Below, piece by piece: positions 1-64,000 of a stretch of DNA of 64,000 nt (positions are counted from its first letter, which is position 1; every line of letters starts with the position of its first letter). A program made the position numbers and the translations under genes. Under the pieces are notes generated by a model. The model was not told where the DNA came from, ran no database searches, and saw only the letters and a list, made by a program, of their open reading frames with translations. Source of the stretch: Deltaproteobacteria bacterium (GTDB lineage: Bacteria > Desulfobacterota > Syntrophia > Syntrophales > Smithellaceae); the NCBI GenBank assembly GCA_036528635.1, contig JAIGNE010000024.1, positions 133,079 through 197,078 on the forward strand, read 5' to 3'.

Positions 1-554
1 AAGTGCATCGTTCCGACTTCAGGCTCCTGGTTGCTACAAACCGTGATTTGCGCAAAGAAGTTCAGGCCGGACGTTTTCGCGAGGACCTTTATTACAGAAT
101 AAACGTCTTTCCGATTCAGGTGCCGCCCCTGCGTGAGCGTAAAGAAGACATTCCCCTTCTGGCGCATCATTTTCTGCGGATCTATGCCGAGAAGTTCAAC
201 AAGGTCGTGGACAGGATCGCCGTGCGGGAAATGGAAAAATTGGTCGCCTACAGCTGGCCTGGTAATGTCAGGGAACTGGAAAATGTCATTGAGCGCGGCG
301 TCATCCTGAGCAAGGGATCGGATTACTGTGTTCCCGAACTGGGACAAATCCTTTTAGATCAAAATACCGCACCTGTCTCTGCCAGCCTGAAAGAAAATGA
401 ACGCAGCCACATTTCGTCCATCCTGAAAATGACCCGCGGAAAGGTCAACGGACCGGGAGGTGCGGCGGAAATTTTAAAAATTCATCCGAACACGCTCCAT
501 TCGCGGATGAAAAAGCTCGGTATTCGGACCCGGAAAACAGACGATATTTCGTAA
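1..554 (+). CDS. sigma-54-dependent transcriptional activator (enhancer-binding protein), C-terminal fragment; the 5' end lies upstream of the window
   Basis: Frame 3 reads LLVATNRDL..FREDLYYRINVFPIQVPPLRERKEDIPLL..WPGNVRELENVIERGV, the C-terminal part of the AAA+ sigma-54 interaction domain. A Fis-type HTH follows (GGAAEILKIHPNTLHSRMKKLGI). Stop codon at 552-554. Confidence 0.9.
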   Translation, partial: VHRSDFRLLVATNRDLRKEVQAGRFREDLYYRINVFPIQVPPLRERKEDIPLLAHHFLRIYAEKFNKVVDRIAVREMEKLVAYSWPGNVRELENVIERGVILSKGSDYCVPELGQILLDQNTAPVSASLKENERSHISSILKMTRGKVNGPGGAAEILKIHPNTLHSRMKKLGIRTRKTDDIS

Positions 555-569
555 TATACGATATTTCGT
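541..569 (+). repeat. two tandem copies (17-bp period) of a 12-bp box ACGATATTTCGT with palindromic arms ACGA/TCGT; candidate activator binding site (UAS)
   Basis: acgatatttcgt occurs at 541-552 and again at 558-569. The first copy overlaps the stop codon of the activator gene. The pair lies about 80-105 bp upstream of the -24 element at 647. Confidence 0.5.
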
Positions 570-646
570 CATAATAACCCCCTCCAAATTCCTTCCCTTT
601 GATTCTATGTATTTAAAATACCACATGATTATTCTTTTATCCTGCC

Positions 647-663
647 TGGTATGAAAAGTGCTT
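647..663 (+). promoter_or_regulatory. sigma-54 (-24/-12) promoter upstream of the GRE gene
   Basis: TGGTATGAAAAGTGCTT has GG at 648-649 and GC at 660-661, the canonical GG-N10-GC spacing of TGGCAC-N5-TTGCW. It sits about 37 nt upstream of the ATG at 700 and directly downstream of an activator gene. Confidence 0.7.
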
Positions 664-699
664 ACTCTGTTCATCAAAATATGATTCGGAGGAAGCTTT

Positions 700-3204
700 A
701 TGATGACAGACAACCCTAACCGCTTATTTTCTATTCAACCTACAACGCGATTCGAGAGGCTTCGGAACCAATACATGGCGTTTTCGAGCCGACCTTTACC
801 TTTATACAGCATCGATGTCGATCGGATTATTACCCGGGTCATGCGGGACACTGAAGGAGAGGCGATGATCCTGCGCCGGGCAAAGTCATTTGCCGCTGTG
901 GTTTCCGAAGTGCCGATCGAAATCTTTCCTGATGAACCGTTTGTGGGATGGATATCCGGAAGGCCTGATGCGACCCTGCTCTGCGCGGAGCAAAAAGGAG
1001 GTTTCCTGGAAAAGGAAGTGGAAGCTATACCTACGATGAGCCCTGAAGACAAGAGGATCGTCCGGGAAGAAATCATCCCATACTGGCGTGGAGACGGCGG
1101 CTACCGCAGGAGTCGAGTCCGCCAGGCCTATGAGAAATACCCCCCTGAATTGCGCAAGCTTCTTTACGAGATCGAAGACCCATCGGGTGAATTGTCCGCA
1201 ACCATCACGAAGATGAGGGTCCCCGGAATTCCGTTCGTAAAAGTCAATGACGCCGCAGAGATCTCGCCCATAGGCGTCATCGGGGAGCTGATGAGCCATC
1301 ATCACATCGGCCACTGCTGCCACGGCTATGAGAAGATTTTGCAGAAAGGTTTTCTGGGAATTAAAGAGGATGCGGAGAAACGGCTGGCGAGGATCGATCC
1401 GTTGAATCCGGAGGATTTGCGAATTCAATCGTTTCTGGAAGCCGTCATCATAGCAATGGATGCGGCAGCCGGGATCGGGCGTCGGTTTGCGGCGTTGGCG
1501 CGGAAAAAAGCCGCTGAAGAAACGAACGCCGAACGGCAGGCGGAACTCAACGAGATCGCAGCGGTCTGTGATCAGGTTCCGGCGCTGCCTGCCCGTACAT
1601 TCCGGGAGGCGATGCAGTCGGTGTGGTTCTCTCACATCTTGCACTGGTGGGAAACACCGCTGTGCAGGGCCGTATCTCCGGGGAGAGTCGATCAATACCT
1701 CTTCCCCTTTTATAAGAACGATCTCGATTCGAATCGGATGTCCGTCGAGAAAGCGCAGGACCTGATCGACTGCTGGCTTTTGCGAATGACGCAGGATGCC
1801 GCTGCGTTTGTGGCGGAAAGCGGCGATGCCCACCACATCGATCTCGGCGGATACAAGGCGGACGGGAGCGATGCCGTCAACGAACTTTCGTATATGTTCC
1901 TCGAGGGAATGATGCATTCGCGGTTGAATGAACCCAATCTCGGCGTTCTTGTTCACGGCAAAACGCCGGACAAATTCCTCATCAAGGCGTGCGAACTGGC
2001 GTCGCTGGGATTCGGCCAGCCGATGTTTTTGAATGCGGACGTTTTCGTCGAGAATATCCTCGCCCGGGGGACCCTGGGCGGACCCCCGGTGCCGCTTGAA
2101 CTGGCGCGCATGAGCTGCGCCATCGGATGCAACGAACCGCACATCACCAATTACGAATCGGAATATCAGACGGGAGGAACCCTTAGGATGCCGGCCGCTC
2201 TTCTGCTGGCTCTGTCCGACGGCTGGAATCCCAACAAGCAGTTGCAATTAGGGCTTAAAACAGGAGATCCGCGGACATTCGCCTCCTTTGAAGAACTTCA
2301 GGAGGCGTTCCGAAAGCAGATGTCCTATCTGGTGAAAATGTGCGCAGTTGCCATTAATATCAATGAACTTATCCTGGCCGATGTCTATCCAACGGCTTAC
2401 CAGTCCGCCCTTATTGAGGATTGCATTGAGAAAGGTATCCCCCGGGAGGAGGGAGGGGCCCGCTTCAACTTCGGTCCCTGCATCGCGACAATCGGTGTGG
2501 TGGATGTGGCCAACTCGCTTGCCGCCATAAAGAAACTCGTTTTTGAAGAAAAAACGGTTTCCATGGATCAGCTCCTTGCCGGTTTGGCCGCGAACTTCAA
2601 AAATGACGACCTGCTCCGGCAAAAACTGCTGGCCGTTCCCAAATTCGGAAACAACGACGATTACGTCGACGACCTCGCCGTCTGGGTCATGAAGATCTTC
2701 TGTGAAGAAGTCGCTTCGCAGAAGAATACGCGGGGCGGTCATATGATGCCTTATCAGAATCCGCTGGGATTATACGTTCCCTATGGATCGCTTACGCCGG
2801 CAATGCCGTCGGGGCGAAAGGTCGGAGAACCTCTTTCCGACGGCATTTCTCCCACCATCGGCAGCGACGTCAGCGGTCCGACGGCGGTGATCCAATCGGT
2901 CGGAAAGATTGATACGATCAGACTTTACCACGGCCAGTCCCTGAATATGCGGCTGGATAGCAGTGTTTTCCGGGAGAAAGCCGGCATCGGCAGGTTTGTT
3001 GCGCTCATCCGGACTTTCCTCGATCAGAAAATCCATCACATTCAGTTAAACCTTGTCTCGAATGAAATTCTGAGAGCAGCGCAGGAAAAACCGGACGATT
3101 ACCGGGATCTGGTCGTCCGGGTTGCCGGGTATTGCGCCTATTTTGTACAACTTCGGAAAAAAGTTCAGGACAGCATTATTGCCCGGACGGTCCATGGAAA
3201 GTGA
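700..3204 (+). CDS. glycyl-radical enzyme, PFL2/glycerol-dehydratase-like family, substrate unknown
   Basis: 834 aa. The C-terminal glycyl-radical motif VVRVAGYCAYFVQL places Gly810 at codon 3127-3129. The putative thiyl Cys477 (2128-2130) lies in AIGCNEPH, with Glu479 two residues later. The N-terminus resembles GRE eliminases (RFERLRNQY..ILRRAKSF..DEPFVGW). A GGAGG Shine-Dalgarno lies 7 nt upstream. Confidence 0.93.
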   Translation: MMTDNPNRLFSIQPTTRFERLRNQYMAFSSRPLPLYSIDVDRIITRVMRDTEGEAMILRRAKSFAAVVSEVPIEIFPDEPFVGWISGRPDATLLCAEQKGGFLEKEVEAIPTMSPEDKRIVREEIIPYWRGDGGYRRSRVRQAYEKYPPELRKLLYEIEDPSGELSATITKMRVPGIPFVKVNDAAEISPIGVIGELMSHHHIGHCCHGYEKILQKGFLGIKEDAEKRLARIDPLNPEDLRIQSFLEAVIIAMDAAAGIGRRFAALARKKAAEETNAERQAELNEIAAVCDQVPALPARTFREAMQSVWFSHILHWWETPLCRAVSPGRVDQYLFPFYKNDLDSNRMSVEKAQDLIDCWLLRMTQDAAAFVAESGDAHHIDLGGYKADGSDAVNELSYMFLEGMMHSRLNEPNLGVLVHGKTPDKFLIKACELASLGFGQPMFLNADVFVENILARGTLGGPPVPLELARMSCAIGCNEPHITNYESEYQTGGTLRMPAALLLALSDGWNPNKQLQLGLKTGDPRTFASFEELQEAFRKQMSYLVKMCAVAININELILADVYPTAYQSALIEDCIEKGIPREEGGARFNFGPCIATIGVVDVANSLAAIKKLVFEEKTVSMDQLLAGLAANFKNDDLLRQKLLAVPKFGNNDDYVDDLAVWVMKIFCEEVASQKNTRGGHMMPYQNPLGLYVPYGSLTPAMPSGRKVGEPLSDGISPTIGSDVSGPTAVIQSVGKIDTIRLYHGQSLNMRLDSSVFREKAGIGRFVALIRTFLDQKIHHIQLNLVSNEILRAAQEKPDDYRDLVVRVAGYCAYFVQLRKKVQDSIIARTVHGK

Positions 3205-4141
3205 GAACGTCATCCATCGGGACAAAATGAACTCCATGCAAGGTCTCGTAGCGAATATTGAACCCTTTGCGATTTACGACGGCCCCGGCATCCGCACCGT
3301 CGTCTTCATGAAGGGGTGTCCTCTGCGGTGCGTGTGGTGCTCTTCGCCGCATACGCAGAATGGGGTCGTGGAGGTCCTGAACGATACGGAGAAATGCAGG
3401 AAATGCGGAACCTGTATCGAGGTCTGCCCGAAGAAAGCCGTGCAAAGGTCGGAAGAAGACGTGATTTGGATTGACCGAAAGCTTTGCGACGGCTGCGGGC
3501 TGTGTGCGGAAAATTGCGCCTATCAGGCATTGGAAATGTCGGGAAAACGTTACACGGTGGATGGGCTCTTCCATGAGATCGAAAAAGACATTCCCTTTTA
3601 CAGGCGTTCCAACGGCGGGGTGACCGTCGGGGGAGGTGAACCTGCCATGCAACCGGATTTTGTCACGGCGTTTCTGAAGCGGTGTCAGGAGCAGCATATC
3701 CATACCGCCATGGAAAGTTGCGGTCTTGCCCCGCAGACGATATGGACGTCGATCATCGATCATCTGGACCTCCTTTATGTCGACATCAAGCAGATGCGGG
3801 AAGATATCCACAAAAAGATAACCGGCGCTTCGAACCGCCAGATTCTGGCCAATGTGCAAACGGCGGCTGAAAGAGTTCCGCTCATTCTTCGCATTCCGGT
3901 CATACCGGGGTTGAACGACGATCAGGACAATTTGGCCCGGACGGCGCAATTTGCCGGAACTTTAGGACGCAACCTGATGCGCATCGAGCTTCTGCCGTTT
4001 CACCATCTGGGGGAAGATCTTTATCGTAAACTCGGCAGAGACTATCCCCTTACAGATGTCCATGCCCCAACGGAGGAGAGGATGTCCGATCTGAAGAAAT
4101 TCATGGAGACCTTCGGCTTGAACGTACAGATCGGAGGCTGA
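3194..4141 (+). CDS. glycyl-radical enzyme activating protein (radical SAM, with two extra ferredoxin-like 4Fe-4S motifs)
   Basis: The radical-SAM cluster motif is CPLRCVWC, preceded by DGPGIRTVVFMKGC. Two further motifs are CRKCGTCIEVCP and CDGCGLCAENC. I chose the ATG at 3194 (MESENV), which overlaps the GRE stop by 11 nt. The track ORF starts at 3122. Confidence 0.92.
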   Translation: MESENVIHRDKMNSMQGLVANIEPFAIYDGPGIRTVVFMKGCPLRCVWCSSPHTQNGVVEVLNDTEKCRKCGTCIEVCPKKAVQRSEEDVIWIDRKLCDGCGLCAENCAYQALEMSGKRYTVDGLFHEIEKDIPFYRRSNGGVTVGGGEPAMQPDFVTAFLKRCQEQHIHTAMESCGLAPQTIWTSIIDHLDLLYVDIKQMREDIHKKITGASNRQILANVQTAAERVPLILRIPVIPGLNDDQDNLARTAQFAGTLGRNLMRIELLPFHHLGEDLYRKLGRDYPLTDVHAPTEERMSDLKKFMETFGLNVQIGG

Positions 4142-4276
4142 AACGATGCCGGGAAAGAGACAAGTGCATCAAGCTCTTTTCCACGGATTTGCCGGTAAAA
4201 CAGACAGGCTGTTCATTTCATGTCATGCCCGACGGTGTTGCGTTCGGCATACAAATAAAGGAGGGAGAGGTTTGGT

Positions 4277-4420
4277 ATGTATCAGTTTAATAGAATGAAG
4301 TCAGTATTGGTGCTGGCGCTTGCCCTGTTTCTCGTTTTCGGCGTTTTACCCGCCACGGCTGCGCCCAAAAAAGAAAAAGCGGAAATAAAAAATGATAAAG
4401 AGAAAGGTGCGGAAGAATAA
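4277..4420 (+). CDS. small secreted Lys/Glu-rich peptide (47 aa), hypothetical; below the ORF-track size cutoff
   Basis: The ATG at 4277 is preceded by AAGGAGGGAGAGG 6 nt upstream. The translation is MYQFNRMKSVLVLALALFLVFGVLPATAAPKKEKAEIKNDKEKGAEE. This gives a signal-peptide-like N-terminus with an A-x-A site and then a charged tail. The TAA stop ends 1 nt before the ligase ATG. Confidence 0.5.
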   Translation: MYQFNRMKSVLVLALALFLVFGVLPATAAPKKEKAEIKNDKEKGAEE

Positions 4421-4421
4421 A

Positions 4422-6140
4422 ATGAATTTGGAAGAATTGAAGAAAGAATTCGAGAACGATGCCCCCCATGTGTTGCTTAAACTCTATGAATGGGCGGTGA
4501 AGCAACCGAATAAGAAATTTCTCTATTACGGAGAAGAGAACCAGTATATTACCTATACAGAATTCAATGAAATCACTAACCGGATTGGCAATTCCTTACG
4601 TTCAATGGGGGTAGTCAAGGGTGACCGCATTTCCCTTCTCCTGTTCAATCCCCTGCTGACTGTGTCGGCAATGTTTGGCATTTGGAAAGCCGGGGCGATC
4701 TTCAGCCCGATCAATTTCAACTACAAAGGCCGATTGCTTTCGCATCAACTCAACGATACGGCGCCCAAATACCTGATTGCCGAGCAAGCGCTTTTCCATC
4801 TTCTCAACGACGTGAAAGACGACGTCGGCGCCCTGAAGGTCATTACAAGGATACCCAAACCTGGCGAGCATGACTACAGAGACGACCTGGCCCATGTGGA
4901 ACTCGATCATAAATATGAACAATTGCCCTACGATGACCTGCTAAAAGGGGATACCGCCGATTTGAATACGGAGATTAATTATTGGGATACGGCAAACATC
5001 ATTTATACGTCCGGAACGACAGGACCGGCGAAGGGCGTTGTTCAGTCTCACCGCTGGATGGCGCAGTATACGCTTAATCTCCGAAGATTATTCCATCCCG
5101 ATGATGTTCTTTACAATGATCTTCCCATGTATCATGTGGGCGGCGCCATCAGCAATTTTGTGCGGGTGGTCTGGGCAGGGGGCGGCATTGCCATGTGGGA
5201 TAAGTTCAGCCCCAAGGAATTCTGGAACAGGATTGAAGCCGGGAGGGCCAATGCTACGACGCTTCTGGATGTGATGGTGCCCTGGCTGATGAATGCGAAG
5301 GAATCCCCGCGGGATCGTTATAATGCACTGAAGATGGTCCATATGCAGCCCCTGCCGCAATATCATAACAAGGTGGCAAAAAGGTTCGGCATTGATTTCA
5401 TCTCGGGCGGTTACGGCCAGACGGAAGCGGGAAACGGCTTTGTCGGGATGTTCGATGAATTGGAGGAAAGTGAGGGCACGCCCAAGGAACTTTACAAAGG
5501 ATATTCGAAAGAGCACATCCGGGAATCGTTGAAGAAGTGGGGGTATCCGCTCTTTTCCGGAAAAGACGAAATTAAAAAGGGCCTGATGGGGCGCTCGGTC
5601 ATCCTGGAGCCGGCCGTTCTCGGCGAACATGATGAAGAATTGGGGCCGGGACAGTACGGGCAACTTTGCTTCCGCAGCCGCGTACCGTACTCAATGTTTG
5701 ATGGTTATTTCAACAAGCCGGAAGCAACGGTCAAAGTCTTCCGGAACCTCTGGTTTCACACGGGAGACGCCTGCTACAAAGATGAGAACGATATTTACTA
5801 TTTTGTCGACAGGATGGGTGGCTTTATCCGGACCAAGGGAGAAAACATCTCTTCCTATCAGATTGAGGACATCATCAACAGCCATTCGGCGGTCCAGATT
5901 TCTGCAGCCCTGCCGATTCCTGCAGAGGACGGGGAGGAAGACGACATCGTCGTGTATGTCGTTCTGAACGAATCGGCGGAACTCTCGGAAGAAAGTCTCA
6001 GAGCCTGGCTTAAGACAGAGATGCCGCGGTTCATGTGGCCCAAGCATGTCCGGTTTATTGATGCATTGCCCAGTACGGCCACCAATAAGATCGAAAAATA
6101 CAAGCTGAAGCAAATGATCCTCTCCGAGTTAAAGAAGTAA
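4422..6140 (+). CDS. AMP-dependent synthetase/ligase (acyl- or aryl-CoA ligase family)
   Basis: The AMP-binding signature IIYTSGTTGPAKGV is present, along with GYGQTE and the C-terminal FHTGD..GRxxD-like and ..TATNKIEKYKL motifs. I chose the start MNLEEL at 4422. The track ORF starts at 4392. Confidence 0.88.
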   Translation: MNLEELKKEFENDAPHVLLKLYEWAVKQPNKKFLYYGEENQYITYTEFNEITNRIGNSLRSMGVVKGDRISLLLFNPLLTVSAMFGIWKAGAIFSPINFNYKGRLLSHQLNDTAPKYLIAEQALFHLLNDVKDDVGALKVITRIPKPGEHDYRDDLAHVELDHKYEQLPYDDLLKGDTADLNTEINYWDTANIIYTSGTTGPAKGVVQSHRWMAQYTLNLRRLFHPDDVLYNDLPMYHVGGAISNFVRVVWAGGGIAMWDKFSPKEFWNRIEAGRANATTLLDVMVPWLMNAKESPRDRYNALKMVHMQPLPQYHNKVAKRFGIDFISGGYGQTEAGNGFVGMFDELEESEGTPKELYKGYSKEHIRESLKKWGYPLFSGKDEIKKGLMGRSVILEPAVLGEHDEELGPGQYGQLCFRSRVPYSMFDGYFNKPEATVKVFRNLWFHTGDACYKDENDIYYFVDRMGGFIRTKGENISSYQIEDIINSHSAVQISAALPIPAEDGEEDDIVVYVVLNESAELSEESLRAWLKTEMPRFMWPKHVRFIDALPSTATNKIEKYKLKQMILSELKK

Positions 6141-6256
6141 CGAAGGAAAACGGAGTTAGCCCTTGATGGATCAGAATCTTGATCACTGCAAGGGTAAGAA
6201 CAGTTGGGGAGAGTAAGTTCGTACAGAAACAAAAATAAGAAAGGATAAAGAAAGAA

Positions 6257-7765
6257 ATGAAAAAGAACTTTAGGATTTTGACGTTTTTTGTAGCGGTGTT
6301 TTTTATTTTGTCGATCGTGGCTATTTGTCCATCGACTCCCTTTGCCGCCAAGCCGGCAAAAACCGAAAAGACGGTTAAGGCGGATAAGGCGGATAAGGCA
6401 GTCAAAGGATCTATGGCTGACAAATTTCCTAAGCCCGCCGCGGCTTATGATGTCACCAAAATGGGGGATATGTCGGACTTTGATCCGGCCACTTATGTTC
6501 CGCCAAAAGGCGACACGATTAAAATTGCTTATCTCAATTCGTTCTCCGGACCGGGCGCGATCAACGGCCAGATCCATCTGGCGCCCATTATTTTCGCCGC
6601 GCACGATATCAATAAGCGCGGGGGCATAATGGTCGACGGTAAAAGAAAACTGATCGAGGTGATTGCAGCGGACACCATGACCAAGGCGGATCAGACAAAG
6701 AAGATCTGTGAACGGCTGGTTTTGCAGGATAAGGTTCATGTTCTGATGGGGACGTCGGGAAGCCATCTGATGAAAATCATCAATGAAGTTGCCAATAAGT
6801 ACAAAGTGATTGCCTTGAATGAAAGCTCTTTATCGGTCGATCTTATGGATGCCACAAATTTCAACCGTTACTCTTTCATGGCCTCTCCCGGTTCGGATCA
6901 GCTCGGGCGCTCAATGGCTTATTACTATGGGCAGATCCGGAAGAAGGAAAAGAAGTTTTACATCATCTGTCAGGACTATTTATTCGGCCATGACATGGCG
7001 GATGGATTTAAGAAGGGGCTGAAAGAATACTACCCGGAAGCGCAAGTCGTGGGTGAAGATTATCACAAGCTTTTCCTGACGGACTTTGCTCCATACTTGG
7101 AAAAGATTAAAGCCTCCGGCGCCGAGGTCATTTACACGGGCGACTGGGTTCCCGATTCCAGTACCCTTTTGAAACAGGCCAGACAAATGGGAATTAAGTT
7201 GCCCTTCGCCCAGGCATTTATGAGCGAGCCCAATTCTCTCCAGGAGGTTGGCGTTGAAGGGACTAGAGGCCTTGTCCACATCGATCTCTATGATATGCCC
7301 GTGCCTTTTAAATTCTATCCCCCTTACATTAAATTTTACAAGGCATGGAACGATCAGTGGAAAAAATGGAAGACCCTTCCCTACAATAGTCCTTTGTTTG
7401 AACATGGTACTTCTGTCATCGGCCTTTACGGACAGCATGCCTACTGGCTTTTCAGTGTCATCGAAAGGGCGGGAAGCACGGATCCGGAAAAAATTATCAA
7501 GGTTTGGGAAGGGGACACCTATCGCTATGCCAACGGGTCGATTGTGAAGATGAGAGCCTGCGATCATAGAGCCATCCAGGACTTTTCCATCACGGAATAT
7601 GTGCCGCCCGAACAGCAGAAAGTGTCCATGACCATTCCCCCCTATTATTGGCACAAAGGGTCTTCTTTTAACGGACCAGCCTGGTTGATTCCGGCTGAAA
7701 AAGTCCTCCCGGGAATGGATCAGAAATTAAATCGATGTGCCGGCAAGAACGATTGGGGTGAATAA
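6257..7765 (+). CDS. periplasmic substrate-binding protein, LIV (type I) family, unusually long (502 aa), with no adjacent permease or ATPase
   Basis: A signal peptide (MKKNFRILTFFVAVFFILSIVAICPSTPFA) is followed by a Lys/Ala-rich linker (AKPAKTEKTVKADKADKAVKG). The body is LIV-like (IKIAYLNSFSGPGA..AAHDINKRGGI..). Confidence 0.8.
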   Translation: MKKNFRILTFFVAVFFILSIVAICPSTPFAAKPAKTEKTVKADKADKAVKGSMADKFPKPAAAYDVTKMGDMSDFDPATYVPPKGDTIKIAYLNSFSGPGAINGQIHLAPIIFAAHDINKRGGIMVDGKRKLIEVIAADTMTKADQTKKICERLVLQDKVHVLMGTSGSHLMKIINEVANKYKVIALNESSLSVDLMDATNFNRYSFMASPGSDQLGRSMAYYYGQIRKKEKKFYIICQDYLFGHDMADGFKKGLKEYYPEAQVVGEDYHKLFLTDFAPYLEKIKASGAEVIYTGDWVPDSSTLLKQARQMGIKLPFAQAFMSEPNSLQEVGVEGTRGLVHIDLYDMPVPFKFYPPYIKFYKAWNDQWKKWKTLPYNSPLFEHGTSVIGLYGQHAYWLFSVIERAGSTDPEKIIKVWEGDTYRYANGSIVKMRACDHRAIQDFSITEYVPPEQQKVSMTIPPYYWHKGSSFNGPAWLIPAEKVLPGMDQKLNRCAGKNDWGE

Positions 7766-7770
7766 ATAAA

Positions 7771-7845
7771 TGATCTGACGTGCTGTGCGGGGAGGATGGT
7801 CCGCGTTCATGCTCCCCGTGCAGCCAACCGACTCCGGTCAGATCA
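7771..7845. terminator. long hairpin between convergent genes (possible bidirectional terminator)
   Basis: The inner 13-bp stem pairs gctgtgcggggag (7782-7794) with ctccccgtgcagc (7812-7824), including 2 G-T wobbles. The outer arms are tgatctgac (7771-7779) and gtcagatca (7837-7845). There is no clear U-tract. Confidence 0.45.
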
Positions 7846-8277
7846 TTCGACAACGGTAATGTGATCGCCGACGGTGATTACGCCCTCGGACAAAACGCGG
7901 ACAAAAATGCCCTCCTTCGGCATGACACAATCACCGACGGCATGATAGATCGCGCAAGGCGCCAGGCATGTTTTGCCAATTTGGGTGATTTCCAGAAGGA
8001 TATCGTTGCCGATCCTGATTTTTGTACCGACGGGGAGGGTATAGAGTTCGATGCCTTGTGTGGTCAAATTTTCGGCAAAATCGCCATACTGGACATTCAG
8101 ACCTTTTTGCCGGATTTTTTCCACGCTTTCAGCGGCGAGCAGGCTGACCTGACGGATGGCCATGCCGATATGGGCGTCATGTTCCAGACCCTGGTTGACC
8201 AGAGCGCGCGCCGCTCCGACATTGTGTTTCTTTTCACCTTTATGGTCACTGATGTTGACGGACAGAATTTTTCCCAT
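7843..8277 (-). CDS. MOSC domain-containing protein
   Basis: 144 aa. The sequence MGKILSVNISDHKGEKK..GDFAENLTTQGIEL..IGKTCLAPCAIYH is typical of small stand-alone MOSC proteins. Confidence 0.8.
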   Translation of the reverse strand: MGKILSVNISDHKGEKKHNVGAARALVNQGLEHDAHIGMAIRQVSLLAAESVEKIRQKGLNVQYGDFAENLTTQGIELYTLPVGTKIRIGNDILLEITQIGKTCLAPCAIYHAVGDCVMPKEGIFVRVLSEGVITVGDHITVVE

Positions 8278-8282
8278 GATCG

Positions 8283-8660
8283 TTACATCCTTATGGCGAT
8301 GGCTTCTATTTCCAGCGGTGCGCCCTTGGGTAAAGCGGATACTTCCACTGTGGAACGTGCAGGCGGTTCTACGGGGAAAAAACCCGCGTAAACTTCATTC
8401 ACGGCGGCAAAGTCGCTGATGCTTTTTAAAAAAATGGTTGTCTTGACAATGTTATTCAGAGACAAACCGTTTTCTTCGAGCACGCTTTGGAGATTGGTCA
8501 AAATTTGACGCGTCGCCAGCCGGATATCCATGATGACTTCACCCGATTGCGGATCGATGGGCAGCTGCCCGGATATAAAAATAAAACCGCCCCCTTCTAC
8601 AGCCAGGGAATAGGGCCCTGCGACGGGCAGTTTGTTTGAAGTCATAATTTTCTTTTCCAT
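8283..8660 (-). CDS. ridA: RidA/YjgF/UK114 family enamine/imine deaminase
   Basis: 125 aa. It contains PVAGPYSLAVEGGGFIFISGQLPIDP..ARSTVEVSALPKGAPLEIEAIA. A GGGAG Shine-Dalgarno lies upstream. Confidence 0.85.
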   Translation of the reverse strand: MEKKIMTSNKLPVAGPYSLAVEGGGFIFISGQLPIDPQSGEVIMDIRLATRQILTNLQSVLEENGLSLNNIVKTTIFLKSISDFAAVNEVYAGFFPVEPPARSTVEVSALPKGAPLEIEAIAIRM

Positions 8661-8674
8661 AAGGTTCTCCCTGA

Positions 8675-9253
8675 TTATTTCGTGATGACGAAAATGGCGT
8701 TTTGCGCCAGTAAATTAGGCAGAAGGTGGATCCTGCCTTTTCTTCCGAGATAATACCGCTCTTCAATCGTAATGTTTTTCTTTGCGCAGTAGTCGATGAA
8801 ATCGCGGATCGTGAGAAATCGAATATTGGGCGTTTCAAACCAATAGTAGGGCAGCGCTTCATTAATCGGCGTTTTGCCGGAGAAAGCCATGGTTAAACGC
8901 GCGGAAAGGTGGGCGAAGTTGGGAAAGCCGACAATAACCTTCTGTCCAAGACGAAGGGATTCCTGAATGACATAGTCCGCTTTTTTGATTTCCTGCATGA
9001 TTTGATTGAGAATGACGTAGTCAAACGAATGGTCGGGATAATCCACCAGGCCGCTTTCAATGTCTCCCTGCAAAACGGTCAATCCGTTTTCCACGCAGGT
9101 ATGCATCTGCTCTTCATCCAGTTCGATGCCCTGCACCAGCGCATTTTTATGCTGCCGGAGGAGTGAAAGCAGCTCGCCGTTGCCGCAACCCAAATCCAGA
9201 ACATGGGCCCCCTCTTTGACAATATCGACAATAATTTGATGATCCGGTTTCAT
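8675..9253 (-). CDS. metW: methionine biosynthesis protein MetW
   Basis: It has the SAM-methyltransferase-like LDLGCGNGELL plus the MetW signature IVGFPNFAHLSARL..LPYYWFETPNIRFLTIRDF. It sits immediately downstream of metX. Confidence 0.88.
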   Translation of the reverse strand: MKPDHQIIVDIVKEGAHVLDLGCGNGELLSLLRQHKNALVQGIELDEEQMHTCVENGLTVLQGDIESGLVDYPDHSFDYVILNQIMQEIKKADYVIQESLRLGQKVIVGFPNFAHLSARLTMAFSGKTPINEALPYYWFETPNIRFLTIRDFIDYCAKKNITIEERYYLGRKGRIHLLPNLLAQNAIFVITK

Positions 9254-9271
9254 AGCTTCGTTCTTTTCCGT

Positions 9272-10396
9272 TTAGCGCTGGTGAATATTCGCCAGAAAAT
9301 TTTTAATTAATCTTGTTTCGTCTTCGATCTCGATTAAAAAAGCATCATGACCGTATGTTGAGATCAAGTCAAAGTAAGTTGTGTAGGCGTGCTTTCGTTT
9401 GAGCGACCGCACGATATCCTGCGACTGGTAGGAGGGGTAGAGCCAGTCCGATTTGAAAGAGATCACCAGGAAGCGGACACTGGTTTTCTTGACATCCGGA
9501 ATGAAGTGTTCGCCGGAGAGGTCAAAGTAGTCGAGCGCCTTGGTGATATAGAGATAGGAGTTCGCATCGAAGCGCTTGACAAAGTTATAGCCGCGGTACC
9601 GCAGGTAGCCCTCCACCTCGAAGTCGTCCGTAAACTGAAAGCTGAGATTGTCATTTTTAAGTTTGCGGGAAAATTTTTCTTCCATGGACTGATCGCTCAT
9701 GAAGGTGATGTGTCCGATCATGCGCGCCACCGCCAATCCTTTTTCGGGCTGTCCGTGTTCGTAATAGTAGCCTTTTCGCCAGGCCGGGTCCGCCATGATG
9801 GATTGACGGATCACTTCATTAAAGGCGATCTGCTGCGGCGAATGCTTCAGGGCTGTGGCCACCGGTATGGCCGCCAGGACCCGGTCGGGATAGGCTGAAG
9901 CCCATTGCAGCGTCTGCATGCCACCCATCGAACCGCCGATGACGCACAGAAGCTTCTCGATGCCCAGATGATCAATCAGGTGCCGCTGAGCCTCCACCAT
10001 GTCCGCGATGGTGATCATGGGAAAATCCAGCGCGTAGGGCTTTCCGGTTGCGGGATTGACGGACGAGGGTCCGGTGCTGCCTTTACAGCCGCCGATCACA
10101 TTGGAGCAGATCACGAAGAATTGGTGGGTGTCGAGCGCCCTGCCGGGGCCGATTAAACCGTCCCACCAGCCGGGCGTTTGGTCGTCGGGGGAAAGACCGG
10201 CCGCATGCGCGTCGCCGGAAAGCGCGTGGCACACCAGGATGGCGTTTGATTTAGCCGCGTTGAGCTTCCCGTAAGTCTCATAAGCAATCGTCACGGGGCC
10301 GATGCTGCGCCCGGACTTAAGCTTGAGCGGGCGGGGCGGCTCCGCAAAGGTGAAATACTGGGTATGGATAATGCCTAATGTTTCTTTCTTCATCAT
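9272..10396 (-). CDS. metX: homoserine O-acetyltransferase
   Basis: 374 aa alpha/beta hydrolase with NAILVCHALSGDAH, the nucleophile elbow GGSMGGMQ and a C-terminal GHDAFL. Confidence 0.92.
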   Translation of the reverse strand: MMKKETLGIIHTQYFTFAEPPRPLKLKSGRSIGPVTIAYETYGKLNAAKSNAILVCHALSGDAHAAGLSPDDQTPGWWDGLIGPGRALDTHQFFVICSNVIGGCKGSTGPSSVNPATGKPYALDFPMITIADMVEAQRHLIDHLGIEKLLCVIGGSMGGMQTLQWASAYPDRVLAAIPVATALKHSPQQIAFNEVIRQSIMADPAWRKGYYYEHGQPEKGLAVARMIGHITFMSDQSMEEKFSRKLKNDNLSFQFTDDFEVEGYLRYRGYNFVKRFDANSYLYITKALDYFDLSGEHFIPDVKKTSVRFLVISFKSDWLYPSYQSQDIVRSLKRKHAYTTYFDLISTYGHDAFLIEIEDETRLIKNFLANIHQR

Positions 10397-10470
10397 TGAT
10401 TTTTCTCAAATGCCGGGGACGGTCTGGGCCGCTCCCTGCAGAATATGATTGTGGCGGTTGTTCTCAGCGG

Positions 10471-11376
10471 TTAAACAATCTCCAGCATTCTTTCGATGGC
10501 GCTTCTTGCTTTATCCATTGTCTCCCGCGGCACGGTAATTTCGTGGATTCCATCCTGGAGCGACCAGAGAATTTTTTCCAGGTTGATCCTTTTCATGCTG
10601 GGACAGGCCGCTTTGGCGGATGCCGGATAAAAATGCTTGGACGGATTTTCTTTCTGCATCCGGTGGATGATGCCGATTTCCGTTCCGATAATGAATTCCA
10701 TGGCGTCGGTTTCCCGGACATAAAGGCACATTTTCTCCGTTGACGCGACGATGTCGGCCAGCCGGGTCAATTCCGGTGTGCATTCAGGATGGACGATGAC
10801 TTTAGCCTGCGGATGAAGCCCGCGGGCGCGCAGGATATCCTCCGGCAGAATCCGGGCGTGTGTCGGGCAAAAGCCTTCCCAGGTGATGAATGAATGACCG
10901 ACCTGACCCGCGACGTATTGCGCCAGGTATTTATCGGGAACGAAAATGATCTCGTCATGGCTTTTCAGGATATGCTGCACCATTTTTAAAGCATTTCCGG
11001 ATGTGCAGCAGTAATCACAAAGCGCTTTGACATCCGCCGAGGTGTTGACATAGCAAAGGGCCACCGCCCGGGGATGCTGCGTCTTCAGCGCCAGGAGACT
11101 GTCGGCGTCAATCATATCTGCCATTGGGCAGCCGGCTTTCAGGTCCGGCAGCAGGACAGTCTTGTCAGGTGACAAGATCTTAGCCGTTTCGGCCATGAAA
11201 TGAACGCCGCAGAATACAATCACATCCGCGCTGGTTTTAGCGGCCGTTATGCTCAGACCCAGTGAATCACCGACATAGTCGGCAATATCCTGAACCTCCG
11301 GCATCTGATAGTTGTGCGCCAGGATAACCGCATTTTTTTCTTTCTTCAGCGTTTCTATTTCACGTATAATGTCCAT
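10471..11376 (-). CDS. nadA: quinolinate synthase NadA
   Basis: 301 aa with ILAHNYQ..VQDIADYVGDSL, VHFMAETAKIL, CPMA and HPEC motifs. Confidence 0.92.
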   Translation of the reverse strand: MDIIREIETLKKEKNAVILAHNYQMPEVQDIADYVGDSLGLSITAAKTSADVIVFCGVHFMAETAKILSPDKTVLLPDLKAGCPMADMIDADSLLALKTQHPRAVALCYVNTSADVKALCDYCCTSGNALKMVQHILKSHDEIIFVPDKYLAQYVAGQVGHSFITWEGFCPTHARILPEDILRARGLHPQAKVIVHPECTPELTRLADIVASTEKMCLYVRETDAMEFIIGTEIGIIHRMQKENPSKHFYPASAKAACPSMKRINLEKILWSLQDGIHEITVPRETMDKARSAIERMLEIV

Positions 11377-11384
11377 TAATTCAC

Positions 11385-11843
11385 TTAAGATCCTTTTTTG
11401 ATCTGTCTGACTTTGGGCCGGGTAATTCCTTTTTTACCTTCCTGACCGGTGACCAGGCGGGCAAGATTCACGCCGCCCATCGCCTCCCGGATGGTGTGAC
11501 TGAGCTCTGTCCAGGTATCCCTTGCGGTGCAGGCCTCTGCTCTCGGACAGACGTCCGGATTCTTCACGCAGTTGACAAGATCGATTTTTCCTTCCACCGC
11601 TTCCACGATATCGCACAGGGAAATATCCTGCGGTTCTCTGGCCAGCACATAACCTCCGCGCGCGCCACGGATGGATCGAATCAGTCCGGCAGCTCTCAAG
11701 GGGATGACAATCAAACTCAGGTATTTCCCGGAGATGTCTTCGCTGGCAGCGATATCCTTAAGAAAAACGGACTTATCCCGGCCTGCTGCAGCCAGAGCGA
11801 TCATCAGCCTGACGCCGTATCGTGATCGGGTTGATAATTTCAT
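11385..11843 (-). CDS. Rrf2 family transcriptional regulator
   Basis: MKLSTRSRYGVRLMIALA.. is the winged-helix Rrf2 N-terminus. The C-terminal Cys residues (C..C.....C in NCVKNPDVCPRAEAC) are compatible with an Fe-S ligand set. I chose the start at Met22 of the track ORF. Confidence 0.85.
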   Translation of the reverse strand: MKLSTRSRYGVRLMIALAAAGRDKSVFLKDIAASEDISGKYLSLIVIPLRAAGLIRSIRGARGGYVLAREPQDISLCDIVEAVEGKIDLVNCVKNPDVCPRAEACTARDTWTELSHTIREAMGGVNLARLVTGQEGKKGITRPKVRQIKKGS

Positions 11844-12018
11844 AACGAGTTGTTTCCTTAAATACCTTTCGCGCCTGATAGAGCAGTCTTTAAAAATAAA
11901 GCTCAAACACTATTTTATTGCTAGTAATTAAAGCAGAAATCAAAATTTGTCAAGAACAATGCCGGTTGGGCAATTAAGTGATCAGTGGTTGTTCATTAAA
12001 GAATATCCGGATGACCGC

Positions 12019-12573
12019 TTATTGGCTTCGGACAACCTGGCTGATATGCCTGGCAATCTGTATTCCCAGTTGGGAGGACTGATCGGTGGAGGACACAGCC
12101 GGTTGATCGGTAAGAGAAATATTTTTTTCATGGATTGTTTTGCCGGTTGAGGCATCAATTAATCGGACCATCGCCGTCATTTTCGCCAGGCCGGCTTTTG
12201 CTTTGTCGCGGTCGAGCCGCGGCTCACGAACGAATGCGAGGCGGACCTTCACAATAATCGTATCTGCCTCCTGCAGCGAGGATGAAGCGGTTTTTACAAT
12301 CATCGGAATCGAACCGATTCTCAAGAGTTCATGAAAGGCTGTGTTTTCACAGAGGGCGGCAGCGTCGGGATATTTTCTGCTCAAATTTTCATCAGCGAGA
12401 AAATGGTGGATCACTGCCTTGCGATAGATGCTTTCCTTCAAAAGGGCTTCGCGCGGCGTCTGTTCCCGATCCATCGCGACGGTTTTTTTGCCGCCGCCCG
12501 AAACACAAGAAAGCAGGCAGATGCCGATCCATAAGAACAATAAATGGGAAATCACTTTTTGTTTTTTCAACAT
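12019..12573 (-). CDS. hypothetical lipoprotein
   Basis: A signal peptide with a lipobox-like LLSC follows MLKKQKVISHLLFLWIGIC. I recognise no family. The start is uncertain (12594 or 12573). Confidence 0.55.
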   Translation of the reverse strand: MLKKQKVISHLLFLWIGICLLSCVSGGGKKTVAMDREQTPREALLKESIYRKAVIHHFLADENLSRKYPDAAALCENTAFHELLRIGSIPMIVKTASSSLQEADTIIVKVRLAFVREPRLDRDKAKAGLAKMTAMVRLIDASTGKTIHEKNISLTDQPAVSSTDQSSQLGIQIARHISQVVRSQ

Positions 12574-12797
12574 GGTTGCTCTGCATGGAATCATGATTTG
12601 TATTTGCGAAGAACTATAACATTATTTTAAATAAACGAAAGCCAATTTATCCGGTTCGGGCCTGGTCAGTGAATGGTTGTCCGCGATGCACTTCCTCACT
12701 CAAAGCATTCATTCGGCAATGCGTTACGGGCGCGTTATGGGTTGCTTTTCAAATCGTAAATTGTTATCATAACTCAGAATTCAATGGAGAAGGACGA

Positions 12798-13652
12798 TTG
12801 AACGATTTGAAAAAAATGGTCGTACTCTTATTATTATTCCTGTTGATTCTTCCAGCCCATGTTTTGGCCGCCGGAAAACACATGAAACCGCTCGCGGTCA
12901 AAGCGGCGATCCTTGTGGAAATGAATACCGGCCAAGTGCTTTATCGGCAGAATGCCGACCGGATCATCCAACCGGCCTCGCTGTCCAAAATCATGTCGCT
13001 TTATATCATTGCCGAAGACATTGAAAACAAGAAAGCCTTGTACACGGATCTCGTTACCGTCAGTGACAATGCCGCTCGGACGGGCGGGTCCAAGATGCTC
13101 TTTGAACCGGGAGAAAAATTTGAAGTGTTCGATCTGGTGAAGGGGATGGCCATCCATTCCGCCAATGACGCCTCGGTGGCGCTGGCCGAGCATTTTGGCG
13201 GAAGCGAGGACCAGTTTGTCCTGCGGATGAATGCCAAGGCCCGTGAGCTGGGCATGAAGCATACGCGCTTCATCAATCCTCACGGTTTGCCGAATCGAAA
13301 ACAAAAAACAACCGCGTGGGATATCTACATCCTGTCACGGGAATATCTGCGGCGGTTTCCCAATTTGCAAAAAATTCATTCCATCGAGCGTTTCACCTTT
13401 AATGATGTCGTTTGGATCAATCGCAATGATCTTTTAAGCAACTATCCCGGAGCGGACGGCCTGAAGACCGGCTATGTCGGTGCGGCCGGTTTTCATCTGG
13501 TCGCAACCGCCAGGCGGGGCGATGCAAAATTAATGGCTGTGGTTTTAGGAGCTAAAAACCGGCGCATTCGGTCCCGGCAGACCAGGAAGTTGCTGGACTA
13601 TGGATTTGGCTTGACCGGTCAAAGGATGGCCGCCAGTCGAATCGGCGGATAG
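12798..13652 (+). CDS. serine-type D-Ala-D-Ala carboxypeptidase (peptidase S11, PBP5/6-like)
   Basis: The three active-site motifs are present: SxxK (ASLSKIM), SxN (HSANDAS) and KTG (LKTGYV). A signal peptide (KKMVVLLLLFLLILPAHVLA) is present. The start is either TTG 12798 (GGAG upstream) or ATG 12816. The track start at 12669 is unlikely. Confidence 0.88.
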   Translation: MNDLKKMVVLLLLFLLILPAHVLAAGKHMKPLAVKAAILVEMNTGQVLYRQNADRIIQPASLSKIMSLYIIAEDIENKKALYTDLVTVSDNAARTGGSKMLFEPGEKFEVFDLVKGMAIHSANDASVALAEHFGGSEDQFVLRMNAKARELGMKHTRFINPHGLPNRKQKTTAWDIYILSREYLRRFPNLQKIHSIERFTFNDVVWINRNDLLSNYPGADGLKTGYVGAAGFHLVATARRGDAKLMAVVLGAKNRRIRSRQTRKLLDYGFGLTGQRMAASRIGG

Positions 13653-13715
13653 CCGCGGCCGGACCAAACGGTCCCATTCCCTTTTTTCATGAATCGATAT
13701 TCATCCGTTGTCGCT

Positions 13716-14864
13716 TTAAGGCGTCGTCGTTTCGACGGGGCTGCTCAGTTTGTTCACGGTATCAGAAAAAATATAGAGCTTATCACCGGGAACTATCTTT
13801 TTGCCGCCGCCCATCGAATTCCAGATCAAGAGGGCTTTATAGGGGACGTCGAAGCGGGCGGCGATGCCGGTGAGGGTGTCTCCTTTTTTAACGGTGTAAA
13901 TGGAATTGCTCTGCGTGACAAACCATTCCGTGATGAGTTTATCGTAACGTTCGGGAAATCCATTGGCGCATCCTCTGGGAATGTTAATCTGAGAGGTTCC
14001 GGCGGGCAGATGGTAGAGTTTGATCTGCGGATTGAGGTCTTTGATGACTTTAAAATGGGTGTTGGCCGCCTGTGCGATGATATGAAGAGGGATGGGTTGA
14101 ACGGCTTTGATTTCGACCGTATCGAATTCACGGGGTAAATAAAGATCGGCCTTGGACAGGGTATAACCGAATTTGGCCGGGTTGCTCATAATCATCTTGG
14201 CCGCCAGGATTCGGAAGACGTATCTTTGCGTTTCCTGGTTTAAATAAAGCTTGTAATAGCTTCCCGCTTTTTGAACAAGAATTTCAGACTTCAACCCGTC
14301 TTCGCCCATGTTATAGGCGGCGGCGGCAAGTGTCCAGGAACCAAAGAGCGCATAAAGGTCTTTGAGGTATCCGGCTGCGGCCTGTGTTGCCCTGTAGAAA
14401 TTTCTTCTTTCATCGATGTCACTCGTGATTTCCAGCCCGTATTTTGCTCCTGTGCCTTCGATGAACTGCCAGTAACCGACAGCGCCCTTATTGGAAAAAG
14501 CCAGCGGCCTGAGGGAACTTTCCGCAATGGTGATGTATTTCAGATCATCCGGAAGACGATTGGCTTTCAGGGTCCTTTCAATTTCCGGGAAATAACGATT
14601 CGCGCGTTTCAGCCAGAGGATGATATCATCGCTGTTATCCAGGGAAACCAGCAATTCTCTCTCCAGGCGTTCACGGACATCCGGATCATTAAGCGGTACA
14701 GGCTCACCGCAAAAGTTGAGCGGTTCGGTAATTCGGATCGATTCCAGGATGGCCTGCCCGGGGGATGGCGGTGTTTTGGTCTGGGCCAGGGCCAGGGTTG
14801 TAAAGGCCATAACGATCAGGAACACCAAAACGGGGTTATCAAATTTATGAAATACCTGCTTCAA
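13716..14864 (-). CDS. membrane-bound lytic murein transglycosylase (MltD-like) with a C-terminal LysM domain
   Basis: The SLT domain motifs are IAESSLRPLAFSNKGAVGYWQF and AAAAYNMG. The LysM motif is YTVKKGDTLTGIAARFDVPYKALLIWN. An N-terminal signal peptide is present. Confidence 0.85.
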   Translation of the reverse strand: MKQVFHKFDNPVLVFLIVMAFTTLALAQTKTPPSPGQAILESIRITEPLNFCGEPVPLNDPDVRERLERELLVSLDNSDDIILWLKRANRYFPEIERTLKANRLPDDLKYITIAESSLRPLAFSNKGAVGYWQFIEGTGAKYGLEITSDIDERRNFYRATQAAAGYLKDLYALFGSWTLAAAAYNMGEDGLKSEILVQKAGSYYKLYLNQETQRYVFRILAAKMIMSNPAKFGYTLSKADLYLPREFDTVEIKAVQPIPLHIIAQAANTHFKVIKDLNPQIKLYHLPAGTSQINIPRGCANGFPERYDKLITEWFVTQSNSIYTVKKGDTLTGIAARFDVPYKALLIWNSMGGGKKIVPGDKLYIFSDTVNKLSSPVETTTP

Positions 14865-14897
14865 AAAATACCTCCCGCAAACGATAGGATGGTATGC

Positions 14898-15254
14898 TTA
14901 ATTCTTCCGAGATTTGGGGGCCGACGTCGGATTGGAAACGTTATCCTTCAGTTCTTTAAACTCTTTGGCGGCGCCTTCCTTGATTTCCCGTGACTGCTGA
15001 GCCGTGGAGTCTTTTGCTTCTTTTAAGCCTTTGGGAATATCCTCCTTCATGGCTTTGATGTCCCGGACGACGGCGTCTTTGCTTTCCCTGTATATTTTAA
15101 CGGTCTCATCTTTCGCATCTCTGGCTGTCCCGGCGGCAGCGCCGGAGACGGTTTTGACCGCTTGGGGCTTTGTAGCATCGTCGGCGGCATAAGCGCTTAG
15201 GTTGAAACCGAGCAGAAAAAAGACGTAAACAAGACAAAGCAATATTCGTTTCAT
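14898..15254 (-). CDS. secreted Lys/Glu/Ala-rich hypothetical protein
   Basis: 118 aa. A signal peptide (MKRILLCLVYVFFLLGFNLSAYA) is followed by a low-complexity charged sequence. GGAGA lies upstream and a strong promoter lies at 15307-15336. Confidence 0.6.
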   Translation of the reverse strand: MKRILLCLVYVFFLLGFNLSAYAADDATKPQAVKTVSGAAAGTARDAKDETVKIYRESKDAVVRDIKAMKEDIPKGLKEAKDSTAQQSREIKEGAAKEFKELKDNVSNPTSAPKSRKN

Positions 15255-15306
15255 TTTTTTGTCTCCTTAAAGATATCCAGCGAATCATTGATTTTAATTT
15301 GAGCAG

Positions 15307-15336
15307 ATTATAGGCAAAAAGAAAAACAATTGTCAA
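15307..15336 (-). promoter_or_regulatory. sigma-70-type promoter for the 14898-15254 gene
   Basis: On the minus strand it reads TTGACA (15336-15331), an 18-nt spacer, then TATAAT (15312-15307). Confidence 0.5.
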
Positions 15337-15438
15337 TGAAAGGAAATCAAACACCTCGCATCAAGCTACGGAGAATTAACGCTCGTCCCGCAACCGCGGG
15401 ATTAAATTCAACACTTTTGGACCGATCCCGAAGATTCC

Positions 15439-15600
15439 GTCCTGTCTGACTTTGGTGGCTGCGGTTTATTCCGAAGACCGTGAGGCTCTCCCTCAGGCCA
15501 GGATCCGATCGCCGGGGTTAAATCGTTCCGATGTTTACCGCCGTCATGCCGGACATCCGGATTTTATCATGGCAGCTCATCGGTCATCAGGACAACTTTT
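15439..15600 (+). ncRNA. candidate structured RNA of unknown family, about 160 nt
   Basis: A discontinuous 19-bp closing helix is visible. The paired segments are GTCCTG 15439-44 with CAGGAC 15588-93, TGAC 15447-50 with GTCA 15583-86, GGTG 15454-57 with CATC 15578-81, and GCTGC 15458-62 with GCAGC 15572-76. Internal hairpins occur at TGAGG/CCTCA and CCGG-acat-CCGG, and TTTT follows at 15597-15600. The element lies outside both flanking promoters. Strand and ends are uncertain. Confidence 0.3.
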
Positions 15601-15613
15601 GTTCATAATTCCT

Positions 15614-15642
15614 TTGACACGTGAAACCGTTCTTCGTATATT
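15614..15642 (+). promoter_or_regulatory. sigma-70-type promoter for the 15687 gene
   Basis: TTGACA (15614-15619), a 17-nt spacer, then TATATT (15637-15642). This is about 45 nt upstream of the ATG. Confidence 0.5.
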
Positions 15643-15686
15643 GCCATACTGGATATATTTTTTAACGCTGCCTGAAGGAATAACTG

Positions 15687-16178
15687 ATGCTGAAGGACTA
15701 CCAAGAACAACTCCTGAAACTCCTGGAACAACTCGAAATCAGCATGTCGAATCTTTATAAACTCTTTGTTGAAAAATATCCCCAATATAAAGAGTTATGG
15801 ATCTACATGTCACAGCAGGAAATGGAGCACGCCGGCGCGGTGAAGAAGTTAACTCTAATGGCCCAGGACGGTAAACTCTTCTTTGATGAAAAACTGACCA
15901 GGACGTATACCGTGAAAAAAGTCCTGGATACGGTCAAAGAAACCTATGCGCAAGCCGAGTCCAACCAGCTCAGCTTGATAGGCGCGCTGTCCGTCAGCCG
16001 TGATTTTGAACAATCCATTCTGGAAAAAGAGTTTTATAATTACTTTTCTGGAAATGATCCTGATGTCAGGATTCTGCTCCATCGTCTCAAGCAGGAGACC
16101 ATGGAGCATCAATCCAGGGTAAAGGATGCCTGGGAGCAGGAAAGAAAAATTGCCTTAAGACCGCTCCGCAAGATTTAG
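15687..16178 (+). CDS. ferritin-like / rubrerythrin-type four-helix-bundle protein (two ExxH motifs)
   Basis: 163 aa, helical, with EMEH (QQEMEHAG) and ETMEH (QETMEHQS) spaced as in diiron ferritin-like proteins. Confidence 0.5.
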   Translation: MLKDYQEQLLKLLEQLEISMSNLYKLFVEKYPQYKELWIYMSQQEMEHAGAVKKLTLMAQDGKLFFDEKLTRTYTVKKVLDTVKETYAQAESNQLSLIGALSVSRDFEQSILEKEFYNYFSGNDPDVRILLHRLKQETMEHQSRVKDAWEQERKIALRPLRKI

Positions 16179-16281
16179 ACACTGACCATTGCCGAAAAGA
16201 AGCTCATCCGGGTGTCGGAAAAAAGCAATTCCTGCAACATAGGCCGGACCGGTCAGTCTGGTCCAAAAGAATGGAGTGAAC

Positions 16282-16983
16282 ATGCCATCCTCATTGTACA
16301 TCAGCAGTCCGATCAACGCCTTGCTGGAGGGCTTATACCGCAATGACATCACCGTCGGGATGTTGATGGAGAAAGGTGATTTCGGCATCGGCACATTCAA
16401 TAGCCTGGACGGTGAAATGGTGGCGCTCGATGGTTCTTGTTTTTATCTCGATTTTGACGGCAATGCCCGCCCCGCGGCAGACGGGATGCAAAGTCCGTTT
16501 GCCACGATGTGCCGTTTTGAGCCGATGTTGACGGAGGAGGTCGAGGCGCCGCTTTCCCGTGCCGCATTCGCGGAGCGCCTCAAGCACATCCTTCCGTCGG
16601 ATAATATGTTTTACGCGATTCACATGACGGGATCGTTTAAATCGGTCGAGACGCGCTCGGTGCCCCGCACCGAGAATTACCGTCCGCTTTCCGAAGCCAC
16701 CAATTTTCAGAAAAGGCGCCATTTTAAAGACGTCGAAGGGCACCTGGTCGGCTTCTACACGCCGCCTTTTGTCCCGTCGATCAACGTGCCAGGATATCAC
16801 TTTCACTTCATCAACGATTCAATGTCGGCCGGCGGACACCTGTTGAATTGCGAGCCGAACCACCTGGACATCCGGCTGCAGATTTTTTTCAGCATGGAGT
16901 TGAGCCTGCCCAAAACACTGGATTACCTCACGGTTACTTTTGTGCGGGATGCCGAAAAAGATCTGGAAAAAGCCGAGCGATGA
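16282..16983 (+). CDS. alsD: alpha-acetolactate decarboxylase
   Basis: YISSPINALLEGLYRNDITVGMLMEKGDFGIGTFNSLDGEMVALDG and GYHFHFI are typical of AlsD/BudA. I preferred the ATG at 16282 (GGAG 5 nt upstream) over the GTG at 16276. Confidence 0.88.
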   Translation: MPSSLYISSPINALLEGLYRNDITVGMLMEKGDFGIGTFNSLDGEMVALDGSCFYLDFDGNARPAADGMQSPFATMCRFEPMLTEEVEAPLSRAAFAERLKHILPSDNMFYAIHMTGSFKSVETRSVPRTENYRPLSEATNFQKRRHFKDVEGHLVGFYTPPFVPSINVPGYHFHFINDSMSAGGHLLNCEPNHLDIRLQIFFSMELSLPKTLDYLTVTFVRDAEKDLEKAER

Positions 16984-17042
16984 AATCGAATACGGCGGTG
17001 TGCTCAGCCCCGGCAGGAAATCATTTTACTTTGGAATCGACA

Positions 17043-17750
17043 TCAAATCCCCAGATAAGCTTTTTTCACATTTTCATCATGCAGCAAATCCGAGGCTTTT
17101 CCTTCCATTGCGATCATACCGTTTTCCACGACATAGGCGCGGCTGGCTAGTTTCAGCGCCATGAAGGCGTTTTGCTCCACCAGGAAAATCGTGGTGTGGT
17201 GTTCAGTGTTGATCCGGGCGAGGATCGAGAAAATGAGCTTGGTCATCAGGGGGGAGAGCCCCAGAGACGGTTCATCCAGCAGGAGGAGCTTCGGTTTGGC
17301 CATCAGCGCGCGCGAAATGGCCAGCATCTGCTGCTCGCCGCCGCTTAAGGTGCCGCCCTGCTGATGGCGGCGCTGATGCAGGATGGGGAAAAGTTCGTAG
17401 ATATAGGCCAGGTCTGTTTTAATCTCTTCACGATCGTCGCGCAGGAATGCGCCCATTTCCAGATTTTCCAGAACGCTCAGTTTGGCGAAGATGCGCCGGC
17501 CTTCGGGAACCTGGCAGATGCCCATTGCTACGATTTTGTCGGGATCGGTTTTTTCAATCGGTTTGCCGCTGAAAAGTATTTGTCCGCTTCGGACCGGCGT
17601 GATGCCCGAGATGGACATGAGCGTCGTGGATTTTCCGGCGCCGTTGGATCCGATGAGCGCAACGATTTCGCCCGGAGCGACGGATAGGGAAATGCCTTTG
17701 AGGGCGCGGATGCTGCCGTAGCAGGTTTCCACATCAATCAGCTTCAGCAT
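17043..17750 (-). CDS. livF: branched-chain amino acid ABC transporter ATP-binding protein
   Basis: Walker A GSNGAGKST, signature LSGGEQQML and Walker B LLLLDEPS. 235 aa. Confidence 0.9.
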   Translation of the reverse strand: MLKLIDVETCYGSIRALKGISLSVAPGEIVALIGSNGAGKSTTLMSISGITPVRSGQILFSGKPIEKTDPDKIVAMGICQVPEGRRIFAKLSVLENLEMGAFLRDDREEIKTDLAYIYELFPILHQRRHQQGGTLSGGEQQMLAISRALMAKPKLLLLDEPSLGLSPLMTKLIFSILARINTEHHTTIFLVEQNAFMALKLASRAYVVENGMIAMEGKASDLLHDENVKKAYLGI

Positions 17751-18531
17751 CGGCTTCCACCCCCAGGTAGGCCTTGATGACTGTCGGATTGCTGCGGATT
17801 TCCTGCGGGGTTCCCCGCGCGATTTCCTCGCCGTAATCCAGAACGAAAATATTCTGTGACAGATTCATGACCAGTTTCATGTCATGTTCAATGAGCAGAA
17901 TCGAGAGATCGAAATCATTGCGCAGCCGGGCAATCAGCGCATCGAGCTCATTGGTTTCCTGAGGATTCATCCCGGCAGCCGGTTCGTCCAGCAGAAGCAG
18001 ACAGGGGTCTGTGGCCAGGGCCCGCGCGATTTCCAGACGGCGCTGCGCGCCATAGGGCAGCTCCCTGGCCAGTTCGTTTACAGCAGAGCTGAGCCCCATG
18101 TATTCCAGAAGGGTATAGCTCTTGTCCAGAATGGCTTTCTCCTCATCCCTCGTCCTTTGGGGACGGAAAATCGCGCCCAAAATGCCTGAGTTAGACCGGC
18201 TGTGACGGCCGATCATCACATTTTCCAAAACGGTCATGCCTTCGAAAAGACGGATGTTCTGGAATGTGCGCGCCACCCCCAGTTTGGTAATGGCATTGAT
18301 TTTCAATCCCTCGATCCGCGACGGTTTGCCCTGCGGCGGCGACAGCGTAATCTGGGCCGCAGTTGGTTTGTAGATGCCGGTCAGGCAATTGAAGAGCGTC
18401 GTTTTCCCCGCGCCGTTGGGACCGATCAGCGCTGTAATTTCTCCTTTACGGACATGAAGACTGACATTATCCAGCGCCCGCAGACCTCCGAAACACATGG
18501 TCAGATTTTTTACATCCAGAATATTATCCAT
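17734..18531 (-). CDS. livG: branched-chain amino acid ABC transporter ATP-binding protein
   Basis: Walker A GPNGAGKTT, a signature-like LPYGAQRRLEIARAL, Walker B LLLLDEPAAG and a C-terminal BCAA-type extension. It overlaps livF by 17 nt. Confidence 0.9.
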   Translation of the reverse strand: MDNILDVKNLTMCFGGLRALDNVSLHVRKGEITALIGPNGAGKTTLFNCLTGIYKPTAAQITLSPPQGKPSRIEGLKINAITKLGVARTFQNIRLFEGMTVLENVMIGRHSRSNSGILGAIFRPQRTRDEEKAILDKSYTLLEYMGLSSAVNELARELPYGAQRRLEIARALATDPCLLLLDEPAAGMNPQETNELDALIARLRNDFDLSILLIEHDMKLVMNLSQNIFVLDYGEEIARGTPQEIRSNPTVIKAYLGVEADAEAD

Positions 18532-18544
18532 ACGTCACGCTTTC

Positions 18545-19756
18545 CTAGGTTTTATCTTCGGCGCTTGTCTGTTGAAATTTATATTGCCTGCGGCGGTTAG
18601 CCATCAGTCCGCCGGGGCGGAAAATCATCATGAGCATCAGCGCCGCGCCAAAGAGGATCATCCGGTAGTCGCTGAAGATGCGCAGGTATTCCGGCAAGAG
18701 AATGATGGCCAGCGCCGCGATGATGACTCCGATGATGGAACCCATGCCGCCCAGAACCACAATCGCTAAAATCATGGCCGATTCCAGAAAAGTAAAACTG
18801 GCCGGATTGATAAAAGTAGTTTTTGCGGCAAAGAGAACGCCCGCCATGCCCGCCCAGGTTGCGCCCAGCGCGAAAGCCGCCAGCTTGGCTTTGGTCTTGT
18901 CGATCCCCATTGCCTGACAGGCCAGTTCATCTTCGCGAAGAGCCACCCACGCGCGGCCGATGCGGGAGTGCTGCAGGCGGTGGATCACGAAAACGGTCAG
19001 CGCGCACAGGGCAATTAGCAGGAAGTACATGTAAATTGCGGATTGCTCGGGGCTGAGGGAAATGCCGAAAAATCCCGGCCGCGGAATATTGGAGATCCCG
19101 CTCGGCCCGAAAGAAAAATCATTCCAGTTTTCCAGCACCAGCCGGAGAATTTCCGCGAAAGCCAGCGTGACAATCGCCAGATAATCACCGCGCAGGCGGA
19201 GAACGGGCAACCCGACCAGGATGCCAAAAAAGGCCGCAAGCAGCGCACCAACCGGCAGCAGCGTCCAGAAGCCCAGGCCGAAGTGATAGTTGAGCAGGGC
19301 ATAGCTGTATGCGCCCACGGCGTAAAAGGCGACATAGCCCAGATCCAGAAGACCGGCCAGACCGACTTCAATATTCAGGCCCAGCCCCAGCATGACATAA
19401 ATGAGCGCCGTGGTCATGACGTTTACCTGGTAGTGGGAAAAGACAAAGGGGAAGGTCAAAGCGAAGAGGCAGGCTATGACCAGGGTGGAACGCTGAATAT
19501 TCTGATTTTCCAGGAGGCGTCTGAACGCAGACGTCCGTTCGGGTGCAAGTTTCCGCGCAGACGTTTTCCGGCGAAGGTATACCTGCCAGAGGAAAGAGAG
19601 GACAAAGCTGCCGACGCCGACGCCGATGATGCTGGCCCAGCGCCAGACCACTATATTTTCAATGGTGTTGACTTTGATCACCATGATCGGAAACGTGAGA
19701 AGAATAAACCACAGGGCAATGTACGTTGATCGTTTGAGTTCGTCAGAGAATTTCAA
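18545..19756 (-). CDS. livM: branched-chain amino acid ABC transporter permease
   Basis: 403 aa polytopic membrane protein. The order H-M-G-F is typical of liv operons. Confidence 0.85.
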   Translation of the reverse strand: MKFSDELKRSTYIALWFILLTFPIMVIKVNTIENIVVWRWASIIGVGVGSFVLSFLWQVYLRRKTSARKLAPERTSAFRRLLENQNIQRSTLVIACLFALTFPFVFSHYQVNVMTTALIYVMLGLGLNIEVGLAGLLDLGYVAFYAVGAYSYALLNYHFGLGFWTLLPVGALLAAFFGILVGLPVLRLRGDYLAIVTLAFAEILRLVLENWNDFSFGPSGISNIPRPGFFGISLSPEQSAIYMYFLLIALCALTVFVIHRLQHSRIGRAWVALREDELACQAMGIDKTKAKLAAFALGATWAGMAGVLFAAKTTFINPASFTFLESAMILAIVVLGGMGSIIGVIIAALAIILLPEYLRIFSDYRMILFGAALMLMMIFRPGGLMANRRRQYKFQQTSAEDKT

Positions 19757-19767
19757 TGGATTTCCTC

Positions 19768-20670
19768 CTAGACTTTCTGCTGGGAGGAGCGTCCCAGTAT
19801 GCCGTCGGGCTTGAAGATTAGAATCAGGATCAGGAGGGCAAACGCAAAGACGGATTCGTAGTCGCTGGAGATGTAGCCGGTGCCGAAACTTTCGGCCAGC
19901 CCCAGAACCAGACCGCCCAGCATGGCGCCGGGAATGCTGCCGATGCCGCCCAGAACCGCAGCGGTAAAGGCCTTGATGCCGGCGTTAAAACCGATGTAAA
20001 AATTGATCCGGCCGACATGGGAGGCAATCAAAATGCCCCCCACGGCCGCGAGTGCCGAGCCGATGATGAATGTCCTGGAGATGACGCGGTTGACATTGAC
20101 ACCGGTGAGCATGGCCATTTCCTGATCCTGCGCCGTGGCCCGCATGGCCCGGCCCATTTTGGTGAACTTTAAAAGCAGCGACAGGGCGATCATGACGACG
20201 GCGGAGGTCACGATGATGATGAAATCGGAAGGGCCGATCCACGTGCTGATGCTGTCGAGAAAATCCGATTGCGGAAGAAGATTGGGGAAGGGGAGGAAGT
20301 CGGAGGTCTGGGCCAGCATGACGAAATTCTGCAAAAAGATGGACATGCCGATGGCGCTGATGAGCGGCGACAGCCGGGGGGCTTTGCGCAGGGGTTTGTA
20401 AGCGATCTTTTCGACGGTGAATCCGTAAGCCGAGGCGTAGACAATGGCGATGGCGCCGGCAAGAATCAATACCGACAGGCCGGTGAAGCCCTGCATGGTC
20501 AGGATGGAGGCTGTGATCAGCGCGGTAAACGCACCGATCATATAAATCTCGCCGTGGGCAAAGTTGATGAGCTGCAGGATGCCGTAAACCATGGTGTAGC
20601 CCAGAGCGATGAGCGCGTAAATGCTGCCGCGCGTGAGTCCTCCCAAAAATAAGTCCCAGAAAAAATTCAT
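19768..20670 (-). CDS. livH: branched-chain amino acid ABC transporter permease
   Basis: 300 aa polytopic protein with GSIYALIALGYTMVYGIL..NFAHGE, typical of LivH. Confidence 0.88.
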   Translation of the reverse strand: MNFFWDLFLGGLTRGSIYALIALGYTMVYGILQLINFAHGEIYMIGAFTALITASILTMQGFTGLSVLILAGAIAIVYASAYGFTVEKIAYKPLRKAPRLSPLISAIGMSIFLQNFVMLAQTSDFLPFPNLLPQSDFLDSISTWIGPSDFIIIVTSAVVMIALSLLLKFTKMGRAMRATAQDQEMAMLTGVNVNRVISRTFIIGSALAAVGGILIASHVGRINFYIGFNAGIKAFTAAVLGGIGSIPGAMLGGLVLGLAESFGTGYISSDYESVFAFALLILILIFKPDGILGRSSQQKV

Positions 20671-20772
20671 CGTCTTCCGTCGGGTCCGGAATGGTTTTTT
20701 GCACCGGCGAATAACCGGAACACCTGAAGGTTACGCGATGTCACGCGCGCCTGCGCAAACCGTTCCCATGAT

Positions 20773-21900
20773 TTATTTCAACTCCGCATATGCCCCGTTC
20801 TTCACCTGATAGACGGAGAAACCGACGCCGATGGCGTCGCCTTTGTCATTAAATTTTATTTTCCCGAGCGGCGTCTCCGCGGTATAAAGGCGAAGGGCCT
20901 TGTGCACGGCTTTATATTCCGTCGATTTAGCCCTGGTCATCGCGTTCACAATGGCCAGCATCGCGCTGTAGGCATTGAGATAGAACGCTCCGGGCTCCGA
21001 TCCATATGCTTTTTTATGCTCTGCAATGGCCGCGACCGTCAGCGGATTTCTGGTGGTGTCTTTAGGTCCCGACGCGTAAACGCCTTCCGCCGCCTGTCCG
21101 GCCACCTTGATGAAGGTCTGGTCCTTCACGCCGTCGTCGGAGATGAAGAGGGTTTTCATATTTCGTTTGCGCATCAATTGCACAACGGAAGCGGCTTCCG
21201 GATGGTAGCCGCCATACACGACCGCCTCCGCGCCGGAATACTTGATTTTCTGGACAATGGCGGAATAGTCGACGGCGCCCGGTGTGATGCCCTCATAAAG
21301 GACAACCCTGGTGCCGGGGGATTCTTCCAGGTATTTTTTTGCGTATTCGGCAAAACCTTTGCCGTAATCGCCTTTATCATGAATAACAGCGAGTTTTTTG
21401 AGTTTCAGGGTTTTGAGCGCGAAATCCGCAATCAGGCGGGCCTGGGCGTCATCCGGCGCGATGGTGCGGTGGAAGTTCGGATACTGGCCGGAGAGGGTTA
21501 ATTCGGGACTCGTTGCCGAGGGCGAGATGACGATAATCCCCGCGTCTTTGTAGGTGCGAAGGGCCGCCTTGGTGGCGCCGCTGCAAATGTGACCGATGAC
21601 GGCGTTCGCTTTTGCGGAAACCAGCTTTGTGGCGGCATTCGTGGCCAGTTCGGGTTTGCAGGCCTCATCTTCAACCAGCAACTCCAGTTTTTTACCGTCA
21701 ATGCCGCCCTGTGCGTTTACCTTTTTGACAATCAGTTCAGCCGCGCGAACCGTGGGAATGCCGTATGATGCCAGGTCGCCGGTATGTGCCCCGGCGACGC
21801 CTATTTTAATCGTTTCAGCGCATAACGCCGCGGTGAATGCTCCGAAAGCGATTAAGAAAAGCGGGACCAGGACCCAGCGGAAAAGAAGATTGTGTTTCAT
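20773..21900 (-). CDS. branched-chain amino acid ABC transporter substrate-binding protein (LivJ/LivK family)
   Basis: 375 aa with a signal peptide and IKIGVAGAHTGDLASYG..VNAQGGIDGKKLEL..VIGHICSGAT. Confidence 0.88.
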   Translation of the reverse strand: MKHNLLFRWVLVPLFLIAFGAFTAALCAETIKIGVAGAHTGDLASYGIPTVRAAELIVKKVNAQGGIDGKKLELLVEDEACKPELATNAATKLVSAKANAVIGHICSGATKAALRTYKDAGIIVISPSATSPELTLSGQYPNFHRTIAPDDAQARLIADFALKTLKLKKLAVIHDKGDYGKGFAEYAKKYLEESPGTRVVLYEGITPGAVDYSAIVQKIKYSGAEAVVYGGYHPEAASVVQLMRKRNMKTLFISDDGVKDQTFIKVAGQAAEGVYASGPKDTTRNPLTVAAIAEHKKAYGSEPGAFYLNAYSAMLAIVNAMTRAKSTEYKAVHKALRLYTAETPLGKIKFNDKGDAIGVGFSVYQVKNGAYAELK

Positions 21901-22095
21901 TCGTTTGCTCCCTGATAAGATGGTGCCCCTGTCCTACTTGAAAAGGCCTGCCGCGTCAAGACGCAATCGCTGTGAAAAATCGTTTTGAGGAATGTTTTCA
22001 GATAGATGGTGATTGGGCTTGTCAACCTGCCGGGATGATGCTAGAGGCAGTATCGAGTCAAGCATCAAAGATCATGAACGAGACGCGATGTCGGG

Positions 22096-23637
22096 ATGAA
22101 AAAACGCTATTCCTTCCATAAAAAAGATATTGAACAGATCAGGGCGCTGGGCCTGAAACCGTCTGCCGTGTATCAGCAGCTGGAAACCTACCGGAGGGGA
22201 TCGAACTATCTGGAACTTGTTCGTCCCTGCACTCCGGGCGACGGTATTCGATCATGTACAGCCGCAGAGCGCAGACGCCTGATTGGCCTCTATGACGCCG
22301 AAGCCGGTAAGCACAGGATCCTGAAATTTGTGCCGGCGTCAGGCGCGGCGAGCCGGATGTTTGCCGCGTGGTTTGCCGCGGCTGGGCAGGGCAGTTTCGG
22401 GAATGACAAGCTGGATCGGTCTTTTTTCGCTGATCTGAAAAAAATGCCTTTCATGCCGATGCTTCAAAAAGAAAAAACGGTTCGTCTGATGCTTAAGCGA
22501 AAGGATGTCGGGGCCGTGCTGGACTATATCCTTAAACCCGCCGGCCTCCATTTCGAATGGCTGCCCAAGGCGCTCATACCATTTCATGCCTATGGTAAAG
22601 GAGACGTCAGAACGGCCCTGGAAGAGCATTTGCGGGAAGCGGCAAGCTTTATTGCCAACCGGGACAAAACCTGCAGGGTGCACCTGACGATCTCACCGGA
22701 GCACGCCCGGGACGTTAAATCGTTAATGAAATCTCTTATCCCTGAATGTGAAAAACTGGGCCAGGTCCGGTTTAAAATCGCGTTGTCCGAGCAATCGCCG
22801 GCAACAAACATCATAGCGGTGGATGAAGAAAATCTGCCGTTTCGTGATGGCGATGGACGGCTGGTCTTCAGACCCGGCGGACACGGCGCGTTGCTCAAAA
22901 ACCTCCAGGAGATTGATGCCGATCTGATCTTTGTCAAAAATGTCGATAATATTGCGCCGGATGCCCTGCAAAAAAAAATATTGCCCTACAAAAAAATGCT
23001 GGGAGGCCTGGCGCTGCAACTGCGGCAGACCATCTTTGCGATGCTGAGGGGACTGGAAAAAGATCGACTCAGCGCAGACGAGATACGCGCCATGACTGAT
23101 TTTTGCCGGTTCGAGCTTAGCCTCTCCTTTCCGAAAGAATATTTGAGATTGTCTGAGAAGAATAAAAAGAAGCTGTTGTTTTCACGGCTGAACCGTCCGC
23201 TGCGCATCTGCGGAATGGTGAGGAACATCGGAGAGCCGGGGGGCGGTCCTTTCTGGGTTCTGGAAAAAGACGGATCACAGACCCTGCAGATCGTAGAATC
23301 AGCCCATGTGGATCACGCCCGGAGCGTGCAAAAGGACATCTGGTCGGGCTCAACGTATTTTAATCCGGTTGATATGGTCTGCTGCACGAAGAATTATCTC
23401 GGGGGAAAATTCAACCTGGCCGATTATGTCAACCCGGATGCTTATTTGATCAGCCCCAAGACCCAGAAGGGAAGCCATCTCAAGGCCCAGGAGCTGCCGG
23501 GTCTCTGGAACGGGGGGATGGCATACTGGAATACAGTTTTCGTGGAGCTGCCGCTTGCGGTTTTCAATCCGGTTAAGACCGTTGATGATCTTTTGCGTCC
23601 GCAGCATATCGCCGGCAGGAGATGCCGCAGACGCTAA
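22096..23637 (+). CDS. DUF4301-like protein (assignment from memory of the family; function unknown)
   Basis: 513 aa. It contains ..KFVPASGAASRMF.., FRPGGHGALL and NxGEPGGGPFW-type motifs, reminiscent of nucleotidyl-transferase-like DUF4301 proteins. Confidence 0.5.
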   Translation: MKKRYSFHKKDIEQIRALGLKPSAVYQQLETYRRGSNYLELVRPCTPGDGIRSCTAAERRRLIGLYDAEAGKHRILKFVPASGAASRMFAAWFAAAGQGSFGNDKLDRSFFADLKKMPFMPMLQKEKTVRLMLKRKDVGAVLDYILKPAGLHFEWLPKALIPFHAYGKGDVRTALEEHLREAASFIANRDKTCRVHLTISPEHARDVKSLMKSLIPECEKLGQVRFKIALSEQSPATNIIAVDEENLPFRDGDGRLVFRPGGHGALLKNLQEIDADLIFVKNVDNIAPDALQKKILPYKKMLGGLALQLRQTIFAMLRGLEKDRLSADEIRAMTDFCRFELSLSFPKEYLRLSEKNKKKLLFSRLNRPLRICGMVRNIGEPGGGPFWVLEKDGSQTLQIVESAHVDHARSVQKDIWSGSTYFNPVDMVCCTKNYLGGKFNLADYVNPDAYLISPKTQKGSHLKAQELPGLWNGGMAYWNTVFVELPLAVFNPVKTVDDLLRPQHIAGRRCRRR

Positions 23638-23658
23638 AGCCGGTTCGGGTGACCCAGC

Positions 23659-24645
23659 TCATGTCATCCGGTTTTCGCAGTCGTCCTTTGACGCCGCTTT
23701 GCTCTTGATCGTCGTTGAACATCCCCGACGGCTGCACGTCACATCAGCCTCGCTGTCGCCTGCGGCATCCGAATAACGGACGCATAAAGCCGCGGCCAGC
23801 CCTTTCGCCGATTCGTCTCCATAGGGAACCAGTACATAGGGCCCCGGATAGCGGGCCATGTTCAGAACCAGATCTTCTTCGAGCGTCAGGCGACGCAAAG
23901 CCTCATTATCGGCGTTGTTGCGGCCAACGATGATTTTGATGCCGTTTGCGGCGCGGAAATGCCTTCCGTATTTCAGCAAATGGTAATCCCGGATCTGACA
24001 ATCTTCGCCCCGATTCATCAGATCGCGCAAACGTCGCGAAAACATCGGATCGGTGAGCAGGCAGCCGCCGGCGGGCGGCGGGTAATGTTTGATGCCGAAT
24101 TCTTCCGCCATCCGCATTTGCTCTTTTCGTCCCCGTCCGGAAAGGCCCAGAAGCTGTAAACGGTCAATGAGGCCTTCCCGCTCCGCCCGGACGGGTTCGA
24201 GCAGTTGCGCGGACAGCGGTCTCAGGATGAAGTCGGCATAACCGGAGTTTTTCGCGACGATATAAAGGGACTGTTTGGTCTGCGACATGGGACGCTGACC
24301 CAGGACTTCGCCGGTGATCAGGATGTCCGCGCCGGTCTCCTGCATTTTTTTGCCCGCAATTTTCAGCATCAGGGTGTGGCAGTCAATGCAGGGATTCATG
24401 TTTTTGCCATATCCGTAACGCGGGGATTTGAGCATTTGCAAATGTTCGTCCGTGATATCCTGAATGATCAGGGGCAAACCGATCTGATCGGCCGCCGCCC
24501 GCGCTTTGTCTGCGCCGAAGAAGGGCGTTGTAAAGGTTATCCCGGTTACGTCGATATTTTGTTTTTGAAGCACCTTGACGGCTAAAATACTGTCGAGGCC
24601 TCCGGACAGCAAAGAGATGGCTTTTATCATGTTCATCAATCCCAT
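23659..24645 (-). CDS. PP-loop (adenine nucleotide alpha-hydrolase) ATPase fused to a C-terminal DUF814/NFACT-R-like domain
   Basis: The PP-loop is SLLSGGLDS, with CIDCH and GEVLGQRPMSQ as in ThiI/MnmA-type sulfurtransferases. The C-terminus IIVGRNNADNEAL..DLVLNMARYPGPYVLV matches the GRNxxxNDxL..PGSHV pattern of DUF814. The start is uncertain (24645, 24636 or 24630). Confidence 0.7.
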   Translation of the reverse strand: MGLMNMIKAISLLSGGLDSILAVKVLQKQNIDVTGITFTTPFFGADKARAAADQIGLPLIIQDITDEHLQMLKSPRYGYGKNMNPCIDCHTLMLKIAGKKMQETGADILITGEVLGQRPMSQTKQSLYIVAKNSGYADFILRPLSAQLLEPVRAEREGLIDRLQLLGLSGRGRKEQMRMAEEFGIKHYPPPAGGCLLTDPMFSRRLRDLMNRGEDCQIRDYHLLKYGRHFRAANGIKIIVGRNNADNEALRRLTLEEDLVLNMARYPGPYVLVPYGDESAKGLAAALCVRYSDAAGDSEADVTCSRRGCSTTIKSKAASKDDCENRMT

Positions 24646-24716
24646 TAAAAAAATACAAGAGCACTGCCGAAGACAATCTGCATCGCTTGTGCGATGTTGG
24701 ATCGGACAACAAAAAG

Positions 24717-26450
24717 TCAGTAACGGACGATGCCTGCGGACCATGTTTCCTGCATCAATCCGCGCAATTCCTGGTTGAAATCAAAATTAACAACGTAGAA
24801 GCTCTTTTCCGTTTTGATCTTGGTGCCGTTGAAACCGAAGCTGTAGGGCGGTTGATTCTTATCCAAACCGGAAAACGTAAAATAACCGGATGTAAAAACA
24901 AACTGAAAGCCGTGCAGAATCTTTTCCATATTTTTGGCGGGATCATCCTGATCGGAGATAAAGATGAGCTCGTTGCCGGATTTTTGCAGAATAGCGGTAA
25001 ATTGCGGCGGCAAGTTTCGCGAAAAAATAAGGATTTTCTTTTCGCCCCGCGTAACGGCGATATCCGCTTTAATGGACAGATTAAATCCGTCCTTTTCAAT
25101 ATTGAAAACTCTGACATCGACATCCTTTTCTCCCTGGATGTCCAGATAAGAAAGCAGCGCATAAGAAAAATCCCTGGCGGACGTGGTTGGCAGAACCGCA
25201 ACCGGCGGGAGCGAATATATTTCTTCCGGTTTCGCGACCAAACCTTTTTCCGGGGAAATTTCCGTGATGATCCATGAATACCGGCGCGCATAATTCACGA
25301 TGGCCCGCGGCAACAGAGCGTTGTTCTCATACACGAACCGCAATCCCTGGTTGATGGGAGGGGAATTTTTTGCGTCTTTTCGGATGATGATCCAGTCAAC
25401 AAGGACTTCCAGCGGAGGCAGCGTCCCTATGCAAACCGGTTGCTGCGCTTTGGTCAGCTCGTAGGTTTTGGTCATCCTGAATATTTTTTTCAACATGACA
25501 ATGACGTCGTCTTTATCGTCGATTTTTACTAAATGGTAGTTTTTCCAGTTGTCACTGATTATCTTTTTCAGGGGCTGGCTGGACCGATTTTCCAGATCAA
25601 GAAAGATTGTCGTCTTCTGATCCAGTTCCACAACCGGAATGACGGAACAGTCGATCGTCAGTTGCTCGGTTCGGGAGACCGGCAGATAATAGTTTCCGTT
25701 GGTAATCATGCTGCCGTTCATCTGCGTAATGATGTGCTTGACGACGGCCATTCGTTCGGCGGGAGGCAAAGCGATGGACTCTTTCGCTGTGCCGTCTTTT
25801 GTGTCTTGCGATGAAGATTCGTCCTGAGGCGTTAGGACCTGGACTTTTTCTCCGGCCGGCGCAACATCCTTCTTCACCGTTACGGCAAAAGAGGCTTTTG
25901 CAGCCGTTTGACCTTCGGGCAGGCGAATGATCTGGCCGATGTAGATTTTATGGACGTCCTTAATGCCCGGGTTCAACGCTTTGATCTCCAGCAATATATT
26001 CTGCGTACGGCTGCTGATGCGGAGCTCGCGGTGAACGATTCGAATGAGACTATCGCCTTTTTTAACCCGGTAGGCTTGAGAACCGGCGTCTTCCGTCCCG
26101 GAAGCGGCAAGGGCCGGGGCCGGTGTTTCCGAGGTCGCCGGGCTTTTTCCAGGCAGCCGGATGGTCTGCCCTTCGTACAGTCTGTCCAGGTCGGCGATGT
26201 CGGGATTCAGTTCTTTGGTCATCTCGTAATAACGGGGGATGTCTTTTTCAGTGATGCCCGGCAGCCGGCGAACGATTGCGGAAAGAACGTCGCCTTTCTG
26301 AACTGTGTAATTCTGAAAATATTTTTTGGACACGGCCGTCTTGCTGAAAGTCAGCTGAGCCGTGTCCTCGTTACTGGATAAGGCCTGCGAATAAAACAAA
26401 AAAATGGAAAGAAAGCAAAGAATAAAAGCCTGCCGGAAAATCTTCCCCAT
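24717..26450 (-). CDS. periplasmic protein with two LysM domains and a roughly 350-aa C-terminal region of unknown function
   Basis: A signal peptide (MGKIFRQAFILCFLSIFLFYSQALS) is present. The LysM motifs are YTVQKGDVLSAIVRRL..IRLP and YRVKKGDSLIRIV..IIRLP. The C-terminus contains two similar modules of unknown fold. Confidence 0.7.
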   Translation of the reverse strand: MGKIFRQAFILCFLSIFLFYSQALSSNEDTAQLTFSKTAVSKKYFQNYTVQKGDVLSAIVRRLPGITEKDIPRYYEMTKELNPDIADLDRLYEGQTIRLPGKSPATSETPAPALAASGTEDAGSQAYRVKKGDSLIRIVHRELRISSRTQNILLEIKALNPGIKDVHKIYIGQIIRLPEGQTAAKASFAVTVKKDVAPAGEKVQVLTPQDESSSQDTKDGTAKESIALPPAERMAVVKHIITQMNGSMITNGNYYLPVSRTEQLTIDCSVIPVVELDQKTTIFLDLENRSSQPLKKIISDNWKNYHLVKIDDKDDVIVMLKKIFRMTKTYELTKAQQPVCIGTLPPLEVLVDWIIIRKDAKNSPPINQGLRFVYENNALLPRAIVNYARRYSWIITEISPEKGLVAKPEEIYSLPPVAVLPTTSARDFSYALLSYLDIQGEKDVDVRVFNIEKDGFNLSIKADIAVTRGEKKILIFSRNLPPQFTAILQKSGNELIFISDQDDPAKNMEKILHGFQFVFTSGYFTFSGLDKNQPPYSFGFNGTKIKTEKSFYVVNFDFNQELRGLMQETWSAGIVRY

Positions 26451-26600
26451 GTCTGCTGCCCCCATGTGCAATAAAAATAAATATAATGGCTTTTTTGATT
26501 ACTTTAACCGGTCGGAAAAGTCAATCCTAATCGGGCTTCCAGGCCGGCAGATAAAAGCATCCGTTGAAGATCTTTGATTTCAGATGACGGGAACGCGGGA

Positions 26601-27470
26601 TTATACAACCTTCTTCATCGCTGCAATAGCGACTTCAATCTGATCATCATCCGGTTCGCGCGTGGTAATTCTTTGCAACGCGAGCCCCGGCCAGCTCAGG
26701 ATCTGAACGAATTTGAAGCGGCTGTGTCTTCCGGTAAAGCGGATAGCCTCGTAGGAGATGCCGGCGATAACCGGCATCAGCAGAATTTTATAGATGACCC
26801 GGTGCAGAAAGTCGGGTCGCCCCAGGAGGGAAAAGATCAGAATAGAGACGATCATCACGAACAAAATAAAACTGGTGCCGCAACGGGGGTGACGGGTGGA
26901 GTATTTCCTGACATTATCAACGGTCAGGTCCTGGCCGTCTTCCCAGGCAAAAACGGTTTTATGTTCGGCGCCATGGTACATATAAACCCGCCGCATGTCC
27001 GTCATGAGAAGGGTTGCGCCCAGGAAGCATAGAAAGATCCCCAACCGGACACATCCTTCGAGGATATTTAAAAGAATCAGACTGTCGATGTAGATTTTGA
27101 TCCTGGTGAAGAAAAAAGCCGGCACGACGACAAAGAAAAAAATGGCGACGGTAAAGCTGACGGCAAACGAGACATACATTTCCCAGCCCTGGGGTTTTTT
27201 TTCTTCCTCCGACAGGGCGACTTCCGCGGAAAACATCAGACACTGAATGCCGATAATCATCATTTCAAATAAACTGACTGTGCCGCGGATAAACATCCAC
27301 CCCAGCGGCTTATAGCGTTTGGTCAGCGGGACATACTCGCGTTCCTGAAAAACGATTTCCCTGTCCGGCCGTCTGACCGCCGCGGCGATCTTCGTACCGT
27401 GCCGCATCATCACGCCTTCCAGAATTGCCTGCCCGCCGGCGATATCTTCGGGATTTGGTTTACAGCTCAT
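26601..27470 (-). CDS. DUF1385 family membrane protein
   Basis: GGQAILEGVMMR near the N-terminus, followed by multiple TM helices and HGAEHK / HPRCGTSF motifs typical of DUF1385. Confidence 0.75.
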   Translation of the reverse strand: MSCKPNPEDIAGGQAILEGVMMRHGTKIAAAVRRPDREIVFQEREYVPLTKRYKPLGWMFIRGTVSLFEMMIIGIQCLMFSAEVALSEEEKKPQGWEMYVSFAVSFTVAIFFFVVVPAFFFTRIKIYIDSLILLNILEGCVRLGIFLCFLGATLLMTDMRRVYMYHGAEHKTVFAWEDGQDLTVDNVRKYSTRHPRCGTSFILFVMIVSILIFSLLGRPDFLHRVIYKILLMPVIAGISYEAIRFTGRHSRFKFVQILSWPGLALQRITTREPDDDQIEVAIAAMKKVV

Positions 27471-27555
27471 AGGATCTATTCACACCTTATTATTTTCGTG
27501 CGTTTTCTTATAGTATTTAACCGGGGCTGTCAAATTATCATTTATGAAATGTTTG

Positions 27556-27583
27556 TTGCATGTTTGAGATCGAATGATATAAT
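27556..27583 (+). promoter_or_regulatory. sigma-70-type promoter
   Basis: TTGCAT (27556-27561), a 16-nt spacer, then a perfect TATAAT (27578-27583). This is about 40 nt upstream of the ATG at 27623. Confidence 0.5.
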
Positions 27584-27622
27584 GCGGTTCCATCACGTCA
27601 AGGATATCAAGGAGGATGCACA

Positions 27623-27844
27623 ATGGCGACCATGGATTCAACAACCGCCGCATTTATCAAGGAATATCAGGAAAGGTTCGAAAAAAAATTAAAGGAAAGT
27701 GAGATCGATCTTCTGGAACACTGGAAGGGTCAGCTGGAAAAAATTGAAAATTCAAGACCGGACAGTATCGCGTCTCTGCAAATACAGATCCGGAAGATGG
27801 CGGATATGATGGGTAATCGCATCAAGGTATTGAAAAAGGGATAA
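27623..27844 (+). CDS. small coiled-coil hypothetical protein (73 aa)
   Basis: An AGGAGG Shine-Dalgarno lies 7 nt upstream. The sequence is a charged helix. The stop is 1 nt before the next gene. Confidence 0.55.
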   Translation: MATMDSTTAAFIKEYQERFEKKLKESEIDLLEHWKGQLEKIENSRPDSIASLQIQIRKMADMMGNRIKVLKKG

Positions 27845-27845
27845 A

Positions 27846-28421
27846 ATGGAGAATCTGGCTGATTTCTTATTTGAAGTGGGGATGCTCTGCAAAACCCCCC
27901 GCAGCGGTTACCAGTTTCTGGGCAGCGGCAGAGAATCGGTGGCGGAACATGTGCTGAGAACGGTTTTTGTCGGCTATGCCCTGTGCAAGCTCAATCGATC
28001 GCTCGACGAACTCAGAGTGTTGAAGATGTGCGTTCTCCATGATTTGCCGGAAGCCCGCACGGGAGATATGAACTACGTTAATAAGAAGTATGTGGCCGTC
28101 GATGAAGCCAAGGCCGTCAGGGAATTAACGGAAGGACTTTTTTTCGGAGACGATATCCGGCAGACCATTGATGAGTTTAATGCAAAAGAAACTCCGGAAT
28201 CACGGATTGCCCGCGATGCAGATCAGATTTCGCTGATCCTGCAGCTCAAGGAGTACGGGGATCTGGGTAATAAATATTCCGATGAATGGATCAAGTATGC
28301 TTTACAGAGGCTTTCCACCGAGGAAGGTCGGAAATTGGCGGCCCGCATTGTTCAGACGGATTCGTCACACTGGTGGTTCAAAGAAAAAAGCGACTGGTGG
28401 ATCAACGGAAATAATCAGTAG
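27846..28421 (+). CDS. HD-domain phosphohydrolase (YfbR-like 5'-nucleotidase family)
   Basis: The H...HD...D pattern is present: VAEHVLR, LHDLPEARTGD and ARDADQISL. Confidence 0.8.
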   Translation: MENLADFLFEVGMLCKTPRSGYQFLGSGRESVAEHVLRTVFVGYALCKLNRSLDELRVLKMCVLHDLPEARTGDMNYVNKKYVAVDEAKAVRELTEGLFFGDDIRQTIDEFNAKETPESRIARDADQISLILQLKEYGDLGNKYSDEWIKYALQRLSTEEGRKLAARIVQTDSSHWWFKEKSDWWINGNNQ

Positions 28422-28448
28422 TGCGTTATCGTGCTCGGAAAGGGATGT

Positions 28449-28898
28449 ATGATCAAAAAAACGATTCTTTTGTTTTTCGCCGTCATGCTCGCTATTTCTC
28501 TGATATCCTGCGCCCATGAGTTGGGAGACGGCTTTCGATCGGCGGTGATTTCCAAACCGGAAGAACATAAGCATGTGTATGAGGCCAAAGAGAAAGTTAT
28601 CCTTAAATCGATTGCCGGCGTCCTGGAAGAGAAAAAAATCGGCGATAATATATCCATCGATTATAATCATAACAGAGTCGATTCGGATTACGTGATTTCG
28701 GATGATTGGCGTATCAAAACAAACGCTCGCGTTAAGCGGCTGAACTGGAAGGAATGCGAAGTAAGCCTGATTGTCACGACGGAGAAGAAAACCAAAACCG
28801 GCTGGGAGTTGCGCCGACTGCTGGGCAAGGATCAATATGACAGTTTTTTCAGCGTGATTGACTTGAAAATTTACGAAGAAATGTACAAGGTCGAGTGA
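28449..28898 (+). CDS. hypothetical lipoprotein
   Basis: MIKKTILLFFAVMLAISLISC carries a lipobox. I recognise no family. Confidence 0.6.
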   Translation: MIKKTILLFFAVMLAISLISCAHELGDGFRSAVISKPEEHKHVYEAKEKVILKSIAGVLEEKKIGDNISIDYNHNRVDSDYVISDDWRIKTNARVKRLNWKECEVSLIVTTEKKTKTGWELRRLLGKDQYDSFFSVIDLKIYEEMYKVE

Positions 28899-28934
28899 GG
28901 AAGCAGTCGCAATTTCTTTAAAGGGGGTCACGGT

Positions 28935-29339
28935 ATGGATGCAAAGAAAAAAGTGTCTTCGGTGCTTGAGGAATTTAAAAATTTCGCATTAAAGGGTAAC
29001 GTGGTTGATCTGGCTATCGGTGTGATCATCGGGGCTGCATTCGGCAAAATTGTCGATTCACTGGTGAAGCACATTCTTATGCCGGTCATCAGTGTCTTTA
29101 TCCCGGGCGAACAGGGCTATCTCGCCTGGAAATGGGTGATTAACGGCAAAGAAATTCCGTATGGTTTGTTTATCGGAGAAATCGTCAACTTTCTGATTGT
29201 TGCAATAGCCTTATATATATTTATTGTGAAATTTCTGGGCATGATCATGAAGAAAAAGCAGACAGAAGAGGCCGCACCGCCTCCTCCAACCAAAGATCAG
29301 GAGCTGCTTACGGAAATCAGGGATTTGCTGAAGAAATAA
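28935..29339 (+). CDS. mscL: large-conductance mechanosensitive channel
   Basis: 134 aa with FKNFALKGNVVDLAIGVIIGAAFGKIVDSLV. Confidence 0.93.
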   Translation: MDAKKKVSSVLEEFKNFALKGNVVDLAIGVIIGAAFGKIVDSLVKHILMPVISVFIPGEQGYLAWKWVINGKEIPYGLFIGEIVNFLIVAIALYIFIVKFLGMIMKKKQTEEAAPPPPTKDQELLTEIRDLLKK

Positions 29340-29351
29340 GCATGGAGGAAA

Positions 29352-29398
29352 ATGCAATATCCCGCTTCTGATGAAGCGGGATATTGCATCAGGTTTTT
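29352..29398 (+). terminator. rho-independent terminator of mscL
   Basis: A perfect 17-bp stem pairs atgcaatatcccgcttc (29352-29368) with gaagcgggatattgcat (29373-29389). The loop is tgat, and TTTTT follows at 29394-29398. Confidence 0.85.
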
Positions 29399-29764
29399 AT
29401 TCCACCTTGAACTGAACAGAACATTTCCAGCGGCATCGCGGATTTCGACTTTCCAGTCTCCTTTTTGCCCAAACAGCTTTTTATCCGCCCGGTTCTCCAC
29501 TTCGGACCATTCTTGAGCGGCAGGCGGTTTTTAAATTTTTTTTCCCATTTAAAAGCCAGACAAACGTCACGGTCGTATCCTTGGCAATGTTTCAGGCGTC
29601 GAGGAAACGTAGAATGATTTCGGTGGAGGCGGGGAAGGTATCGGAGACGCCCGGGGAATTGCGGTTATCCACGCCTGTTCCAACCACCAGGCATGTGATG
29701 GTCATCGCCGCGGCTTATAGAAGTAATCTTATTCACGCAGAAATTAATGATGTTAGGATGGAAA

Positions 29765-30817
29765 ATGATCACAAACGAGCACCACATCTTGTCGCGCAAG
29801 TTAAAGTCAGGTTTGGCGATTATTCTGAATCGCCCGGAGGCGCTCAACAGTTTAAGTGAGGAAATGATCGACAGCATCGATTCTCTCCTGAATCTGGCGG
29901 AAGCTGATCCGCGATGCCGGTTTGTTCTGTTTTACAGCAGCAGCCCCAGAGGATTTTGCGCGGGCGGAGATGTCAGGGAACTGGCCCGTCTGGGACGTCT
30001 TAAACAATACGATAAAATCGATTCTTTTTTTCGCAAGGAATACGGCCTTGATTTGAGAATCCATCTTTTTTCAAAGCCGGTGATCGTGCTGGCCGACGGA
30101 GTCACAATGGGGGGCGGATTGGGCATTGCCGCGGGCGCCGGCATCAGCATCGTCACGGAAAGAACCCGCATGGCCATGCCCGAAACGAGAATCGGTTTCT
30201 TTCCGGATGTCGGTTCAACGGGCTGGATGTTCACCCGCTGTCCCAAAGGGTATCCTGAATATCTCGGTCTGACCGGTTATGACATGATCGGCCGCGAGTG
30301 CGTTCGGCTTGGATTTGCAACGCATTACATGAAATCCGACGATATTCCTCAACTGATTGAAAAGCTGGAAAACATTGTACCGGAAGGCCAACCGGGCAAA
30401 GAAAGCTTGTATCATGAACTGCTGGGGAAAATATCCGATTTGACGGATTCTCATTTTCCCGGCAACCCCGCCATGGATGCGTGGGTGGAAAAATATTTTG
30501 CGGGTAAGTCGGATATCAGGGAGATTCTGAAAGCTTTAACAAAATGCTATGAGCAGGAAGATCATTGCAACCAGGTTTTTATTAATATGGCCGAACGGTC
30601 GCCTACCGCTCTGGTTCTGACCTTAAAATTATTGCGTTACAACGAAGGCCGGCCGATTGAAGACGTATTTGCCACGGAATTAAAAGCTGCGAAATATATT
30701 ACCCGCCATTCCGACTATATCGAAGGGGTTCGGGCAAGGCTTGTGGACCGCGATGATGCGCCAAAGTGGAATCCTGACAGGATTGAACACGTTGATCCGT
30801 CAGGATTTAATCCGTGA
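29765..30817 (+). CDS. enoyl-CoA hydratase/isomerase family protein, 3-hydroxyisobutyryl-CoA hydrolase-like
   Basis: The crotonase-fold motifs are FCAGGDV, ADGVTMGGGLGIAAG and MPETRIGFFPDVG, with the long C-terminal domain typical of HIBCH-type members. I chose the start at 29765 (AGGA upstream). The track start is 29747. Confidence 0.82.
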   Translation: MITNEHHILSRKLKSGLAIILNRPEALNSLSEEMIDSIDSLLNLAEADPRCRFVLFYSSSPRGFCAGGDVRELARLGRLKQYDKIDSFFRKEYGLDLRIHLFSKPVIVLADGVTMGGGLGIAAGAGISIVTERTRMAMPETRIGFFPDVGSTGWMFTRCPKGYPEYLGLTGYDMIGRECVRLGFATHYMKSDDIPQLIEKLENIVPEGQPGKESLYHELLGKISDLTDSHFPGNPAMDAWVEKYFAGKSDIREILKALTKCYEQEDHCNQVFINMAERSPTALVLTLKLLRYNEGRPIEDVFATELKAAKYITRHSDYIEGVRARLVDRDDAPKWNPDRIEHVDPSGFNP

Positions 30818-30888
30818 TTGAAGGGTACCTTCGACCACCGCACATTCGTTCAGAAGATGTGTCAGACGCTGCGTCACAAAGCGCGCTG

Positions 30889-31071
30889 CTATTTTTTGTG
30901 ATTGCGGAAAAACCCCATCAGAAATTCGGTATCCTTGGGAGACAAATCAAATTTAAACACGGCCTTTTCGATCAACATGTGCATCGGCTGAGCGGCGCTG
31001 TCCTCCAAACTGGCAGAAATCCATTTAATTGCTTTCTGAATATTTTCACCTTCCGGCATTACTGTTGCCAT
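30889..31071 (-). CDS. small hypothetical protein (60 aa)
   Basis: A strong GAGGAGG Shine-Dalgarno lies 8 nt upstream of the ATG. The ORF has non-biased composition and stands alone. Confidence 0.5.
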   Translation of the reverse strand: MATVMPEGENIQKAIKWISASLEDSAAQPMHMLIEKAVFKFDLSPKDTEFLMGFFRNHKK

Positions 31072-31282
31072 ATCTTAACTCCTCCTCGTTAATGAATAAT
31101 ATTGCTCCCTATCAGAACAAAAAGCATATACGACAAAAACCATTGATCATACATACTACAATCTGATTTAAAAATTAACTAAATTTTACATAAATTTGAC
31201 AGGAGTGTGCTTTATCCGCAGTCTTATGATGAAGGACTGGCGGAAAATACTAAAACCAATTGTCGGCCATTCAATCCTGACA

Positions 31283-31316
31283 ACGGCCCGCACGGTTATC
31301 TGCGGGCCGTTTTTTG
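31283..31316 (+). terminator. orphan rho-independent terminator with no upstream plus-strand CDS
   Basis: A perfect 10-bp GC-rich stem pairs acggcccgca (31283-31292) with tgcgggccgt (31301-31310). The loop is cggttatc and a T-run (31311-31315) follows. Confidence 0.75.
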
Positions 31317-31387
31317 TGCAGGGGCGAGATAGGATTGAAGGGGCTGGCGAAAGAAAAATGTTCTTGTGCAGGCAAAGCTTGTTGTGC

Positions 31388-31416
31388 TTGACAGTGAAAG
31401 AAAAATACCCTAGATT
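31388..31416 (+). promoter_or_regulatory. sigma-70-type promoter of the GerMN/EF-G operon
   Basis: TTGACA (31388-31393), a 17-nt spacer, then TAGATT (31411-31416). This is about 30 nt upstream of the ATG at 31449, which has a GAGGAG Shine-Dalgarno. Confidence 0.5.
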
Positions 31417-31448
31417 GGCCCAGTTTTTTCGATGAGGAGTCACCGTTT

Positions 31449-32072
31449 ATGTCCACTAAAAAGCAGCGCCGGTCTGAAAACTTTAAGGACCGAAAGAAGA
31501 AAAAATCCACCCGGGTTATATATCTCGTCGCCATCATCAGCGGTGTTGTCCTGTTGCTGGTGCTGTTCTTTATTCTGTTGTTTGATGCCCTGTTTCCGCC
31601 GGTTGATATGGAAGCTTTGAAGAAGAAAGAAAAAAGAATCGTTGACATTTATTTTTCCGATCCGCAGGAACGATTCCTGATTGCCGAGAAGCGCTACATT
31701 CAGAAGGAAGACGATGCGGCCGATCAGGCGAAGGAAGTCATCAATGCGCTGCTCGATGGTTCCAAGGCCGGCAATGTCAATACCTTTCCTGCCCATGTTG
31801 CGCTGAGGGAGGTGAAGCTGGATCAAGACGGAACGGCTCAGGTCAATTTCAGCGCTGATTTGACAAAATTGCATCCGGGCGGTTCCACGGCGGAGATGGC
31901 GACCGTCTATTCCTTGACCAATACATTGACGGCCAATGTCCCGGACATCAAGGCTGTGAAAATTCTTGTGGAAGGCAAAGAGCTGGCATCCCTTAAAGGT
32001 CATGTATCCACATCGAATGCTTTCAAGCCGGACCCCGACCTTTATGCGCCGGTCAAAGGCCGGAACAACTGA
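31449..32072 (+). CDS. membrane-anchored GerMN-domain protein
   Basis: A basic N-terminus and one TM helix ([23 protein letters not shown]) are followed by a GerMN-like region (..[50 protein letters not shown]). Confidence 0.65.
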
Positions 32073-32079
32073 TATCATT

Positions 32080-34113
32080 ATGGCGCCAAAATCAAAAATA
32101 TCAAAAATACGTAATATCGGAATTGTCGCTCATATCGACGCCGGCAAGACGACCGTCAGTGAGAGAATTCTTTTTTATACCGGTAAATCCTACAAAATGG
32201 GCGAGGTCCACGACGGCGAGGCAGTAATGGACTGGATGCCCCAGGAGCAGGAACGGGGTATCACCATTACGTCCGCGGTGACGACATGCACCTGGAAAAA
32301 TTCCGAGATTCACATCATCGACACGCCGGGGCACGTTGACTTCACCATTGAAGTCGAACGGTCGCTGCGCGTTCTGGACGGTGCGGTGGTTGTCTTCTGC
32401 GCTGTGGCCGGCGTCGAGCCGCAATCGGAAACCGTCTGGCACCAGGCGGATAAGTACGGTGTTCCCAAGATCGCCTTCATCAATAAGATGGATCGCGTCG
32501 GCGCGGATTATTTTCATGCCGTCGAAATGATGGGTGAGCGTTTCCACTCCAGGCCGGTGCCTGTTCAGATTCCGGTGGGCAGAGAAGACACGTTTCGCGG
32601 AGCCATCGACCTGATCAACCGGAAAATGCTGATCTGGGACGACGGCACGCAAGGCGTGGATTACAGGACAGAAGACATTCCAGAGGATTATGCCGAGAAG
32701 ACTCAGCAAGAGCGGGAGAAAATGATCGAGACGCTCGCTGACTTCGATGATGATCTGGCTGAACAATATTTATCGGGCGAGGAGCTGTCGGTCGCGCAAA
32801 TCAACGCCGCACTTCGCAAAGCGACGATTGCCCTGAAGATTGTTCCGGTTCTGTGCGGTGCAGCGCTCCGGAACAAAGGCATCCAGCCGGTTCTGGACGC
32901 CGTGGTCAATTACTTGCCTTCCCCGGAAGATATTCCGCCGGTCAAAGGCTTTAATCCGAAAACAAAACAAGAAGAGATCAGGCATAGTTCGGATAAAGAA
33001 CCGCTGGCGGCGCTCGCTTTTAAAATTCAGATTGATGAAGGACGCAAGCTTACGTATCTGCGCATTTATTCCGGCCAGATTGCCGCCAATGGCGAAGTTT
33101 ACAATGTCATTAAAAAGAAGAAAGAAAAAGTTGCCCGTCTTTTACAGATGCATTCCAATAAGCGGGAAAGAATCGACAAGGCCTCCGCAGGAGAACTGGT
33201 CGCTGTTCTGGGGTTGAAGGAAACGACGACCGGCGATACCCTCTGCGATGAAGCGCATCCGATCATTCTGGAGCAAATGGAATTTTATGAACCGGTGATC
33301 AGCCAGGCTATTGAAGCCAAAACACCCGCCGACCAGGAAAAATTGGCTCAGGCACTGATCAAACTGACGGATGAAGACCCCACCCTGCGTGTTAAATACG
33401 ATGATGAAACCGCTCAGACAGTCATTTCCGGCATGGGTGAGTTGCACCTGGAGATTATTGTGGACCGGCTCAGCCGGGAATTCAATGCCCATGTGAATGT
33501 CGGGCGACCGCGTGTCGTCTATCGTGAAACGATCCAGAAGTCCGTTGAGACAGAAGGTTTGTTTGATAAGGAACTGGGTGAAAAGAAGCACTTTGGCCGG
33601 GTCCGCATTGAACTGTCGCCGCGCAAACGCGGTACGGGTAACGAAATTATCAATCAACTGTCCGAAGCGATGATCCCCCTTGAATATCATGAATCCATTG
33701 AAGAGGGGCTTCGGGAAGCTATGACCAGCGGCGTGCTGAGCAGCTATCCGGTTATCGATGTCGGCGTTAAAATCACCGGCGGTGCCTATCGCGAGGGAGA
33801 ATCTTCTCCGCAGGCCTTTAAAATTGCCGCTGCCGCCGCTTTCCGCGACGGTTGTCAGTCAGCCGATCCCGTGCTTCTGGAACCGATCATGATGGTGGAT
33901 ATCATCACCCCCAGCGAGTTCATGGGGGATGTGATCGGCGACATCAACGCCCGGCGCGGCGAGATCCAGACGGTCAATCCCAAGGGGCCGATTTCCGAAG
34001 TTAAGGCCAAGGTTCCCCTCAAGGCCATGTTTGGCTATTCCACCGATCTGCGTTCGGCCACGCAAGGCCGTGCTATCTTTACCATGCTTTTTGAAGAGTA
34101 CAACAAGGCGTGA
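32080..34113 (+). CDS. fusA: elongation factor G (possibly a paralog; context differs from the canonical rpsL-rpsG-fusA-tuf arrangement)
   Basis: GTPase motifs [17 protein letters not shown] and NKMD, with full EF-G domains II-V. I chose the start [12 protein letters not shown] at 32080. Confidence 0.9.
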
Positions 34114-34182
34114 TACGGAGGGGTGCGCGACCGGCTCTGAAAAACTCCTGAACGTCACGTATCCTATGGAAGGGAGGCACGA

Positions 34183-34824
34183 TTGGACGGAAACAAAAAT
34201 ACGGTCATCATCGACCTGACAAATCCGCTGGATGAGTATTACGTTCCCTTTTCGAGGGGGAACTACACCGATCCGCCGCTGGAAGTGAAGGACTGGTCTT
34301 CAATTTCCAGGGAAGGTTTTCGCGTATCACGAATTTCTCTGGGAACACAAAGCGGGACGCATATTGACGCACCGGCCCATTTTCTGGAAAATGGCGTGAC
34401 TCTGGAATCTCTTTCACCGGAACAATTTATCGGAAAGTATTTTTTGCTGAATCTGCCAAACGCGATGTCTCTGCCGGATGTTGCCGAAACGCTTAAGACC
34501 TACCGTGGGGAAAAAATTCTATTTTTACGAACACCGGAAAATCAGTCCGCAAAGCAATCCCGGGAGGCTATCCAATTGATTCTTTCCTTGCCCTCCGTGC
34601 TGCTGGTGCTTTCAGGTGACATTGATGTGGATGATGCCGAACCCTTTGCGTTTCATCGGCTGGTTGCCACAGCAGCAAAATTCCTTGTAGAAGACCTGGA
34701 TCAGAAGGAAGCACACCGCGTTACCGGCAAAGGCGAGATATTTATTTTCCCGTTGCGCCTGTCAGGTGTCAGCGGTTCTCCTTGCCGGGTGGTTGCCCGG
34801 ATACCGGGAAAAAACAACCGGTAA
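34183..34824 (+). CDS. cyclase family protein (kynurenine formamidase-like fold)
   Basis: QSGTHIDAPAHF matches the HxGTHxDxPxH cyclase-family motif except for Gln at the first position. The start is TTG, with GGAAGGGAGG 5-6 nt upstream. Confidence 0.7.
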   Translation: MDGNKNTVIIDLTNPLDEYYVPFSRGNYTDPPLEVKDWSSISREGFRVSRISLGTQSGTHIDAPAHFLENGVTLESLSPEQFIGKYFLLNLPNAMSLPDVAETLKTYRGEKILFLRTPENQSAKQSREAIQLILSLPSVLLVLSGDIDVDDAEPFAFHRLVATAAKFLVEDLDQKEAHRVTGKGEIFIFPLRLSGVSGSPCRVVARIPGKNNR

Positions 34825-34955
34825 TGCAGCATCAGATCATTACAGAATATCCGAAGTATCCGTACAACAATGGGTCACATAAAAAGCCGCTTTGCCTGAA
34901 AGCCGATTTCGACACGTTACAGTGATCTCAGGCGGACTGACAAAAGGAGGATGAC

Positions 34956-36335
34956 ATGGATGTTATTCAATCTTTACGGGAGCGGCTGCGTATTTCCGCA
35001 GTTGTCGAATCTGAACGCGCAGAATACCCGCCGACCTTTTCCAGCGAATTAAATTATCAGTGTGGCCGGATTCTTTTCTTCGCTTCGCTCATCACCGTGG
35101 TGGCCTGGCTGCCCTATATTCCGCTGGATCGAGAGCTGCATCCCGGGGAACCGCTTTTGCCGTTTATACGCATCGGATTGTCCGTTGTCAGTCTGGTCAT
35201 TTTTATCCTCTATCTTACGCGACGGTTTCCTGAATGCAATTTAATGTTTTTAAATATCATCGGAGCCTATCTCGCGATTTCCTGCGGGTTGATCACCGCT
35301 TTGACCAAAGCCGACCCTGTTTATCTGGGAGGAAATCTCTTTATTCTGACATTGCTGGCTGTTGTGCCGGTCAAGCGGTGGGCTGCATTGGCGGTCCTGG
35401 CCGCATCGCTCGCCATGTTTTTCATCGTGGGGTATTGCAAAGGGATGTCCTTTCAATCGGTGAGTGCTCGTTACAGTCTGCATGATCTGTTGACTGTGAC
35501 GGTTGTTGCTGTAATCTTTATTTATCTTCTGGATAGTAAACGCTACGCCAGTTGGTTGAAGTCAAAAAAAATCGAAGAACAGGGAAGAGAATTAAAATCA
35601 GATAAGGAAAAAATTGATAAGCTGCTCCTGAACATTTTACCGTCCGCTGTTGCGGAGGAGCTTAAAGAACAGGGCTATGTCAAGCCAGTATTTTATTCCT
35701 CCGCCACGATTGTTTTCACGGATTTTGTCGGCTTTACTGAAATATCGGAAAAGCTGACTCCCGATCAGCTGGTGCGCGAACTCGATGAATTGTTTTCCCG
35801 GTTTGATCGGGTGATGGATCAATACGGACTGGAAAAGCTGAAAACGATCGGTGATTCTTATATGTATGCAGGGGGAGTTCCTGTTGCCAATTCTACCCAT
35901 GCCATTGATGCGGTGCTGGGCGCACTGGAAATTCAGTCGCTGGTCGAGGAGGTCAATCGAAAGAAAGCATGCTACGGACGTCCGGTATTTGAGATCCGCA
36001 TCGGCATCCATTCCGGTCCGCTAATGGCTGGTGTTGTAGGTCAAAAGAAATTCGTTTATGATGTTTGGGGTGATTCGGTCAACCTGGCCAGCCGGATGGA
36101 ATCCTCCGGGGAGAAGGGGCGGGTCAATATTTCGGAATCAACCTATCTCCGGATCAAAGATTATTTTGAAACCGAAGCCCGCGGACGAATCCTGGCGAAA
36201 AATAAAGGGGCGGTGGATATGTATTTTGTGAAAAGAATCAAACGGGAACTTTCTTCAGACGCCGCCGGCTTGATGCCTGCTGAATGTTTCCGGGAATCTT
36301 ACCGAACGATTCGGGAAAACGGGTTGAGGCGATAA
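34956..36335 (+). CDS. membrane-bound class III adenylate/guanylate cyclase
   Basis: The N-terminal half is about 6 TM helices. A coiled coil follows, then a CYCc domain (ATIVFTDFVGFTEISEKL..KTIGDSYMYAGG..IGIHSGPLMAGVVG..YDVWGDSVNLASRMES). Confidence 0.88.
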   Translation: MDVIQSLRERLRISAVVESERAEYPPTFSSELNYQCGRILFFASLITVVAWLPYIPLDRELHPGEPLLPFIRIGLSVVSLVIFILYLTRRFPECNLMFLNIIGAYLAISCGLITALTKADPVYLGGNLFILTLLAVVPVKRWAALAVLAASLAMFFIVGYCKGMSFQSVSARYSLHDLLTVTVVAVIFIYLLDSKRYASWLKSKKIEEQGRELKSDKEKIDKLLLNILPSAVAEELKEQGYVKPVFYSSATIVFTDFVGFTEISEKLTPDQLVRELDELFSRFDRVMDQYGLEKLKTIGDSYMYAGGVPVANSTHAIDAVLGALEIQSLVEEVNRKKACYGRPVFEIRIGIHSGPLMAGVVGQKKFVYDVWGDSVNLASRMESSGEKGRVNISESTYLRIKDYFETEARGRILAKNKGAVDMYFVKRIKRELSSDAAGLMPAECFRESYRTIRENGLRR

Positions 36336-36441
36336 ATCATTGGCAAGACGGTTCTTTGACGACCGGGAACATGGGGGGAAGCTATGGACTTTACGAGCGA
36401 AAGCCGCGCCGTATAAGGCAGGAACCCGGTGCGGACGATGG

Positions 36442-37833
36442 CTAATCCACCCAGTCACCGGCGATATTTAAACGCTTCAGCTTTTCGACCAGTGTCGTGC
36501 GGTTAAGGTTGAGAAGCTTGGCCGCGCGGTTTTTGACGCCACCGCTCATTTTCAGAGCCTTGAGGAGAAGTTCTTTTTCCAAACGGCTGATATAACCGTT
36601 AAAGTCGATGCCGTCTTCTGAAAGAGTCATGTCTGTGTTCGCCGGGGGCCCATTGGGGACATTGCGGATTTTTACCGGTAAATCTTCGATACAAATATCT
36701 CCTTCTTCTTTCATGACGACCAGCATTTCGATCAGGTTCTGCAGTTCCCGAACATTGCCCGGCCAGTGATAATGCATGAGATGATTTACAACATCGGGCG
36801 AAATGTGCCCGACATTTTTTCTTTTGAGTTTGTTGAAGGTCATTAAAAAGTGATTCGCGAGGATCAGGATATCGGAGCCGCGTTCTCTGAGCGCGGGCAG
36901 ATTAATCGGAATGACATTAATCCGGTAGAAAAGATCTTCGCGGAATTGCTTTTCTGCGACTGCCTTTTCCAGATTTTGATTGGTGGCAGCGATAATACGG
37001 ACATCGGCATTAATGGTTTTGACGCCGCCGATCCGTTCAAACTGTTTTTCCTGAATGACCCTCAGGACCTTGACTTGAAGCGCCGGGCTCATATCTCCGA
37101 TTTCATCAAGAAATATTGTGCCGCCCTGAGCCAGTTCGAATCTTCCCAGTCGGTTGCGGATGGCGCCGGTGAACGCGCCTTTTTCATGTCCGAAGAGTTC
37201 GCTTTCCAGCAATTCTTCCGGGATAGCGCCGCAGTTCACGGGAATCATCGGTTGATTCCTGCGATCGCTTTTATAATGAATCGCACGCGCCACGAGCTCT
37301 TTGCCGGTTCCGCTTTCGCCGGTGATCAGAACGGTGCTGTCGGAATTGGATACCTTGTCAATGGTATCGAAAACTTTCTTCATACAGTCGCTGTAGCCGA
37401 TGATTTTGTCGAAATCCTGCTTTTCCCTGAGGTGTTCCTTTAATGACATGTTCTCGTCGCGGAGCCTGGCGAAATTGATCGCGCGGCTGACCGATAATTT
37501 GACCAGATCATCTTTGATGGGCTTGGTGATAAAGTCGAAAGCGCCCATTTTCATCGCGGAGACGGCGGCGTTGACCGTGCCGTGCCCGGTGATCATAATG
37601 ACGATATTGTCTTTATTGGTATCCTTGATGTATTTGAGAAATTCCAGTCCGTCCACGTGGGGCATTCGCAGATCGGTAATGATAATGTCGTATTTTTCTT
37701 CAAGAAAAGATTCAATACCTTCGCGACCGTCATTGACCGCCTTGACGTCGTATCCTTCTTCTCTCAGAATTTCAGTAAGCGTTTCTTTGTTGAGTTCGTT
37801 GTCATCGGCGATGAGTATCTTTCCATTTTTCAT
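36442..37833 (-). CDS. NtrC-family sigma-54-dependent response regulator
   Basis: The REC domain has ILIADD..DIIITDLRMPHVDG. The AAA+ domain has GESGTGKE and GAFTGA. A C-terminal Fis-type HTH is present. Confidence 0.92.
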   Translation of the reverse strand: MKNGKILIADDNELNKETLTEILREEGYDVKAVNDGREGIESFLEEKYDIIITDLRMPHVDGLEFLKYIKDTNKDNIVIMITGHGTVNAAVSAMKMGAFDFITKPIKDDLVKLSVSRAINFARLRDENMSLKEHLREKQDFDKIIGYSDCMKKVFDTIDKVSNSDSTVLITGESGTGKELVARAIHYKSDRRNQPMIPVNCGAIPEELLESELFGHEKGAFTGAIRNRLGRFELAQGGTIFLDEIGDMSPALQVKVLRVIQEKQFERIGGVKTINADVRIIAATNQNLEKAVAEKQFREDLFYRINVIPINLPALRERGSDILILANHFLMTFNKLKRKNVGHISPDVVNHLMHYHWPGNVRELQNLIEMLVVMKEEGDICIEDLPVKIRNVPNGPPANTDMTLSEDGIDFNGYISRLEKELLLKALKMSGGVKNRAAKLLNLNRTTLVEKLKRLNIAGDWVD

Positions 37834-38142
37834 TTCAATTCCTGCAGGTAGATTGTTGAAGAACCTTTCGCGAGCTAACCTGTTTTATATAAAATAAAGG
37901 CGCCCAAAACACAATATGAAAATGCCCAAACCGTCAAAAAATAAGCACTCGCGCCGGCAAACCATCATGTCCGTCATAAAATTAGCAGTTTCTTAAATAA
38001 ATATGTTGTTTATCTTAAGTATTTCATTTTTTTGCCGAATAAAAGAATGAAATAACGTAAATCTTGCAATGTCTTCGCTGTCTGAGTAAATGATGGTCGA
38101 GTAATAAAAATGGCAAATGATGACGGAATTCTAAAGAATGGT

Positions 38143-38158
38143 TGGCATAAGGATTGCT
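38143..38158 (+). promoter_or_regulatory. sigma-54 promoter of the che operon
   Basis: TGGCATAAGGATTGCT is a near-perfect match to TGGCAC-N5-TTGCW. It lies 113 nt upstream of the cheR ATG and faces away from the NtrC-type activator gene. Confidence 0.75.
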
Positions 38159-38270
38159 GTTATTCATCAAAAATGCGGTCTGAATACCGCTTACCTGTGC
38201 CGGGCAGTCAATAAACGTGAGGGCCGTAATTATTCCGGTCGTGAAAATAACGCTATAGAGTGTATAATTC

Positions 38271-39104
38271 ATGTCCATAAACACTTTCGAACTGAAAAGC
38301 AGTGATTTTGAGAAAATCAGCCGTCTTGTTTATGAACAATGCGGTATCTATCTGCATGAAGGAAAGAAAGAACTGGTCAAAGCGCGGCTGAGTAAAAGAC
38401 TCCGGGCGGGCAGCTATAAATCCTTTACGGATTATTATCATTACGTGACAACGGAGGAAGGCACAGATGAATTAATTTCCATGATTGACTCCATATCGAC
38501 CAATTTAACCTCTTTTTTTCGCGAAGAGTCCCATTTTGTAAGGCTGCGTCATATTATTCTATCGGCAATCGAAAAATCAGACCACCGCGGATCTAAAAAC
38601 AGTTTCAAAATCTGGTCTGCGGGATGCTCAACCGGAGAAGAGCCTTATACATTAGCCATAACAGTCAAGGAAACCACCGGTCACCATCCTTTTGAAGCAT
38701 CCATCCTGGCGACGGATATTTCGACGAAGGTCTTGAAGATTGCCGAGGCCGGCATTTACGCACAGGAAAAAACCAAAGGGATCGCACCGGACATTTTAAA
38801 AAGATTTTTTCAGGTGGGAACGGGTCAATCCGCAGGTTATGTCCGCGTTAAAAACGAAATTAAAAAAATGATTTCCTTTCAGCGGTTCAACCTGATGGAT
38901 CGGTTTCATGCTCATAATGATTTCGATGTTATTTTCTGCCGTAATGTCATGATCTATTTTGATAAAAAAACCCAAAATCTTCTGGTGAACAAATTTTATG
39001 ACTCTTTGAAAAGCGGCGGTTACTTTTTTGTCGGTCATTCGGAAAGTCTGACCGGGTTGAAGCATCAATTTAACTATGTTGAACCGAGCGTTTATGTGAA
39101 ATAA
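38271..39104 (+). CDS. cheR: chemotaxis protein methyltransferase
   Basis: CheR N-terminal helical domain plus a SAM-binding domain (IWSAGCSTGEEPYTLA..DVIFCRNVMIYFD). Confidence 0.92.
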   Translation: MSINTFELKSSDFEKISRLVYEQCGIYLHEGKKELVKARLSKRLRAGSYKSFTDYYHYVTTEEGTDELISMIDSISTNLTSFFREESHFVRLRHIILSAIEKSDHRGSKNSFKIWSAGCSTGEEPYTLAITVKETTGHHPFEASILATDISTKVLKIAEAGIYAQEKTKGIAPDILKRFFQVGTGQSAGYVRVKNEIKKMISFQRFNLMDRFHAHNDFDVIFCRNVMIYFDKKTQNLLVNKFYDSLKSGGYFFVGHSESLTGLKHQFNYVEPSVYVK

Positions 39105-39107
39105 CTT

Positions 39108-39590
39108 ATGAGTGATTTAATAGTTGGCATATCCGATATCAAGATCAGCAACAATTTAAATGACATGATTATTACCTATGCCCTGGGCTCCTGTATCGGC
39201 ATTTCCGTGTATGATCCGATCGCCAGGGTGGGAGGTTTGTTGCATTATATGCTGCCGGATTCCGCTTTGGATGATAAAAAAGCGAAAGAGAATCCCCCAA
39301 TGTTCGCTGATACAGGCATTCCAGTGTTGTTTAAGTCCTGTTATGCCCTGGGGGCGGAAAAAAAGCGGATGGTTGTCAAGGTAGCCGGTGGCGCCAGCAT
39401 ACTCGATGATACCAATTTTTTCCGTATCGGTCAGAAAAATATCATGGCCATGAGAAAGATCTTCTGGAAAAATAACGTTATGATTACAGCCGAAGATACC
39501 GGTGCAAACCACAACAGAACGGTACGTCTGGAAATGGCTACGGGCAAAACATATGTCCGAACCTCTGGAGGTGAAATGAAGGAACTATGA
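39108..39590 (+). CDS. cheD: chemoreceptor glutamine deamidase
   Basis: YALGSCIGISVYDP..VGGLLHYMLP..GGASIL..IGQKNI are typical CheD motifs. Confidence 0.9.
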   Translation: MSDLIVGISDIKISNNLNDMIITYALGSCIGISVYDPIARVGGLLHYMLPDSALDDKKAKENPPMFADTGIPVLFKSCYALGAEKKRMVVKVAGGASILDDTNFFRIGQKNIMAMRKIFWKNNVMITAEDTGANHNRTVRLEMATGKTYVRTSGGEMKEL

Positions 39591-40438
39591 AAGCAATCAA
39601 CCGTATCCTCAAATCCATTGAAACAATTCCGGCATTTCCCGCGACCGGCAATAAGGTCGCCCAGTTGCTCAGCAAACCCGACTACTCCGTATTACAGGTT
39701 GCCAATATCATCAAATATGATCCTTCCATTACAGCCAACATCCTGAAGATGGCCAACTCAGCCTATTTTGGCTCTCAGCATAAAATCAGTACCATCAACG
39801 ATGCGGTCATGTATCTGGGGCAGAAAAACCTTTTGCGCGCTATTCAAACGGCGGGCATCTCCAAATATTACAAAAAAGGGTCATCCGGTTACTTTGATAG
39901 TGCGACCGATTTATGGGAACATTCCGTTGCCGTGGCCCTGATGTCGCAGATCCTGTCCAAAAAAATTACGGGAGATGAGAATACGACGCTTTATACGGCG
40001 TCGCTTCTCCATGACGTGGGCAAAATCATCATGGGTGAATTTGTCCGCGATGAATTAAAAAAAATCACGTTTCTCGTTGCAGAGCACCAGATGTCGTTTT
40101 TAGAAGCTGAAGAAGCCATCCTGGGCATCAATCACGCCGAACTGGGCGGAAAGATCGCCGAACACTGGAATTTCCCGATCGAAATCCGCGACGCCATTTC
40201 TTTTCATCACCGGCCGGATCTGCTGGAAAAGGAAGATAAAATCATGCCATGGATTGTTTACATGGCGGACGAGGCTTGTCTGATGATGGGGATCGGCAGT
40301 TCTGTCGAAGGTTTGGCTCAGCGGGCGGTCGGCGAACTGCTCAAGAAATTCAACTTGAGAATGAGAGATCTGGAAAAAAGTATGGTGATGCTTTCAGATG
40401 ATCTGAACAATGCCAGAGATCTTGTTAATATTATATAG
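39587..40438 (+). CDS. HDOD domain protein
   Basis: IPAFPATGNKVAQLL..IIKYDPSITANILKMANSAYFG..INDAVMYLG..HDVGK. It overlaps cheD by 4 nt. Confidence 0.85.
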   Translation: MKAINRILKSIETIPAFPATGNKVAQLLSKPDYSVLQVANIIKYDPSITANILKMANSAYFGSQHKISTINDAVMYLGQKNLLRAIQTAGISKYYKKGSSGYFDSATDLWEHSVAVALMSQILSKKITGDENTTLYTASLLHDVGKIIMGEFVRDELKKITFLVAEHQMSFLEAEEAILGINHAELGGKIAEHWNFPIEIRDAISFHHRPDLLEKEDKIMPWIVYMADEACLMMGIGSSVEGLAQRAVGELLKKFNLRMRDLEKSMVMLSDDLNNARDLVNII

Positions 40439-40837
40439 CCAGGAAAGGTATAAACCCTATGTCATTCAATGTGTTAATAGTGGATGATTCCAGTTCCATC
40501 CGGGCGGTCGTTAAGAAGATCGTAACGCTATCCGGCTTCCAGATGGACAAGTGTATTGAAGCAAGCAACGGAAGGCAGGCGATGGAATTGCTCGCTGACA
40601 ACTGGGTTGATGTGATTATTTCAGATATCAATATGCCGGAAATCAATGGCCTGGAGTTACTGGATCTTCTGGCCCAAAATGAAACATTGAAGGAAATCCC
40701 GGTGATTATGATTACAACGGAGGGTTCTGACCAGCGCATGAAGGAAGCGTTTGCGCGGGGGGCGAAGGGTTTTATCAAGAAACCTTTTTTGCCGGAAGAA
40801 ATCAGGAAGGTACTTTACGAAGTCATAGGAGTTGGAC

Positions 40838-44593
<3,756 letters not shown>

Positions 44594-44641
44594 TTGAAAA
44601 TCATTTCAAGGAAGAAGATAAACATAAGGTGAGGTTATATT

Positions 44642-45031
44642 ATGAATGAAAAAAATATCAAGGTTTTGATTGTTGATGATTTTGCTACAATGAGAAAAGT
44701 AGTCCGCAATCTGTTAAAACAAGTAGGCTATGAAGATATTGTGGAAGCGGAAGACGGCGTCATGGCCCTCAAAGCGCTTAAGTCTCAGAAGATTGATGTT
44801 ATTGTCTCCGACTGGAACATGCCGAATATGACAGGGCTGGAATTACTCAAGGCCGTCCGCGCAGACGCGGATCTGGCCAAAACGCCTTTTCTGATGGTTA
44901 CGGCCGAAGCGCTTCAGGATAATGTTGTCGCGGCCGTCAAGGCGGGAGTTAATAATTACATCGTCAAACCTTTCACGGCAGAAGTACTGAACGAAAAAAT
45001 AAAGAAAATCATGGACGGCATTAATAAATAA
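44642..45031 (+). CDS. cheY: chemotaxis response regulator
   Basis: 129 aa with VLIVDDFATMRK..DVIVSDWNMPNMTGLELL..MVTAEA..NYIVKPF. This is a canonical CheY. Confidence 0.93.
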   Translation: MNEKNIKVLIVDDFATMRKVVRNLLKQVGYEDIVEAEDGVMALKALKSQKIDVIVSDWNMPNMTGLELLKAVRADADLAKTPFLMVTAEALQDNVVAAVKAGVNNYIVKPFTAEVLNEKIKKIMDGINK

Positions 45032-45066
45032 TTATAAATCGAGAAAACAATGAGGAAAGGGAATCC

Positions 45067-45528
45067 ATGAACGTAAAATTTATTAATCCTTTTTTAGAGG
45101 GAACCATCAGTGTATTAAAGACCATGGCTTTTGTGGAACCGCGCGCAGGAAAGCCATATCTGAAAATAGATAATCTGGCGAAAGGGGATATATCCGGCAT
45201 TATCGGTTTGACCGGATCGGCAACCGGTTCCCTGGCTTTAAGCTTCAGCGAAGAGGCAATTTTGAAAATTGTTTCCAATATGCTCGGAGAAAATATTAAG
45301 AGCTTGAATGGCGACATCAAAGATGCCGTCGGTGAAATTACCAACATGATTTCCGGCGTAGCCCGAAAAAATCTGGAAGCTGAAGGCTTTTATATTCAGG
45401 CTGCCATTCCCACGGTGGTTTCCGGAAAGAATCATTCCATTACGCACGTCATGGGCGGGCCCAGCTTAATCATCCCCTTTGAAATTGACGAAGGAACCTT
45501 TGTCGTGGACGTGTGCCTGTCAGAATAA
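45067..45528 (+). CDS. cheX: CheY-P phosphatase CheX
   Basis: MNVKFINPFLEGTISVLKTM.. with the ExxN motif in GEITNMISG. 153 aa. Confidence 0.85.
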   Translation: MNVKFINPFLEGTISVLKTMAFVEPRAGKPYLKIDNLAKGDISGIIGLTGSATGSLALSFSEEAILKIVSNMLGENIKSLNGDIKDAVGEITNMISGVARKNLEAEGFYIQAAIPTVVSGKNHSITHVMGGPSLIIPFEIDEGTFVVDVCLSE

Positions 45529-45665
45529 AGGGCTCCTTTTTATATCACACCGGCTTTGTAATCATTCTCGTTACGATCCTCAAAAGGGATCAGACGATAA
45601 CGCATAAATTGCGCATGGTCGTCTTTTCCAGCCGCTGCAAAATTATCACAGGATTTATGACGGAA

Positions 45666-46496
45666 TTAATTTTGCTGGGGCTGCAAAACAATAATGCTGA
45701 TCCGGCGGTTTCGCTGATCGCGAGGATCCAGGGGCAGCAGTAATTCCTGATCGGCATAACCGACAACGCGGGCAATGCGCACCGGATCAGTCCCGAATTC
45801 TTCCAGGGCGCGACGCGCGGCAGAAGCGCGATCAGTGGACAGCTCCCAGTTGGTGGTTTGATCACCCCGAAACGGCGCTGCGTCGGTATGGCCTTCTACC
45901 ACTACTTTCCCGGGTATTTCATTGATGTTTTCAGACACAAGCTTGAGTATTTCCCTGGCCCTGGGGGTGGGTGCTGCCGATCCCAGAGGGAACATCATGG
46001 AACCCTCCGTGTCAATCACCTGGATGCGAATGCCGCCTTCAATCACATCCACGAGGATTTGATCCCGTACACCGGCCATTTTATCGTCAATGGAAGCTCG
46101 TATTTTTTTTACCGTCTCTTCATCGCCCGCACTGAGATTCTTTTTGGCTTTTTTCATCCCGAATTCGATGGCCCCTTTTCCGCGTGAATTGCTGTAAGGC
46201 GCCTTGAGAGATTCATGACCGGCTTCATTTAAGAACTTTGGATCGGTTACCTTGGAGTCCTTCATGGTGACGGCCGATGAACCACTTTCCTGAAAGACGC
46301 TGTATCGGCGGAAGTACTCGGAGAGTGCCGCTCTCTTTTCCTCAGAAACCATGCTCAAAAGCCATAAAAGAAGAAAGAAAGCCATCATGGCGGTCACAAA
46401 ATCTGCATAGGCAACTTTCCAGGAACCGCCATGAGCGCCGCCGGCTTGCTTCTTTTTTACTTTTTTGATGATGATTTGCTGATGCCGTTCTTCCAT
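45666..46496 (-). CDS. motB: flagellar motor stator protein MotB (OmpA-like C-terminus)
   Basis: N-terminal GSWKVAYADFVTAMMAFFLLLW (the plug/TM region with the conserved Asp) and a C-terminal OmpA-like domain (VEGHTDA..NWELSTDRA). It lies downstream of motA. Confidence 0.9.
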   Translation of the reverse strand: MEERHQQIIIKKVKKKQAGGAHGGSWKVAYADFVTAMMAFFLLLWLLSMVSEEKRAALSEYFRRYSVFQESGSSAVTMKDSKVTDPKFLNEAGHESLKAPYSNSRGKGAIEFGMKKAKKNLSAGDEETVKKIRASIDDKMAGVRDQILVDVIEGGIRIQVIDTEGSMMFPLGSAAPTPRAREILKLVSENINEIPGKVVVEGHTDAAPFRGDQTTNWELSTDRASAARRALEEFGTDPVRIARVVGYADQELLLPLDPRDQRNRRISIIVLQPQQN

Positions 46497-46536
46497 TTAC
46501 TTATTGCTTTCCTAAACAGTATTCCAGAGATTGAGT

Positions 46537-47397
46537 TTATTTTTTGGCCGCGCGCAGAGCATCTTCCATTTCCAAAAAGGAGGGTTTTGCCTCGACAGGA
46601 ACAACACGCCGGCCGAATTCTACAGCGACTTTCGGTGCTGCACCGCCGCCGATAAAGGCCAGGAGCGCCACCTTGATGACATTAAGATATTGTAAGTCTT
46701 CGTTGGCGATAAATTCCATGTTCTTGGCCATCGGCCCCACGTAACCATAGCAAAGTAGAACGCCGGTAAATGTTCCGACCAGTGCGGCGCCAATGCTGGC
46801 CCCCAGCACTTCGGGAGGTTCCTTGATCTTACCCATTGTTAAAACAACGCCCATAACAGCGGCGACGATGCCCAGACCCGGCAATCCGTCAGCGATCGTG
46901 CTGACACTGTGGGCAGGCGCCATGGCTTCCTCGTGATGCGCTTCCAGTTCCTGATCAATCAGGGCTTCCAGTTCATGGGGAGCGATGGTCGTCGTCATGA
47001 CTGTGCGCAGTGTGTCCGTAATCAGACTGACAGCCGCGTGGTTTTTCAGAACTTTCGGATAATTTGCAAAAAGAGGACTTTGTTCGGGTGCGTCCACATC
47101 CGATTCGATGGAAACCAGACCCTGCTGGCGGATTTTATAGAATATGCCGTTAATCATCAGGAGAACTTCAATATAATCCTGCTTCGTGTAAGGTTTATTC
47201 GTGAAAATACGCGTAATAGAAACCCCGACTGCCTTAATCACTTTCATGGGAGATGCTATGATGAAACCGCCAAAGGCGGCGCCGCCGATAATCATCAGCT
47301 CCACGGGCTGAAAGATGACGGACAAATTACCGCCTTCAAGGAGATAACCACCGATCACCGCGACTGTAACAATGACAAAACCGATAATAGCAATCAT
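46537..47397 (-). CDS. motA: flagellar motor stator protein MotA
   Basis: 286 aa with 4 TM helices and a MotA/TolQ/ExbB channel signature (GLPGLGIVAAVMGVV..GAALVGTFTGVLL). Confidence 0.9.
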   Translation of the reverse strand: MIAIIGFVIVTVAVIGGYLLEGGNLSVIFQPVELMIIGGAAFGGFIIASPMKVIKAVGVSITRIFTNKPYTKQDYIEVLLMINGIFYKIRQQGLVSIESDVDAPEQSPLFANYPKVLKNHAAVSLITDTLRTVMTTTIAPHELEALIDQELEAHHEEAMAPAHSVSTIADGLPGLGIVAAVMGVVLTMGKIKEPPEVLGASIGAALVGTFTGVLLCYGYVGPMAKNMEFIANEDLQYLNVIKVALLAFIGGGAAPKVAVEFGRRVVPVEAKPSFLEMEDALRAAKK

Positions 47398-47409
47398 TCG
47401 TTCAGGGAC

Positions 47410-47949
47410 TTACCTCCTTTTTTCACGCAGGATTTCCCTCTCCGTCTCAAAAACAAAGCGAATAATTTCATCCCGGACAAAATCATCAATATTGACGAAT
47501 TGGACGGAGGTGTCATATTCGTCATGATGGATGGTCACCTCGATAACTTCACCGTATAAAAAAAGCGCAGTGGGTGTCTTCAACCCCAGCATGGCTTTAA
47601 TTTCGAGAACGTCTCCGGGGGAAAAGGATTCCCCGGTATTCAGGCTCATACCGCCTCCGCTGATGTTCACCTTGGCGATGTTCAGATGATCAAAACCGTC
47701 ATGCTGAAGCGTCATCATGCGGATGATTTCGTCCAGTTTAGCATTAATAGACTGAAGCCATTGCGCAATCAATTGATCGTCAGGATTGGGTAAATTCTTG
47801 AACTCCGCGAGAATGGATTCGCCGGCTATCCGGGAGCGCAACGTATCTCTGCGCAGCGGATTGACAAGTCTGTATTCTATCGGAATATAGACATCTACCC
47901 GTGAGTATTCTCTTTTATCGTCAGTATCGTACATTTTTATGTCACTCAT
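47410..47949 (-). CDS. PilZ domain protein (putative c-di-GMP receptor) co-oriented with motAB
   Basis: Both c-di-GMP binding motifs are intact: RxxxR (REYSR, residues 13-17) and [D/N]xSxxG (NISGGG). Confidence 0.8.
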   Translation of the reverse strand: MSDIKMYDTDDKREYSRVDVYIPIEYRLVNPLRRDTLRSRIAGESILAEFKNLPNPDDQLIAQWLQSINAKLDEIIRMMTLQHDGFDHLNIAKVNISGGGMSLNTGESFSPGDVLEIKAMLGLKTPTALFLYGEVIEVTIHHDEYDTSVQFVNIDDFVRDEIIRFVFETEREILREKRR

Positions 47950-47983
47950 GAGCGATTCCCCGGAAATTTTTTTCTAAAGATAA

Positions 47984-47999
47984 TGCAAACCAGATGCCA
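47984..47999 (-). promoter_or_regulatory. sigma-54 promoter of the PilZ-motA-motB operon
   Basis: The minus strand reads TGGCATCTGGTTTGCA (the plus strand reads tgcaaaccagatgcca). It lies about 35 nt upstream of the PilZ ATG at 47949, which has a GGGGAA Shine-Dalgarno. Confidence 0.7.
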
Positions 48000-48191
48000 T
48001 GGTAGTGAAATATCATCAAGCAGACAGGCAGCGGATTTTCACCAGGATTATTCTTTTCCAAAGTATCTATATCGACAAAATCGTCAATATCTTGACTCAA
48101 AAGCTGACTAATTGACAGAAAATCAACCGGGAAAAGTTCAACGGTCGAAATATTCACTATCTTTGTATTTGAATATATTAAATAAATCTTA

Positions 48192-48207
48192 TGGTATGCA
48201 AATTGCT
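48192..48207 (+). promoter_or_regulatory. sigma-54 promoter of the SPOR/TPR-kinase-activator operon
   Basis: TGGTATGCAAATTGCT, 40 nt upstream of the ATG at 48247. Confidence 0.7.
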
Positions 48208-48246
48208 TTTCTCAATAAAAAAATATGTTGCCGCGCGCGCTGAGCA

Positions 48247-51015
48247 ATGAAAATGAAATATTCAAAAAACGTTTGCTTAAAAAATAATTATATATTTTTT
48301 GCAATACTAGTCGTGACTCTGTTGTGGGTCGCTCCGGTCAGTGCAAAAATATATTCGATTCATTTTGCATCCTACAAGACAGCGGGGCAGGCGGAAATAG
48401 AATTAAACGGGCTGCGGTCGCGGGGTTACGCAGCTTTCGTGCGTGAAGCCGATGTTGCCGGGAGCGGTAAATGGTATCGCGTATACGCCGGACAATATGA
48501 AACCAGACGGCAGGCTGCGGAGGCTGCATCCGCAATGAAGCGAAAGCAGGAAATCGATCAGATTTTTATTCATTCTTTCGATGAGAAAAAACCGCAGACT
48601 GTTTTGGAAAAAGTCCGGCAGACCGAATCTGCCAGCGCGGTTTCTCCACCTTCCAAAATAGTCATTATCGGAAATAAAACATCCAAACGTTATCATTTGC
48701 CCGGAATGCCCTTTTACAGCAAGGTCAAAAAGCATCACAGAATTATATTTTCTTCCGAACAGGAAGCCGTTAATCAGGGCTATTATAAAGCAGGGACAGG
48801 TGCGGCTGGCGCTTACCCGATCAGACAGCAAAAACAAGAGGATGACGTGAAAGGAACCGTAGGCAAGCTATTGACTGAAAAGCAGGGTCAAAAGCTTACC
48901 GAAGATGACGTCACGGCGAGGAAGAAAAAGGAAGCCTTTGTAAAACTCATGAAAGGCAACGAAAAAATAATGCCTGCACCTGTGATATTAGCCGATATTG
49001 ATAAGACAACCGAGGACGTATTCAAAGAGCCGGACGAGAGAGAAATATCAGAACCGAATTCCGATTCTGCCCTGTATAATAAAGCGTTGGATGAGCTTAA
49101 AGAAAAAAAGTATGAGCAGGCTCTGGTAACTTTTAAGGAATTCATCAGCCGCGAAGATACCGGCAAGGAATGGGGGCAGCGGGCATTGCGTCATATGGCA
49201 GACTGTCACTATTACCTTGGAAAGCAAGGCCGCAAAGAGAATCTGTTGATTGCTGCGGAATTCTACAAAAACACTCTGGAGAGTTTTCCGGATCCGCGAA
49301 AGGAAAACGCACTGACCTACTACCGATTGGCAAGAACCTACGAGCATCTTAAATACTATCCCGAAGCCATTAAACAATATCAGAATCTTACTGCAAAATA
49401 CCCCGATTCTGCCTATGGGCCGGAAGCCTATTACAAGATCGGCGATATTTATTATCAGGACGGTAAATATAGCCAGGCGGCGGAAAGTCTGATCCGATAC
49501 TTGATGAAATATCGTGGAAAAGTAAACGGCAAGAAATCTTTTTACTTAATCGCACACGCCTTTTATAAAGGAAAACAATCAACCAATGCGGAAATATGGT
49601 TTCGCGACGCCCGGAAGAAATGGCCTGATTTGACGGATATGCCGAAAGACCTCATACTGGATTATGGTCTTCATAAAGTATCCCTAAGACGTTATGACGA
49701 AGCCGTTGAAGCCTTTTCTTTTTATGTCAACCTCTATCCGAATGACGAAAAAATAAAGAACGTACTCATGCTTCTGGCAAAGGCCTATGAGGACGCCAAT
49801 CAACAGGCTCCGGCCCTGGCTGTTTACAGCCACATGATCGACAAATATCCCAATACCAAAGAAGCTGATGAAAGCATGCTGGCTATGGCGACTCTAGGTG
49901 TGGAGAAGCCGGGGATCAAAGTTTTTCGCTTTTTGCGTCATATTCAATTCTACAGAGATCCGATGGGTACGTACGACACCTTGATCATGAAAAATGCCAC
50001 GGGCGATGTCGGTGAAGAAGCCATGCTGCAAAAGGCGGCGGCTTTAGTCAGGAAAGGGCAGGGCCGGAAAGCGGCTGATGTTTACCTGGAGTTTTTGAAG
50101 CTGCATCCTGAAAGCAAAAGGGTCGCGGATGCGGCCAGGGGCCTGAAAACAGCGTCTGCGGCGCTGATCGATGAATACTATGCCAAGAAGGATTACCTGG
50201 CGGTTGCTTATGTTTATTTTAAATCTTTCGGCGCAGTGAGCCTCCAGGCGGACGAATATCCCCAGGTCAACAAAATAGCGCTCAGTTTGAAAGAGTTGGG
50301 TTTCATCGACGATTATGTAAGTATCCTGAACCGATACCTGAAAGTGGCTGCTGATGAAACCATCATCAATAAAGTATCACTGGATATTGCAGAGGGTCTG
50401 ATCATCCGCGGAAAATATGATAACGCTCAAATGATTCTCGCGACGCTCGCGGCCAGACCATCCGTTAAAAAGAGCTTACCCCTGGCGGCCGGGATACAGA
50501 AAAATTTGGCGGAGATCGCCTACCGCAGGCAGGCGTATGATCAAGCGGTTAACAATTATGATGCCGTTGTCCGATCCGGTCAGGAAATTTCCGACCCGGG
50601 GCGAATCTATGCCAATTATGCCCGTTCGCTCGAAGCCCAAAAACAAAATGATCGGGCTTTGCAAAATTATCTGACGGCAGTGAAGTATCTCAGTGAACAA
50701 AAGCATGAAAAAGTTAATGCCGGGATCGCCTACAAGGAAATCGGAGATTTGTACTTAAGCAGAGACAATCTGGCAGGCGGGCTGGATATGTATGGTAAAT
50801 CACTTGCGTCGGCAACCGATGAAGAATTGAAATTCTGGTCTCAGTTTCTTGTAGGTAAAACTTACCTGAGGATGAATAAGAATGATCAGGCGCAAAACAT
50901 ATTTGCGCAGATGAAAGCCGCTGCCGGCGCCGAGGGTTTCTGGACCAAGGTAGTGGATTTCTACGAGGCGGATGCCAAATGGTGGAATAAATACGGAGAT
51001 TCGGTAAAAAAATAA
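48247..51015 (+). CDS. large exported SPOR-domain / TPR-repeat protein
   Basis: A signal/anchor sequence (NYIFFAILVVTLLWVAPVSA) is followed by a SPOR domain (YSIHFASYKTAGQAEIELNGLRSRGYAAFV..WYRVYAGQY). A short KRYHLPGMPFYSKV..FSSEQEAVNQGYYKAG module resembles a Cys-less Ada/sunset-type motif. About 600 aa of TPR-like repeats follow. Confidence 0.8.
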   Translation: MKMKYSKNVCLKNNYIFFAILVVTLLWVAPVSAKIYSIHFASYKTAGQAEIELNGLRSRGYAAFVREADVAGSGKWYRVYAGQYETRRQAAEAASAMKRKQEIDQIFIHSFDEKKPQTVLEKVRQTESASAVSPPSKIVIIGNKTSKRYHLPGMPFYSKVKKHHRIIFSSEQEAVNQGYYKAGTGAAGAYPIRQQKQEDDVKGTVGKLLTEKQGQKLTEDDVTARKKKEAFVKLMKGNEKIMPAPVILADIDKTTEDVFKEPDEREISEPNSDSALYNKALDELKEKKYEQALVTFKEFISREDTGKEWGQRALRHMADCHYYLGKQGRKENLLIAAEFYKNTLESFPDPRKENALTYYRLARTYEHLKYYPEAIKQYQNLTAKYPDSAYGPEAYYKIGDIYYQDGKYSQAAESLIRYLMKYRGKVNGKKSFYLIAHAFYKGKQSTNAEIWFRDARKKWPDLTDMPKDLILDYGLHKVSLRRYDEAVEAFSFYVNLYPNDEKIKNVLMLLAKAYEDANQQAPALAVYSHMIDKYPNTKEADESMLAMATLGVEKPGIKVFRFLRHIQFYRDPMGTYDTLIMKNATGDVGEEAMLQKAAALVRKGQGRKAADVYLEFLKLHPESKRVADAARGLKTASAALIDEYYAKKDYLAVAYVYFKSFGAVSLQADEYPQVNKIALSLKELGFIDDYVSILNRYLKVAADETIINKVSLDIAEGLIIRGKYDNAQMILATLAARPSVKKSLPLAAGIQKNLAEIAYRRQAYDQAVNNYDAVVRSGQEISDPGRIYANYARSLEAQKQNDRALQNYLTAVKYLSEQKHEKVNAGIAYKEIGDLYLSRDNLAGGLDMYGKSLASATDEELKFWSQFLVGKTYLRMNKNDQAQNIFAQMKAAAGAEGFWTKVVDFYEADAKWWNKYGDSVKK

Positions 51016-51033
51016 GGATGACGGGATAACGGC

Positions 51034-52269
51034 ATGGAAGATTTGTCTTTACTGCAGAAATCATTTGAAAGCTTCAATAAGGCGACCGCGGAACTGGAGC
51101 GTGCCTATGCACGCCTGGAAGAAAGGTTTGCCTCTCTGAATCGGGAACTGGAAGCCAAAAATGCCGAGCTTTTGAAAACCATCGAGGAAAAAGAACAGAC
51201 CAAGAACTATCTGCAAAATATTCTGGAGAGCCTGATTAACGGCGTGATTGTGACGGATCTCGCCGGCCGGATTTCGACACTCAATTCCTGCGCGGAATCT
51301 TTTACGGGCGCGCAGCAGGCCGATGTGATCGGCCGGCACATCAGCGTACTGTTTGAGTCAATGCCGGTCCTTGACTGGCAGGCGATTAACCTGCCTGAAT
51401 ACTTCAAGGGAGAAGCGGGTCATAAAGTAAAGATCGGTGGACGAACGCTTGAAATATTCTGTTCTCCTTTTAAATCACCCGCAGGCCAGGTCATCGGACA
51501 TGTTTTTGCTCTGCGTGACATGACGCGCATCGAAAAGTTGGAAGAGATGGCCAAGCGCACAGAAAAATTCGCCGCGATGGGCGAGATGGCCGCCAATATT
51601 GCTCATGAAGTGCGCAATCCTTTGGGCAGCATTGAACTGTTTGCTTCGCTGCTTTTGAAGAACCTGGTGGAGAAGAAAGACCGGGAGCGCGCTCTCCAGA
51701 TTATTTCATCCGTCAAGAATGTCGACAATAAAATATCCAATCTTTTGCTCTTTACCCGCCGGCCGTCACCGCAAATGAAGGAGATTCATTTGCATCAGAT
51801 CCTGAAGGACGTCATCGATTTTTCCGAGCAGATCATAGAGCAGGCGGGAATTGACATCTCCGTGCAGTTGGCGGCGAGCGACATCCTGGTTTCAGCCGAC
51901 GCAGAAATGCTCAAACAGGTTTTTCTAAACATTATTCTCAATGCGCAGCAGGCCATGCCGGAAGGCGGGAGGCTGTGCATTGTCACCCGCCTGGCGCCCA
52001 AAAGTCTTCTGGAGCCGCGGGAACAGATTGCCGAAATAATATTCCAGGACGCCGGACCGGGAATTCCTCCTCAGGATATCTCCAGAATATTTGATCCTTT
52101 TTTCAGTACCAGGGAAAGCGGTTCGGGACTGGGGCTGGCGATTGTTCACAATATTGTTAGCGAGCATAATGGTTCCATATCCGTGGAAAATGCACGCGCC
52201 GGAGGTATGATCGTGACTATCAACCTGCCCGCTGTGATCCGAAGCGGAATAGCATGGGAGAGTATCTAA
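51034..52269 (+). CDS. cytoplasmic PAS-domain sensor histidine kinase (FlrB/FleS/FlgS-like by context)
   Basis: Coiled coil, PAS domain (NGVIVTDLAGRISTLNSCAESFTG), HisKA domain (ANIAHEVRNPL) and HATPase domain (DAGPGI..GSGLGLAIV). There are no TM segments. Confidence 0.88.
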   Translation: MEDLSLLQKSFESFNKATAELERAYARLEERFASLNRELEAKNAELLKTIEEKEQTKNYLQNILESLINGVIVTDLAGRISTLNSCAESFTGAQQADVIGRHISVLFESMPVLDWQAINLPEYFKGEAGHKVKIGGRTLEIFCSPFKSPAGQVIGHVFALRDMTRIEKLEEMAKRTEKFAAMGEMAANIAHEVRNPLGSIELFASLLLKNLVEKKDRERALQIISSVKNVDNKISNLLLFTRRPSPQMKEIHLHQILKDVIDFSEQIIEQAGIDISVQLAASDILVSADAEMLKQVFLNIILNAQQAMPEGGRLCIVTRLAPKSLLEPREQIAEIIFQDAGPGIPPQDISRIFDPFFSTRESGSGLGLAIVHNIVSEHNGSISVENARAGGMIVTINLPAVIRSGIAWESI

Positions 52270-53676
52270 ATGTCAAATGCGGAAAGATTGTTGATTGTCG
52301 ATGATGATTCGTCCATGCGCATGGCGCTTTATGAATCCTTGAGCAGCTGCGGTTACGACGTGGAAACGGCCGAAAACGGCGCCGACGCGCTGGTTAAATT
52401 CAAGAGCGGACAATTTGCCGGCGTAGTAACGGACATGCGGATGCCGAAAATGAGCGGCATGGATGTTTTGAGAGGTGTCAAGCGGATTTCGCCCGAAACA
52501 CCTGTTATCCTGATTACCGCTTACGGGACCGTCAATACGGCGGTGGAAGCCATGAAGGAAGGTGCTTCCGAGTTTATCATGAAGCCGTTCTCTCTCGATG
52601 ACCTCGAATTTGCGGTCAAAAATGTCCTGGCTGCCAATATGCAATCAAAGACGGATAAAGATGAAGAAGCGGCAGGCAATACCCACCCTCATAAGGAAAT
52701 TATTACACAGGACAAGAATATTCTGGCTTTGCTCGACATGCTCAAAAGTGTTGCCAAAAGCAAATCCAGTATTCTCATTCAGGGGGAAAGCGGAACAGGA
52801 AAAGAATTGTTTGCGCGCTTTGTTTATCGCCACAGCAACCGCCGCCAGATGCCTTTTGTCGCAGTGAATTGTGCGGCTATTCCCGCGCAGCTTCTGGAAA
52901 GTGAAATGTTTGGTTATGAAAAAGGCGCGTTTACCGGAGCGACCGTAAAAAAAATTGGCAAGTTTGAATTGGCCGACGGCGGGACGCTTCTTTTGGATGA
53001 AATATCGGAAATGGACATTCAACTCCAGGCAAAGTTGCTTCGGGTCATTCAGGAATCGGAAGTGGACCGGCTGGGTGGTAAAATGCCTGTTGCGGTCGAT
53101 GTGCGGCTCATCGCGACCACCAATGCCGATCTCCAGAATCGAATACTTCAGAAATCGTTTCGCAGCGATCTCTATTACCGGCTGAACGTCATCCCGGTCA
53201 TCGTGCCGCCGCTTCGTGAAAGAAACGGCGACGTGATCATCCTTGCGGAGCATTTTATCAAAAAGTACAGTGAAGTGAATGAAAAAAAAGAACCGGTGCT
53301 GACCGCAGAAGCAAAAGCTTCCCTTCAGGCCTATTCCTGGCCGGGCAATGTTCGTGAATTGGAAAATGTCATCGAAAGGGCTGTTTTGATCTGTTCCAAT
53401 GATCAGATTACGTCATCAAATTTGTTTATGGAGAAAAATGAATCCTCCGGAAATCGGCAAACCATGCAAAACGATGACGAAACAAAATCATGTCAGGAAA
53501 TTGACGGAGGACAGAAAAATACGTTATATGAAATGGAAAAAAACATGATTTTTGACACATTGAATAAAGTCAACTGGAACAAAACAAAAGCCTCAAAGAT
53601 ACTGGGAATCAGTGTTCGCACGATGCGCAACAAGTTAAATGAATACGGGATAAAAGATGCGAACCCTGACGATTAA
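52270..53676 (+). CDS. NtrC-family sigma-54-dependent response regulator (FlrC/FleR/FlgR-like by context)
   Basis: REC domain (LLIVDDD..GVVTDMRMPKMSG), AAA+ domain (GESGTGKE, GAFTGA) and a Fis-type HTH. The ATG directly abuts the kinase stop codon. Confidence 0.92.
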   Translation: MSNAERLLIVDDDSSMRMALYESLSSCGYDVETAENGADALVKFKSGQFAGVVTDMRMPKMSGMDVLRGVKRISPETPVILITAYGTVNTAVEAMKEGASEFIMKPFSLDDLEFAVKNVLAANMQSKTDKDEEAAGNTHPHKEIITQDKNILALLDMLKSVAKSKSSILIQGESGTGKELFARFVYRHSNRRQMPFVAVNCAAIPAQLLESEMFGYEKGAFTGATVKKIGKFELADGGTLLLDEISEMDIQLQAKLLRVIQESEVDRLGGKMPVAVDVRLIATTNADLQNRILQKSFRSDLYYRLNVIPVIVPPLRERNGDVIILAEHFIKKYSEVNEKKEPVLTAEAKASLQAYSWPGNVRELENVIERAVLICSNDQITSSNLFMEKNESSGNRQTMQNDDETKSCQEIDGGQKNTLYEMEKNMIFDTLNKVNWNKTKASKILGISVRTMRNKLNEYGIKDANPDD

Positions 53677-53686
53677 TTAATGAGAC

Positions 53687-53702
53687 TGGTATGCGATTTG
53701 CA
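53687..53702 (+). promoter_or_regulatory. sigma-54 promoter of the flgB operon
   Basis: TGGTATGCGATTTGCA, 26 nt upstream of the flgB ATG. Confidence 0.75.
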
Positions 53703-53727
53703 AAGTAAACGGGCAGAGGGATAGAGC

Positions 53728-54108
53728 ATGGAAAGGTTATTCGGGAAAACATTTAATCTGCTGGGCACACTGATGGATTACCGATCGGAGCGCAATAAAG
53801 TTATTACCTCTAATATCGCTAATTTGGATACGCCCGATTATAAACCGTCCGATTATGTTTTTAAAGAAGACCTGAAGAAAGCGATGGACGTCCGGATCAA
53901 CCTCGTCAGAACCGATGAGAAACATTTTCCTAATGCCATGGACGAAATTTCCAAAAATGACTTTAAAAAGGTCACCTCTGATGAAAAGGTCGATCTCGAT
54001 CACGAAATGACCAATATGGCCGAAAACCATTTAATGTATAACTTAACAACGGAGCTATTGGCGCGTAAATTTAAGGGCATTCGCAACGTTTTGACGGATA
54101 CAAAATAG
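53728..54108 (+). CDS. flgB: flagellar basal-body rod protein FlgB
   Basis: SNIANLDTPDYKP rod-protein N-terminal motif. 126 aa. First gene of the flgBC-fliE order. Confidence 0.9.
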   Translation: MERLFGKTFNLLGTLMDYRSERNKVITSNIANLDTPDYKPSDYVFKEDLKKAMDVRINLVRTDEKHFPNAMDEISKNDFKKVTSDEKVDLDHEMTNMAENHLMYNLTTELLARKFKGIRNVLTDTK

Positions 54109-54132
54109 AACGTTTTTAACGGAGAGTAACTC

Positions 54133-54558
54133 ATGGAATTTTTGACGACATTTAAAATTACCGGCAGCGGCCTTTCCGCTCAGCGAAAAAAAATGGACGT
54201 GATCAGCAGCAATATCGCCAATGTTTCCACGACCAGTACGCCGGAGGGCGGACCCTATAAAAGAAAGGTCATGTCCTTTGCCTCAGATCCCCTGGAGAAA
54301 GGTTTTGACCTGGATTTGAAAGATGCCGTCAACGCCGTTAAAGTGGGCCAGGTGGCGGATGAGAAGGAAGGTTTTAAAAAAGTATTCGATCCGGCGCATC
54401 CCGACGCGGATAAAGAAGGTTTTGTCACATTGCCCAACGTCAACCTGATGCTGGAAATGACGGATCTGATCACGGCAAGCCGCGCGTATGAGGCCAATGC
54501 AACGGCGTTTGATGCCATGAAAAACATGGCGCTCAAAGCCATGGATATCGGTAAATAA
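54133..54558 (+). CDS. flgC: flagellar basal-body rod protein FlgC
   Basis: SGLSAQRKKMDVISSNIANVSTT and a C-terminal ..MTDLITASRAYEAN. Confidence 0.92.
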   Translation: MEFLTTFKITGSGLSAQRKKMDVISSNIANVSTTSTPEGGPYKRKVMSFASDPLEKGFDLDLKDAVNAVKVGQVADEKEGFKKVFDPAHPDADKEGFVTLPNVNLMLEMTDLITASRAYEANATAFDAMKNMALKAMDIGK

Positions 54559-54588
54559 AATTATTCATTATGGGATGGAGTCAAAGTT

Positions 54589-54906
54589 ATGACAGACGAT
54601 CTATTCATTCGCAGCAACGTTGAACCGCTCAAACCCCTGACCGGTCTGGAACCGAAAAAGGCCGGAGGCGACCAATCGCCCGAAGGCACATCGTTCGGTT
54701 CGGTTCTGAAGGATGCGATTATGGATATCAACAAGCTGCAAAATGATGCGGATAAGGCGATTGCCACCGTGCAACTGGAAGATGCGGGTTCCATCCATGA
54801 TGCGATGATTGCATTGGAAAAAGCGGGTATTTCCTTTCAGGTCATGATGCAGGTACGCAACAAGATTCTGGATGCTTATCAGGAAGTCATGCGGATGCAG
54901 GTTTAA
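54589..54906 (+). CDS. fliE: flagellar hook-basal body complex protein FliE
   Basis: 105 aa with SFGSVLKDAI..IHDAMIALEKAGISFQVMMQVRNKILDAYQEVMRMQ. Confidence 0.9.
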   Translation: MTDDLFIRSNVEPLKPLTGLEPKKAGGDQSPEGTSFGSVLKDAIMDINKLQNDADKAIATVQLEDAGSIHDAMIALEKAGISFQVMMQVRNKILDAYQEVMRMQV

Positions 54907-54932
54907 CGACCGCGTTATAACGGGATGGGTTC

Positions 54933-56474
54933 ATGGATTCAATTAATCAAGCATTGTCTAAACTATGGAATGGATTTGAATCGCTGAGTTCCGGCAAAAA
55001 AATATCCATCATCATGGTTCTGCTGATCACGGCAGCCAGTATTTTTTTGCTCGTTTATCTGACGACTCAAGTCGAATACCGGGTTTTATTCTCAAATCTT
55101 TCCAATGAAGACGCCGGTAACATCGTCAGCAAATTAAGCGAAAAGAAAATTCCCTACAAGGTCTCGTCATCGGGCGGAGCCATTTCCGTACCGGCGGAGA
55201 AGGTATCGGAATTGCGGCTCGAGCTGGCTGCAGCAGGGTTGCCGCAGGGCGGCGGCGTCGGCTTCGAAATATTCGACAATAAAACACTCGGGGCGACGGA
55301 ATTTGAGCAGCAGCTCAATTACCGCCGCGCCCTGCAGGGAGAACTCTCCCGGACGATTAACGGCCTGGATGAAATTCAATCCAGCCGTGTGCATCTCGCG
55401 CTTCCCAAAGATTCTCTCTTTACCGAGCAGCAGAAAAAAGCAACAGCGTCGGTGACGCTCCGGCTGAAATCGGGCAAAAGCCTCCGTCCGGCGCAGATCG
55501 ACGGCATTGTTCATCTGGTGGCGAGTTCCATTGAAGGAATGAATCCCGAAGACGTCATGGTGGTGGATTCGCGCGGCGCTATCCTGTCCGTCAAACAAAG
55601 CGACAGCAAACTGTCCAAATTGACGACGCAGCAAATCGATTTTCAGCGGAATATGGAAAAGGATCTGGCAGCGCGCATTCAAACGATGCTGGAAAACGTC
55701 GTCGGACAGGGCAAGGCCGCTGTCAGGGTGACGGCGGAACTTGATTTCCGGATTATGGAAAAAACGGAAGAAACCTATGATCCGGAAGCACAGGTCGTTC
55801 GCAGTACGCAGCGCAATTCAGAAAAAGAAAACGCGGTGACGACCGCGGGGGCGGTTTCCGATAATCCCAAAAAAGAAAAGCTCGATGAAATCATCAATTA
55901 TGAAATTAACAAGGTCGTCAGCAAGACCGTGATGCCGGTGGGTGAAACGAAGAAACTGTCTATTGCTGTTCTGGTGGACGGCAAATATAAGAAGAATGAT
56001 AAAAACGAAGAAGTTTATCAGGCGCTGACGAAAAATGAAGTAGAATCCCTGGAAGACCTGGTGCGCAAATCAGCAGGTTTTAATGCCCAGCGGGGTGATC
56101 AGGTCGTGGTGACCAATATGCCTTTCCGGCGCGTGGAAGCGGAAGAAGCGGAAGCTGCATCCCTGCAGGAAAACATTGAAACCTTCTCTCCGGTTTTGAA
56201 GTATATCGGTATCTTTGCTCTTGTCGCCTTAATCCTGATGTTTGTCCTTCGTCCCATGCTCAAAAGCATTATGAGCAGCGCTCCGGTTCATGGAATGGCC
56301 GAAGCACGCATCCCCGTCGGAGCGGCGGCGGATGAGTACAGGCGGCAGGCGGGGGCGGAGGCCTTACGCCAGGGAGGGACCGATCGGTCGATGACGGAAG
56401 CTGAAATCACCAGGGAAATGGCGCGGGCTGATGCAAAACAATTTGCCGATATTCTACGCAACTGGATCAAGTAA
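54933..56474 (+). CDS. fliF: flagellar M-ring protein FliF
   Basis: 513 aa with an N-terminal TM helix, ELAAAGLPQGGGVGFEIFD, SSRVHLALP and a C-terminal TM helix. Confidence 0.92.
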   Translation: MDSINQALSKLWNGFESLSSGKKISIIMVLLITAASIFLLVYLTTQVEYRVLFSNLSNEDAGNIVSKLSEKKIPYKVSSSGGAISVPAEKVSELRLELAAAGLPQGGGVGFEIFDNKTLGATEFEQQLNYRRALQGELSRTINGLDEIQSSRVHLALPKDSLFTEQQKKATASVTLRLKSGKSLRPAQIDGIVHLVASSIEGMNPEDVMVVDSRGAILSVKQSDSKLSKLTTQQIDFQRNMEKDLAARIQTMLENVVGQGKAAVRVTAELDFRIMEKTEETYDPEAQVVRSTQRNSEKENAVTTAGAVSDNPKKEKLDEIINYEINKVVSKTVMPVGETKKLSIAVLVDGKYKKNDKNEEVYQALTKNEVESLEDLVRKSAGFNAQRGDQVVVTNMPFRRVEAEEAEAASLQENIETFSPVLKYIGIFALVALILMFVLRPMLKSIMSSAPVHGMAEARIPVGAAADEYRRQAGAEALRQGGTDRSMTEAEITREMARADAKQFADILRNWIK

Positions 56475-56513
56475 AACAACGGACAGCAGAATCTCCATAT
56501 TATTGAGGCAATC

Positions 56514-57506
56514 ATGACAGGTGAAGAAAAAGCGGCTATTCTGCTTTTATCGTTGGACGAAGATCTGGCGGCTAATGTGATGAAAAATCTACGGCCGTCG
56601 GAAATCCGCAGGCTTGGCAAACAGATGAGCAAGGTATCCAATATTCCGGCGGAAACCGTCGGCTCAGTCGCCAAAGAATTTTGCACGATGGCCAAGGAAC
56701 TTGGCGGAATGATCACGGTTCGCGACGGCGCTCCGAAAAATCTCATGGTCAAGGCACTGGGTGAGAAAGACGCAGAAACAATCATCAACCAGGTGGACAG
56801 TTCAGCCTTTGACAATCCGATCATCGACAAACTGCATGACATCGATCCAAAAGTCATGGCGGAATTTACACGCACGGAACATCCGCAGACCATTGCCCTG
56901 ATCATGGTGCACTTGAAACCAGAAAAGGCTGCCCAGGTTTTGGAACATTTCTCACCGGCCATTCAGTACGAAATCACGAAGCGCATGGCGACGCTCAAGA
57001 GCGTACCCCGCGAATTTATCGAAGAAGTGGCCAAGACGCTGGAGAAAGAACTGATTTCAGGAAACTCCAGCGATTTGCAAATGGGCGGTGTGCAGGTCAT
57101 TGCCGATATCTTGAACCGGATGAACCGCTCCACGGAAAATGGCATCATGACATCCCTGGAGGATTCCGATCCGGAACTGGCTGCACAAATACGCAATTTC
57201 ATGTTCAGCTTTGATGATGTTTTGAAACTTGACGACAAATCCTTACAGGAACTGATGAAAGATGTCAGCGCCGAAGACCTGTCCCGGGCACTGAAATTAG
57301 TTGATGAGGGACAGCGCGATAAGATCTTCAAGAATATGTCCAAGCGCGGAGCCGAAATGCTCAAGGAAGAGATATCACTGATGCCCCCGATCAGACTGTC
57401 GGAAGTTGAAGCCAGCCAGCGGAAAATCGTCGAAACAACGAAAAAACTCGAAGCGGAAGGCAGAATTGTTATTTTGCGTGGTGATGAAAAGGATGGATTC
57501 GTATAA
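56514..57506 (+). CDS. fliG: flagellar motor switch protein FliG
   Basis: GEEKAAILLLSLDEDLAA..HPQTIALIM..MFSFDDV..RGAEMLKEE. Confidence 0.93.
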   Translation: MTGEEKAAILLLSLDEDLAANVMKNLRPSEIRRLGKQMSKVSNIPAETVGSVAKEFCTMAKELGGMITVRDGAPKNLMVKALGEKDAETIINQVDSSAFDNPIIDKLHDIDPKVMAEFTRTEHPQTIALIMVHLKPEKAAQVLEHFSPAIQYEITKRMATLKSVPREFIEEVAKTLEKELISGNSSDLQMGGVQVIADILNRMNRSTENGIMTSLEDSDPELAAQIRNFMFSFDDVLKLDDKSLQELMKDVSAEDLSRALKLVDEGQRDKIFKNMSKRGAEMLKEEISLMPPIRLSEVEASQRKIVETTKKLEAEGRIVILRGDEKDGFV

Positions 57507-58170
57507 GCGAAATGTGATCAAAGCCGGTGAAGTCATCAATACCGGTAAACCAGTGCCGCTGTCCGGCGCCGTGAAAAATATCCCGGTTGTCGACAGCAGC
57601 AGGGGAAAACAACCTGCGGGGCAGGCTTCACCGAATAATCAAGCCGCGGAAAAATCAGTTTCGGTCACGGATAGCCACATCAAAAAAATCGAGCAGGAGG
57701 CCTACCGAAAGGGTTATGCGGACGGACTCAAGACTCAGAATAAGGATATCGCGGCGAAGCTCGATGCTCTGGCGTCCATAACCAGGACGCTTCCTCAAAT
57801 CAAGAAAGATATTCTGGAAAAAGGCGAAGAGCAAATGGTCAAACTGTCCCTGGCGATTGCTGAAAAAATCCTCCAGCAGGAAGTATCGACCCGTAAGGAA
57901 ATTATCATGGACGTTCTCAAGGGGGCGTTAAAAAATATTGCGGAGACGGACGGGATGAAAATCCGCCTCAATCCGCAGGATTTCCGTTATATGATGGAAG
58001 TAAAAAAAGAATTCCTTCAGTCCTTCGACGGGATCCGAAATATGGTTTTTGAAGAAGATTCTTCCATTAAGAGGGGCGGCGCCGTTGTGGAAACCCAGTT
58101 TGGCGAGGTTGATGCCCGCCTGGAAAACCAGCTCAGGGAAATCAAGACAGCAATGTTGCACGCGAAATAA
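57484..58170 (+). CDS. fliH: flagellar assembly protein FliH
   Basis: It sits between fliG and fliI. Its C-terminus is FliH-like (..LSLAIAEKILQQEV..IRLNPQD..GGAVVETQFGEVDARLENQL). The start is at 57484 or 57493, overlapping the fliG stop. Confidence 0.75.
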   Translation: MKRMDSYKRNVIKAGEVINTGKPVPLSGAVKNIPVVDSSRGKQPAGQASPNNQAAEKSVSVTDSHIKKIEQEAYRKGYADGLKTQNKDIAAKLDALASITRTLPQIKKDILEKGEEQMVKLSLAIAEKILQQEVSTRKEIIMDVLKGALKNIAETDGMKIRLNPQDFRYMMEVKKEFLQSFDGIRNMVFEEDSSIKRGGAVVETQFGEVDARLENQLREIKTAMLHAK

Positions 58171-58185
58171 TTTCAGGAAAAAAAG

Positions 58186-59511
58186 ATGAATGAACCGCTC
58201 ATAGATCTTTCCCGTTATGAATCCATTTTAAACCGGATCAATCCGATTCGGGTTAACGGCAAGGTAAGTGAGATCATCGGTCTCATGGTCCAGGGTAATG
58301 GTCCCGCCGCGTCAATCGGCGAAGTCTGCGGTATCGTACCGGTCAACAGTGATACGCCGGTGGAAGCCGAAGTCGTCGGTTTCAAAAACGGCCGGGTTCT
58401 CCTGATGCCATTGGAAAGCATTCAGGGATTGGGACCCGGATGTAAAATTCTTTCGATGGGACACAAAGCGGGCATCGGTGTCGGCAAGGGTCTTTTAGGC
58501 CGGGTGATTAACGGTCTGGGGAATCCGATTGATAACAAGGGACCGATCCATCTGGAGGATGAATATCCCATTTATGCCGAGCCCATCAATCCATTGGATC
58601 GCGGCCGGATCAAAGATCCCATGGATCTTGGCATTCGGGCGATTAACGGCCTTTTTACCTGCGGCAAAGGACAGAGAATGGGCATCTTCGCCGGCTCCGG
58701 TGTCGGAAAAAGCGTTCTGATGGGCATGATTGCTCGCAATACAAAGGCGGATGTCAATGTCATCGGCCTGATTGGAGAACGGGGCAGGGAAGTCCGCGAA
58801 TTTCTGGAAAAGAATCTGGGCGAGGAGGGTCTGGCACGCTCTGTCGTTGTCGTCGCGGCGTCGGATATGCATCCTTTAATCCGCATGAGAGCGGCCTATG
58901 TGGCAACGGCGGTTTCAGAATATTTCCGGGATCAGGGGAAGGATGTTCTTTTGATGGTGGATTCATTGACCCGTTTTGCGATGGCGCAGAGAGAAGTCGG
59001 TCTTTCCGTCGGTGAACCTCCGACAACAAAAGGATACACGCCATCCGTGTTCAGCCTGCTGCCGAAACTTCTGGAGAGATCCGGCATCGTCGAAGGTGTG
59101 GGCAGTATTACGGGGCTCTATACCATTTTAGTCGAGGGGGATGATTTTAATGAACCGATATCAGACGCGGCCCGTTCCATTCTGGATGGTCACATCTCGC
59201 TTTCGCGCAGCCTGGCCAACAAAAATCACTACCCGGCGATTGACGTTCTGCAAAGCATCAGCCGCGTCATGATTGATATAGTGGACAGCGAGCATAAAAC
59301 GAAGGCCAATGATCTGATGAATATTATTTCCACCCACAAAAAAGCGGAAGACATCATCAATATCGGCGCCTACGTGAGCGGTTCCAATGCAGGAATCGAT
59401 TACGCCATCAGAATGGTGGACAAAGTCAATGCGTTCTTACGCCAGAATATTGATGAAAAAATTGAATTTGTTCAGGCGAAAAAGCAACTGCTGGAACTGT
59501 TTAAAGAATAA
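58186..59511 (+). CDS. fliI: flagellum-specific ATPase FliI
   Basis: Walker A GSGVGKS and Walker B LLMVDSLTR, with a T3SS ATPase fold. 441 aa. Confidence 0.93.
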   Translation: MNEPLIDLSRYESILNRINPIRVNGKVSEIIGLMVQGNGPAASIGEVCGIVPVNSDTPVEAEVVGFKNGRVLLMPLESIQGLGPGCKILSMGHKAGIGVGKGLLGRVINGLGNPIDNKGPIHLEDEYPIYAEPINPLDRGRIKDPMDLGIRAINGLFTCGKGQRMGIFAGSGVGKSVLMGMIARNTKADVNVIGLIGERGREVREFLEKNLGEEGLARSVVVVAASDMHPLIRMRAAYVATAVSEYFRDQGKDVLLMVDSLTRFAMAQREVGLSVGEPPTTKGYTPSVFSLLPKLLERSGIVEGVGSITGLYTILVEGDDFNEPISDAARSILDGHISLSRSLANKNHYPAIDVLQSISRVMIDIVDSEHKTKANDLMNIISTHKKAEDIINIGAYVSGSNAGIDYAIRMVDKVNAFLRQNIDEKIEFVQAKKQLLELFKE

Positions 59512-59514
59512 AGA

Positions 59515-59955
59515 ATGTTTAAATTTAAATTGCAATCCGTCCTTGAATACCGTTTGAACATCGAGGAAAAAATCCTCAATGAATTTTCCGACCTCAAACG
59601 ATCCCTGGAAGAGCAAAAAGCCATATTGCGAACACTGATCGCCGAGCGGGAAAGTTTAATAAACGATTTGAGAAATATGCAACGGACCATGATGCGGGCA
59701 GACGATATTGCCACGATTGTTGCATATATTGAAAACATACGGATGAAGGAAAAAGATCAGAAAAATGTTATTCACCAAGCCAAGGAACAAGTGGAGAACA
59801 AAAGAAAAGAGTTGATGGAAGCGGTAAGAAACAGAAAAGTTATGGAAAATTTAAGAGACAAGCATGCTGAGGCGTATCACAAAAATCTCGGTGAACTGGA
59901 GCAAAAAAACTCGGACGAAATGTCCGTCTTGAAATTCGGCAGGAGAGGGACATGA
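59515..59955 (+). CDS. fliJ: flagellar export chaperone-like protein FliJ
   Basis: 146-aa coiled-coil protein starting FKFKLQSVLEYR, immediately after fliI. Confidence 0.75.
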   Translation: MFKFKLQSVLEYRLNIEEKILNEFSDLKRSLEEQKAILRTLIAERESLINDLRNMQRTMMRADDIATIVAYIENIRMKEKDQKNVIHQAKEQVENKRKELMEAVRNRKVMENLRDKHAEAYHKNLGELEQKNSDEMSVLKFGRRGT

Positions 59956-60587
59956 AAAAAATTATTATTGTAGCTCAGGTATTTATTGCCGTCTTGATTC
60001 TTGTCAAAGTGGCATCTGTTTTCGGTATTCTGAAGAAAGGAGATTATTTTACCGAGGCGGCATCCATTGCCACGCAAGCCGTGGCGCAGACCAAAACACC
60101 CGATATAGCGGCAGCCAAGGCTAAGGCCCCGACCACGGTTGTGTCAAATGCTTTACCGGCTAAAGACGCCATGTCGGACATATTGACGGAGCAAAGGGAT
60201 TTAGCGACGGCGCTCGCGGCAAAAAAAATGGAACTCGATGACCGGGAAAATGCGCTCCGCGCCGATGAACACAGATTGATGGCCATGCGCAAAGACATTA
60301 CGGAGAAAATAGCTATCTTGAAAGTCCAGGAAGAAAAGCTTGCGGCTCAAATGGATACGACGCGGGAAGAAGATATTAAGCGGTACAAGGAAATGGCGAA
60401 AGTATACGAAAACACCCCACCGGCTAAAGCCGGCCCCATGATGGAAAAGCTTGATACCAAGACCGCCGCCGGCATTACCATGAATATGAAAAAAGACAAG
60501 GCCGGCGCCTTGTGGGCTTACATCACCCCGCAAAAGGCTGTGGATATTACCAAGGAGATCACGCGCTCGGGCGGATCCCAGCAATAA
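59952..60587 (+). CDS. MotE-family / MgtE-N-like flagellar-cluster protein
   Basis: It has an N-terminal TM helix, a coiled coil and a C-terminal ..YENTPPAKAGPMMEKLDTKTAAGI.. region, as in MotE/FlbB-type proteins that follow fliJ. It overlaps fliJ by 4 nt. Confidence 0.5.
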   Translation: MKKIIIVAQVFIAVLILVKVASVFGILKKGDYFTEAASIATQAVAQTKTPDIAAAKAKAPTTVVSNALPAKDAMSDILTEQRDLATALAAKKMELDDRENALRADEHRLMAMRKDITEKIAILKVQEEKLAAQMDTTREEDIKRYKEMAKVYENTPPAKAGPMMEKLDTKTAAGITMNMKKDKAGALWAYITPQKAVDITKEITRSGGSQQ

Positions 60588-60595
60588 TGCGAATC

Positions 60596-60633
60596 GGCCG
60601 AGTATGCTTTGCTGAAGAAGCATACTCGGCCTT
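60596..60633 (+). terminator. terminator-like hairpin after the motE-like gene
   Basis: A perfect 14-bp stem pairs ggccgagtatgctt (60596-60609) with aagcatactcggcc (60618-60631). Only a weak T-run (TTAT) follows. Confidence 0.55.
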
Positions 60634-60722
60634 ATCAAACCAATAATTCCTGACCTTTTAAATCATATCGATAATACTTCAGCCCACTCACAGATACCTG
60701 ATCCATCAAACGAAAGTAGCAA

Positions 60723-60751
60723 TTGACTTGCCAATAGAACGGGTCTATGTT
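60723..60751 (+). promoter_or_regulatory. possible sigma-70-type promoter of the caspase-like gene
   Basis: TTGACT (60723-60728), a 17-nt spacer, then TATGTT (60746-60751). It lies 160 nt upstream of the ATG, in AT-rich DNA where chance matches are likely. Confidence 0.3.
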
Positions 60752-60910
60752 TTAAACATCATAAATTATCCTTGGACTGCGATGAATAATTAAATCGAAT
60801 CTTGAAATGCCGTACATAGGAATATCAAAGTTTAAAACGATAGCAAGGTAAATAAAACACATCCAGGGAATGATTGTATCTATATCATCATCGAAAAGGA
60901 GAAAAGACCG

Positions 60911-63172
60911 ATGAAGATGGAAACGATATCACTGATTCTTTGCATGTTTGTTTTATCCATGATGATAAGTTGCGCCCATACAACCTCGTCTGTTCAGCTT
61001 TGCGAAAATGAGAAATGCGCGACACTTACTGAACTCGATTCCCAAGATGCCGTATTTTTAAAGCTCACAGACATGATCAAAGCCAATCTCGGTAAAAAAA
61101 TCCCCATGCTGATCAGTTCAGTTAAGGATGGTCCAACAGAAACGTCCATTAATTATGAGTGGATTGAGGTGAGTCGTCAAAAAGGGTACTTGCAGATTCG
61201 TTCGCTCGTCTTTGCTGATATTCTTTTTTTGGACAAGGAAAAAAGGGAGGCCAAGGTGGAAGTTCATCTTCACGTGACTGGTCCCCGGGGATCTAATATT
61301 GCTAAAATGTCCTGTATTGTCGCGGTTAAATCTGCCAAAGAAGTTATTATAGAGGGAAACGTAAAATTACCGCCCTTTGCGACTCTTTACCTTGACGTAT
61401 CGATAAGCTCCATCGATATAGATAGGGCATTATGGACCTCTGTCTTTGAACTGAATATGAATGCGGTTAACGTGCAGTCATTAAAAAAGCAGGGCTATCT
61501 TACACTTTCCTTTCCAATCACTTCTTATCCGAAAACTCTGCAGCAGGCAAAACAGAAGCCGGTGATTCAGCAGACTCAGACGAAGCCCGATAGCACTCTT
61601 AAACCGGATCTGACGTACCGGGTGACCTTTGACGACAAGAGCGGGAAGAAGATCTTTTACGGCGGCGATGAAGTCGGCATCAGGGTGGAAGTGGAAAATA
61701 CCGGTGAAGGCACAGCCCGGGATGTCCAGGCTGTGATTTCAGGTAGTCATGCTCTCGTTTCCTATATCGGCAACCGGAGATTTCTCGGCGATTTGAAAAG
61801 GGGAGAGAAAAAGGCCGTCGTCTTCAGCGCCATGCTGCCGGCCAATATTCCAATGGAGACGGCCAGCGTGCAGGTGGAGGTTGTCGAGGGCCGCGGGTTT
61901 TCCCCGGCGGAAAAGCAGACCTTCGCGACGCATATGAAACCGCTGGCCTCCAAGGAGAGCGTCGAGATCATTGCCTCGCAGATGCCACGTCTGGACTATA
62001 CCGTGGAGATTACCGACCGCAACGGCAACAAGGTGCTGGACAGCAGCGAGGAAATCATCGTCCGGGTGGCGATTGAAAATACGGGTGAAGGCACGGCCGA
62101 CGGCGTCAACATTGAACTTGCAGGTCAGAAAGAAATCATCGATGTCCTGGGCCACGGGGTGAAAGTCGGGGATCTGGGACCGAAGCAGAAGAAGATCTAT
62201 GAATTTAAGGGCACTCTGCCGGCGAGGATACCGACCAATACGGCCCTGTTGAAGGTGAGAATCCATGAGCTGCATGGATACTCGCCCGCCGGGAAGAACT
62301 ACCAGATTGCCATGAAAGCCGCGGAGGACGTTGCCGAGCAGACTGTGGTCATGTCGGAAGTTGATGTGGATGACATTCCGGCCAGGATCAGGGGCTATGA
62401 GAACAGCAGCAACTACGCGGTGGTCATCGGCATCGGCAATTACCGGGACAAGGCCATTCCCAAGGTCAAGTATGCCAACCGGGATGCGGAAACCATGGCC
62501 AGATATCTCGAGCATTTAGCCGGAATCCCGAAAGAGAACATTTTGATCAAAACAGATGCAGACGTTACCAGGGGCGATCTGGAAGACTTTTTTGAAAGCT
62601 GGCTGCCCCGGAGAGCATCTGCTGATTCCACGGTTTACGTTTACTACGCCGGTCACGGCACGCCGGACATTGCCGGCCGGGAGGCTTACATTGTTCCGTA
62701 CGAAGGGCACCCGGATTCTCCAGGCAAGCTCTATCCGCTGAAGAAGATGTATGGCTCGCTTAGCAAGCTGCCCGCGAAGCAGGTCATTGTGATGCTGGAC
62801 AGCTGCTTTTCCGGCGCGGAAGGACGCAGCGTCAGCCGTCAGGGTGCGAGGCCGCTGGTCATGGCGGTCGAGAACCAGGTATTATCGGGGGACAAGATTC
62901 TGGTCATTGCGGGGGCCAAGGGCAACCAGATCAGTTCAGACTATGACAAGGCCAGGCACGGCTTGTTCACCTATTACGCGCTCAGAGGCATCCGTGGAGA
63001 AGCGGACCGCAACGGTGACGGGGTGGTGGCTGTGGGCGAATTCTACGACTATGTCCGGCAAAACGTTTCCCGGAAGGCATCCGTGGAACTGAACCGGGAT
63101 CAGACTCCGGACCTGCTCCCCAGCAGAGCTTCCGCTCACGCGCTGGCCATCCCTCTGTCCAGAACAAAATAA
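60911..63172 (+). CDS. lipoprotein with tandem Ig-like (CARDB-type) repeats, a caspase-like peptidase C14 domain and a C-terminal EF-hand-type loop
   Basis: It has a lipobox (LSMMISC). Two tandem modules of about 110 aa share (V/I)ENTGEGTA. The caspase His/Cys dyad contexts are VYVYYAGHGTP (His582, codon 62654-62656) and VIVMLDSCFSGA (Cys632, codon 62804-62806). DRNGDGVVAVGE (63005-63040) fits the 12-residue EF-hand loop. AAGGAGAA lies upstream of the ATG. Confidence 0.85.
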   Translation: MKMETISLILCMFVLSMMISCAHTTSSVQLCENEKCATLTELDSQDAVFLKLTDMIKANLGKKIPMLISSVKDGPTETSINYEWIEVSRQKGYLQIRSLVFADILFLDKEKREAKVEVHLHVTGPRGSNIAKMSCIVAVKSAKEVIIEGNVKLPPFATLYLDVSISSIDIDRALWTSVFELNMNAVNVQSLKKQGYLTLSFPITSYPKTLQQAKQKPVIQQTQTKPDSTLKPDLTYRVTFDDKSGKKIFYGGDEVGIRVEVENTGEGTARDVQAVISGSHALVSYIGNRRFLGDLKRGEKKAVVFSAMLPANIPMETASVQVEVVEGRGFSPAEKQTFATHMKPLASKESVEIIASQMPRLDYTVEITDRNGNKVLDSSEEIIVRVAIENTGEGTADGVNIELAGQKEIIDVLGHGVKVGDLGPKQKKIYEFKGTLPARIPTNTALLKVRIHELHGYSPAGKNYQIAMKAAEDVAEQTVVMSEVDVDDIPARIRGYENSSNYAVVIGIGNYRDKAIPKVKYANRDAETMARYLEHLAGIPKENILIKTDADVTRGDLEDFFESWLPRRASADSTVYVYYAGHGTPDIAGREAYIVPYEGHPDSPGKLYPLKKMYGSLSKLPAKQVIVMLDSCFSGAEGRSVSRQGARPLVMAVENQVLSGDKILVIAGAKGNQISSDYDKARHGLFTYYALRGIRGEADRNGDGVVAVGEFYDYVRQNVSRKASVELNRDQTPDLLPSRASAHALAIPLSRTK

Positions 63173-63463
63173 AATAAAAAACATTGATAAAGAAATGCAG
63201 AAACAATTTATCTATGTTTCAATTCAGCAAGAAAATAAATTTGATAGTTTGAGTCCGGAAGCATTCGACGGAGATAAGGTTCTCATGTTTGGAATGAGGG
63301 AGCTTTAACTCTAAAAAAGTATTGCGACCAACCTGTTTTATCCTGCCCAACCCTACAATCTTTGCCTTGCCCAGTAGGAACATTTTTCCCGATTCGTATT
63401 TTTGAAAAATAAATGTGATTTGTAAATATATGATAATATAGAGAATAAAAACTGAATATCCGA

Positions 63464-63479
63464 TGGCATGCCTCTTGCT
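63464..63479 (+). promoter_or_regulatory. sigma-54 promoter of the downstream flagellar gene
   Basis: TGGCATGCCTCTTGCT, about 40 nt upstream of the ATG at 63518. Confidence 0.75.
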
Positions 63480-63517
63480 CTCAGGTTCATTAAAATAGAT
63501 GTGGAGGAAGTACGGAC

Positions 63518-64000
63518 ATGTCTAGAGGAATAACTGCCGAAGCAAATCCGGAAATGAGTATTGGAAACCTGCTGCAAATGTTCAAGGCGGCCGGTTTGGA
63601 TAAAATAACGGCGAATGGAAACAATGTCGCTGGCGGAAGCAATAACACCGAAAATGGAAATAAATTTTTCCAGGTATTGCAAGAGCATGTGGCTGCACTT
63701 CTTCAATCTGAGCAACCGAGTATTGCCCCGGAGACAACGTCGAAACAGGACTTATCTTTAGTTTTGGAAAAACTGTTGCAGGGAGATAAAAGTGCTGCGG
63801 ATGAAATTCTCTCAGAATTGGCATTATTGGGAATTAACGGCAAGCCAGAAGGACGTGTTGATGATAAATCTAAAGTTCCTGGAGAAACATTTATCAGATT
63901 CATTCCATCTTCGGAAACACCCGAAAAAAGTAATCTGAATCCAGTTACAGGAAGACCTTATATTGTAGGCAATATCAGCGGTCCGGAAGGCTTTAGCAAT
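63518..64000 (+). CDS. flagellar-cluster protein, probably the N-terminus of the hook-length control protein FliK (partial; continues beyond the window)
   Basis: The ATG has GGAGG 10 nt upstream. The open frame runs to the window end with no stop, which is why it is absent from the ORF track. The sequence is low-complexity and Ser/Glu/Asn-rich. It occupies the position after fliJ/motE where fliK normally sits and has its own sigma-54 promoter. Confidence 0.45.
   Translation, partial: MSRGITAEANPEMSIGNLLQMFKAAGLDKITANGNNVAGGSNNTENGNKFFQVLQEHVAALLQSEQPSIAPETTSKQDLSLVLEKLLQGDKSAADEILSELALLGINGKPEGRVDDKSKVPGETFIRFIPSSETPEKSNLNPVTGRPYIVGNISGPEGFSN

Follow-up and report, generated by a model that had tools for sequence, protein, structure and literature searches.

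A candidate catabolic operon linking an uncharacterised glycyl radical enzyme of probable dehydratase type to an AMP-forming CoA ligase and a sigma-54 regulator

The glycyl radical enzymes (GREs) closest in fold to the one described here include the B12-independent glycerol dehydratase of C. butyricum (GD; 1r8w) and 1,2-propanediol dehydratase (PD; 5i2g, 9rco), with which it shares a common fold (TM 0.89). The likeness extends to the glycyl radical motif, the Cys-x-Glu pair on the cysteine loop, a histidine at the position of GD His164, and an activase of its own that carries two additional ferredoxin-type clusters. The histidine (His164 in GD, His160 in trans-4-hydroxy-L-proline dehydratase, HypD) serves as leaving-group acid or is otherwise essential, while the Cys-x-Glu pair has also been found in GRE isomerases and in HPAD and is therefore no proof of elimination. 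The locus analysed here lies at the beginning of a 64,000-nucleotide stretch of DNA (the window), whose coordinates are used throughout; all of its features are on the forward strand. On balance, we read it as a substrate-inducible catabolic operon combining a GRE for radical 1,2-elimination with acid uptake, CoA activation and thiolytic or beta-oxidative breakdown.

The GRE gene (700-3204) encodes an oxygen-sensitive radical enzyme of 834 aa with the PF02901 (PFL-like) and PF01228 (Gly_radical) domains; translation probably starts at the second ATG, at position 703, as in the related locus L001. As first read from the sequence, Gly810 is located in the motif RVAGYCAYF (beginning at residue 807) and the putative thiyl residue Cys477 in AIGCNEP (beginning at residue 474), together with Asn478 and Glu479. 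In HMMER alignments, IGCNEP pairs with IGCVEP (Cys433/Glu435) of 1r8w and falls on the same loop in the alignments with HypD and CutC, which places Cys477 and Glu479 on the thiyl loop, as had been proposed. His205 aligns with GD His164 and HypD His160, and is invariant across 47 members of the clade to which the enzyme belongs. The AF2 model (pLDDT 90.8) retrieves the glycerol, propanediol and hydroxyproline dehydratases as the best Foldseek matches (TM 0.89, 32% identity). Among NCBIfam models the eliminases score highest (HypD 523, HpsG 521 and CutC 486 bits), followed by IAD (367), HPAD (295) and PFL (127). None of the NCBIfam equivalog cut-offs is reached and no curated family can be assigned, and an enzyme of this kind is not included in a June 2026 review of the field. 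The sequence-only reading had called the GRE uncharacterised, a view that a characterised GRE of more than 60% identity would have overturned; the closest solved GRE structures are all only ~30-32% identical, and the view holds.

The same scores bear on two other reaction types. The GRE could be a decarboxylase, of Kolbe type or of HAT type like HPAD, IAD and PAD, acting on an acid supplied by the binding protein. HPAD likewise has the Cys-x-Glu pair, and in loci L101-L103 MmdA-like (de)carboxylase subunits are encoded between the ligases and the binding protein, where GRE and activase would sit, which hints at analogous roles of the two. We nevertheless regard decarboxylation as very unlikely, given that IAD and HPAD score clearly below the 521-523 bits of the eliminases, HPAD ranks 50th in the Foldseek search (21% identity), a gene for an HPAD-type small subunit is absent, a CoA ligase would be needless for a hydrocarbon-like product, and His205 agrees with the dehydratases. 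Addition of a hydrocarbon to fumarate, as by the X-succinate synthases, with the ligase activating the succinate adduct for beta-oxidation, would suit the ligase, acyl-CoA dehydrogenase, hydratase and thiolase genes found at some related loci, a context recalling the ass/mas and bss/bbs clusters; an alkylsuccinate synthase role has also been proposed for related archaeal PFL2-type GREs. Such a reaction appears extremely unlikely, since of the PFL2-type structures BSS and MASS lie farthest from the window GRE (279-293 bits in HMMER; Foldseek ranks 45-48, 26-27% identity) and the eliminase residues Glu479 and His205 are conserved. Small-subunit genes are also absent beside the GRE gene, which overlaps the activase gene and has the promoter immediately upstream, and a hydrocarbon does not suit a periplasmic protein that binds polar solutes.

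The GRE falls into an uncharacterised clade represented in Desulfobacterota, Syntrophales, Dehalococcoidia and Asgard archaea, whose members are at least 44-60% identical to one another. In sediment anaerobes, GREs of this clade occur repeatedly beside CoA-activating enzymes. A ~40-aa insertion (residues ~133-200), modelled with lower pLDDT and missing from GD and HypD, is common to the clade. The altered middle residue of Cys-Asn-Glu had been taken as a distinctive feature; asparagine does replace the valine of GD, but it is a hallmark of the clade (39 of 47 members; tyrosine in the sister clade), and other substrate-lining positions vary among the members, so that this residue alone says little about the chemistry. 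The predicted lining positions Arg323, Gln490 and Thr491 are hydrophobic in clade members embedded in beta-oxidation genes, and the substrates of these enzymes and of the window GRE may therefore differ.

The activase gene (3194-4141) overlaps the GRE gene by 11 nt, as noted earlier, and encodes a GRE-activating radical SAM enzyme of 315 aa (TIGR02494, 322 bits against a cut-off of 174). The CX3CX2C motif CPLRCVWC (residue 42) is followed by two ferredoxin-type CX2CX2CX3C motifs, CRKCGTCIEVC (68) and CDGCGLCAENC (98), in full accordance with the initial description. Gene calling in L104, a locus of 92% identity, gives the start corresponding to 3194; the L104 activase is 90% identical over residues 1-315.

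Upstream, positions 3-554 encode the C-terminal 183 aa of a sigma-54 enhancer-binding protein (EBP) with the Pfam domains Sigma54_activat, AAA_lid_14 and HTH_8; the gene begins upstream of the window. The EBPs of L001 and L104 are 88% and 95% identical, respectively, and full-length orthologues comprise 1060-1070 aa with GAF sensor domains. The sigma-54 type -24/-12 promoter motif TGGTATGAAAAGTGCT (647-662) has the correct GG-N10-GC spacing and is kept in L001 as TGGCATGAAACGTGCA, which bears out the earlier proposal of an EBP gene and a promoter ahead of the locus. A search of the window for such motifs gave six sites against 0.79 expected. In L004, L049 and L092, equivalent motifs stand ahead of the operon's first gene; an EBP gene and a promoter motif are both present in the window, L001, L004, L049 and L092. 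The sequence ACGATATTTCG(T) occurs twice, at 541 and at 558 (541-569), with a spacing of 17 bp and 78-106 bp upstream of the -24 element; these are the only copies in the 64 kb window, and the 17-bp spacing is retained in L001 (GATAT[T/A]TCG at 9840 and 9857). This pair is a candidate upstream activator site to which the EBP may bind.

A LIV-type solute-binding protein of 502 aa (6257-7765; Peripla_BP_6), with a signal peptide and a Lys/Ala-rich linker, is encoded at the other end of the locus, as annotated before. It is a member of a large paralogous family, with orthologues in L104 (93% identity), L001 (80%), L049 (48-52%) and L092 (46%). It had been termed an orphan, and the operon indeed has no permease or ATPase genes; however, the L049 orthologue belongs to a complete LIV-type ABC operon, and a LIV-type ABC transporter is encoded in the window, 9 kb away. 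The small signal-peptide ORF described between activase and ligase (4277-4420) exists and has a good Shine-Dalgarno sequence, but it is not a gene. Window positions 1-4386 correspond to 627-5011 of L104 and 4392-7823 to 8186-11558 (92% identity), which sets a deletion junction at ~4386-4392. The ORF product (MYQFNRMKSV..AAPKKEKAEI) matches the start of a 482-aa binding protein of L104 (MHQFNRIKSV..AAPKKVKAEM), and L104 retains both this full second binding-protein gene and a second ligase gene. By this comparison, the ORF is what remains of the 5' end of a second LIV-type binding-protein gene, with the signal peptide and ~36 initial codons followed by an out-of-context tail. The remainder of that gene was lost in a deletion of 3.2 kb, and the second ligase with it. 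No homologue of the ORF was found in L001.

The remaining gene (4422-6140; start as in L104) encodes the adenylate-forming CoA ligase recognised earlier, a 572-aa AMP-forming enzyme with AMP-binding and AMP-binding_C domains, automatically annotated as CaiC-like and here called subfamily A. It scores below all NCBIfam equivalog cut-offs, and no close PDB relative was found. Orthologues adjoin clade GREs in L104 (95%), L001 (82%), L049 (60%) and L004 (51%). AMP-forming ligases of four subfamilies, with mutual identities of at most ~30%, are encoded no farther than 10 kb from the clade GRE in L001, L002, L004, L006, L049, L085, L086, L088, L089 and L104. About half of the clade loci have such a neighbour, as against a single one of the 52 control loci from other GRE families (Fisher p ~1e-5 to 1e-4, L104 left out). 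The loci L005, L007, L011, L087, L092 and L105 have no nearby ligase. The neighbourhood comparison confirmed that independent lineages repeatedly combine the GRE with a LIV-type binding protein, an AMP-forming ligase and a sigma-54 activator; the grouping is thus no local accident.

We consider it quite improbable, for this reason, that the ligase and binding protein are accidental neighbours or serve a separate pathway, with GRE and activase forming a self-contained system for a small molecule other than an acid, for instance a diol or an amino alcohol. Such a view could draw on ligase orthologues (73-75%) that have MmdA-like carboxyltransferases as neighbours and no GRE gene closer than 10 kb (in L101, a GRE-activase-like gene and a clade GRE are ~25 kb from the ligase orthologue), on the paralogy of the binding proteins, on the gene order, shuffled even among the close relatives window, L001 and L104, on the absence of a ligase from half of the clade loci, and on the loss of one ligase and one binding protein from the window while the GRE was kept. 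Against it, ligases accompany clade GREs in eight independent lineages, different subfamilies having been recruited independently, and the set of EBP, GRE, activase, ligase and binding protein is kept in L001 and L104 at 80-95% protein identity. A search between the operon genes revealed neither a terminator-like site nor a separate promoter.

The order of the two steps is a further question. In L004 and L088, GRE, activase and ligase genes are interleaved with those for a FadE5-like acyl-CoA dehydrogenase, an enoyl-CoA hydratase/3-hydroxyacyl-CoA dehydrogenase and a thiolase, so that in these two genomes, as judged from gene content, the clade GRE is embedded in a FadE5/FadB/FadA-type beta-oxidation set; L086 encodes a thiolase and a DUF35 protein, and no beta-oxidation genes were found in the window. 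The gene sets of L004, L088 and L086 speak for a catabolic direction. The interleaving in L004 and L088 would also fit a reversed sequence in which the ligase first forms the thioester and the GRE acts on it, for instance converting 3,4-dihydroxy- or 4-alkoxy-3-hydroxyacyl-CoA to 3-oxoacyl-CoA. The recruitment of four ligase subfamilies points the same way, as do the ~40-aa insertion, which could reshape the substrate entrance, and the alpha/beta hydrolases of haloalkane-dehalogenase/epoxide-hydrolase type adjoining the L049 ligase, which could yield vicinal diols or alcohols. If so, the GRE would perform a radical step within beta-oxidation, removing a blocking substituent, and would be the first to use an acyl-CoA substrate. 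We hold the reversed order to be rather unlikely: the GREs known from the literature include none acting on a CoA ester, and the predicted polar pocket with Arg323 fits a free carboxylate at least equally well.

What the sequences show directly is the gene content, the motifs, including that of the promoter, and the conservation of synteny. The reaction type is our inference, the best reading being a dehydratase-like radical 1,2-elimination whose substrate is a hydroxylated organic acid or the CoA ester of such an acid and whose product enters thiolysis. The GAF-domain EBP would sense an effector and activate the sigma-54 promoter at 647-662, and the radical SAM activase would place the radical on Gly810. 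During turnover, the radical would move from Gly810 to Cys477, which would abstract hydrogen from the carbinol carbon of an organic acid taken up via the LIV-type binding protein. Glu479 would accept the hydroxyl proton and His205 protonate the leaving group, most likely OH or OR, on the adjacent carbon, with a carbonyl compound as the net product of 1,2-elimination. The AMP-forming ligase may act either ahead of the radical step or following it, turning the acid into a CoA thioester for thiolytic or beta-oxidative breakdown. Of the original interpretation, the uncharacterised GRE, its thiyl loop and the recurring ligase link are retained, whereas the small ORF, the weight given to the middle residue, the orphan status and the novelty of a CoA ligase are corrected or narrowed. 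Since the clade is repeatedly found beside CoA-activating enzymes in sediment anaerobes, the operon is a good place, though not the only one, to look for a new anaerobic breakdown reaction.

Compared with GD and PD, the window GRE is just ~32% identical, has Asn instead of Val as the middle residue and carries the extra ~40-aa N-terminal insertion; His281, Ser282 and Asp447 of GD are replaced by Arg323, Ala324 and Thr491. Microcompartment and aldehyde dehydrogenase genes are lacking, and a CoA ligase, a binding protein and a sigma-54 regulator are encoded instead. HypD (6vxc) gives the top NCBIfam score, 523 bits against an equivalog cut-off of 1100, and its His160 and Glu436 have retained equivalents; its substrate is a carboxylate-bearing alcohol, and that of the window GRE is likely to be one too. 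However, Asp278 of HypD corresponds to Arg323, Thr645 to Leu689 and, in the alignment as read by hand, Phe340 and Tyr450 to Ala377 and Thr494, with Ser334 matched by Ser374, so that the proline-binding set is mostly missing. The sulfoacetate pathway leading to isethionate sulfite-lyase (SauCD-SauS-TauF-IseG) likewise joins a GRE eliminase to prior activation of a carboxylate to its CoA ester, in a sulfate/sulfite-reducing host and with a periplasmic binding protein. In that pathway the ligase is of the ADP-forming type and two reductases act after it; the window locus has no reductase genes. C-S lyase GREs anchor the sulfonate by two Arg plus a Gln. The pairing with a CoA ligase is therefore not altogether without precedent in GRE pathways. 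The PFL2-type GRE of Archaeoglobus fulgidus (2f3o), an uncharacterised enzyme of debated function from an anaerobe oxidising fatty acids and alkanes, shows comparable similarity (391 bits, 31% identity) and lies outside the clade, whose members are more closely related to each other.

The open reading frames and motifs listed by the sequence-only reading for the start of the window were all recovered by an ORF scan and by Pfam and NCBIfam searches. The 3' end of a gene encoding the C-terminus of a sigma-54 enhancer-binding protein (EBP; 3-554) is followed on the forward strand by genes for a PFL-like glycyl radical enzyme (GRE) of 834 aa (700-3204), its activase (3194-4141, overlapping the GRE ORF by 11 nt), a 47-aa ORF (4277-4420), an AMP-binding ligase (4392/4422-6140) and a Peripla_BP_6 binding protein of 502 aa (6257-7765). 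Between these genes there are no terminator-like sites beyond chance expectation. The genes beyond 7765, encoding MOSC, RidA, MetW, an alpha/beta hydrolase that we take to be MetX-like, NadA and Rrf2, are convergent and apparently unrelated, and the GRE unit therefore ends at 7765. Beta-oxidation genes are absent from the window, and an Rfam scan of positions 1-8500 returned no genuine match.

At 647-662, TGGTATGAAAAGTGCT shows the GG-N10-GC spacing expected of a sigma-54 promoter, in agreement with the -24/-12 promoter proposed from the sequence alone; six GG-N10-GC sites occur in the window against 0.79 expected. Among loci retrieved from other genomes and metagenomes (numbered with the prefix L), L001 preserves both this promoter and two copies of ACGATATTTCG spaced 17 bp apart. 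EBP genes are present, with a -24/-12 motif ahead of the first operon gene, in the window, L001, L004, L049 and L092. A GG-N10-GC element accompanied by the gene of an AAA+ EBP is the arrangement of a sigma-54-dependent operon, and this dependence is predicted for the GRE unit. Other -24/-12 motifs in the window lie at 38143, 47984 (reverse strand), 48192, 53687 and 63464, and genes for response-regulator-type EBPs at 36442-37833 (reverse strand) and 52270-53676 (forward strand); with five further motifs and two such EBPs within 64 kb, sigma-54 control is evidently common in this genome. A stretch of about 100 nt before the binding-protein gene is also conserved (window 6150-6256, L001 13452-13545) and travels with that gene despite the differing gene order; the metagenome contig L104 has only its 3' half. 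No RNA family and no consensus structure was found for this leader.

The GRE carries both domains of the superfamily (PF02901, 1.1e-168; PF01228, 3.9e-27). The motifs AIGCNEP, from residue 474, and RVAGYCAYF, from residue 807, place Cys477, Asn478, Glu479 and Gly810 where they had been assigned earlier, and the activase likewise contains the expected clusters, with CPLRCVWC at residue 42 and two CX2CX2CX3C motifs. It scores 322 bits with TIGR02494 (cut-off 174) and, with its gene overlapping that of the GRE, represents a dedicated activase. None of the NCBIfam equivalogs for HypD, HpsG/HpfG, CutC, IAD, HPAD, PFL and YbiW/PflD reaches its cut-off with the GRE: hydroxyproline dehydratase (HypD) gives 523 bits (cut-off 1100), HpsG 521 (1000), CutC 486 (1050), the decarboxylases IAD and HPAD 367 (1100) and 295 (1150), and PFL (TIGR01255) 127 (994). 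The PFL2-3 subfamily model gives 561 bits (cut-off 678). The best sequence matches among solved structures are CutC, glycerol dehydratase (GD) and HypD, and an AlphaFold model built with 47 relatives (pLDDT 90.8) superposes most closely on glycerol dehydratase, propanediol dehydratase and HypD (TM 0.89, 32% identity). With such distant nearest structures and no equivalog assignment, the description of the enzyme as uncharacterised holds.

In HMMER alignments, IGCNEP falls on IGCVEP of GD (Cys433/Glu435) and on the equivalent loop in HypD (Cys434-Val-Glu436) and CutC, so that Cys477 and Glu479 do lie on the thiyl loop, a placement that the sequence-only reading had left to be checked. The Cys-x-Glu motif of the eliminases is thus present; it also occurs in isomerases and in HPAD. 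The enzyme further has the histidine of the C-O dehydratases, His205 aligning with GD His164 and HypD His160. According to a 2026 review, GD His164 is the acid that protonates the leaving hydroxyl. HypD His160 is essential by mutagenesis. Other substrate-contacting positions are not retained: in our residue counting, Arg323, Ala324 and Thr491 of the window GRE take the place of GD His281, Ser282 and Asp447, and Arg323 that of HypD Asp278. This mapping derives from the HMMER alignments and is uncertain in the loop 364-381.

The best-supported reading is that of an operon induced through sigma-54 and its EBP and centred on a dehydratase-like GRE, for which a 1,2-elimination is predicted. A thiyl radical at Cys477 would take hydrogen from the carbinol carbon of the substrate, Glu479 would deprotonate its hydroxyl and His205 would protonate the neighbouring leaving group, by which a hydroxylated organic acid, or its CoA ester, would be converted to an oxo compound handled as a CoA thioester. 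A decarboxylase, which could share the Cys-x-Glu motif with HPAD, is less well supported; HPAD ranks only 50th among structures superposed on the model. The same grading applies to a fumarate-adding enzyme. The X-succinate synthases BSS and MASS occupy ranks 45-48. Such synthases have small accessory subunits encoded beside the catalytic one; here no ORF lies between the promoter and the GRE gene or between the GRE and activase genes, and the sole small ORF of the unit is the stump of a binding-protein gene. At a simple offset from Cys477, which indels could shift, Gly492 would stand at the position of BSS Arg508, the fumarate-binding arginine after the catalytic cysteine.

Two further activities were set aside. 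A formate-lyase of the PFL type does not fit the loop Ile-Gly-Cys-Asn-Glu, which has a single cysteine, nor the low TIGR01255 score; the formate-lyases PFL and TdcE have two adjacent catalytic cysteines, Cys418-Cys419 in PFL. A trimethylamine (TMA)-lyase acting on carnitine or gamma-butyrobetaine had been suggested by 'carnitine-CoA ligase' labels and by a set of ligase, dehydrogenase, hydratase and thiolase genes. CutC Thr502 and Tyr506 align with Gln490 and Thr494, the binding protein is of the LIV type and not the betaine type, and the ligase is far below the cut-off of the CaiC equivalog (NF005947; 219 bits against 651), the JGI labels being automatic annotations. The position that we take to be CutC Asp216 is a histidine in the window GRE, which also counts against this activity.

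Among 5.8 billion proteins searched, one relative of the GRE has 90% identity. The wider family, at 44-61% identity and with generic annotation only, includes proteins from Desulfatitalea tepidiphila, Desulfomonile tiedjei, Syntrophales, Dehalococcoidia and Loki-/Promethearchaeota. Among 47 aligned members, His205, Cys477, Ser487 and Gly810 are invariant, Glu479 is present in 46 and Asn478 in 39. The change of the middle residue noted in the sequence-only reading is real; Asn478 is a marker of the clade and, on present evidence, not a clue to the mechanism. The substrate-pocket positions as we map them (206-208, 321-323, 490-495 and 690-695) are variable, and the polar set His200, Cys322, Arg323, Gln490 and Thr491 is common to the window GRE, L001 and L104, other members being hydrophobic there. 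The picture suggested by these alignments is of an invariant catalytic core with specificity diversifying across the clade. At 53% identity and below, members lack a ligase nearby and are flanked by different genes, among them those for TPP enzymes with SDRs, for class III aminotransferases and for MttB with amine oxidases. The wider family is therefore unlikely to share a single function.

Several of these loci hold more than one GRE gene. A sister clade with a Cys-Tyr-Glu loop occurs in tandem with Cys-Asn-Glu members in L006 (7538-12511), L049 (4476-9543), L087 (7519-12502) and L092 (10001-16652), its proteins being 44-45% identical to the window GRE; in L006, L049 and L087 a single activase gene precedes the pair. 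Such pairing points to either a system of two enzymes or two radical reactions in sequence. Among the clusters at L089 (3863-22397), L086 (3884-17111) and L085 (1-12493), some have four or five GRE paralogues (L086 and L089), accompanied by one to three ligases and a regulator of the GntR/FCD type, and L085 and L086 also encode GREs of about 700 aa with a Cys-Cys-Asn-Glu loop, that is, a PFL-type double cysteine plus the glutamate. In L105 (12577-15012) a second GRE beside the clade member is split into pieces of 268 and 513 aa, probably a pseudogene or an assembly frameshift. The Lokiarchaeal locus L087 (15372-22502) has three GRE genes and an activase beside genes for a diphosphomevalonate decarboxylase-like protein, HMG-CoA reductase, HMG-CoA synthase and a squalene/phytoene synthase, a proximity that may be coincidence.

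The binding protein has the Peripla_BP_6 fold (PF13458, 3.3e-48) and belongs to a very large, paralogous family; it is far below the cut-offs of the specific LIV and urea models. A complete LIV-type ABC transporter is encoded on the reverse strand 9 kb from the locus (17043-21900), with ATPases at 17043-17750 and 17734-18531, permeases at 18545-19756 and 19768-20670 and its own Peripla_BP_6 protein at 20773-21900; this transporter could serve the binding protein at 6257-7765. A search with the latter led to L104, a 238-kb metagenome contig with 92% DNA identity to window 1-7823. The gene order in L104 is EBP, GRE (94% identity), activase (90%), a 482-aa binding protein, a 551-aa ligase, a 572-aa ligase (95%) and a 499-aa binding protein (93%). 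Window 1-4386 corresponds to L104 627-5011 and window 4392-7823 to L104 8186-11558; since these two stretches align on either side of the gap, 3.2 kb is missing from the window. Codons 1-36 of the 47-aa ORF are the beginning of the 482-aa binding protein of L104, and tblastn with this ORF found no homologue in the loci retrieved before L104. The small signal-peptide ORF of the sequence-only reading is thus the deletion stump of a second binding-protein gene, which explains why it has a signal peptide and a strong ribosome-binding site and why L001 does not contain it. The comparison with L104 indicates that the ancestral locus had two ligases and two binding proteins.

Neighbourhoods were collected by exact-protein look-ups, one genome scan and one metagenome scan (12 loci). 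Genes for AMP-forming ligases are found no more than 10 kb from clade GREs in L001, L002, L004, L006, L049, L085, L086, L088, L089 and L104, mostly adjacent or separated by one gene. These ligases form four subfamilies with mutual identity of about 30% or less: the window type (window, L001, L049, L004 and the 572-aa ligase of L104), a FadD/PimA-like type (the 551-aa ligase of L104, L006, L085 and L086), and types represented by L002 and by L088. The matches listed by the genome scan, made with generic GRE peptides, were mostly unrelated GREs of 32-40% identity and were reused as a control; among them, an AMP-binding gene occurs within the same flanks in 1 of 52 loci of other GRE families. The Fisher p-value for the difference is ~1e-5, or ~1e-4 after collapsing related loci, and the estimate is conservative because L104 was left out of the ligase count. 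Accidental adjacency of ligase and GRE genes is accordingly the less well supported explanation. Gene order does differ between the window, L001 and L104, and the ligase family is not dedicated to GRE pathways, since orthologues of the window ligase (73-75% identity in Syntrophales, 54% in Neobacillus) occur beside MmdA-like carboxyltransferases, a FadD/PimA-like ligase and a binding protein at loci with no GRE gene within 10 kb; one of them, L101, has a GRE-activase-like gene, and a clade GRE (L012) is about 25 kb away on the same contig.

These loci (L101 3368-16491, L102 4974-11731 and L103 1152-11731) share a recurring module of an AMP-binding ligase of about 550 aa, a binding protein or transporter, at least one MmdA-like carboxyltransferase and a window-ligase orthologue of about 575 aa, in which the carboxyltransferase takes the place of the GRE and activase. 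The Neobacillus module also encodes a 73-aa biotinyl protein, with no biotin carboxylase nearby, and in the Syntrophales genome of L101 the island carries inserted genes (7163-8741) for a group II intron reverse transcriptase and a Y1 transposase.

In L004 (Desulfomonile) and L088, the GRE, activase and ligase genes are interleaved with genes for a FadE5-like acyl-CoA dehydrogenase, a hydratase/3-hydroxyacyl-CoA dehydrogenase and a thiolase. The clade GREs might act within beta-oxidation on acyl-CoA thioesters, thiyl-radical 1,2-elimination stripping vicinal oxygen (or ether- or halogen-derived) substituents that block the dehydrogenase and thiolase steps. We regard this proposal as rather unlikely; if true, the clade would contain the first GRE with a CoA-ester substrate, and the Desulfobacterota, Syntrophales, Dehalococcoidia and Asgard archaea of sediments would have a new way to process oxygenated lipids or ether compounds anaerobically. 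L049 has a full LIV-type ABC operon with an orthologue of the window binding protein, and two alpha/beta hydrolases of the haloalkane dehalogenase family directly 3' of the ligase (11378-13578), one of them above its NCBIfam subfamily cut-off (303 against 265 bits), which hints at halogenated or epoxide-derived substrates.

GRE eliminases have time and again revealed unsuspected anaerobic pathways, from choline to TMA and for hydroxyproline, isethionate and anhydro-sugars. The present clade is widespread in anoxic sediments and digesters, forms multi-paralogue clusters, extends to Asgard archaea and, unlike the other GRE families sampled, is linked to CoA activation and, in certain genomes, also to beta-oxidation. 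Its substrate, once assigned, would add a reaction to anaerobic carbon cycling, and if that substrate is a CoA ester, GRE chemistry would reach beyond its known scope; the window and L104 together offer a compact, well-defined gene set for expression. The observations of the sequence-only reading are confirmed; its interpretation is partly supported, being corrected for the small ORF and qualified as to, among other points, the link with the ligase and the middle residue.

A full-text literature search found no paper on this clade; papers on the benzene 'Magic' cluster are not concerned with it, and the limonene enzyme, a BSS-type succinate synthase, is not relevant to it. Whole GRE clades, especially environmental and archaeal ones, lack assigned function according to the 2026 review. 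The window GRE is an uncharacterised variant inside the known eliminase-like class; it merits experimental work but, with many GRE clades unassigned, is not a categorical surprise. That review (June 2026), which covers all characterised GREs, describes none that acts on an acyl-CoA or occurs in the context of an AMP-forming CoA ligase. This agrees with the earlier statement that no characterised GRE could be named with a CoA ligase as its context. For CoA activation in a GRE pathway, the nearest precedent is sulfoacetate degradation, in which a CoA ligase and two reductases act before IseG, and the ligase of that pathway is ADP-forming, whereas that of the window is AMP-forming.

Follow-up and report, generated by a model that had tools for sequence, protein, structure and literature searches.

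A predicted caspase-like lipoprotein gene lodged at a variable flagellar operon boundary

Results

A single gene behind the flagellar cluster

The window, a 64-kb stretch of DNA, contains on its + strand a 753-aa open reading frame (60911-63172) encoding a caspase-like (Peptidase C14) lipoprotein, as judged from Pfam and NCBIfam matches and from full-length orthologues. We consider it probable (roughly 0.75) that this ORF is a real and intact gene for an exported, lipid-anchored C14 protease, which was relocated within its lineage and stands outside the flagellar machinery. The original prediction had described a single gene of this size between flagellar units, and one ORF is indeed found there. 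It is a single-gene unit, located where the flgB...fliJ-motE operon gives way to the next sigma-54-driven unit, and it most likely arrived there by rearrangement within the lineage, without the DUF4384 gene that usually flanks it.

On the 5' side, flgB, flgC, fliE, fliF, fliG, fliH, fliI, fliJ and a MotE/FlbB-like gene form a single + strand run that ends at 60587. This cluster had been proposed before and was confirmed by ORF calls together with Pfam and NCBIfam matches. The penultimate gene of the operon, fliJ (59515-59955, + strand), exceeds the cutoff of Pfam FliJ (E 7.5e-16) as well as that of TIGR02473 (E 7.6e-20). The terminal MotE/FlbB-like gene (59952-60587, + strand) matches MgtE_N with E 6e-5, which is below the gathering score, and FlbB with E 2.3e-4; motE orthologues with 28-42% identity are located 3' of fliJ in four related genomes (L009-L012).

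Nine nucleotides past the motE stop codon lies a hairpin (60596-60631, + strand), which may be an operon-end structure. The predicted perfect 14-bp stem was seen, with exact arms and a loop of 8 nt. Folded as RNA, the hairpin forms 15 pairs at -28.2 kcal/mol (z = -6.5), a stability that none of 200 shuffled sequences reached, and it occurs only once in the window. It was not called in the terminator scan because it lacks a T-tract. The upstream spacer that follows (60632-60910) is 279 nt long with a GC content of about 0.37; neither an Rfam family nor nucleotide similarity to orthologous loci was found in it. A sigma-70-like TTGACT-17-TATGTT at 60723-60751 is a consensus-level match, the count of promoter-like matches not exceeding chance, and a GGAG at 60898-60901 is positioned 9 nt 5' of the caspase-gene ATG. 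No + strand sigma-54 motif was found 5' of the caspase gene. The downstream spacer (63173-63517, 345 nt) is likewise low in GC, and it yielded neither a terminator-like structure nor a remnant of a DUF4384 gene. Since the hairpin is devoid of a T-tract and no terminator is found 3' of the caspase gene, the latter could be co-transcribed with the flagellar genes.

The next ORF on the + strand (63518-64000) is represented by its start only and runs past the window end, leaving 161 aa inside the window. A sigma-54-type motif, TGGCAT-N5-TTGCT, is found at 63464-63479 (+ strand), 39 nt 5' of the ATG at 63518, and its sequence TGGCATgcctcTTGCT matches TGGCAY-N5-TTGCW perfectly. The sigma-54 promoter predicted at 63464 thus stands as a motif, but with 7 such motifs the window does not exceed the number expected by chance (mean 5.2). 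Similar sites are located 5' of cheR (38143), the PilZ-motAB unit (47984, minus strand), the 48247 gene and flgB (53687), and the window also encodes a sigma-54 activator (52270-53676). The location of these motifs directly 5' of motility operons is suggestive despite the chance-level count. The description of the downstream ORF as fliK-like gained no support from any of the tools used. It has no Pfam or NCBIfam match, pairwise BLASTP revealed no similarity to FliK of relatives, and a search of 5.8 billion proteins returned the self-match only, a 206-aa product with no domain and with C-terminal peptide repeats. In FliK of relatives the Flg_hook domain (PF02120) is C-terminal (aa 726-801 of 859 in L011, aa 332-408 of 461 in L010), so that in the ORF, of which only 161 aa are in the window, the equivalent part may lie past the sequence covered. 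The ORF may be the N-terminus of FliK. A literature search found no paper on Syntrophus fliK.

The product is a predicted lipoprotein with a C14 catalytic domain

The caspase-like protein starts with a signal peptide and lipobox (60911-60973, + strand), in which MKMETISLILCMFVLSMMIS directly precedes Cys21. The lipobox rule is well established. Cys21 is invariant and preceded by Gly or Ser in 28 orthologues, and the structure model places a hydrophobic helix at aa 3-19. Such a signal peptide, closed by a lipobox whose Cys does not vary, predicts a bacterial lipoprotein, in agreement with the earlier assignment.

The N-terminal domain (aa 28-200; 60992-61510, + strand) combines an up-and-down beta-barrel with one helix and a Cys31/Cys36 hairpin. 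When the whole model was used, the fold search was swamped by generic Ig-domain matches and, consequently, this domain was modelled alone (AF2 pLDDT 88.6, pTM 0.82). Compared with the PDB, the barrel gave weak matches to lipocalin, avidin and PsbO (calycin-like) barrels, and it falls into no Pfam family. Among 1.84 billion representatives, about 171 clusters contain the domain, in each case at the N-terminus; proteases are fused to it in 19 of the 112 clusters scanned (C14 in 17, Trypsin_2 in 2). Two tandem CARDB-type Ig-like domains follow (aa 231-343 and 358-469; 61601-62317, + strand; Pfam CARDB E 3.4e-7). They were modelled as beta-sandwiches, for which Foldseek returned Ig-domain tandems, and aa 228-455 partially match TIGR03900 (model positions 548-768, E 1.8e-13). 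The family architecture is fixed, consisting of the signal peptide with its lipobox Cys, the Cys-pair hairpin, the unnamed beta-barrel, a disordered linker, the two CARDB domains and the C14 domain, which carries the His-Cys dyad. No paper describing a combination of lipobox, barrel, two CARDB domains and C14 was found in a literature search.

The Peptidase C14 catalytic domain (aa 502-751; 62414-63163, + strand) was recognized by PF00656 over aa 502-735 (E 1.1e-17, 64.9 bits vs a cutoff of 21.4), covering positions 3-223 of the 233 in the profile. His582 (62654-62656, YYAGHG) and Cys632 (62804-62806, LDSCFSG) do not vary among 28 orthologues, and the two motifs align to HYSGHG and FDSCHSG of metacaspase-1 (7qp0). 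The catalytic residues are therefore kept on proper alignment, as the original prediction had stated for their contexts. In the AF2 model the C14 region has the caspase-type alpha/beta fold, mostly with pLDDT 70-90 and with loops below 50, and Foldseek matched it to 7qp1_B, a metacaspase from Candida glabrata (E 6.8e-6, TMt 0.59). Sequence searches of the PDB gave no match with the full-length profile and marginal metacaspase matches with the C14-only profile (E 0.01). As to a p10-like C-terminal subdomain, the feature that sets metacaspases apart from orthocaspases, the stretch AGAKGNQISSD aligns weakly with SGSKDNQTSAD of metacaspase-1 and is non-significant when taken alone. EF-hand-like matches were obtained for a loop spanning D699-E710 (63005-63040). 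Asp630 is located two residues ahead of Cys632, which we take to be the pattern of Arg/Lys-specific metacaspases. Judged by its sequence, the protein is a clan CD, family C14 cysteine protease of the metacaspase/orthocaspase-like type with predicted activity.

Orthologues are located away from flagellar genes

Sequence comparison places the gene in an orthologous family of about 755 aa that extends across the Syntrophales. The 34 full-length orthologues share 40-68% identity and originate, where named, from Syntrophaceae/Smithellaceae; truncated copies on contigs reach 72-73%. Using 10 flagellar proteins of the window as tblastn queries, no match was obtained in 88 caspase-family loci (873 kb). 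In a further locus, L169, none of the called genes matches a flagellar Pfam family, bringing the homologous loci to 89 (about 0.89 Mb) in total. Likewise, 80 fliI loci, taken together with 10 kb on either side, yielded no caspase homologue. A flagellar role, which had been raised from the position of the gene, finds no echo in the family, since orthologues are kept at unrelated sites with no flagellar linkage, an outcome that had been named beforehand as refuting it. Because homologues are never near flagellar genes in these loci, the placement in the window looks like gene shuffling and not like flagellar function.

In most loci of full-length orthologues, a gene for a secreted DUF4384 protein adjoins the caspase gene on the same strand. 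No DUF4384 match was obtained within the 64-kb window, and a lax tblastn search of both spacers for a remnant returned noise only; a partner gene, or a second caspase copy, may be located elsewhere in the genome. Of the full-length orthologues examined, that of locus L001 is the closest, and nucleotide homology to this locus extends no further than the caspase stop codon. A related genome (L002) carries orthologues of the DUF4301 (68%) and ThiI (71%) genes of the window, with its caspase copy 5.5 kb from both.

The four relatives L009-L012 keep flgB...fliJ-motE, and none of them has a caspase gene at the junction after motE. In L011, fliK-flgD-flgE directly follows after a gap of 168 nt, while in L010 a minus-strand TPR gene separates motE from a perfect sigma-54 site and fliK. 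In L009 (Syntrophus buswellii) the junction holds alr-ddl, and in L012 a sigma-54 site and fliL-fliM-fliN-fliP. Hence, the claim that fliK directly follows fliJ or motE in related gene orders is correct for L011, whereas L009, L010 and L012 each have another occupant. With a different occupant in each of the four relatives, the site is best described as a variable operon boundary. The proposed insertion of a cargo gene into a permissive intergenic site agrees with this synteny, as the closest relatives have no caspase gene there. This comparison comprises four relatives, and FliI of the nearest is just 76% identical; both the timing of the relocation and its direction are read from parsimony.

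Alternative origins and roles

The gene might instead be foreign DNA that was recently carried on a mobile element to an AT-rich site between genes. Three features are in line with such cargo: low-GC flanks, a sharp GC3 step within the gene, from 0.46 in the 5' 230 codons to 0.70 in the remainder, and arrival without the usual DUF4384 partner. The AT-rich flanks that had been pointed out are real (279 + 345 nt), but with a GC content of about 0.34-0.37 they are ordinary for promoter-bearing intergenic DNA of the window, where other such regions have 0.338, 0.357, 0.357 and 0.371. The AT-rich beginning of the gene is equally real, but it is not a mark of insertion. L001 has the same low-GC3 step at a non-flagellar site, and thus the step is older than the move and not a scar of insertion at this position. 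Taken as a whole, the gene has a GC content of 0.523 and a GC3 of 0.63, within about 1 SD of the window genes (0.49 +/- 0.04 and 0.575 +/- 0.063, respectively). Around it, long direct or inverted repeats, tRNA genes, tandem repeats and Rfam families were absent, the best inverted repeat spanning the gene being 16 nt at 88%, and the flanks contain no recombinase, integrase or transposase ORF. These results speak against cargo of a mobile element or genomic island. The host-like composition and the origin of all close homologues from the same order, in Syntrophales-type genomes, also lend no support to the earlier notion that the gene was acquired as foreign DNA, and we regard a recent horizontal acquisition as unlikely.

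A lipoprotein recruited to process or degrade a periplasmic part of the flagellum, and co-expressed with the cluster, is a doubtful proposition with a low probability. Candidate substrates would be the MotE/FlbB-like protein or proteins of the rod, hook or collar, and the product is predicted to be extracytoplasmic, as they are. The gene also shares its strand with the flagellar units on either side, behind a hairpin without T-tract and with no terminator on its 3' side. However, flagellar genes are absent from all 88 homologous loci and from the called genes of L169, the 80 fliI loci without a caspase include those of the three nearest relatives, unrelated genes hold the junction in relatives, and the caspase gene has no + strand sigma-54 motif 5' of it. 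It is very unlikely that the relocated gene was captured by the flagellar regulon through read-through over the hairpin, its product trimming or turning over a periplasmic flagellar component in this lineage only. If true, this would be the first link of a bacterial caspase homologue to flagellar assembly. The motE boundary could also be the ancestral position, every other lineage having since lost or moved the gene; the sample at the junction comprises just four relatives, each unlike the others. This reading needs independent loss in every relative and independent relocation in all 89 other loci, which often share the DUF4384 neighbor, and is both unparsimonious and highly improbable. Finally, the best NCBIfam match, 'caspase, EACC1-associated type' (NF047832, E 3.2e-22), and a match to the generic caspase model of PADLOC (E 6e-18) could point to a cytoplasmic conflict or cell-death caspase of EACC1 or defence type, acting as effector of an NTPase-coupled immunity system. 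The NF047832 score of 79.1 bits is, however, far below the cutoff of 140, the PADLOC match is limited to the shared catalytic core, the lipobox is invariant, and no NTPase or EACC1 partner adjoins the gene in the window. Based on the score and on the predicted export, membership in such a system was rejected, and we find this role hardly credible.

Discussion

As a lipid-anchored protease, the product would be exported via Sec and then lipidated at Cys21, and the Ala at +2 would sort it to the outer membrane if E. coli rules apply. The barrel would be held close to the membrane, with the two Ig domains serving as a stalk. By analogy to metacaspases, Asp630 suggests that the C14 domain cuts extracytoplasmic proteins after Arg or Lys. 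Its activity may be controlled by Ca2+ via the EF-hand-like loop 699-710, and further control may come from autoprocessing within loop 634-660, which is disordered and contains the invariant Arg residues R639 and R647.

The significance for flagellar biology is small; gene shuffling where the border between operons varies is the best explanation for the position of the gene. The value for annotation is modest and lies in a Syntrophales family of predicted lipid-anchored, extracytoplasmic C14 proteases with an intact dyad and, usually, a secreted DUF4384 partner, as well as in the N-terminal beta-barrel outside Pfam. To our knowledge, bacterial caspase homologues are largely uncharacterised and, hence, an exported family with a candidate partner would be a tractable target for biochemistry.

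The survey by Asplund-Samuelsson et al. 2012 (PMC3501461) deals with prokaryotic caspase homologues that have predicted signal peptides or extracellular domains. The window protein shares with proteins of that survey its deltaproteobacterial C14 type and a hydrophobic stretch at the N-terminus, probably a signal peptide, and the family is abundant in the phylum. In contrast, the architecture of lipobox, unnamed barrel, two CARDB domains and C14 is not described there. A tandem CARDB-like Ig cassette is also found in the MXAN_5808 family of long C-terminal processing peptidases (TIGR03900). These are serine peptidases, whereas the window protein is of the C14 cysteine type and, with a score of 49 vs a cutoff of 661, not a member. 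DUF4384 is not a fused domain in the other loci of the caspase family but a separate adjoining gene, and it is missing in the window. The closest likeness is to metacaspases and orthocaspases (MEROPS C14, clan CD), among them yeast and Candida metacaspase-1 and Microcystis MaOC1. PF00656, the GHG and D-S-C-x-S-G motifs, a predicted fold matching 7qp1_B, the Asp two residues before the catalytic Cys and a possible Ca2+ site are shared, at a sequence similarity to solved metacaspase structures that is marginal (E 0.01). While metacaspases and orthocaspases are cytoplasmic enzymes with a prodomain, the window protein is a predicted exported lipoprotein, in which a barrel and two Ig domains form a long extracytoplasmic N-terminal extension.

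Genomic context of the caspase gene

The flagellar run starts on the forward strand with flgB (53728) and continues through flgC, fliE, fliF, fliG, fliH, fliI and fliJ (59515-59955) to a MotE/FlbB-like gene (59952-60587). The listed fliH ORF uses a TTG start at 57406, so that its first 100 nt or so (57406-57506) coincide with the end of fliG; its real start is probably further downstream. Nine bases past the motE stop codon, two perfectly paired 14-bp arms (60596-60609 and 60618-60631) flank an 8-nt loop, forming a hairpin found only once within the window. Its predicted RNA fold has an energy of -28.2 kcal/mol (z = -6.5), and none of 200 shuffles was equally stable. The terminator scan did not call this hairpin, because TTATCAAACC, without a T-run, follows directly 3' of it. 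After a 279-nt spacer (GC about 0.37) comes the single caspase ORF (60911-63172, forward strand, 753 aa), with GGAG 9 nt upstream, and a 345-nt spacer (GC about 0.35) separates it from the next ORF at 63518. Both spacers are no more AT-rich than the window's other promoter-bearing intergenic regions (GC 0.338-0.371). No terminator was found 3' of the caspase gene. Since the hairpin also lacks a T-tract, the one loose end is that the gene may be co-transcribed with the flagellar genes.

A perfect sigma-54-type motif, TGGCATgcctcTTGCT, is located at 63464-63479 on the forward strand, 39 nt before the ATG of ORF 63518. Further motifs lie upstream of cheR (38143-38158, forward strand; gene start 38271), a PilZ-motA-motB unit (47984-47999, reverse strand), a TPR/SPOR gene at 48247 (48192-48207, forward strand) and flgB (53687-53702, forward strand), all five having 0-1 mismatch. 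Although the window holds no excess of such motifs over chance in total (7 vs 5.2 +/- 2.1), their placement before motility genes is telling. Together with a histidine kinase and a sigma-54 activator encoded within 51034-53676 (activator gene, 52270-53676), they look like a sigma-54 motility regulon. A one-mismatch motif, TGGCAAGTCAATTGCT, on the reverse strand of the spacer 5' of the caspase gene (60718-60733), overlaps a sigma-70-like -35 box, is oriented back toward motE and is probably due to chance. The hairpin, spacers, 753-aa ORF and sigma-54 motif were all found where the original prediction had placed them.

ORF 63518 (63518-64000, forward strand) runs off the window, and the 161 aa inside it match no Pfam or NCBIfam family. 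Its recorded product, P0042, has 206 aa and no Pfam domain. A search of 5.8 billion proteins returned only the window's own product, and no similarity was detected to the FliK of a Syntrophales MAG (L011) or to the L010 ORF (L010 being Syntrophaceae UBA2192). The label "fliK-like" therefore has no family match, similarity or homologue behind it. FliK proteins show little conservation in their N-terminal part and carry Flg_hook close to the C-terminus (in L011, at aa 726-801 of 859); the position and sigma-54 motif of ORF 63518 would thus fit a FliK, an identity that is assumed. The end of P0042 consists of near-identical peptide repeats, NP(H)IDPTTGKPYV-ANISGPEGFS (NPHIDPTTGKPYVNANISGPEGFS), of a kind that might have disrupted the assembly or the gene call.

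The junction after motE varies among relatives

Flagellar loci of relatives were collected by a FliI genome scan, yielding 80 loci. The gene order from flgB to motE (flgB-flgC-fliE-fliF-fliG-fliH-fliI-fliJ-motE) is kept in all four relatives compared, namely Syntrophus buswellii DM-2 (L009, FliI 76%), L010 (76%), L011 (65%) and, beyond these three closest, a deltaproteobacterial MAG (L012, 61%). What follows motE differs: alanine racemase and D-Ala-D-Ala ligase in L009; in L010, a TPR protein of 481 aa encoded on the other strand, after which come a perfect sigma-54 motif and fliK-flgD-flgE; a 168-nt spacer, then fliK (859 aa, Flg_hook), flgD and flgE in L011; a sigma-54 motif and fliL-fliM-fliN-fliP and further genes in L012. 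The end of motE is therefore an operon boundary with repeated changes of gene order, and the caspase gene is its occupant in the window lineage. In L010, the spacer after motE (about 12520-12630) carries a run of GGTAACA heptamer repeats, then CACCTGA repeats and a GGTACCTGTTACC segment, preceding the minus-strand TPR gene.

Caspase homologues reside at non-flagellar sites

Among 5.8 billion proteins, 34 close homologues (40-68% identity; 27 full-length, the rest fragments) were found; those that bear a name are annotated "caspase family protein" and come from MAGs of Syntrophaceae or Smithellaceae. We collected 89 loci encoding family members. Using ten window proteins (flgB to motE and the downstream ORF) as tblastn queries, no flagellar gene was detected at 88 of them (873 kb, E <= 1e-3), and no flagellar family occurs among the called genes of the 89th (L169). 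The surrounding genes are unrelated, being either housekeeping or unknown; one neighbour recurs, a secreted DUF4384 protein of some 270-290 aa whose gene shares the caspase strand. This gene directly follows the caspase gene in L001 (68% identity), L004-6, L089 (72%), L108, L109 and L110 (73%), directly precedes it in L007/8, L091, L093-97 and L102, and is absent from L002, L100, L112 and L169. At the orthologue loci with 56% identity, the gene directly behind caspase and DUF4384 belongs to the T6SS Hcp family, PF05638 (L004, 9930-11400; L005, 3730-5200; L006, 3177-4596). No DUF4384 sequence was found anywhere within the window, and nucleotide similarity to the closest loci starts about 75 nt into the caspase ORF and stops at its stop codon. 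Thus, the window caspase is an orphan that moved without its partner.

The original prediction, most parts of which are real, offered two readings of this arrangement. For a protease acting on flagellar components, the family shows no conserved flagellar linkage and its members occur at unrelated sites, so that this reading fails the refutation test set by the original prediction itself. Insertion into a permissive site is supported by the absence of a caspase homologue from all 80 fliI loci and with the varying junction occupants. Whether the inserted gene was foreign or resident can be judged from composition and synteny. Whole-gene GC (0.523) and GC3 (0.63) lie about one SD or less from the 59 other ORFs of the window (GC 0.49 +/- 0.04, GC3 0.575 +/- 0.063). 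Within the gene, GC3 steps from 0.46 over the first 230 codons to 0.70 beyond, but the same step is present in the L001 orthologue at a non-flagellar site; it therefore predates relocation and belongs to a subclade with a divergent N-domain. The flanks contain no long repeats, tRNA genes, tandem repeats, recombinase ORFs or Rfam families. In L002 (MAG GCA_964450075.1), orthologues of the window's DUF4301 (68%) and convergent ThiI (71%) genes (15902-18386; window, 22096-24744) lie 5.5 kb from the caspase gene, compared with 37 kb in the window. This suggests loose conservation of an ancestral neighbourhood and fits a resident gene shuffled locally; import does not fit.

Domain architecture and proposed function

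The ORF is intact and conserved. Pfam assigned Peptidase_C14 to aa 502-735 (E 1.1e-17, 64.9 bits; cutoff 21.4) and CARDB to aa 231-322. Below the NCBIfam thresholds were "caspase, EACC1-associated type" (79 bits, cutoff 140) and the tandem Ig region of MXAN_5808-type serine peptidases. Across 28 aligned full-length orthologues, invariant residues comprise Cys21, which ends a hydrophobic leader and is preceded by G or S as in a lipobox, Cys31 and Cys36, His582 in YYAGHG, Asp630-Ser631-Cys632 in LDSCFSG, and R639 and R647 within an Arg-containing low-confidence loop (634-660). In the AlphaFold model (pLDDT 73), disordered linkers connect four modules, namely the N-terminal domain (aa 28-200), a pair of beta-sandwiches (234-343 and 361-469) and the C14 domain. 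The latter contains a canonical EF-hand-like loop, DRNGDGVVAVGE (63005-63040; D699-R-N-G-D-G-V-V-A-V-G-E710), present in the subclade that includes the window protein; a similar DRNGNKVLDSSE stretch in the second CARDB domain (62015-62050) shares 80% nucleotide identity with it over 25 nt.

The N-domain (60992-61510), modelled alone (pLDDT 88.6, pTM 0.82), is predicted to form a short Cys-bridged hairpin, one helix and an up-and-down beta-barrel. It matches no Pfam family, and its PDB matches (CpeS lyase, PsbO barrel, avidins, lipocalins) are weak and generic (best E 1.2e-3, TM 0.3-0.5). It carries a GGGxGY motif and two Cys residues that are conserved as a pair. When 1.84 billion representatives were searched with its profile, 171 clusters were recovered; almost all of those listed have the domain close to the N-terminus, in proteins of about 90-800 aa. 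When 112 such proteins were scanned, Peptidase_C14 occurred in 17, Trypsin_2 in 2 and TPR repeats in 1; the majority had nothing known besides the N-domain. Only two items are mildly new, this unnamed barrel family and the pairing of caspase with DUF4384.

By analogy with lipoproteins and C14 peptidases in general, the protein would be exported and lipidated at Cys21; the barrel would sit close to the membrane, and the Ig domains would form a stalk. Because of Asp630, the C14 domain is proposed to cleave after Arg or Lys; Ca2+ might control it, and autoprocessing may occur in loop 634-660. Where other genomes encode it, the DUF4384 protein is likely a substrate, regulator or co-factor.

The two active-site motifs align with HYSGHG and FDSCHSG of Candida metacaspase-1 (7qp0; C14-part profile, E 0.011), and the modelled C-terminal domain matches metacaspase 7qp1_B (TMt 0.59). 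Prokaryotic caspase homologues, which abound in Deltaproteobacteria, have predicted TM or signal segments in about 15% of cases and mostly lack a known function (PMC3501461). The caspase lipoprotein is another member of this known, uncharacterised kind of protein.
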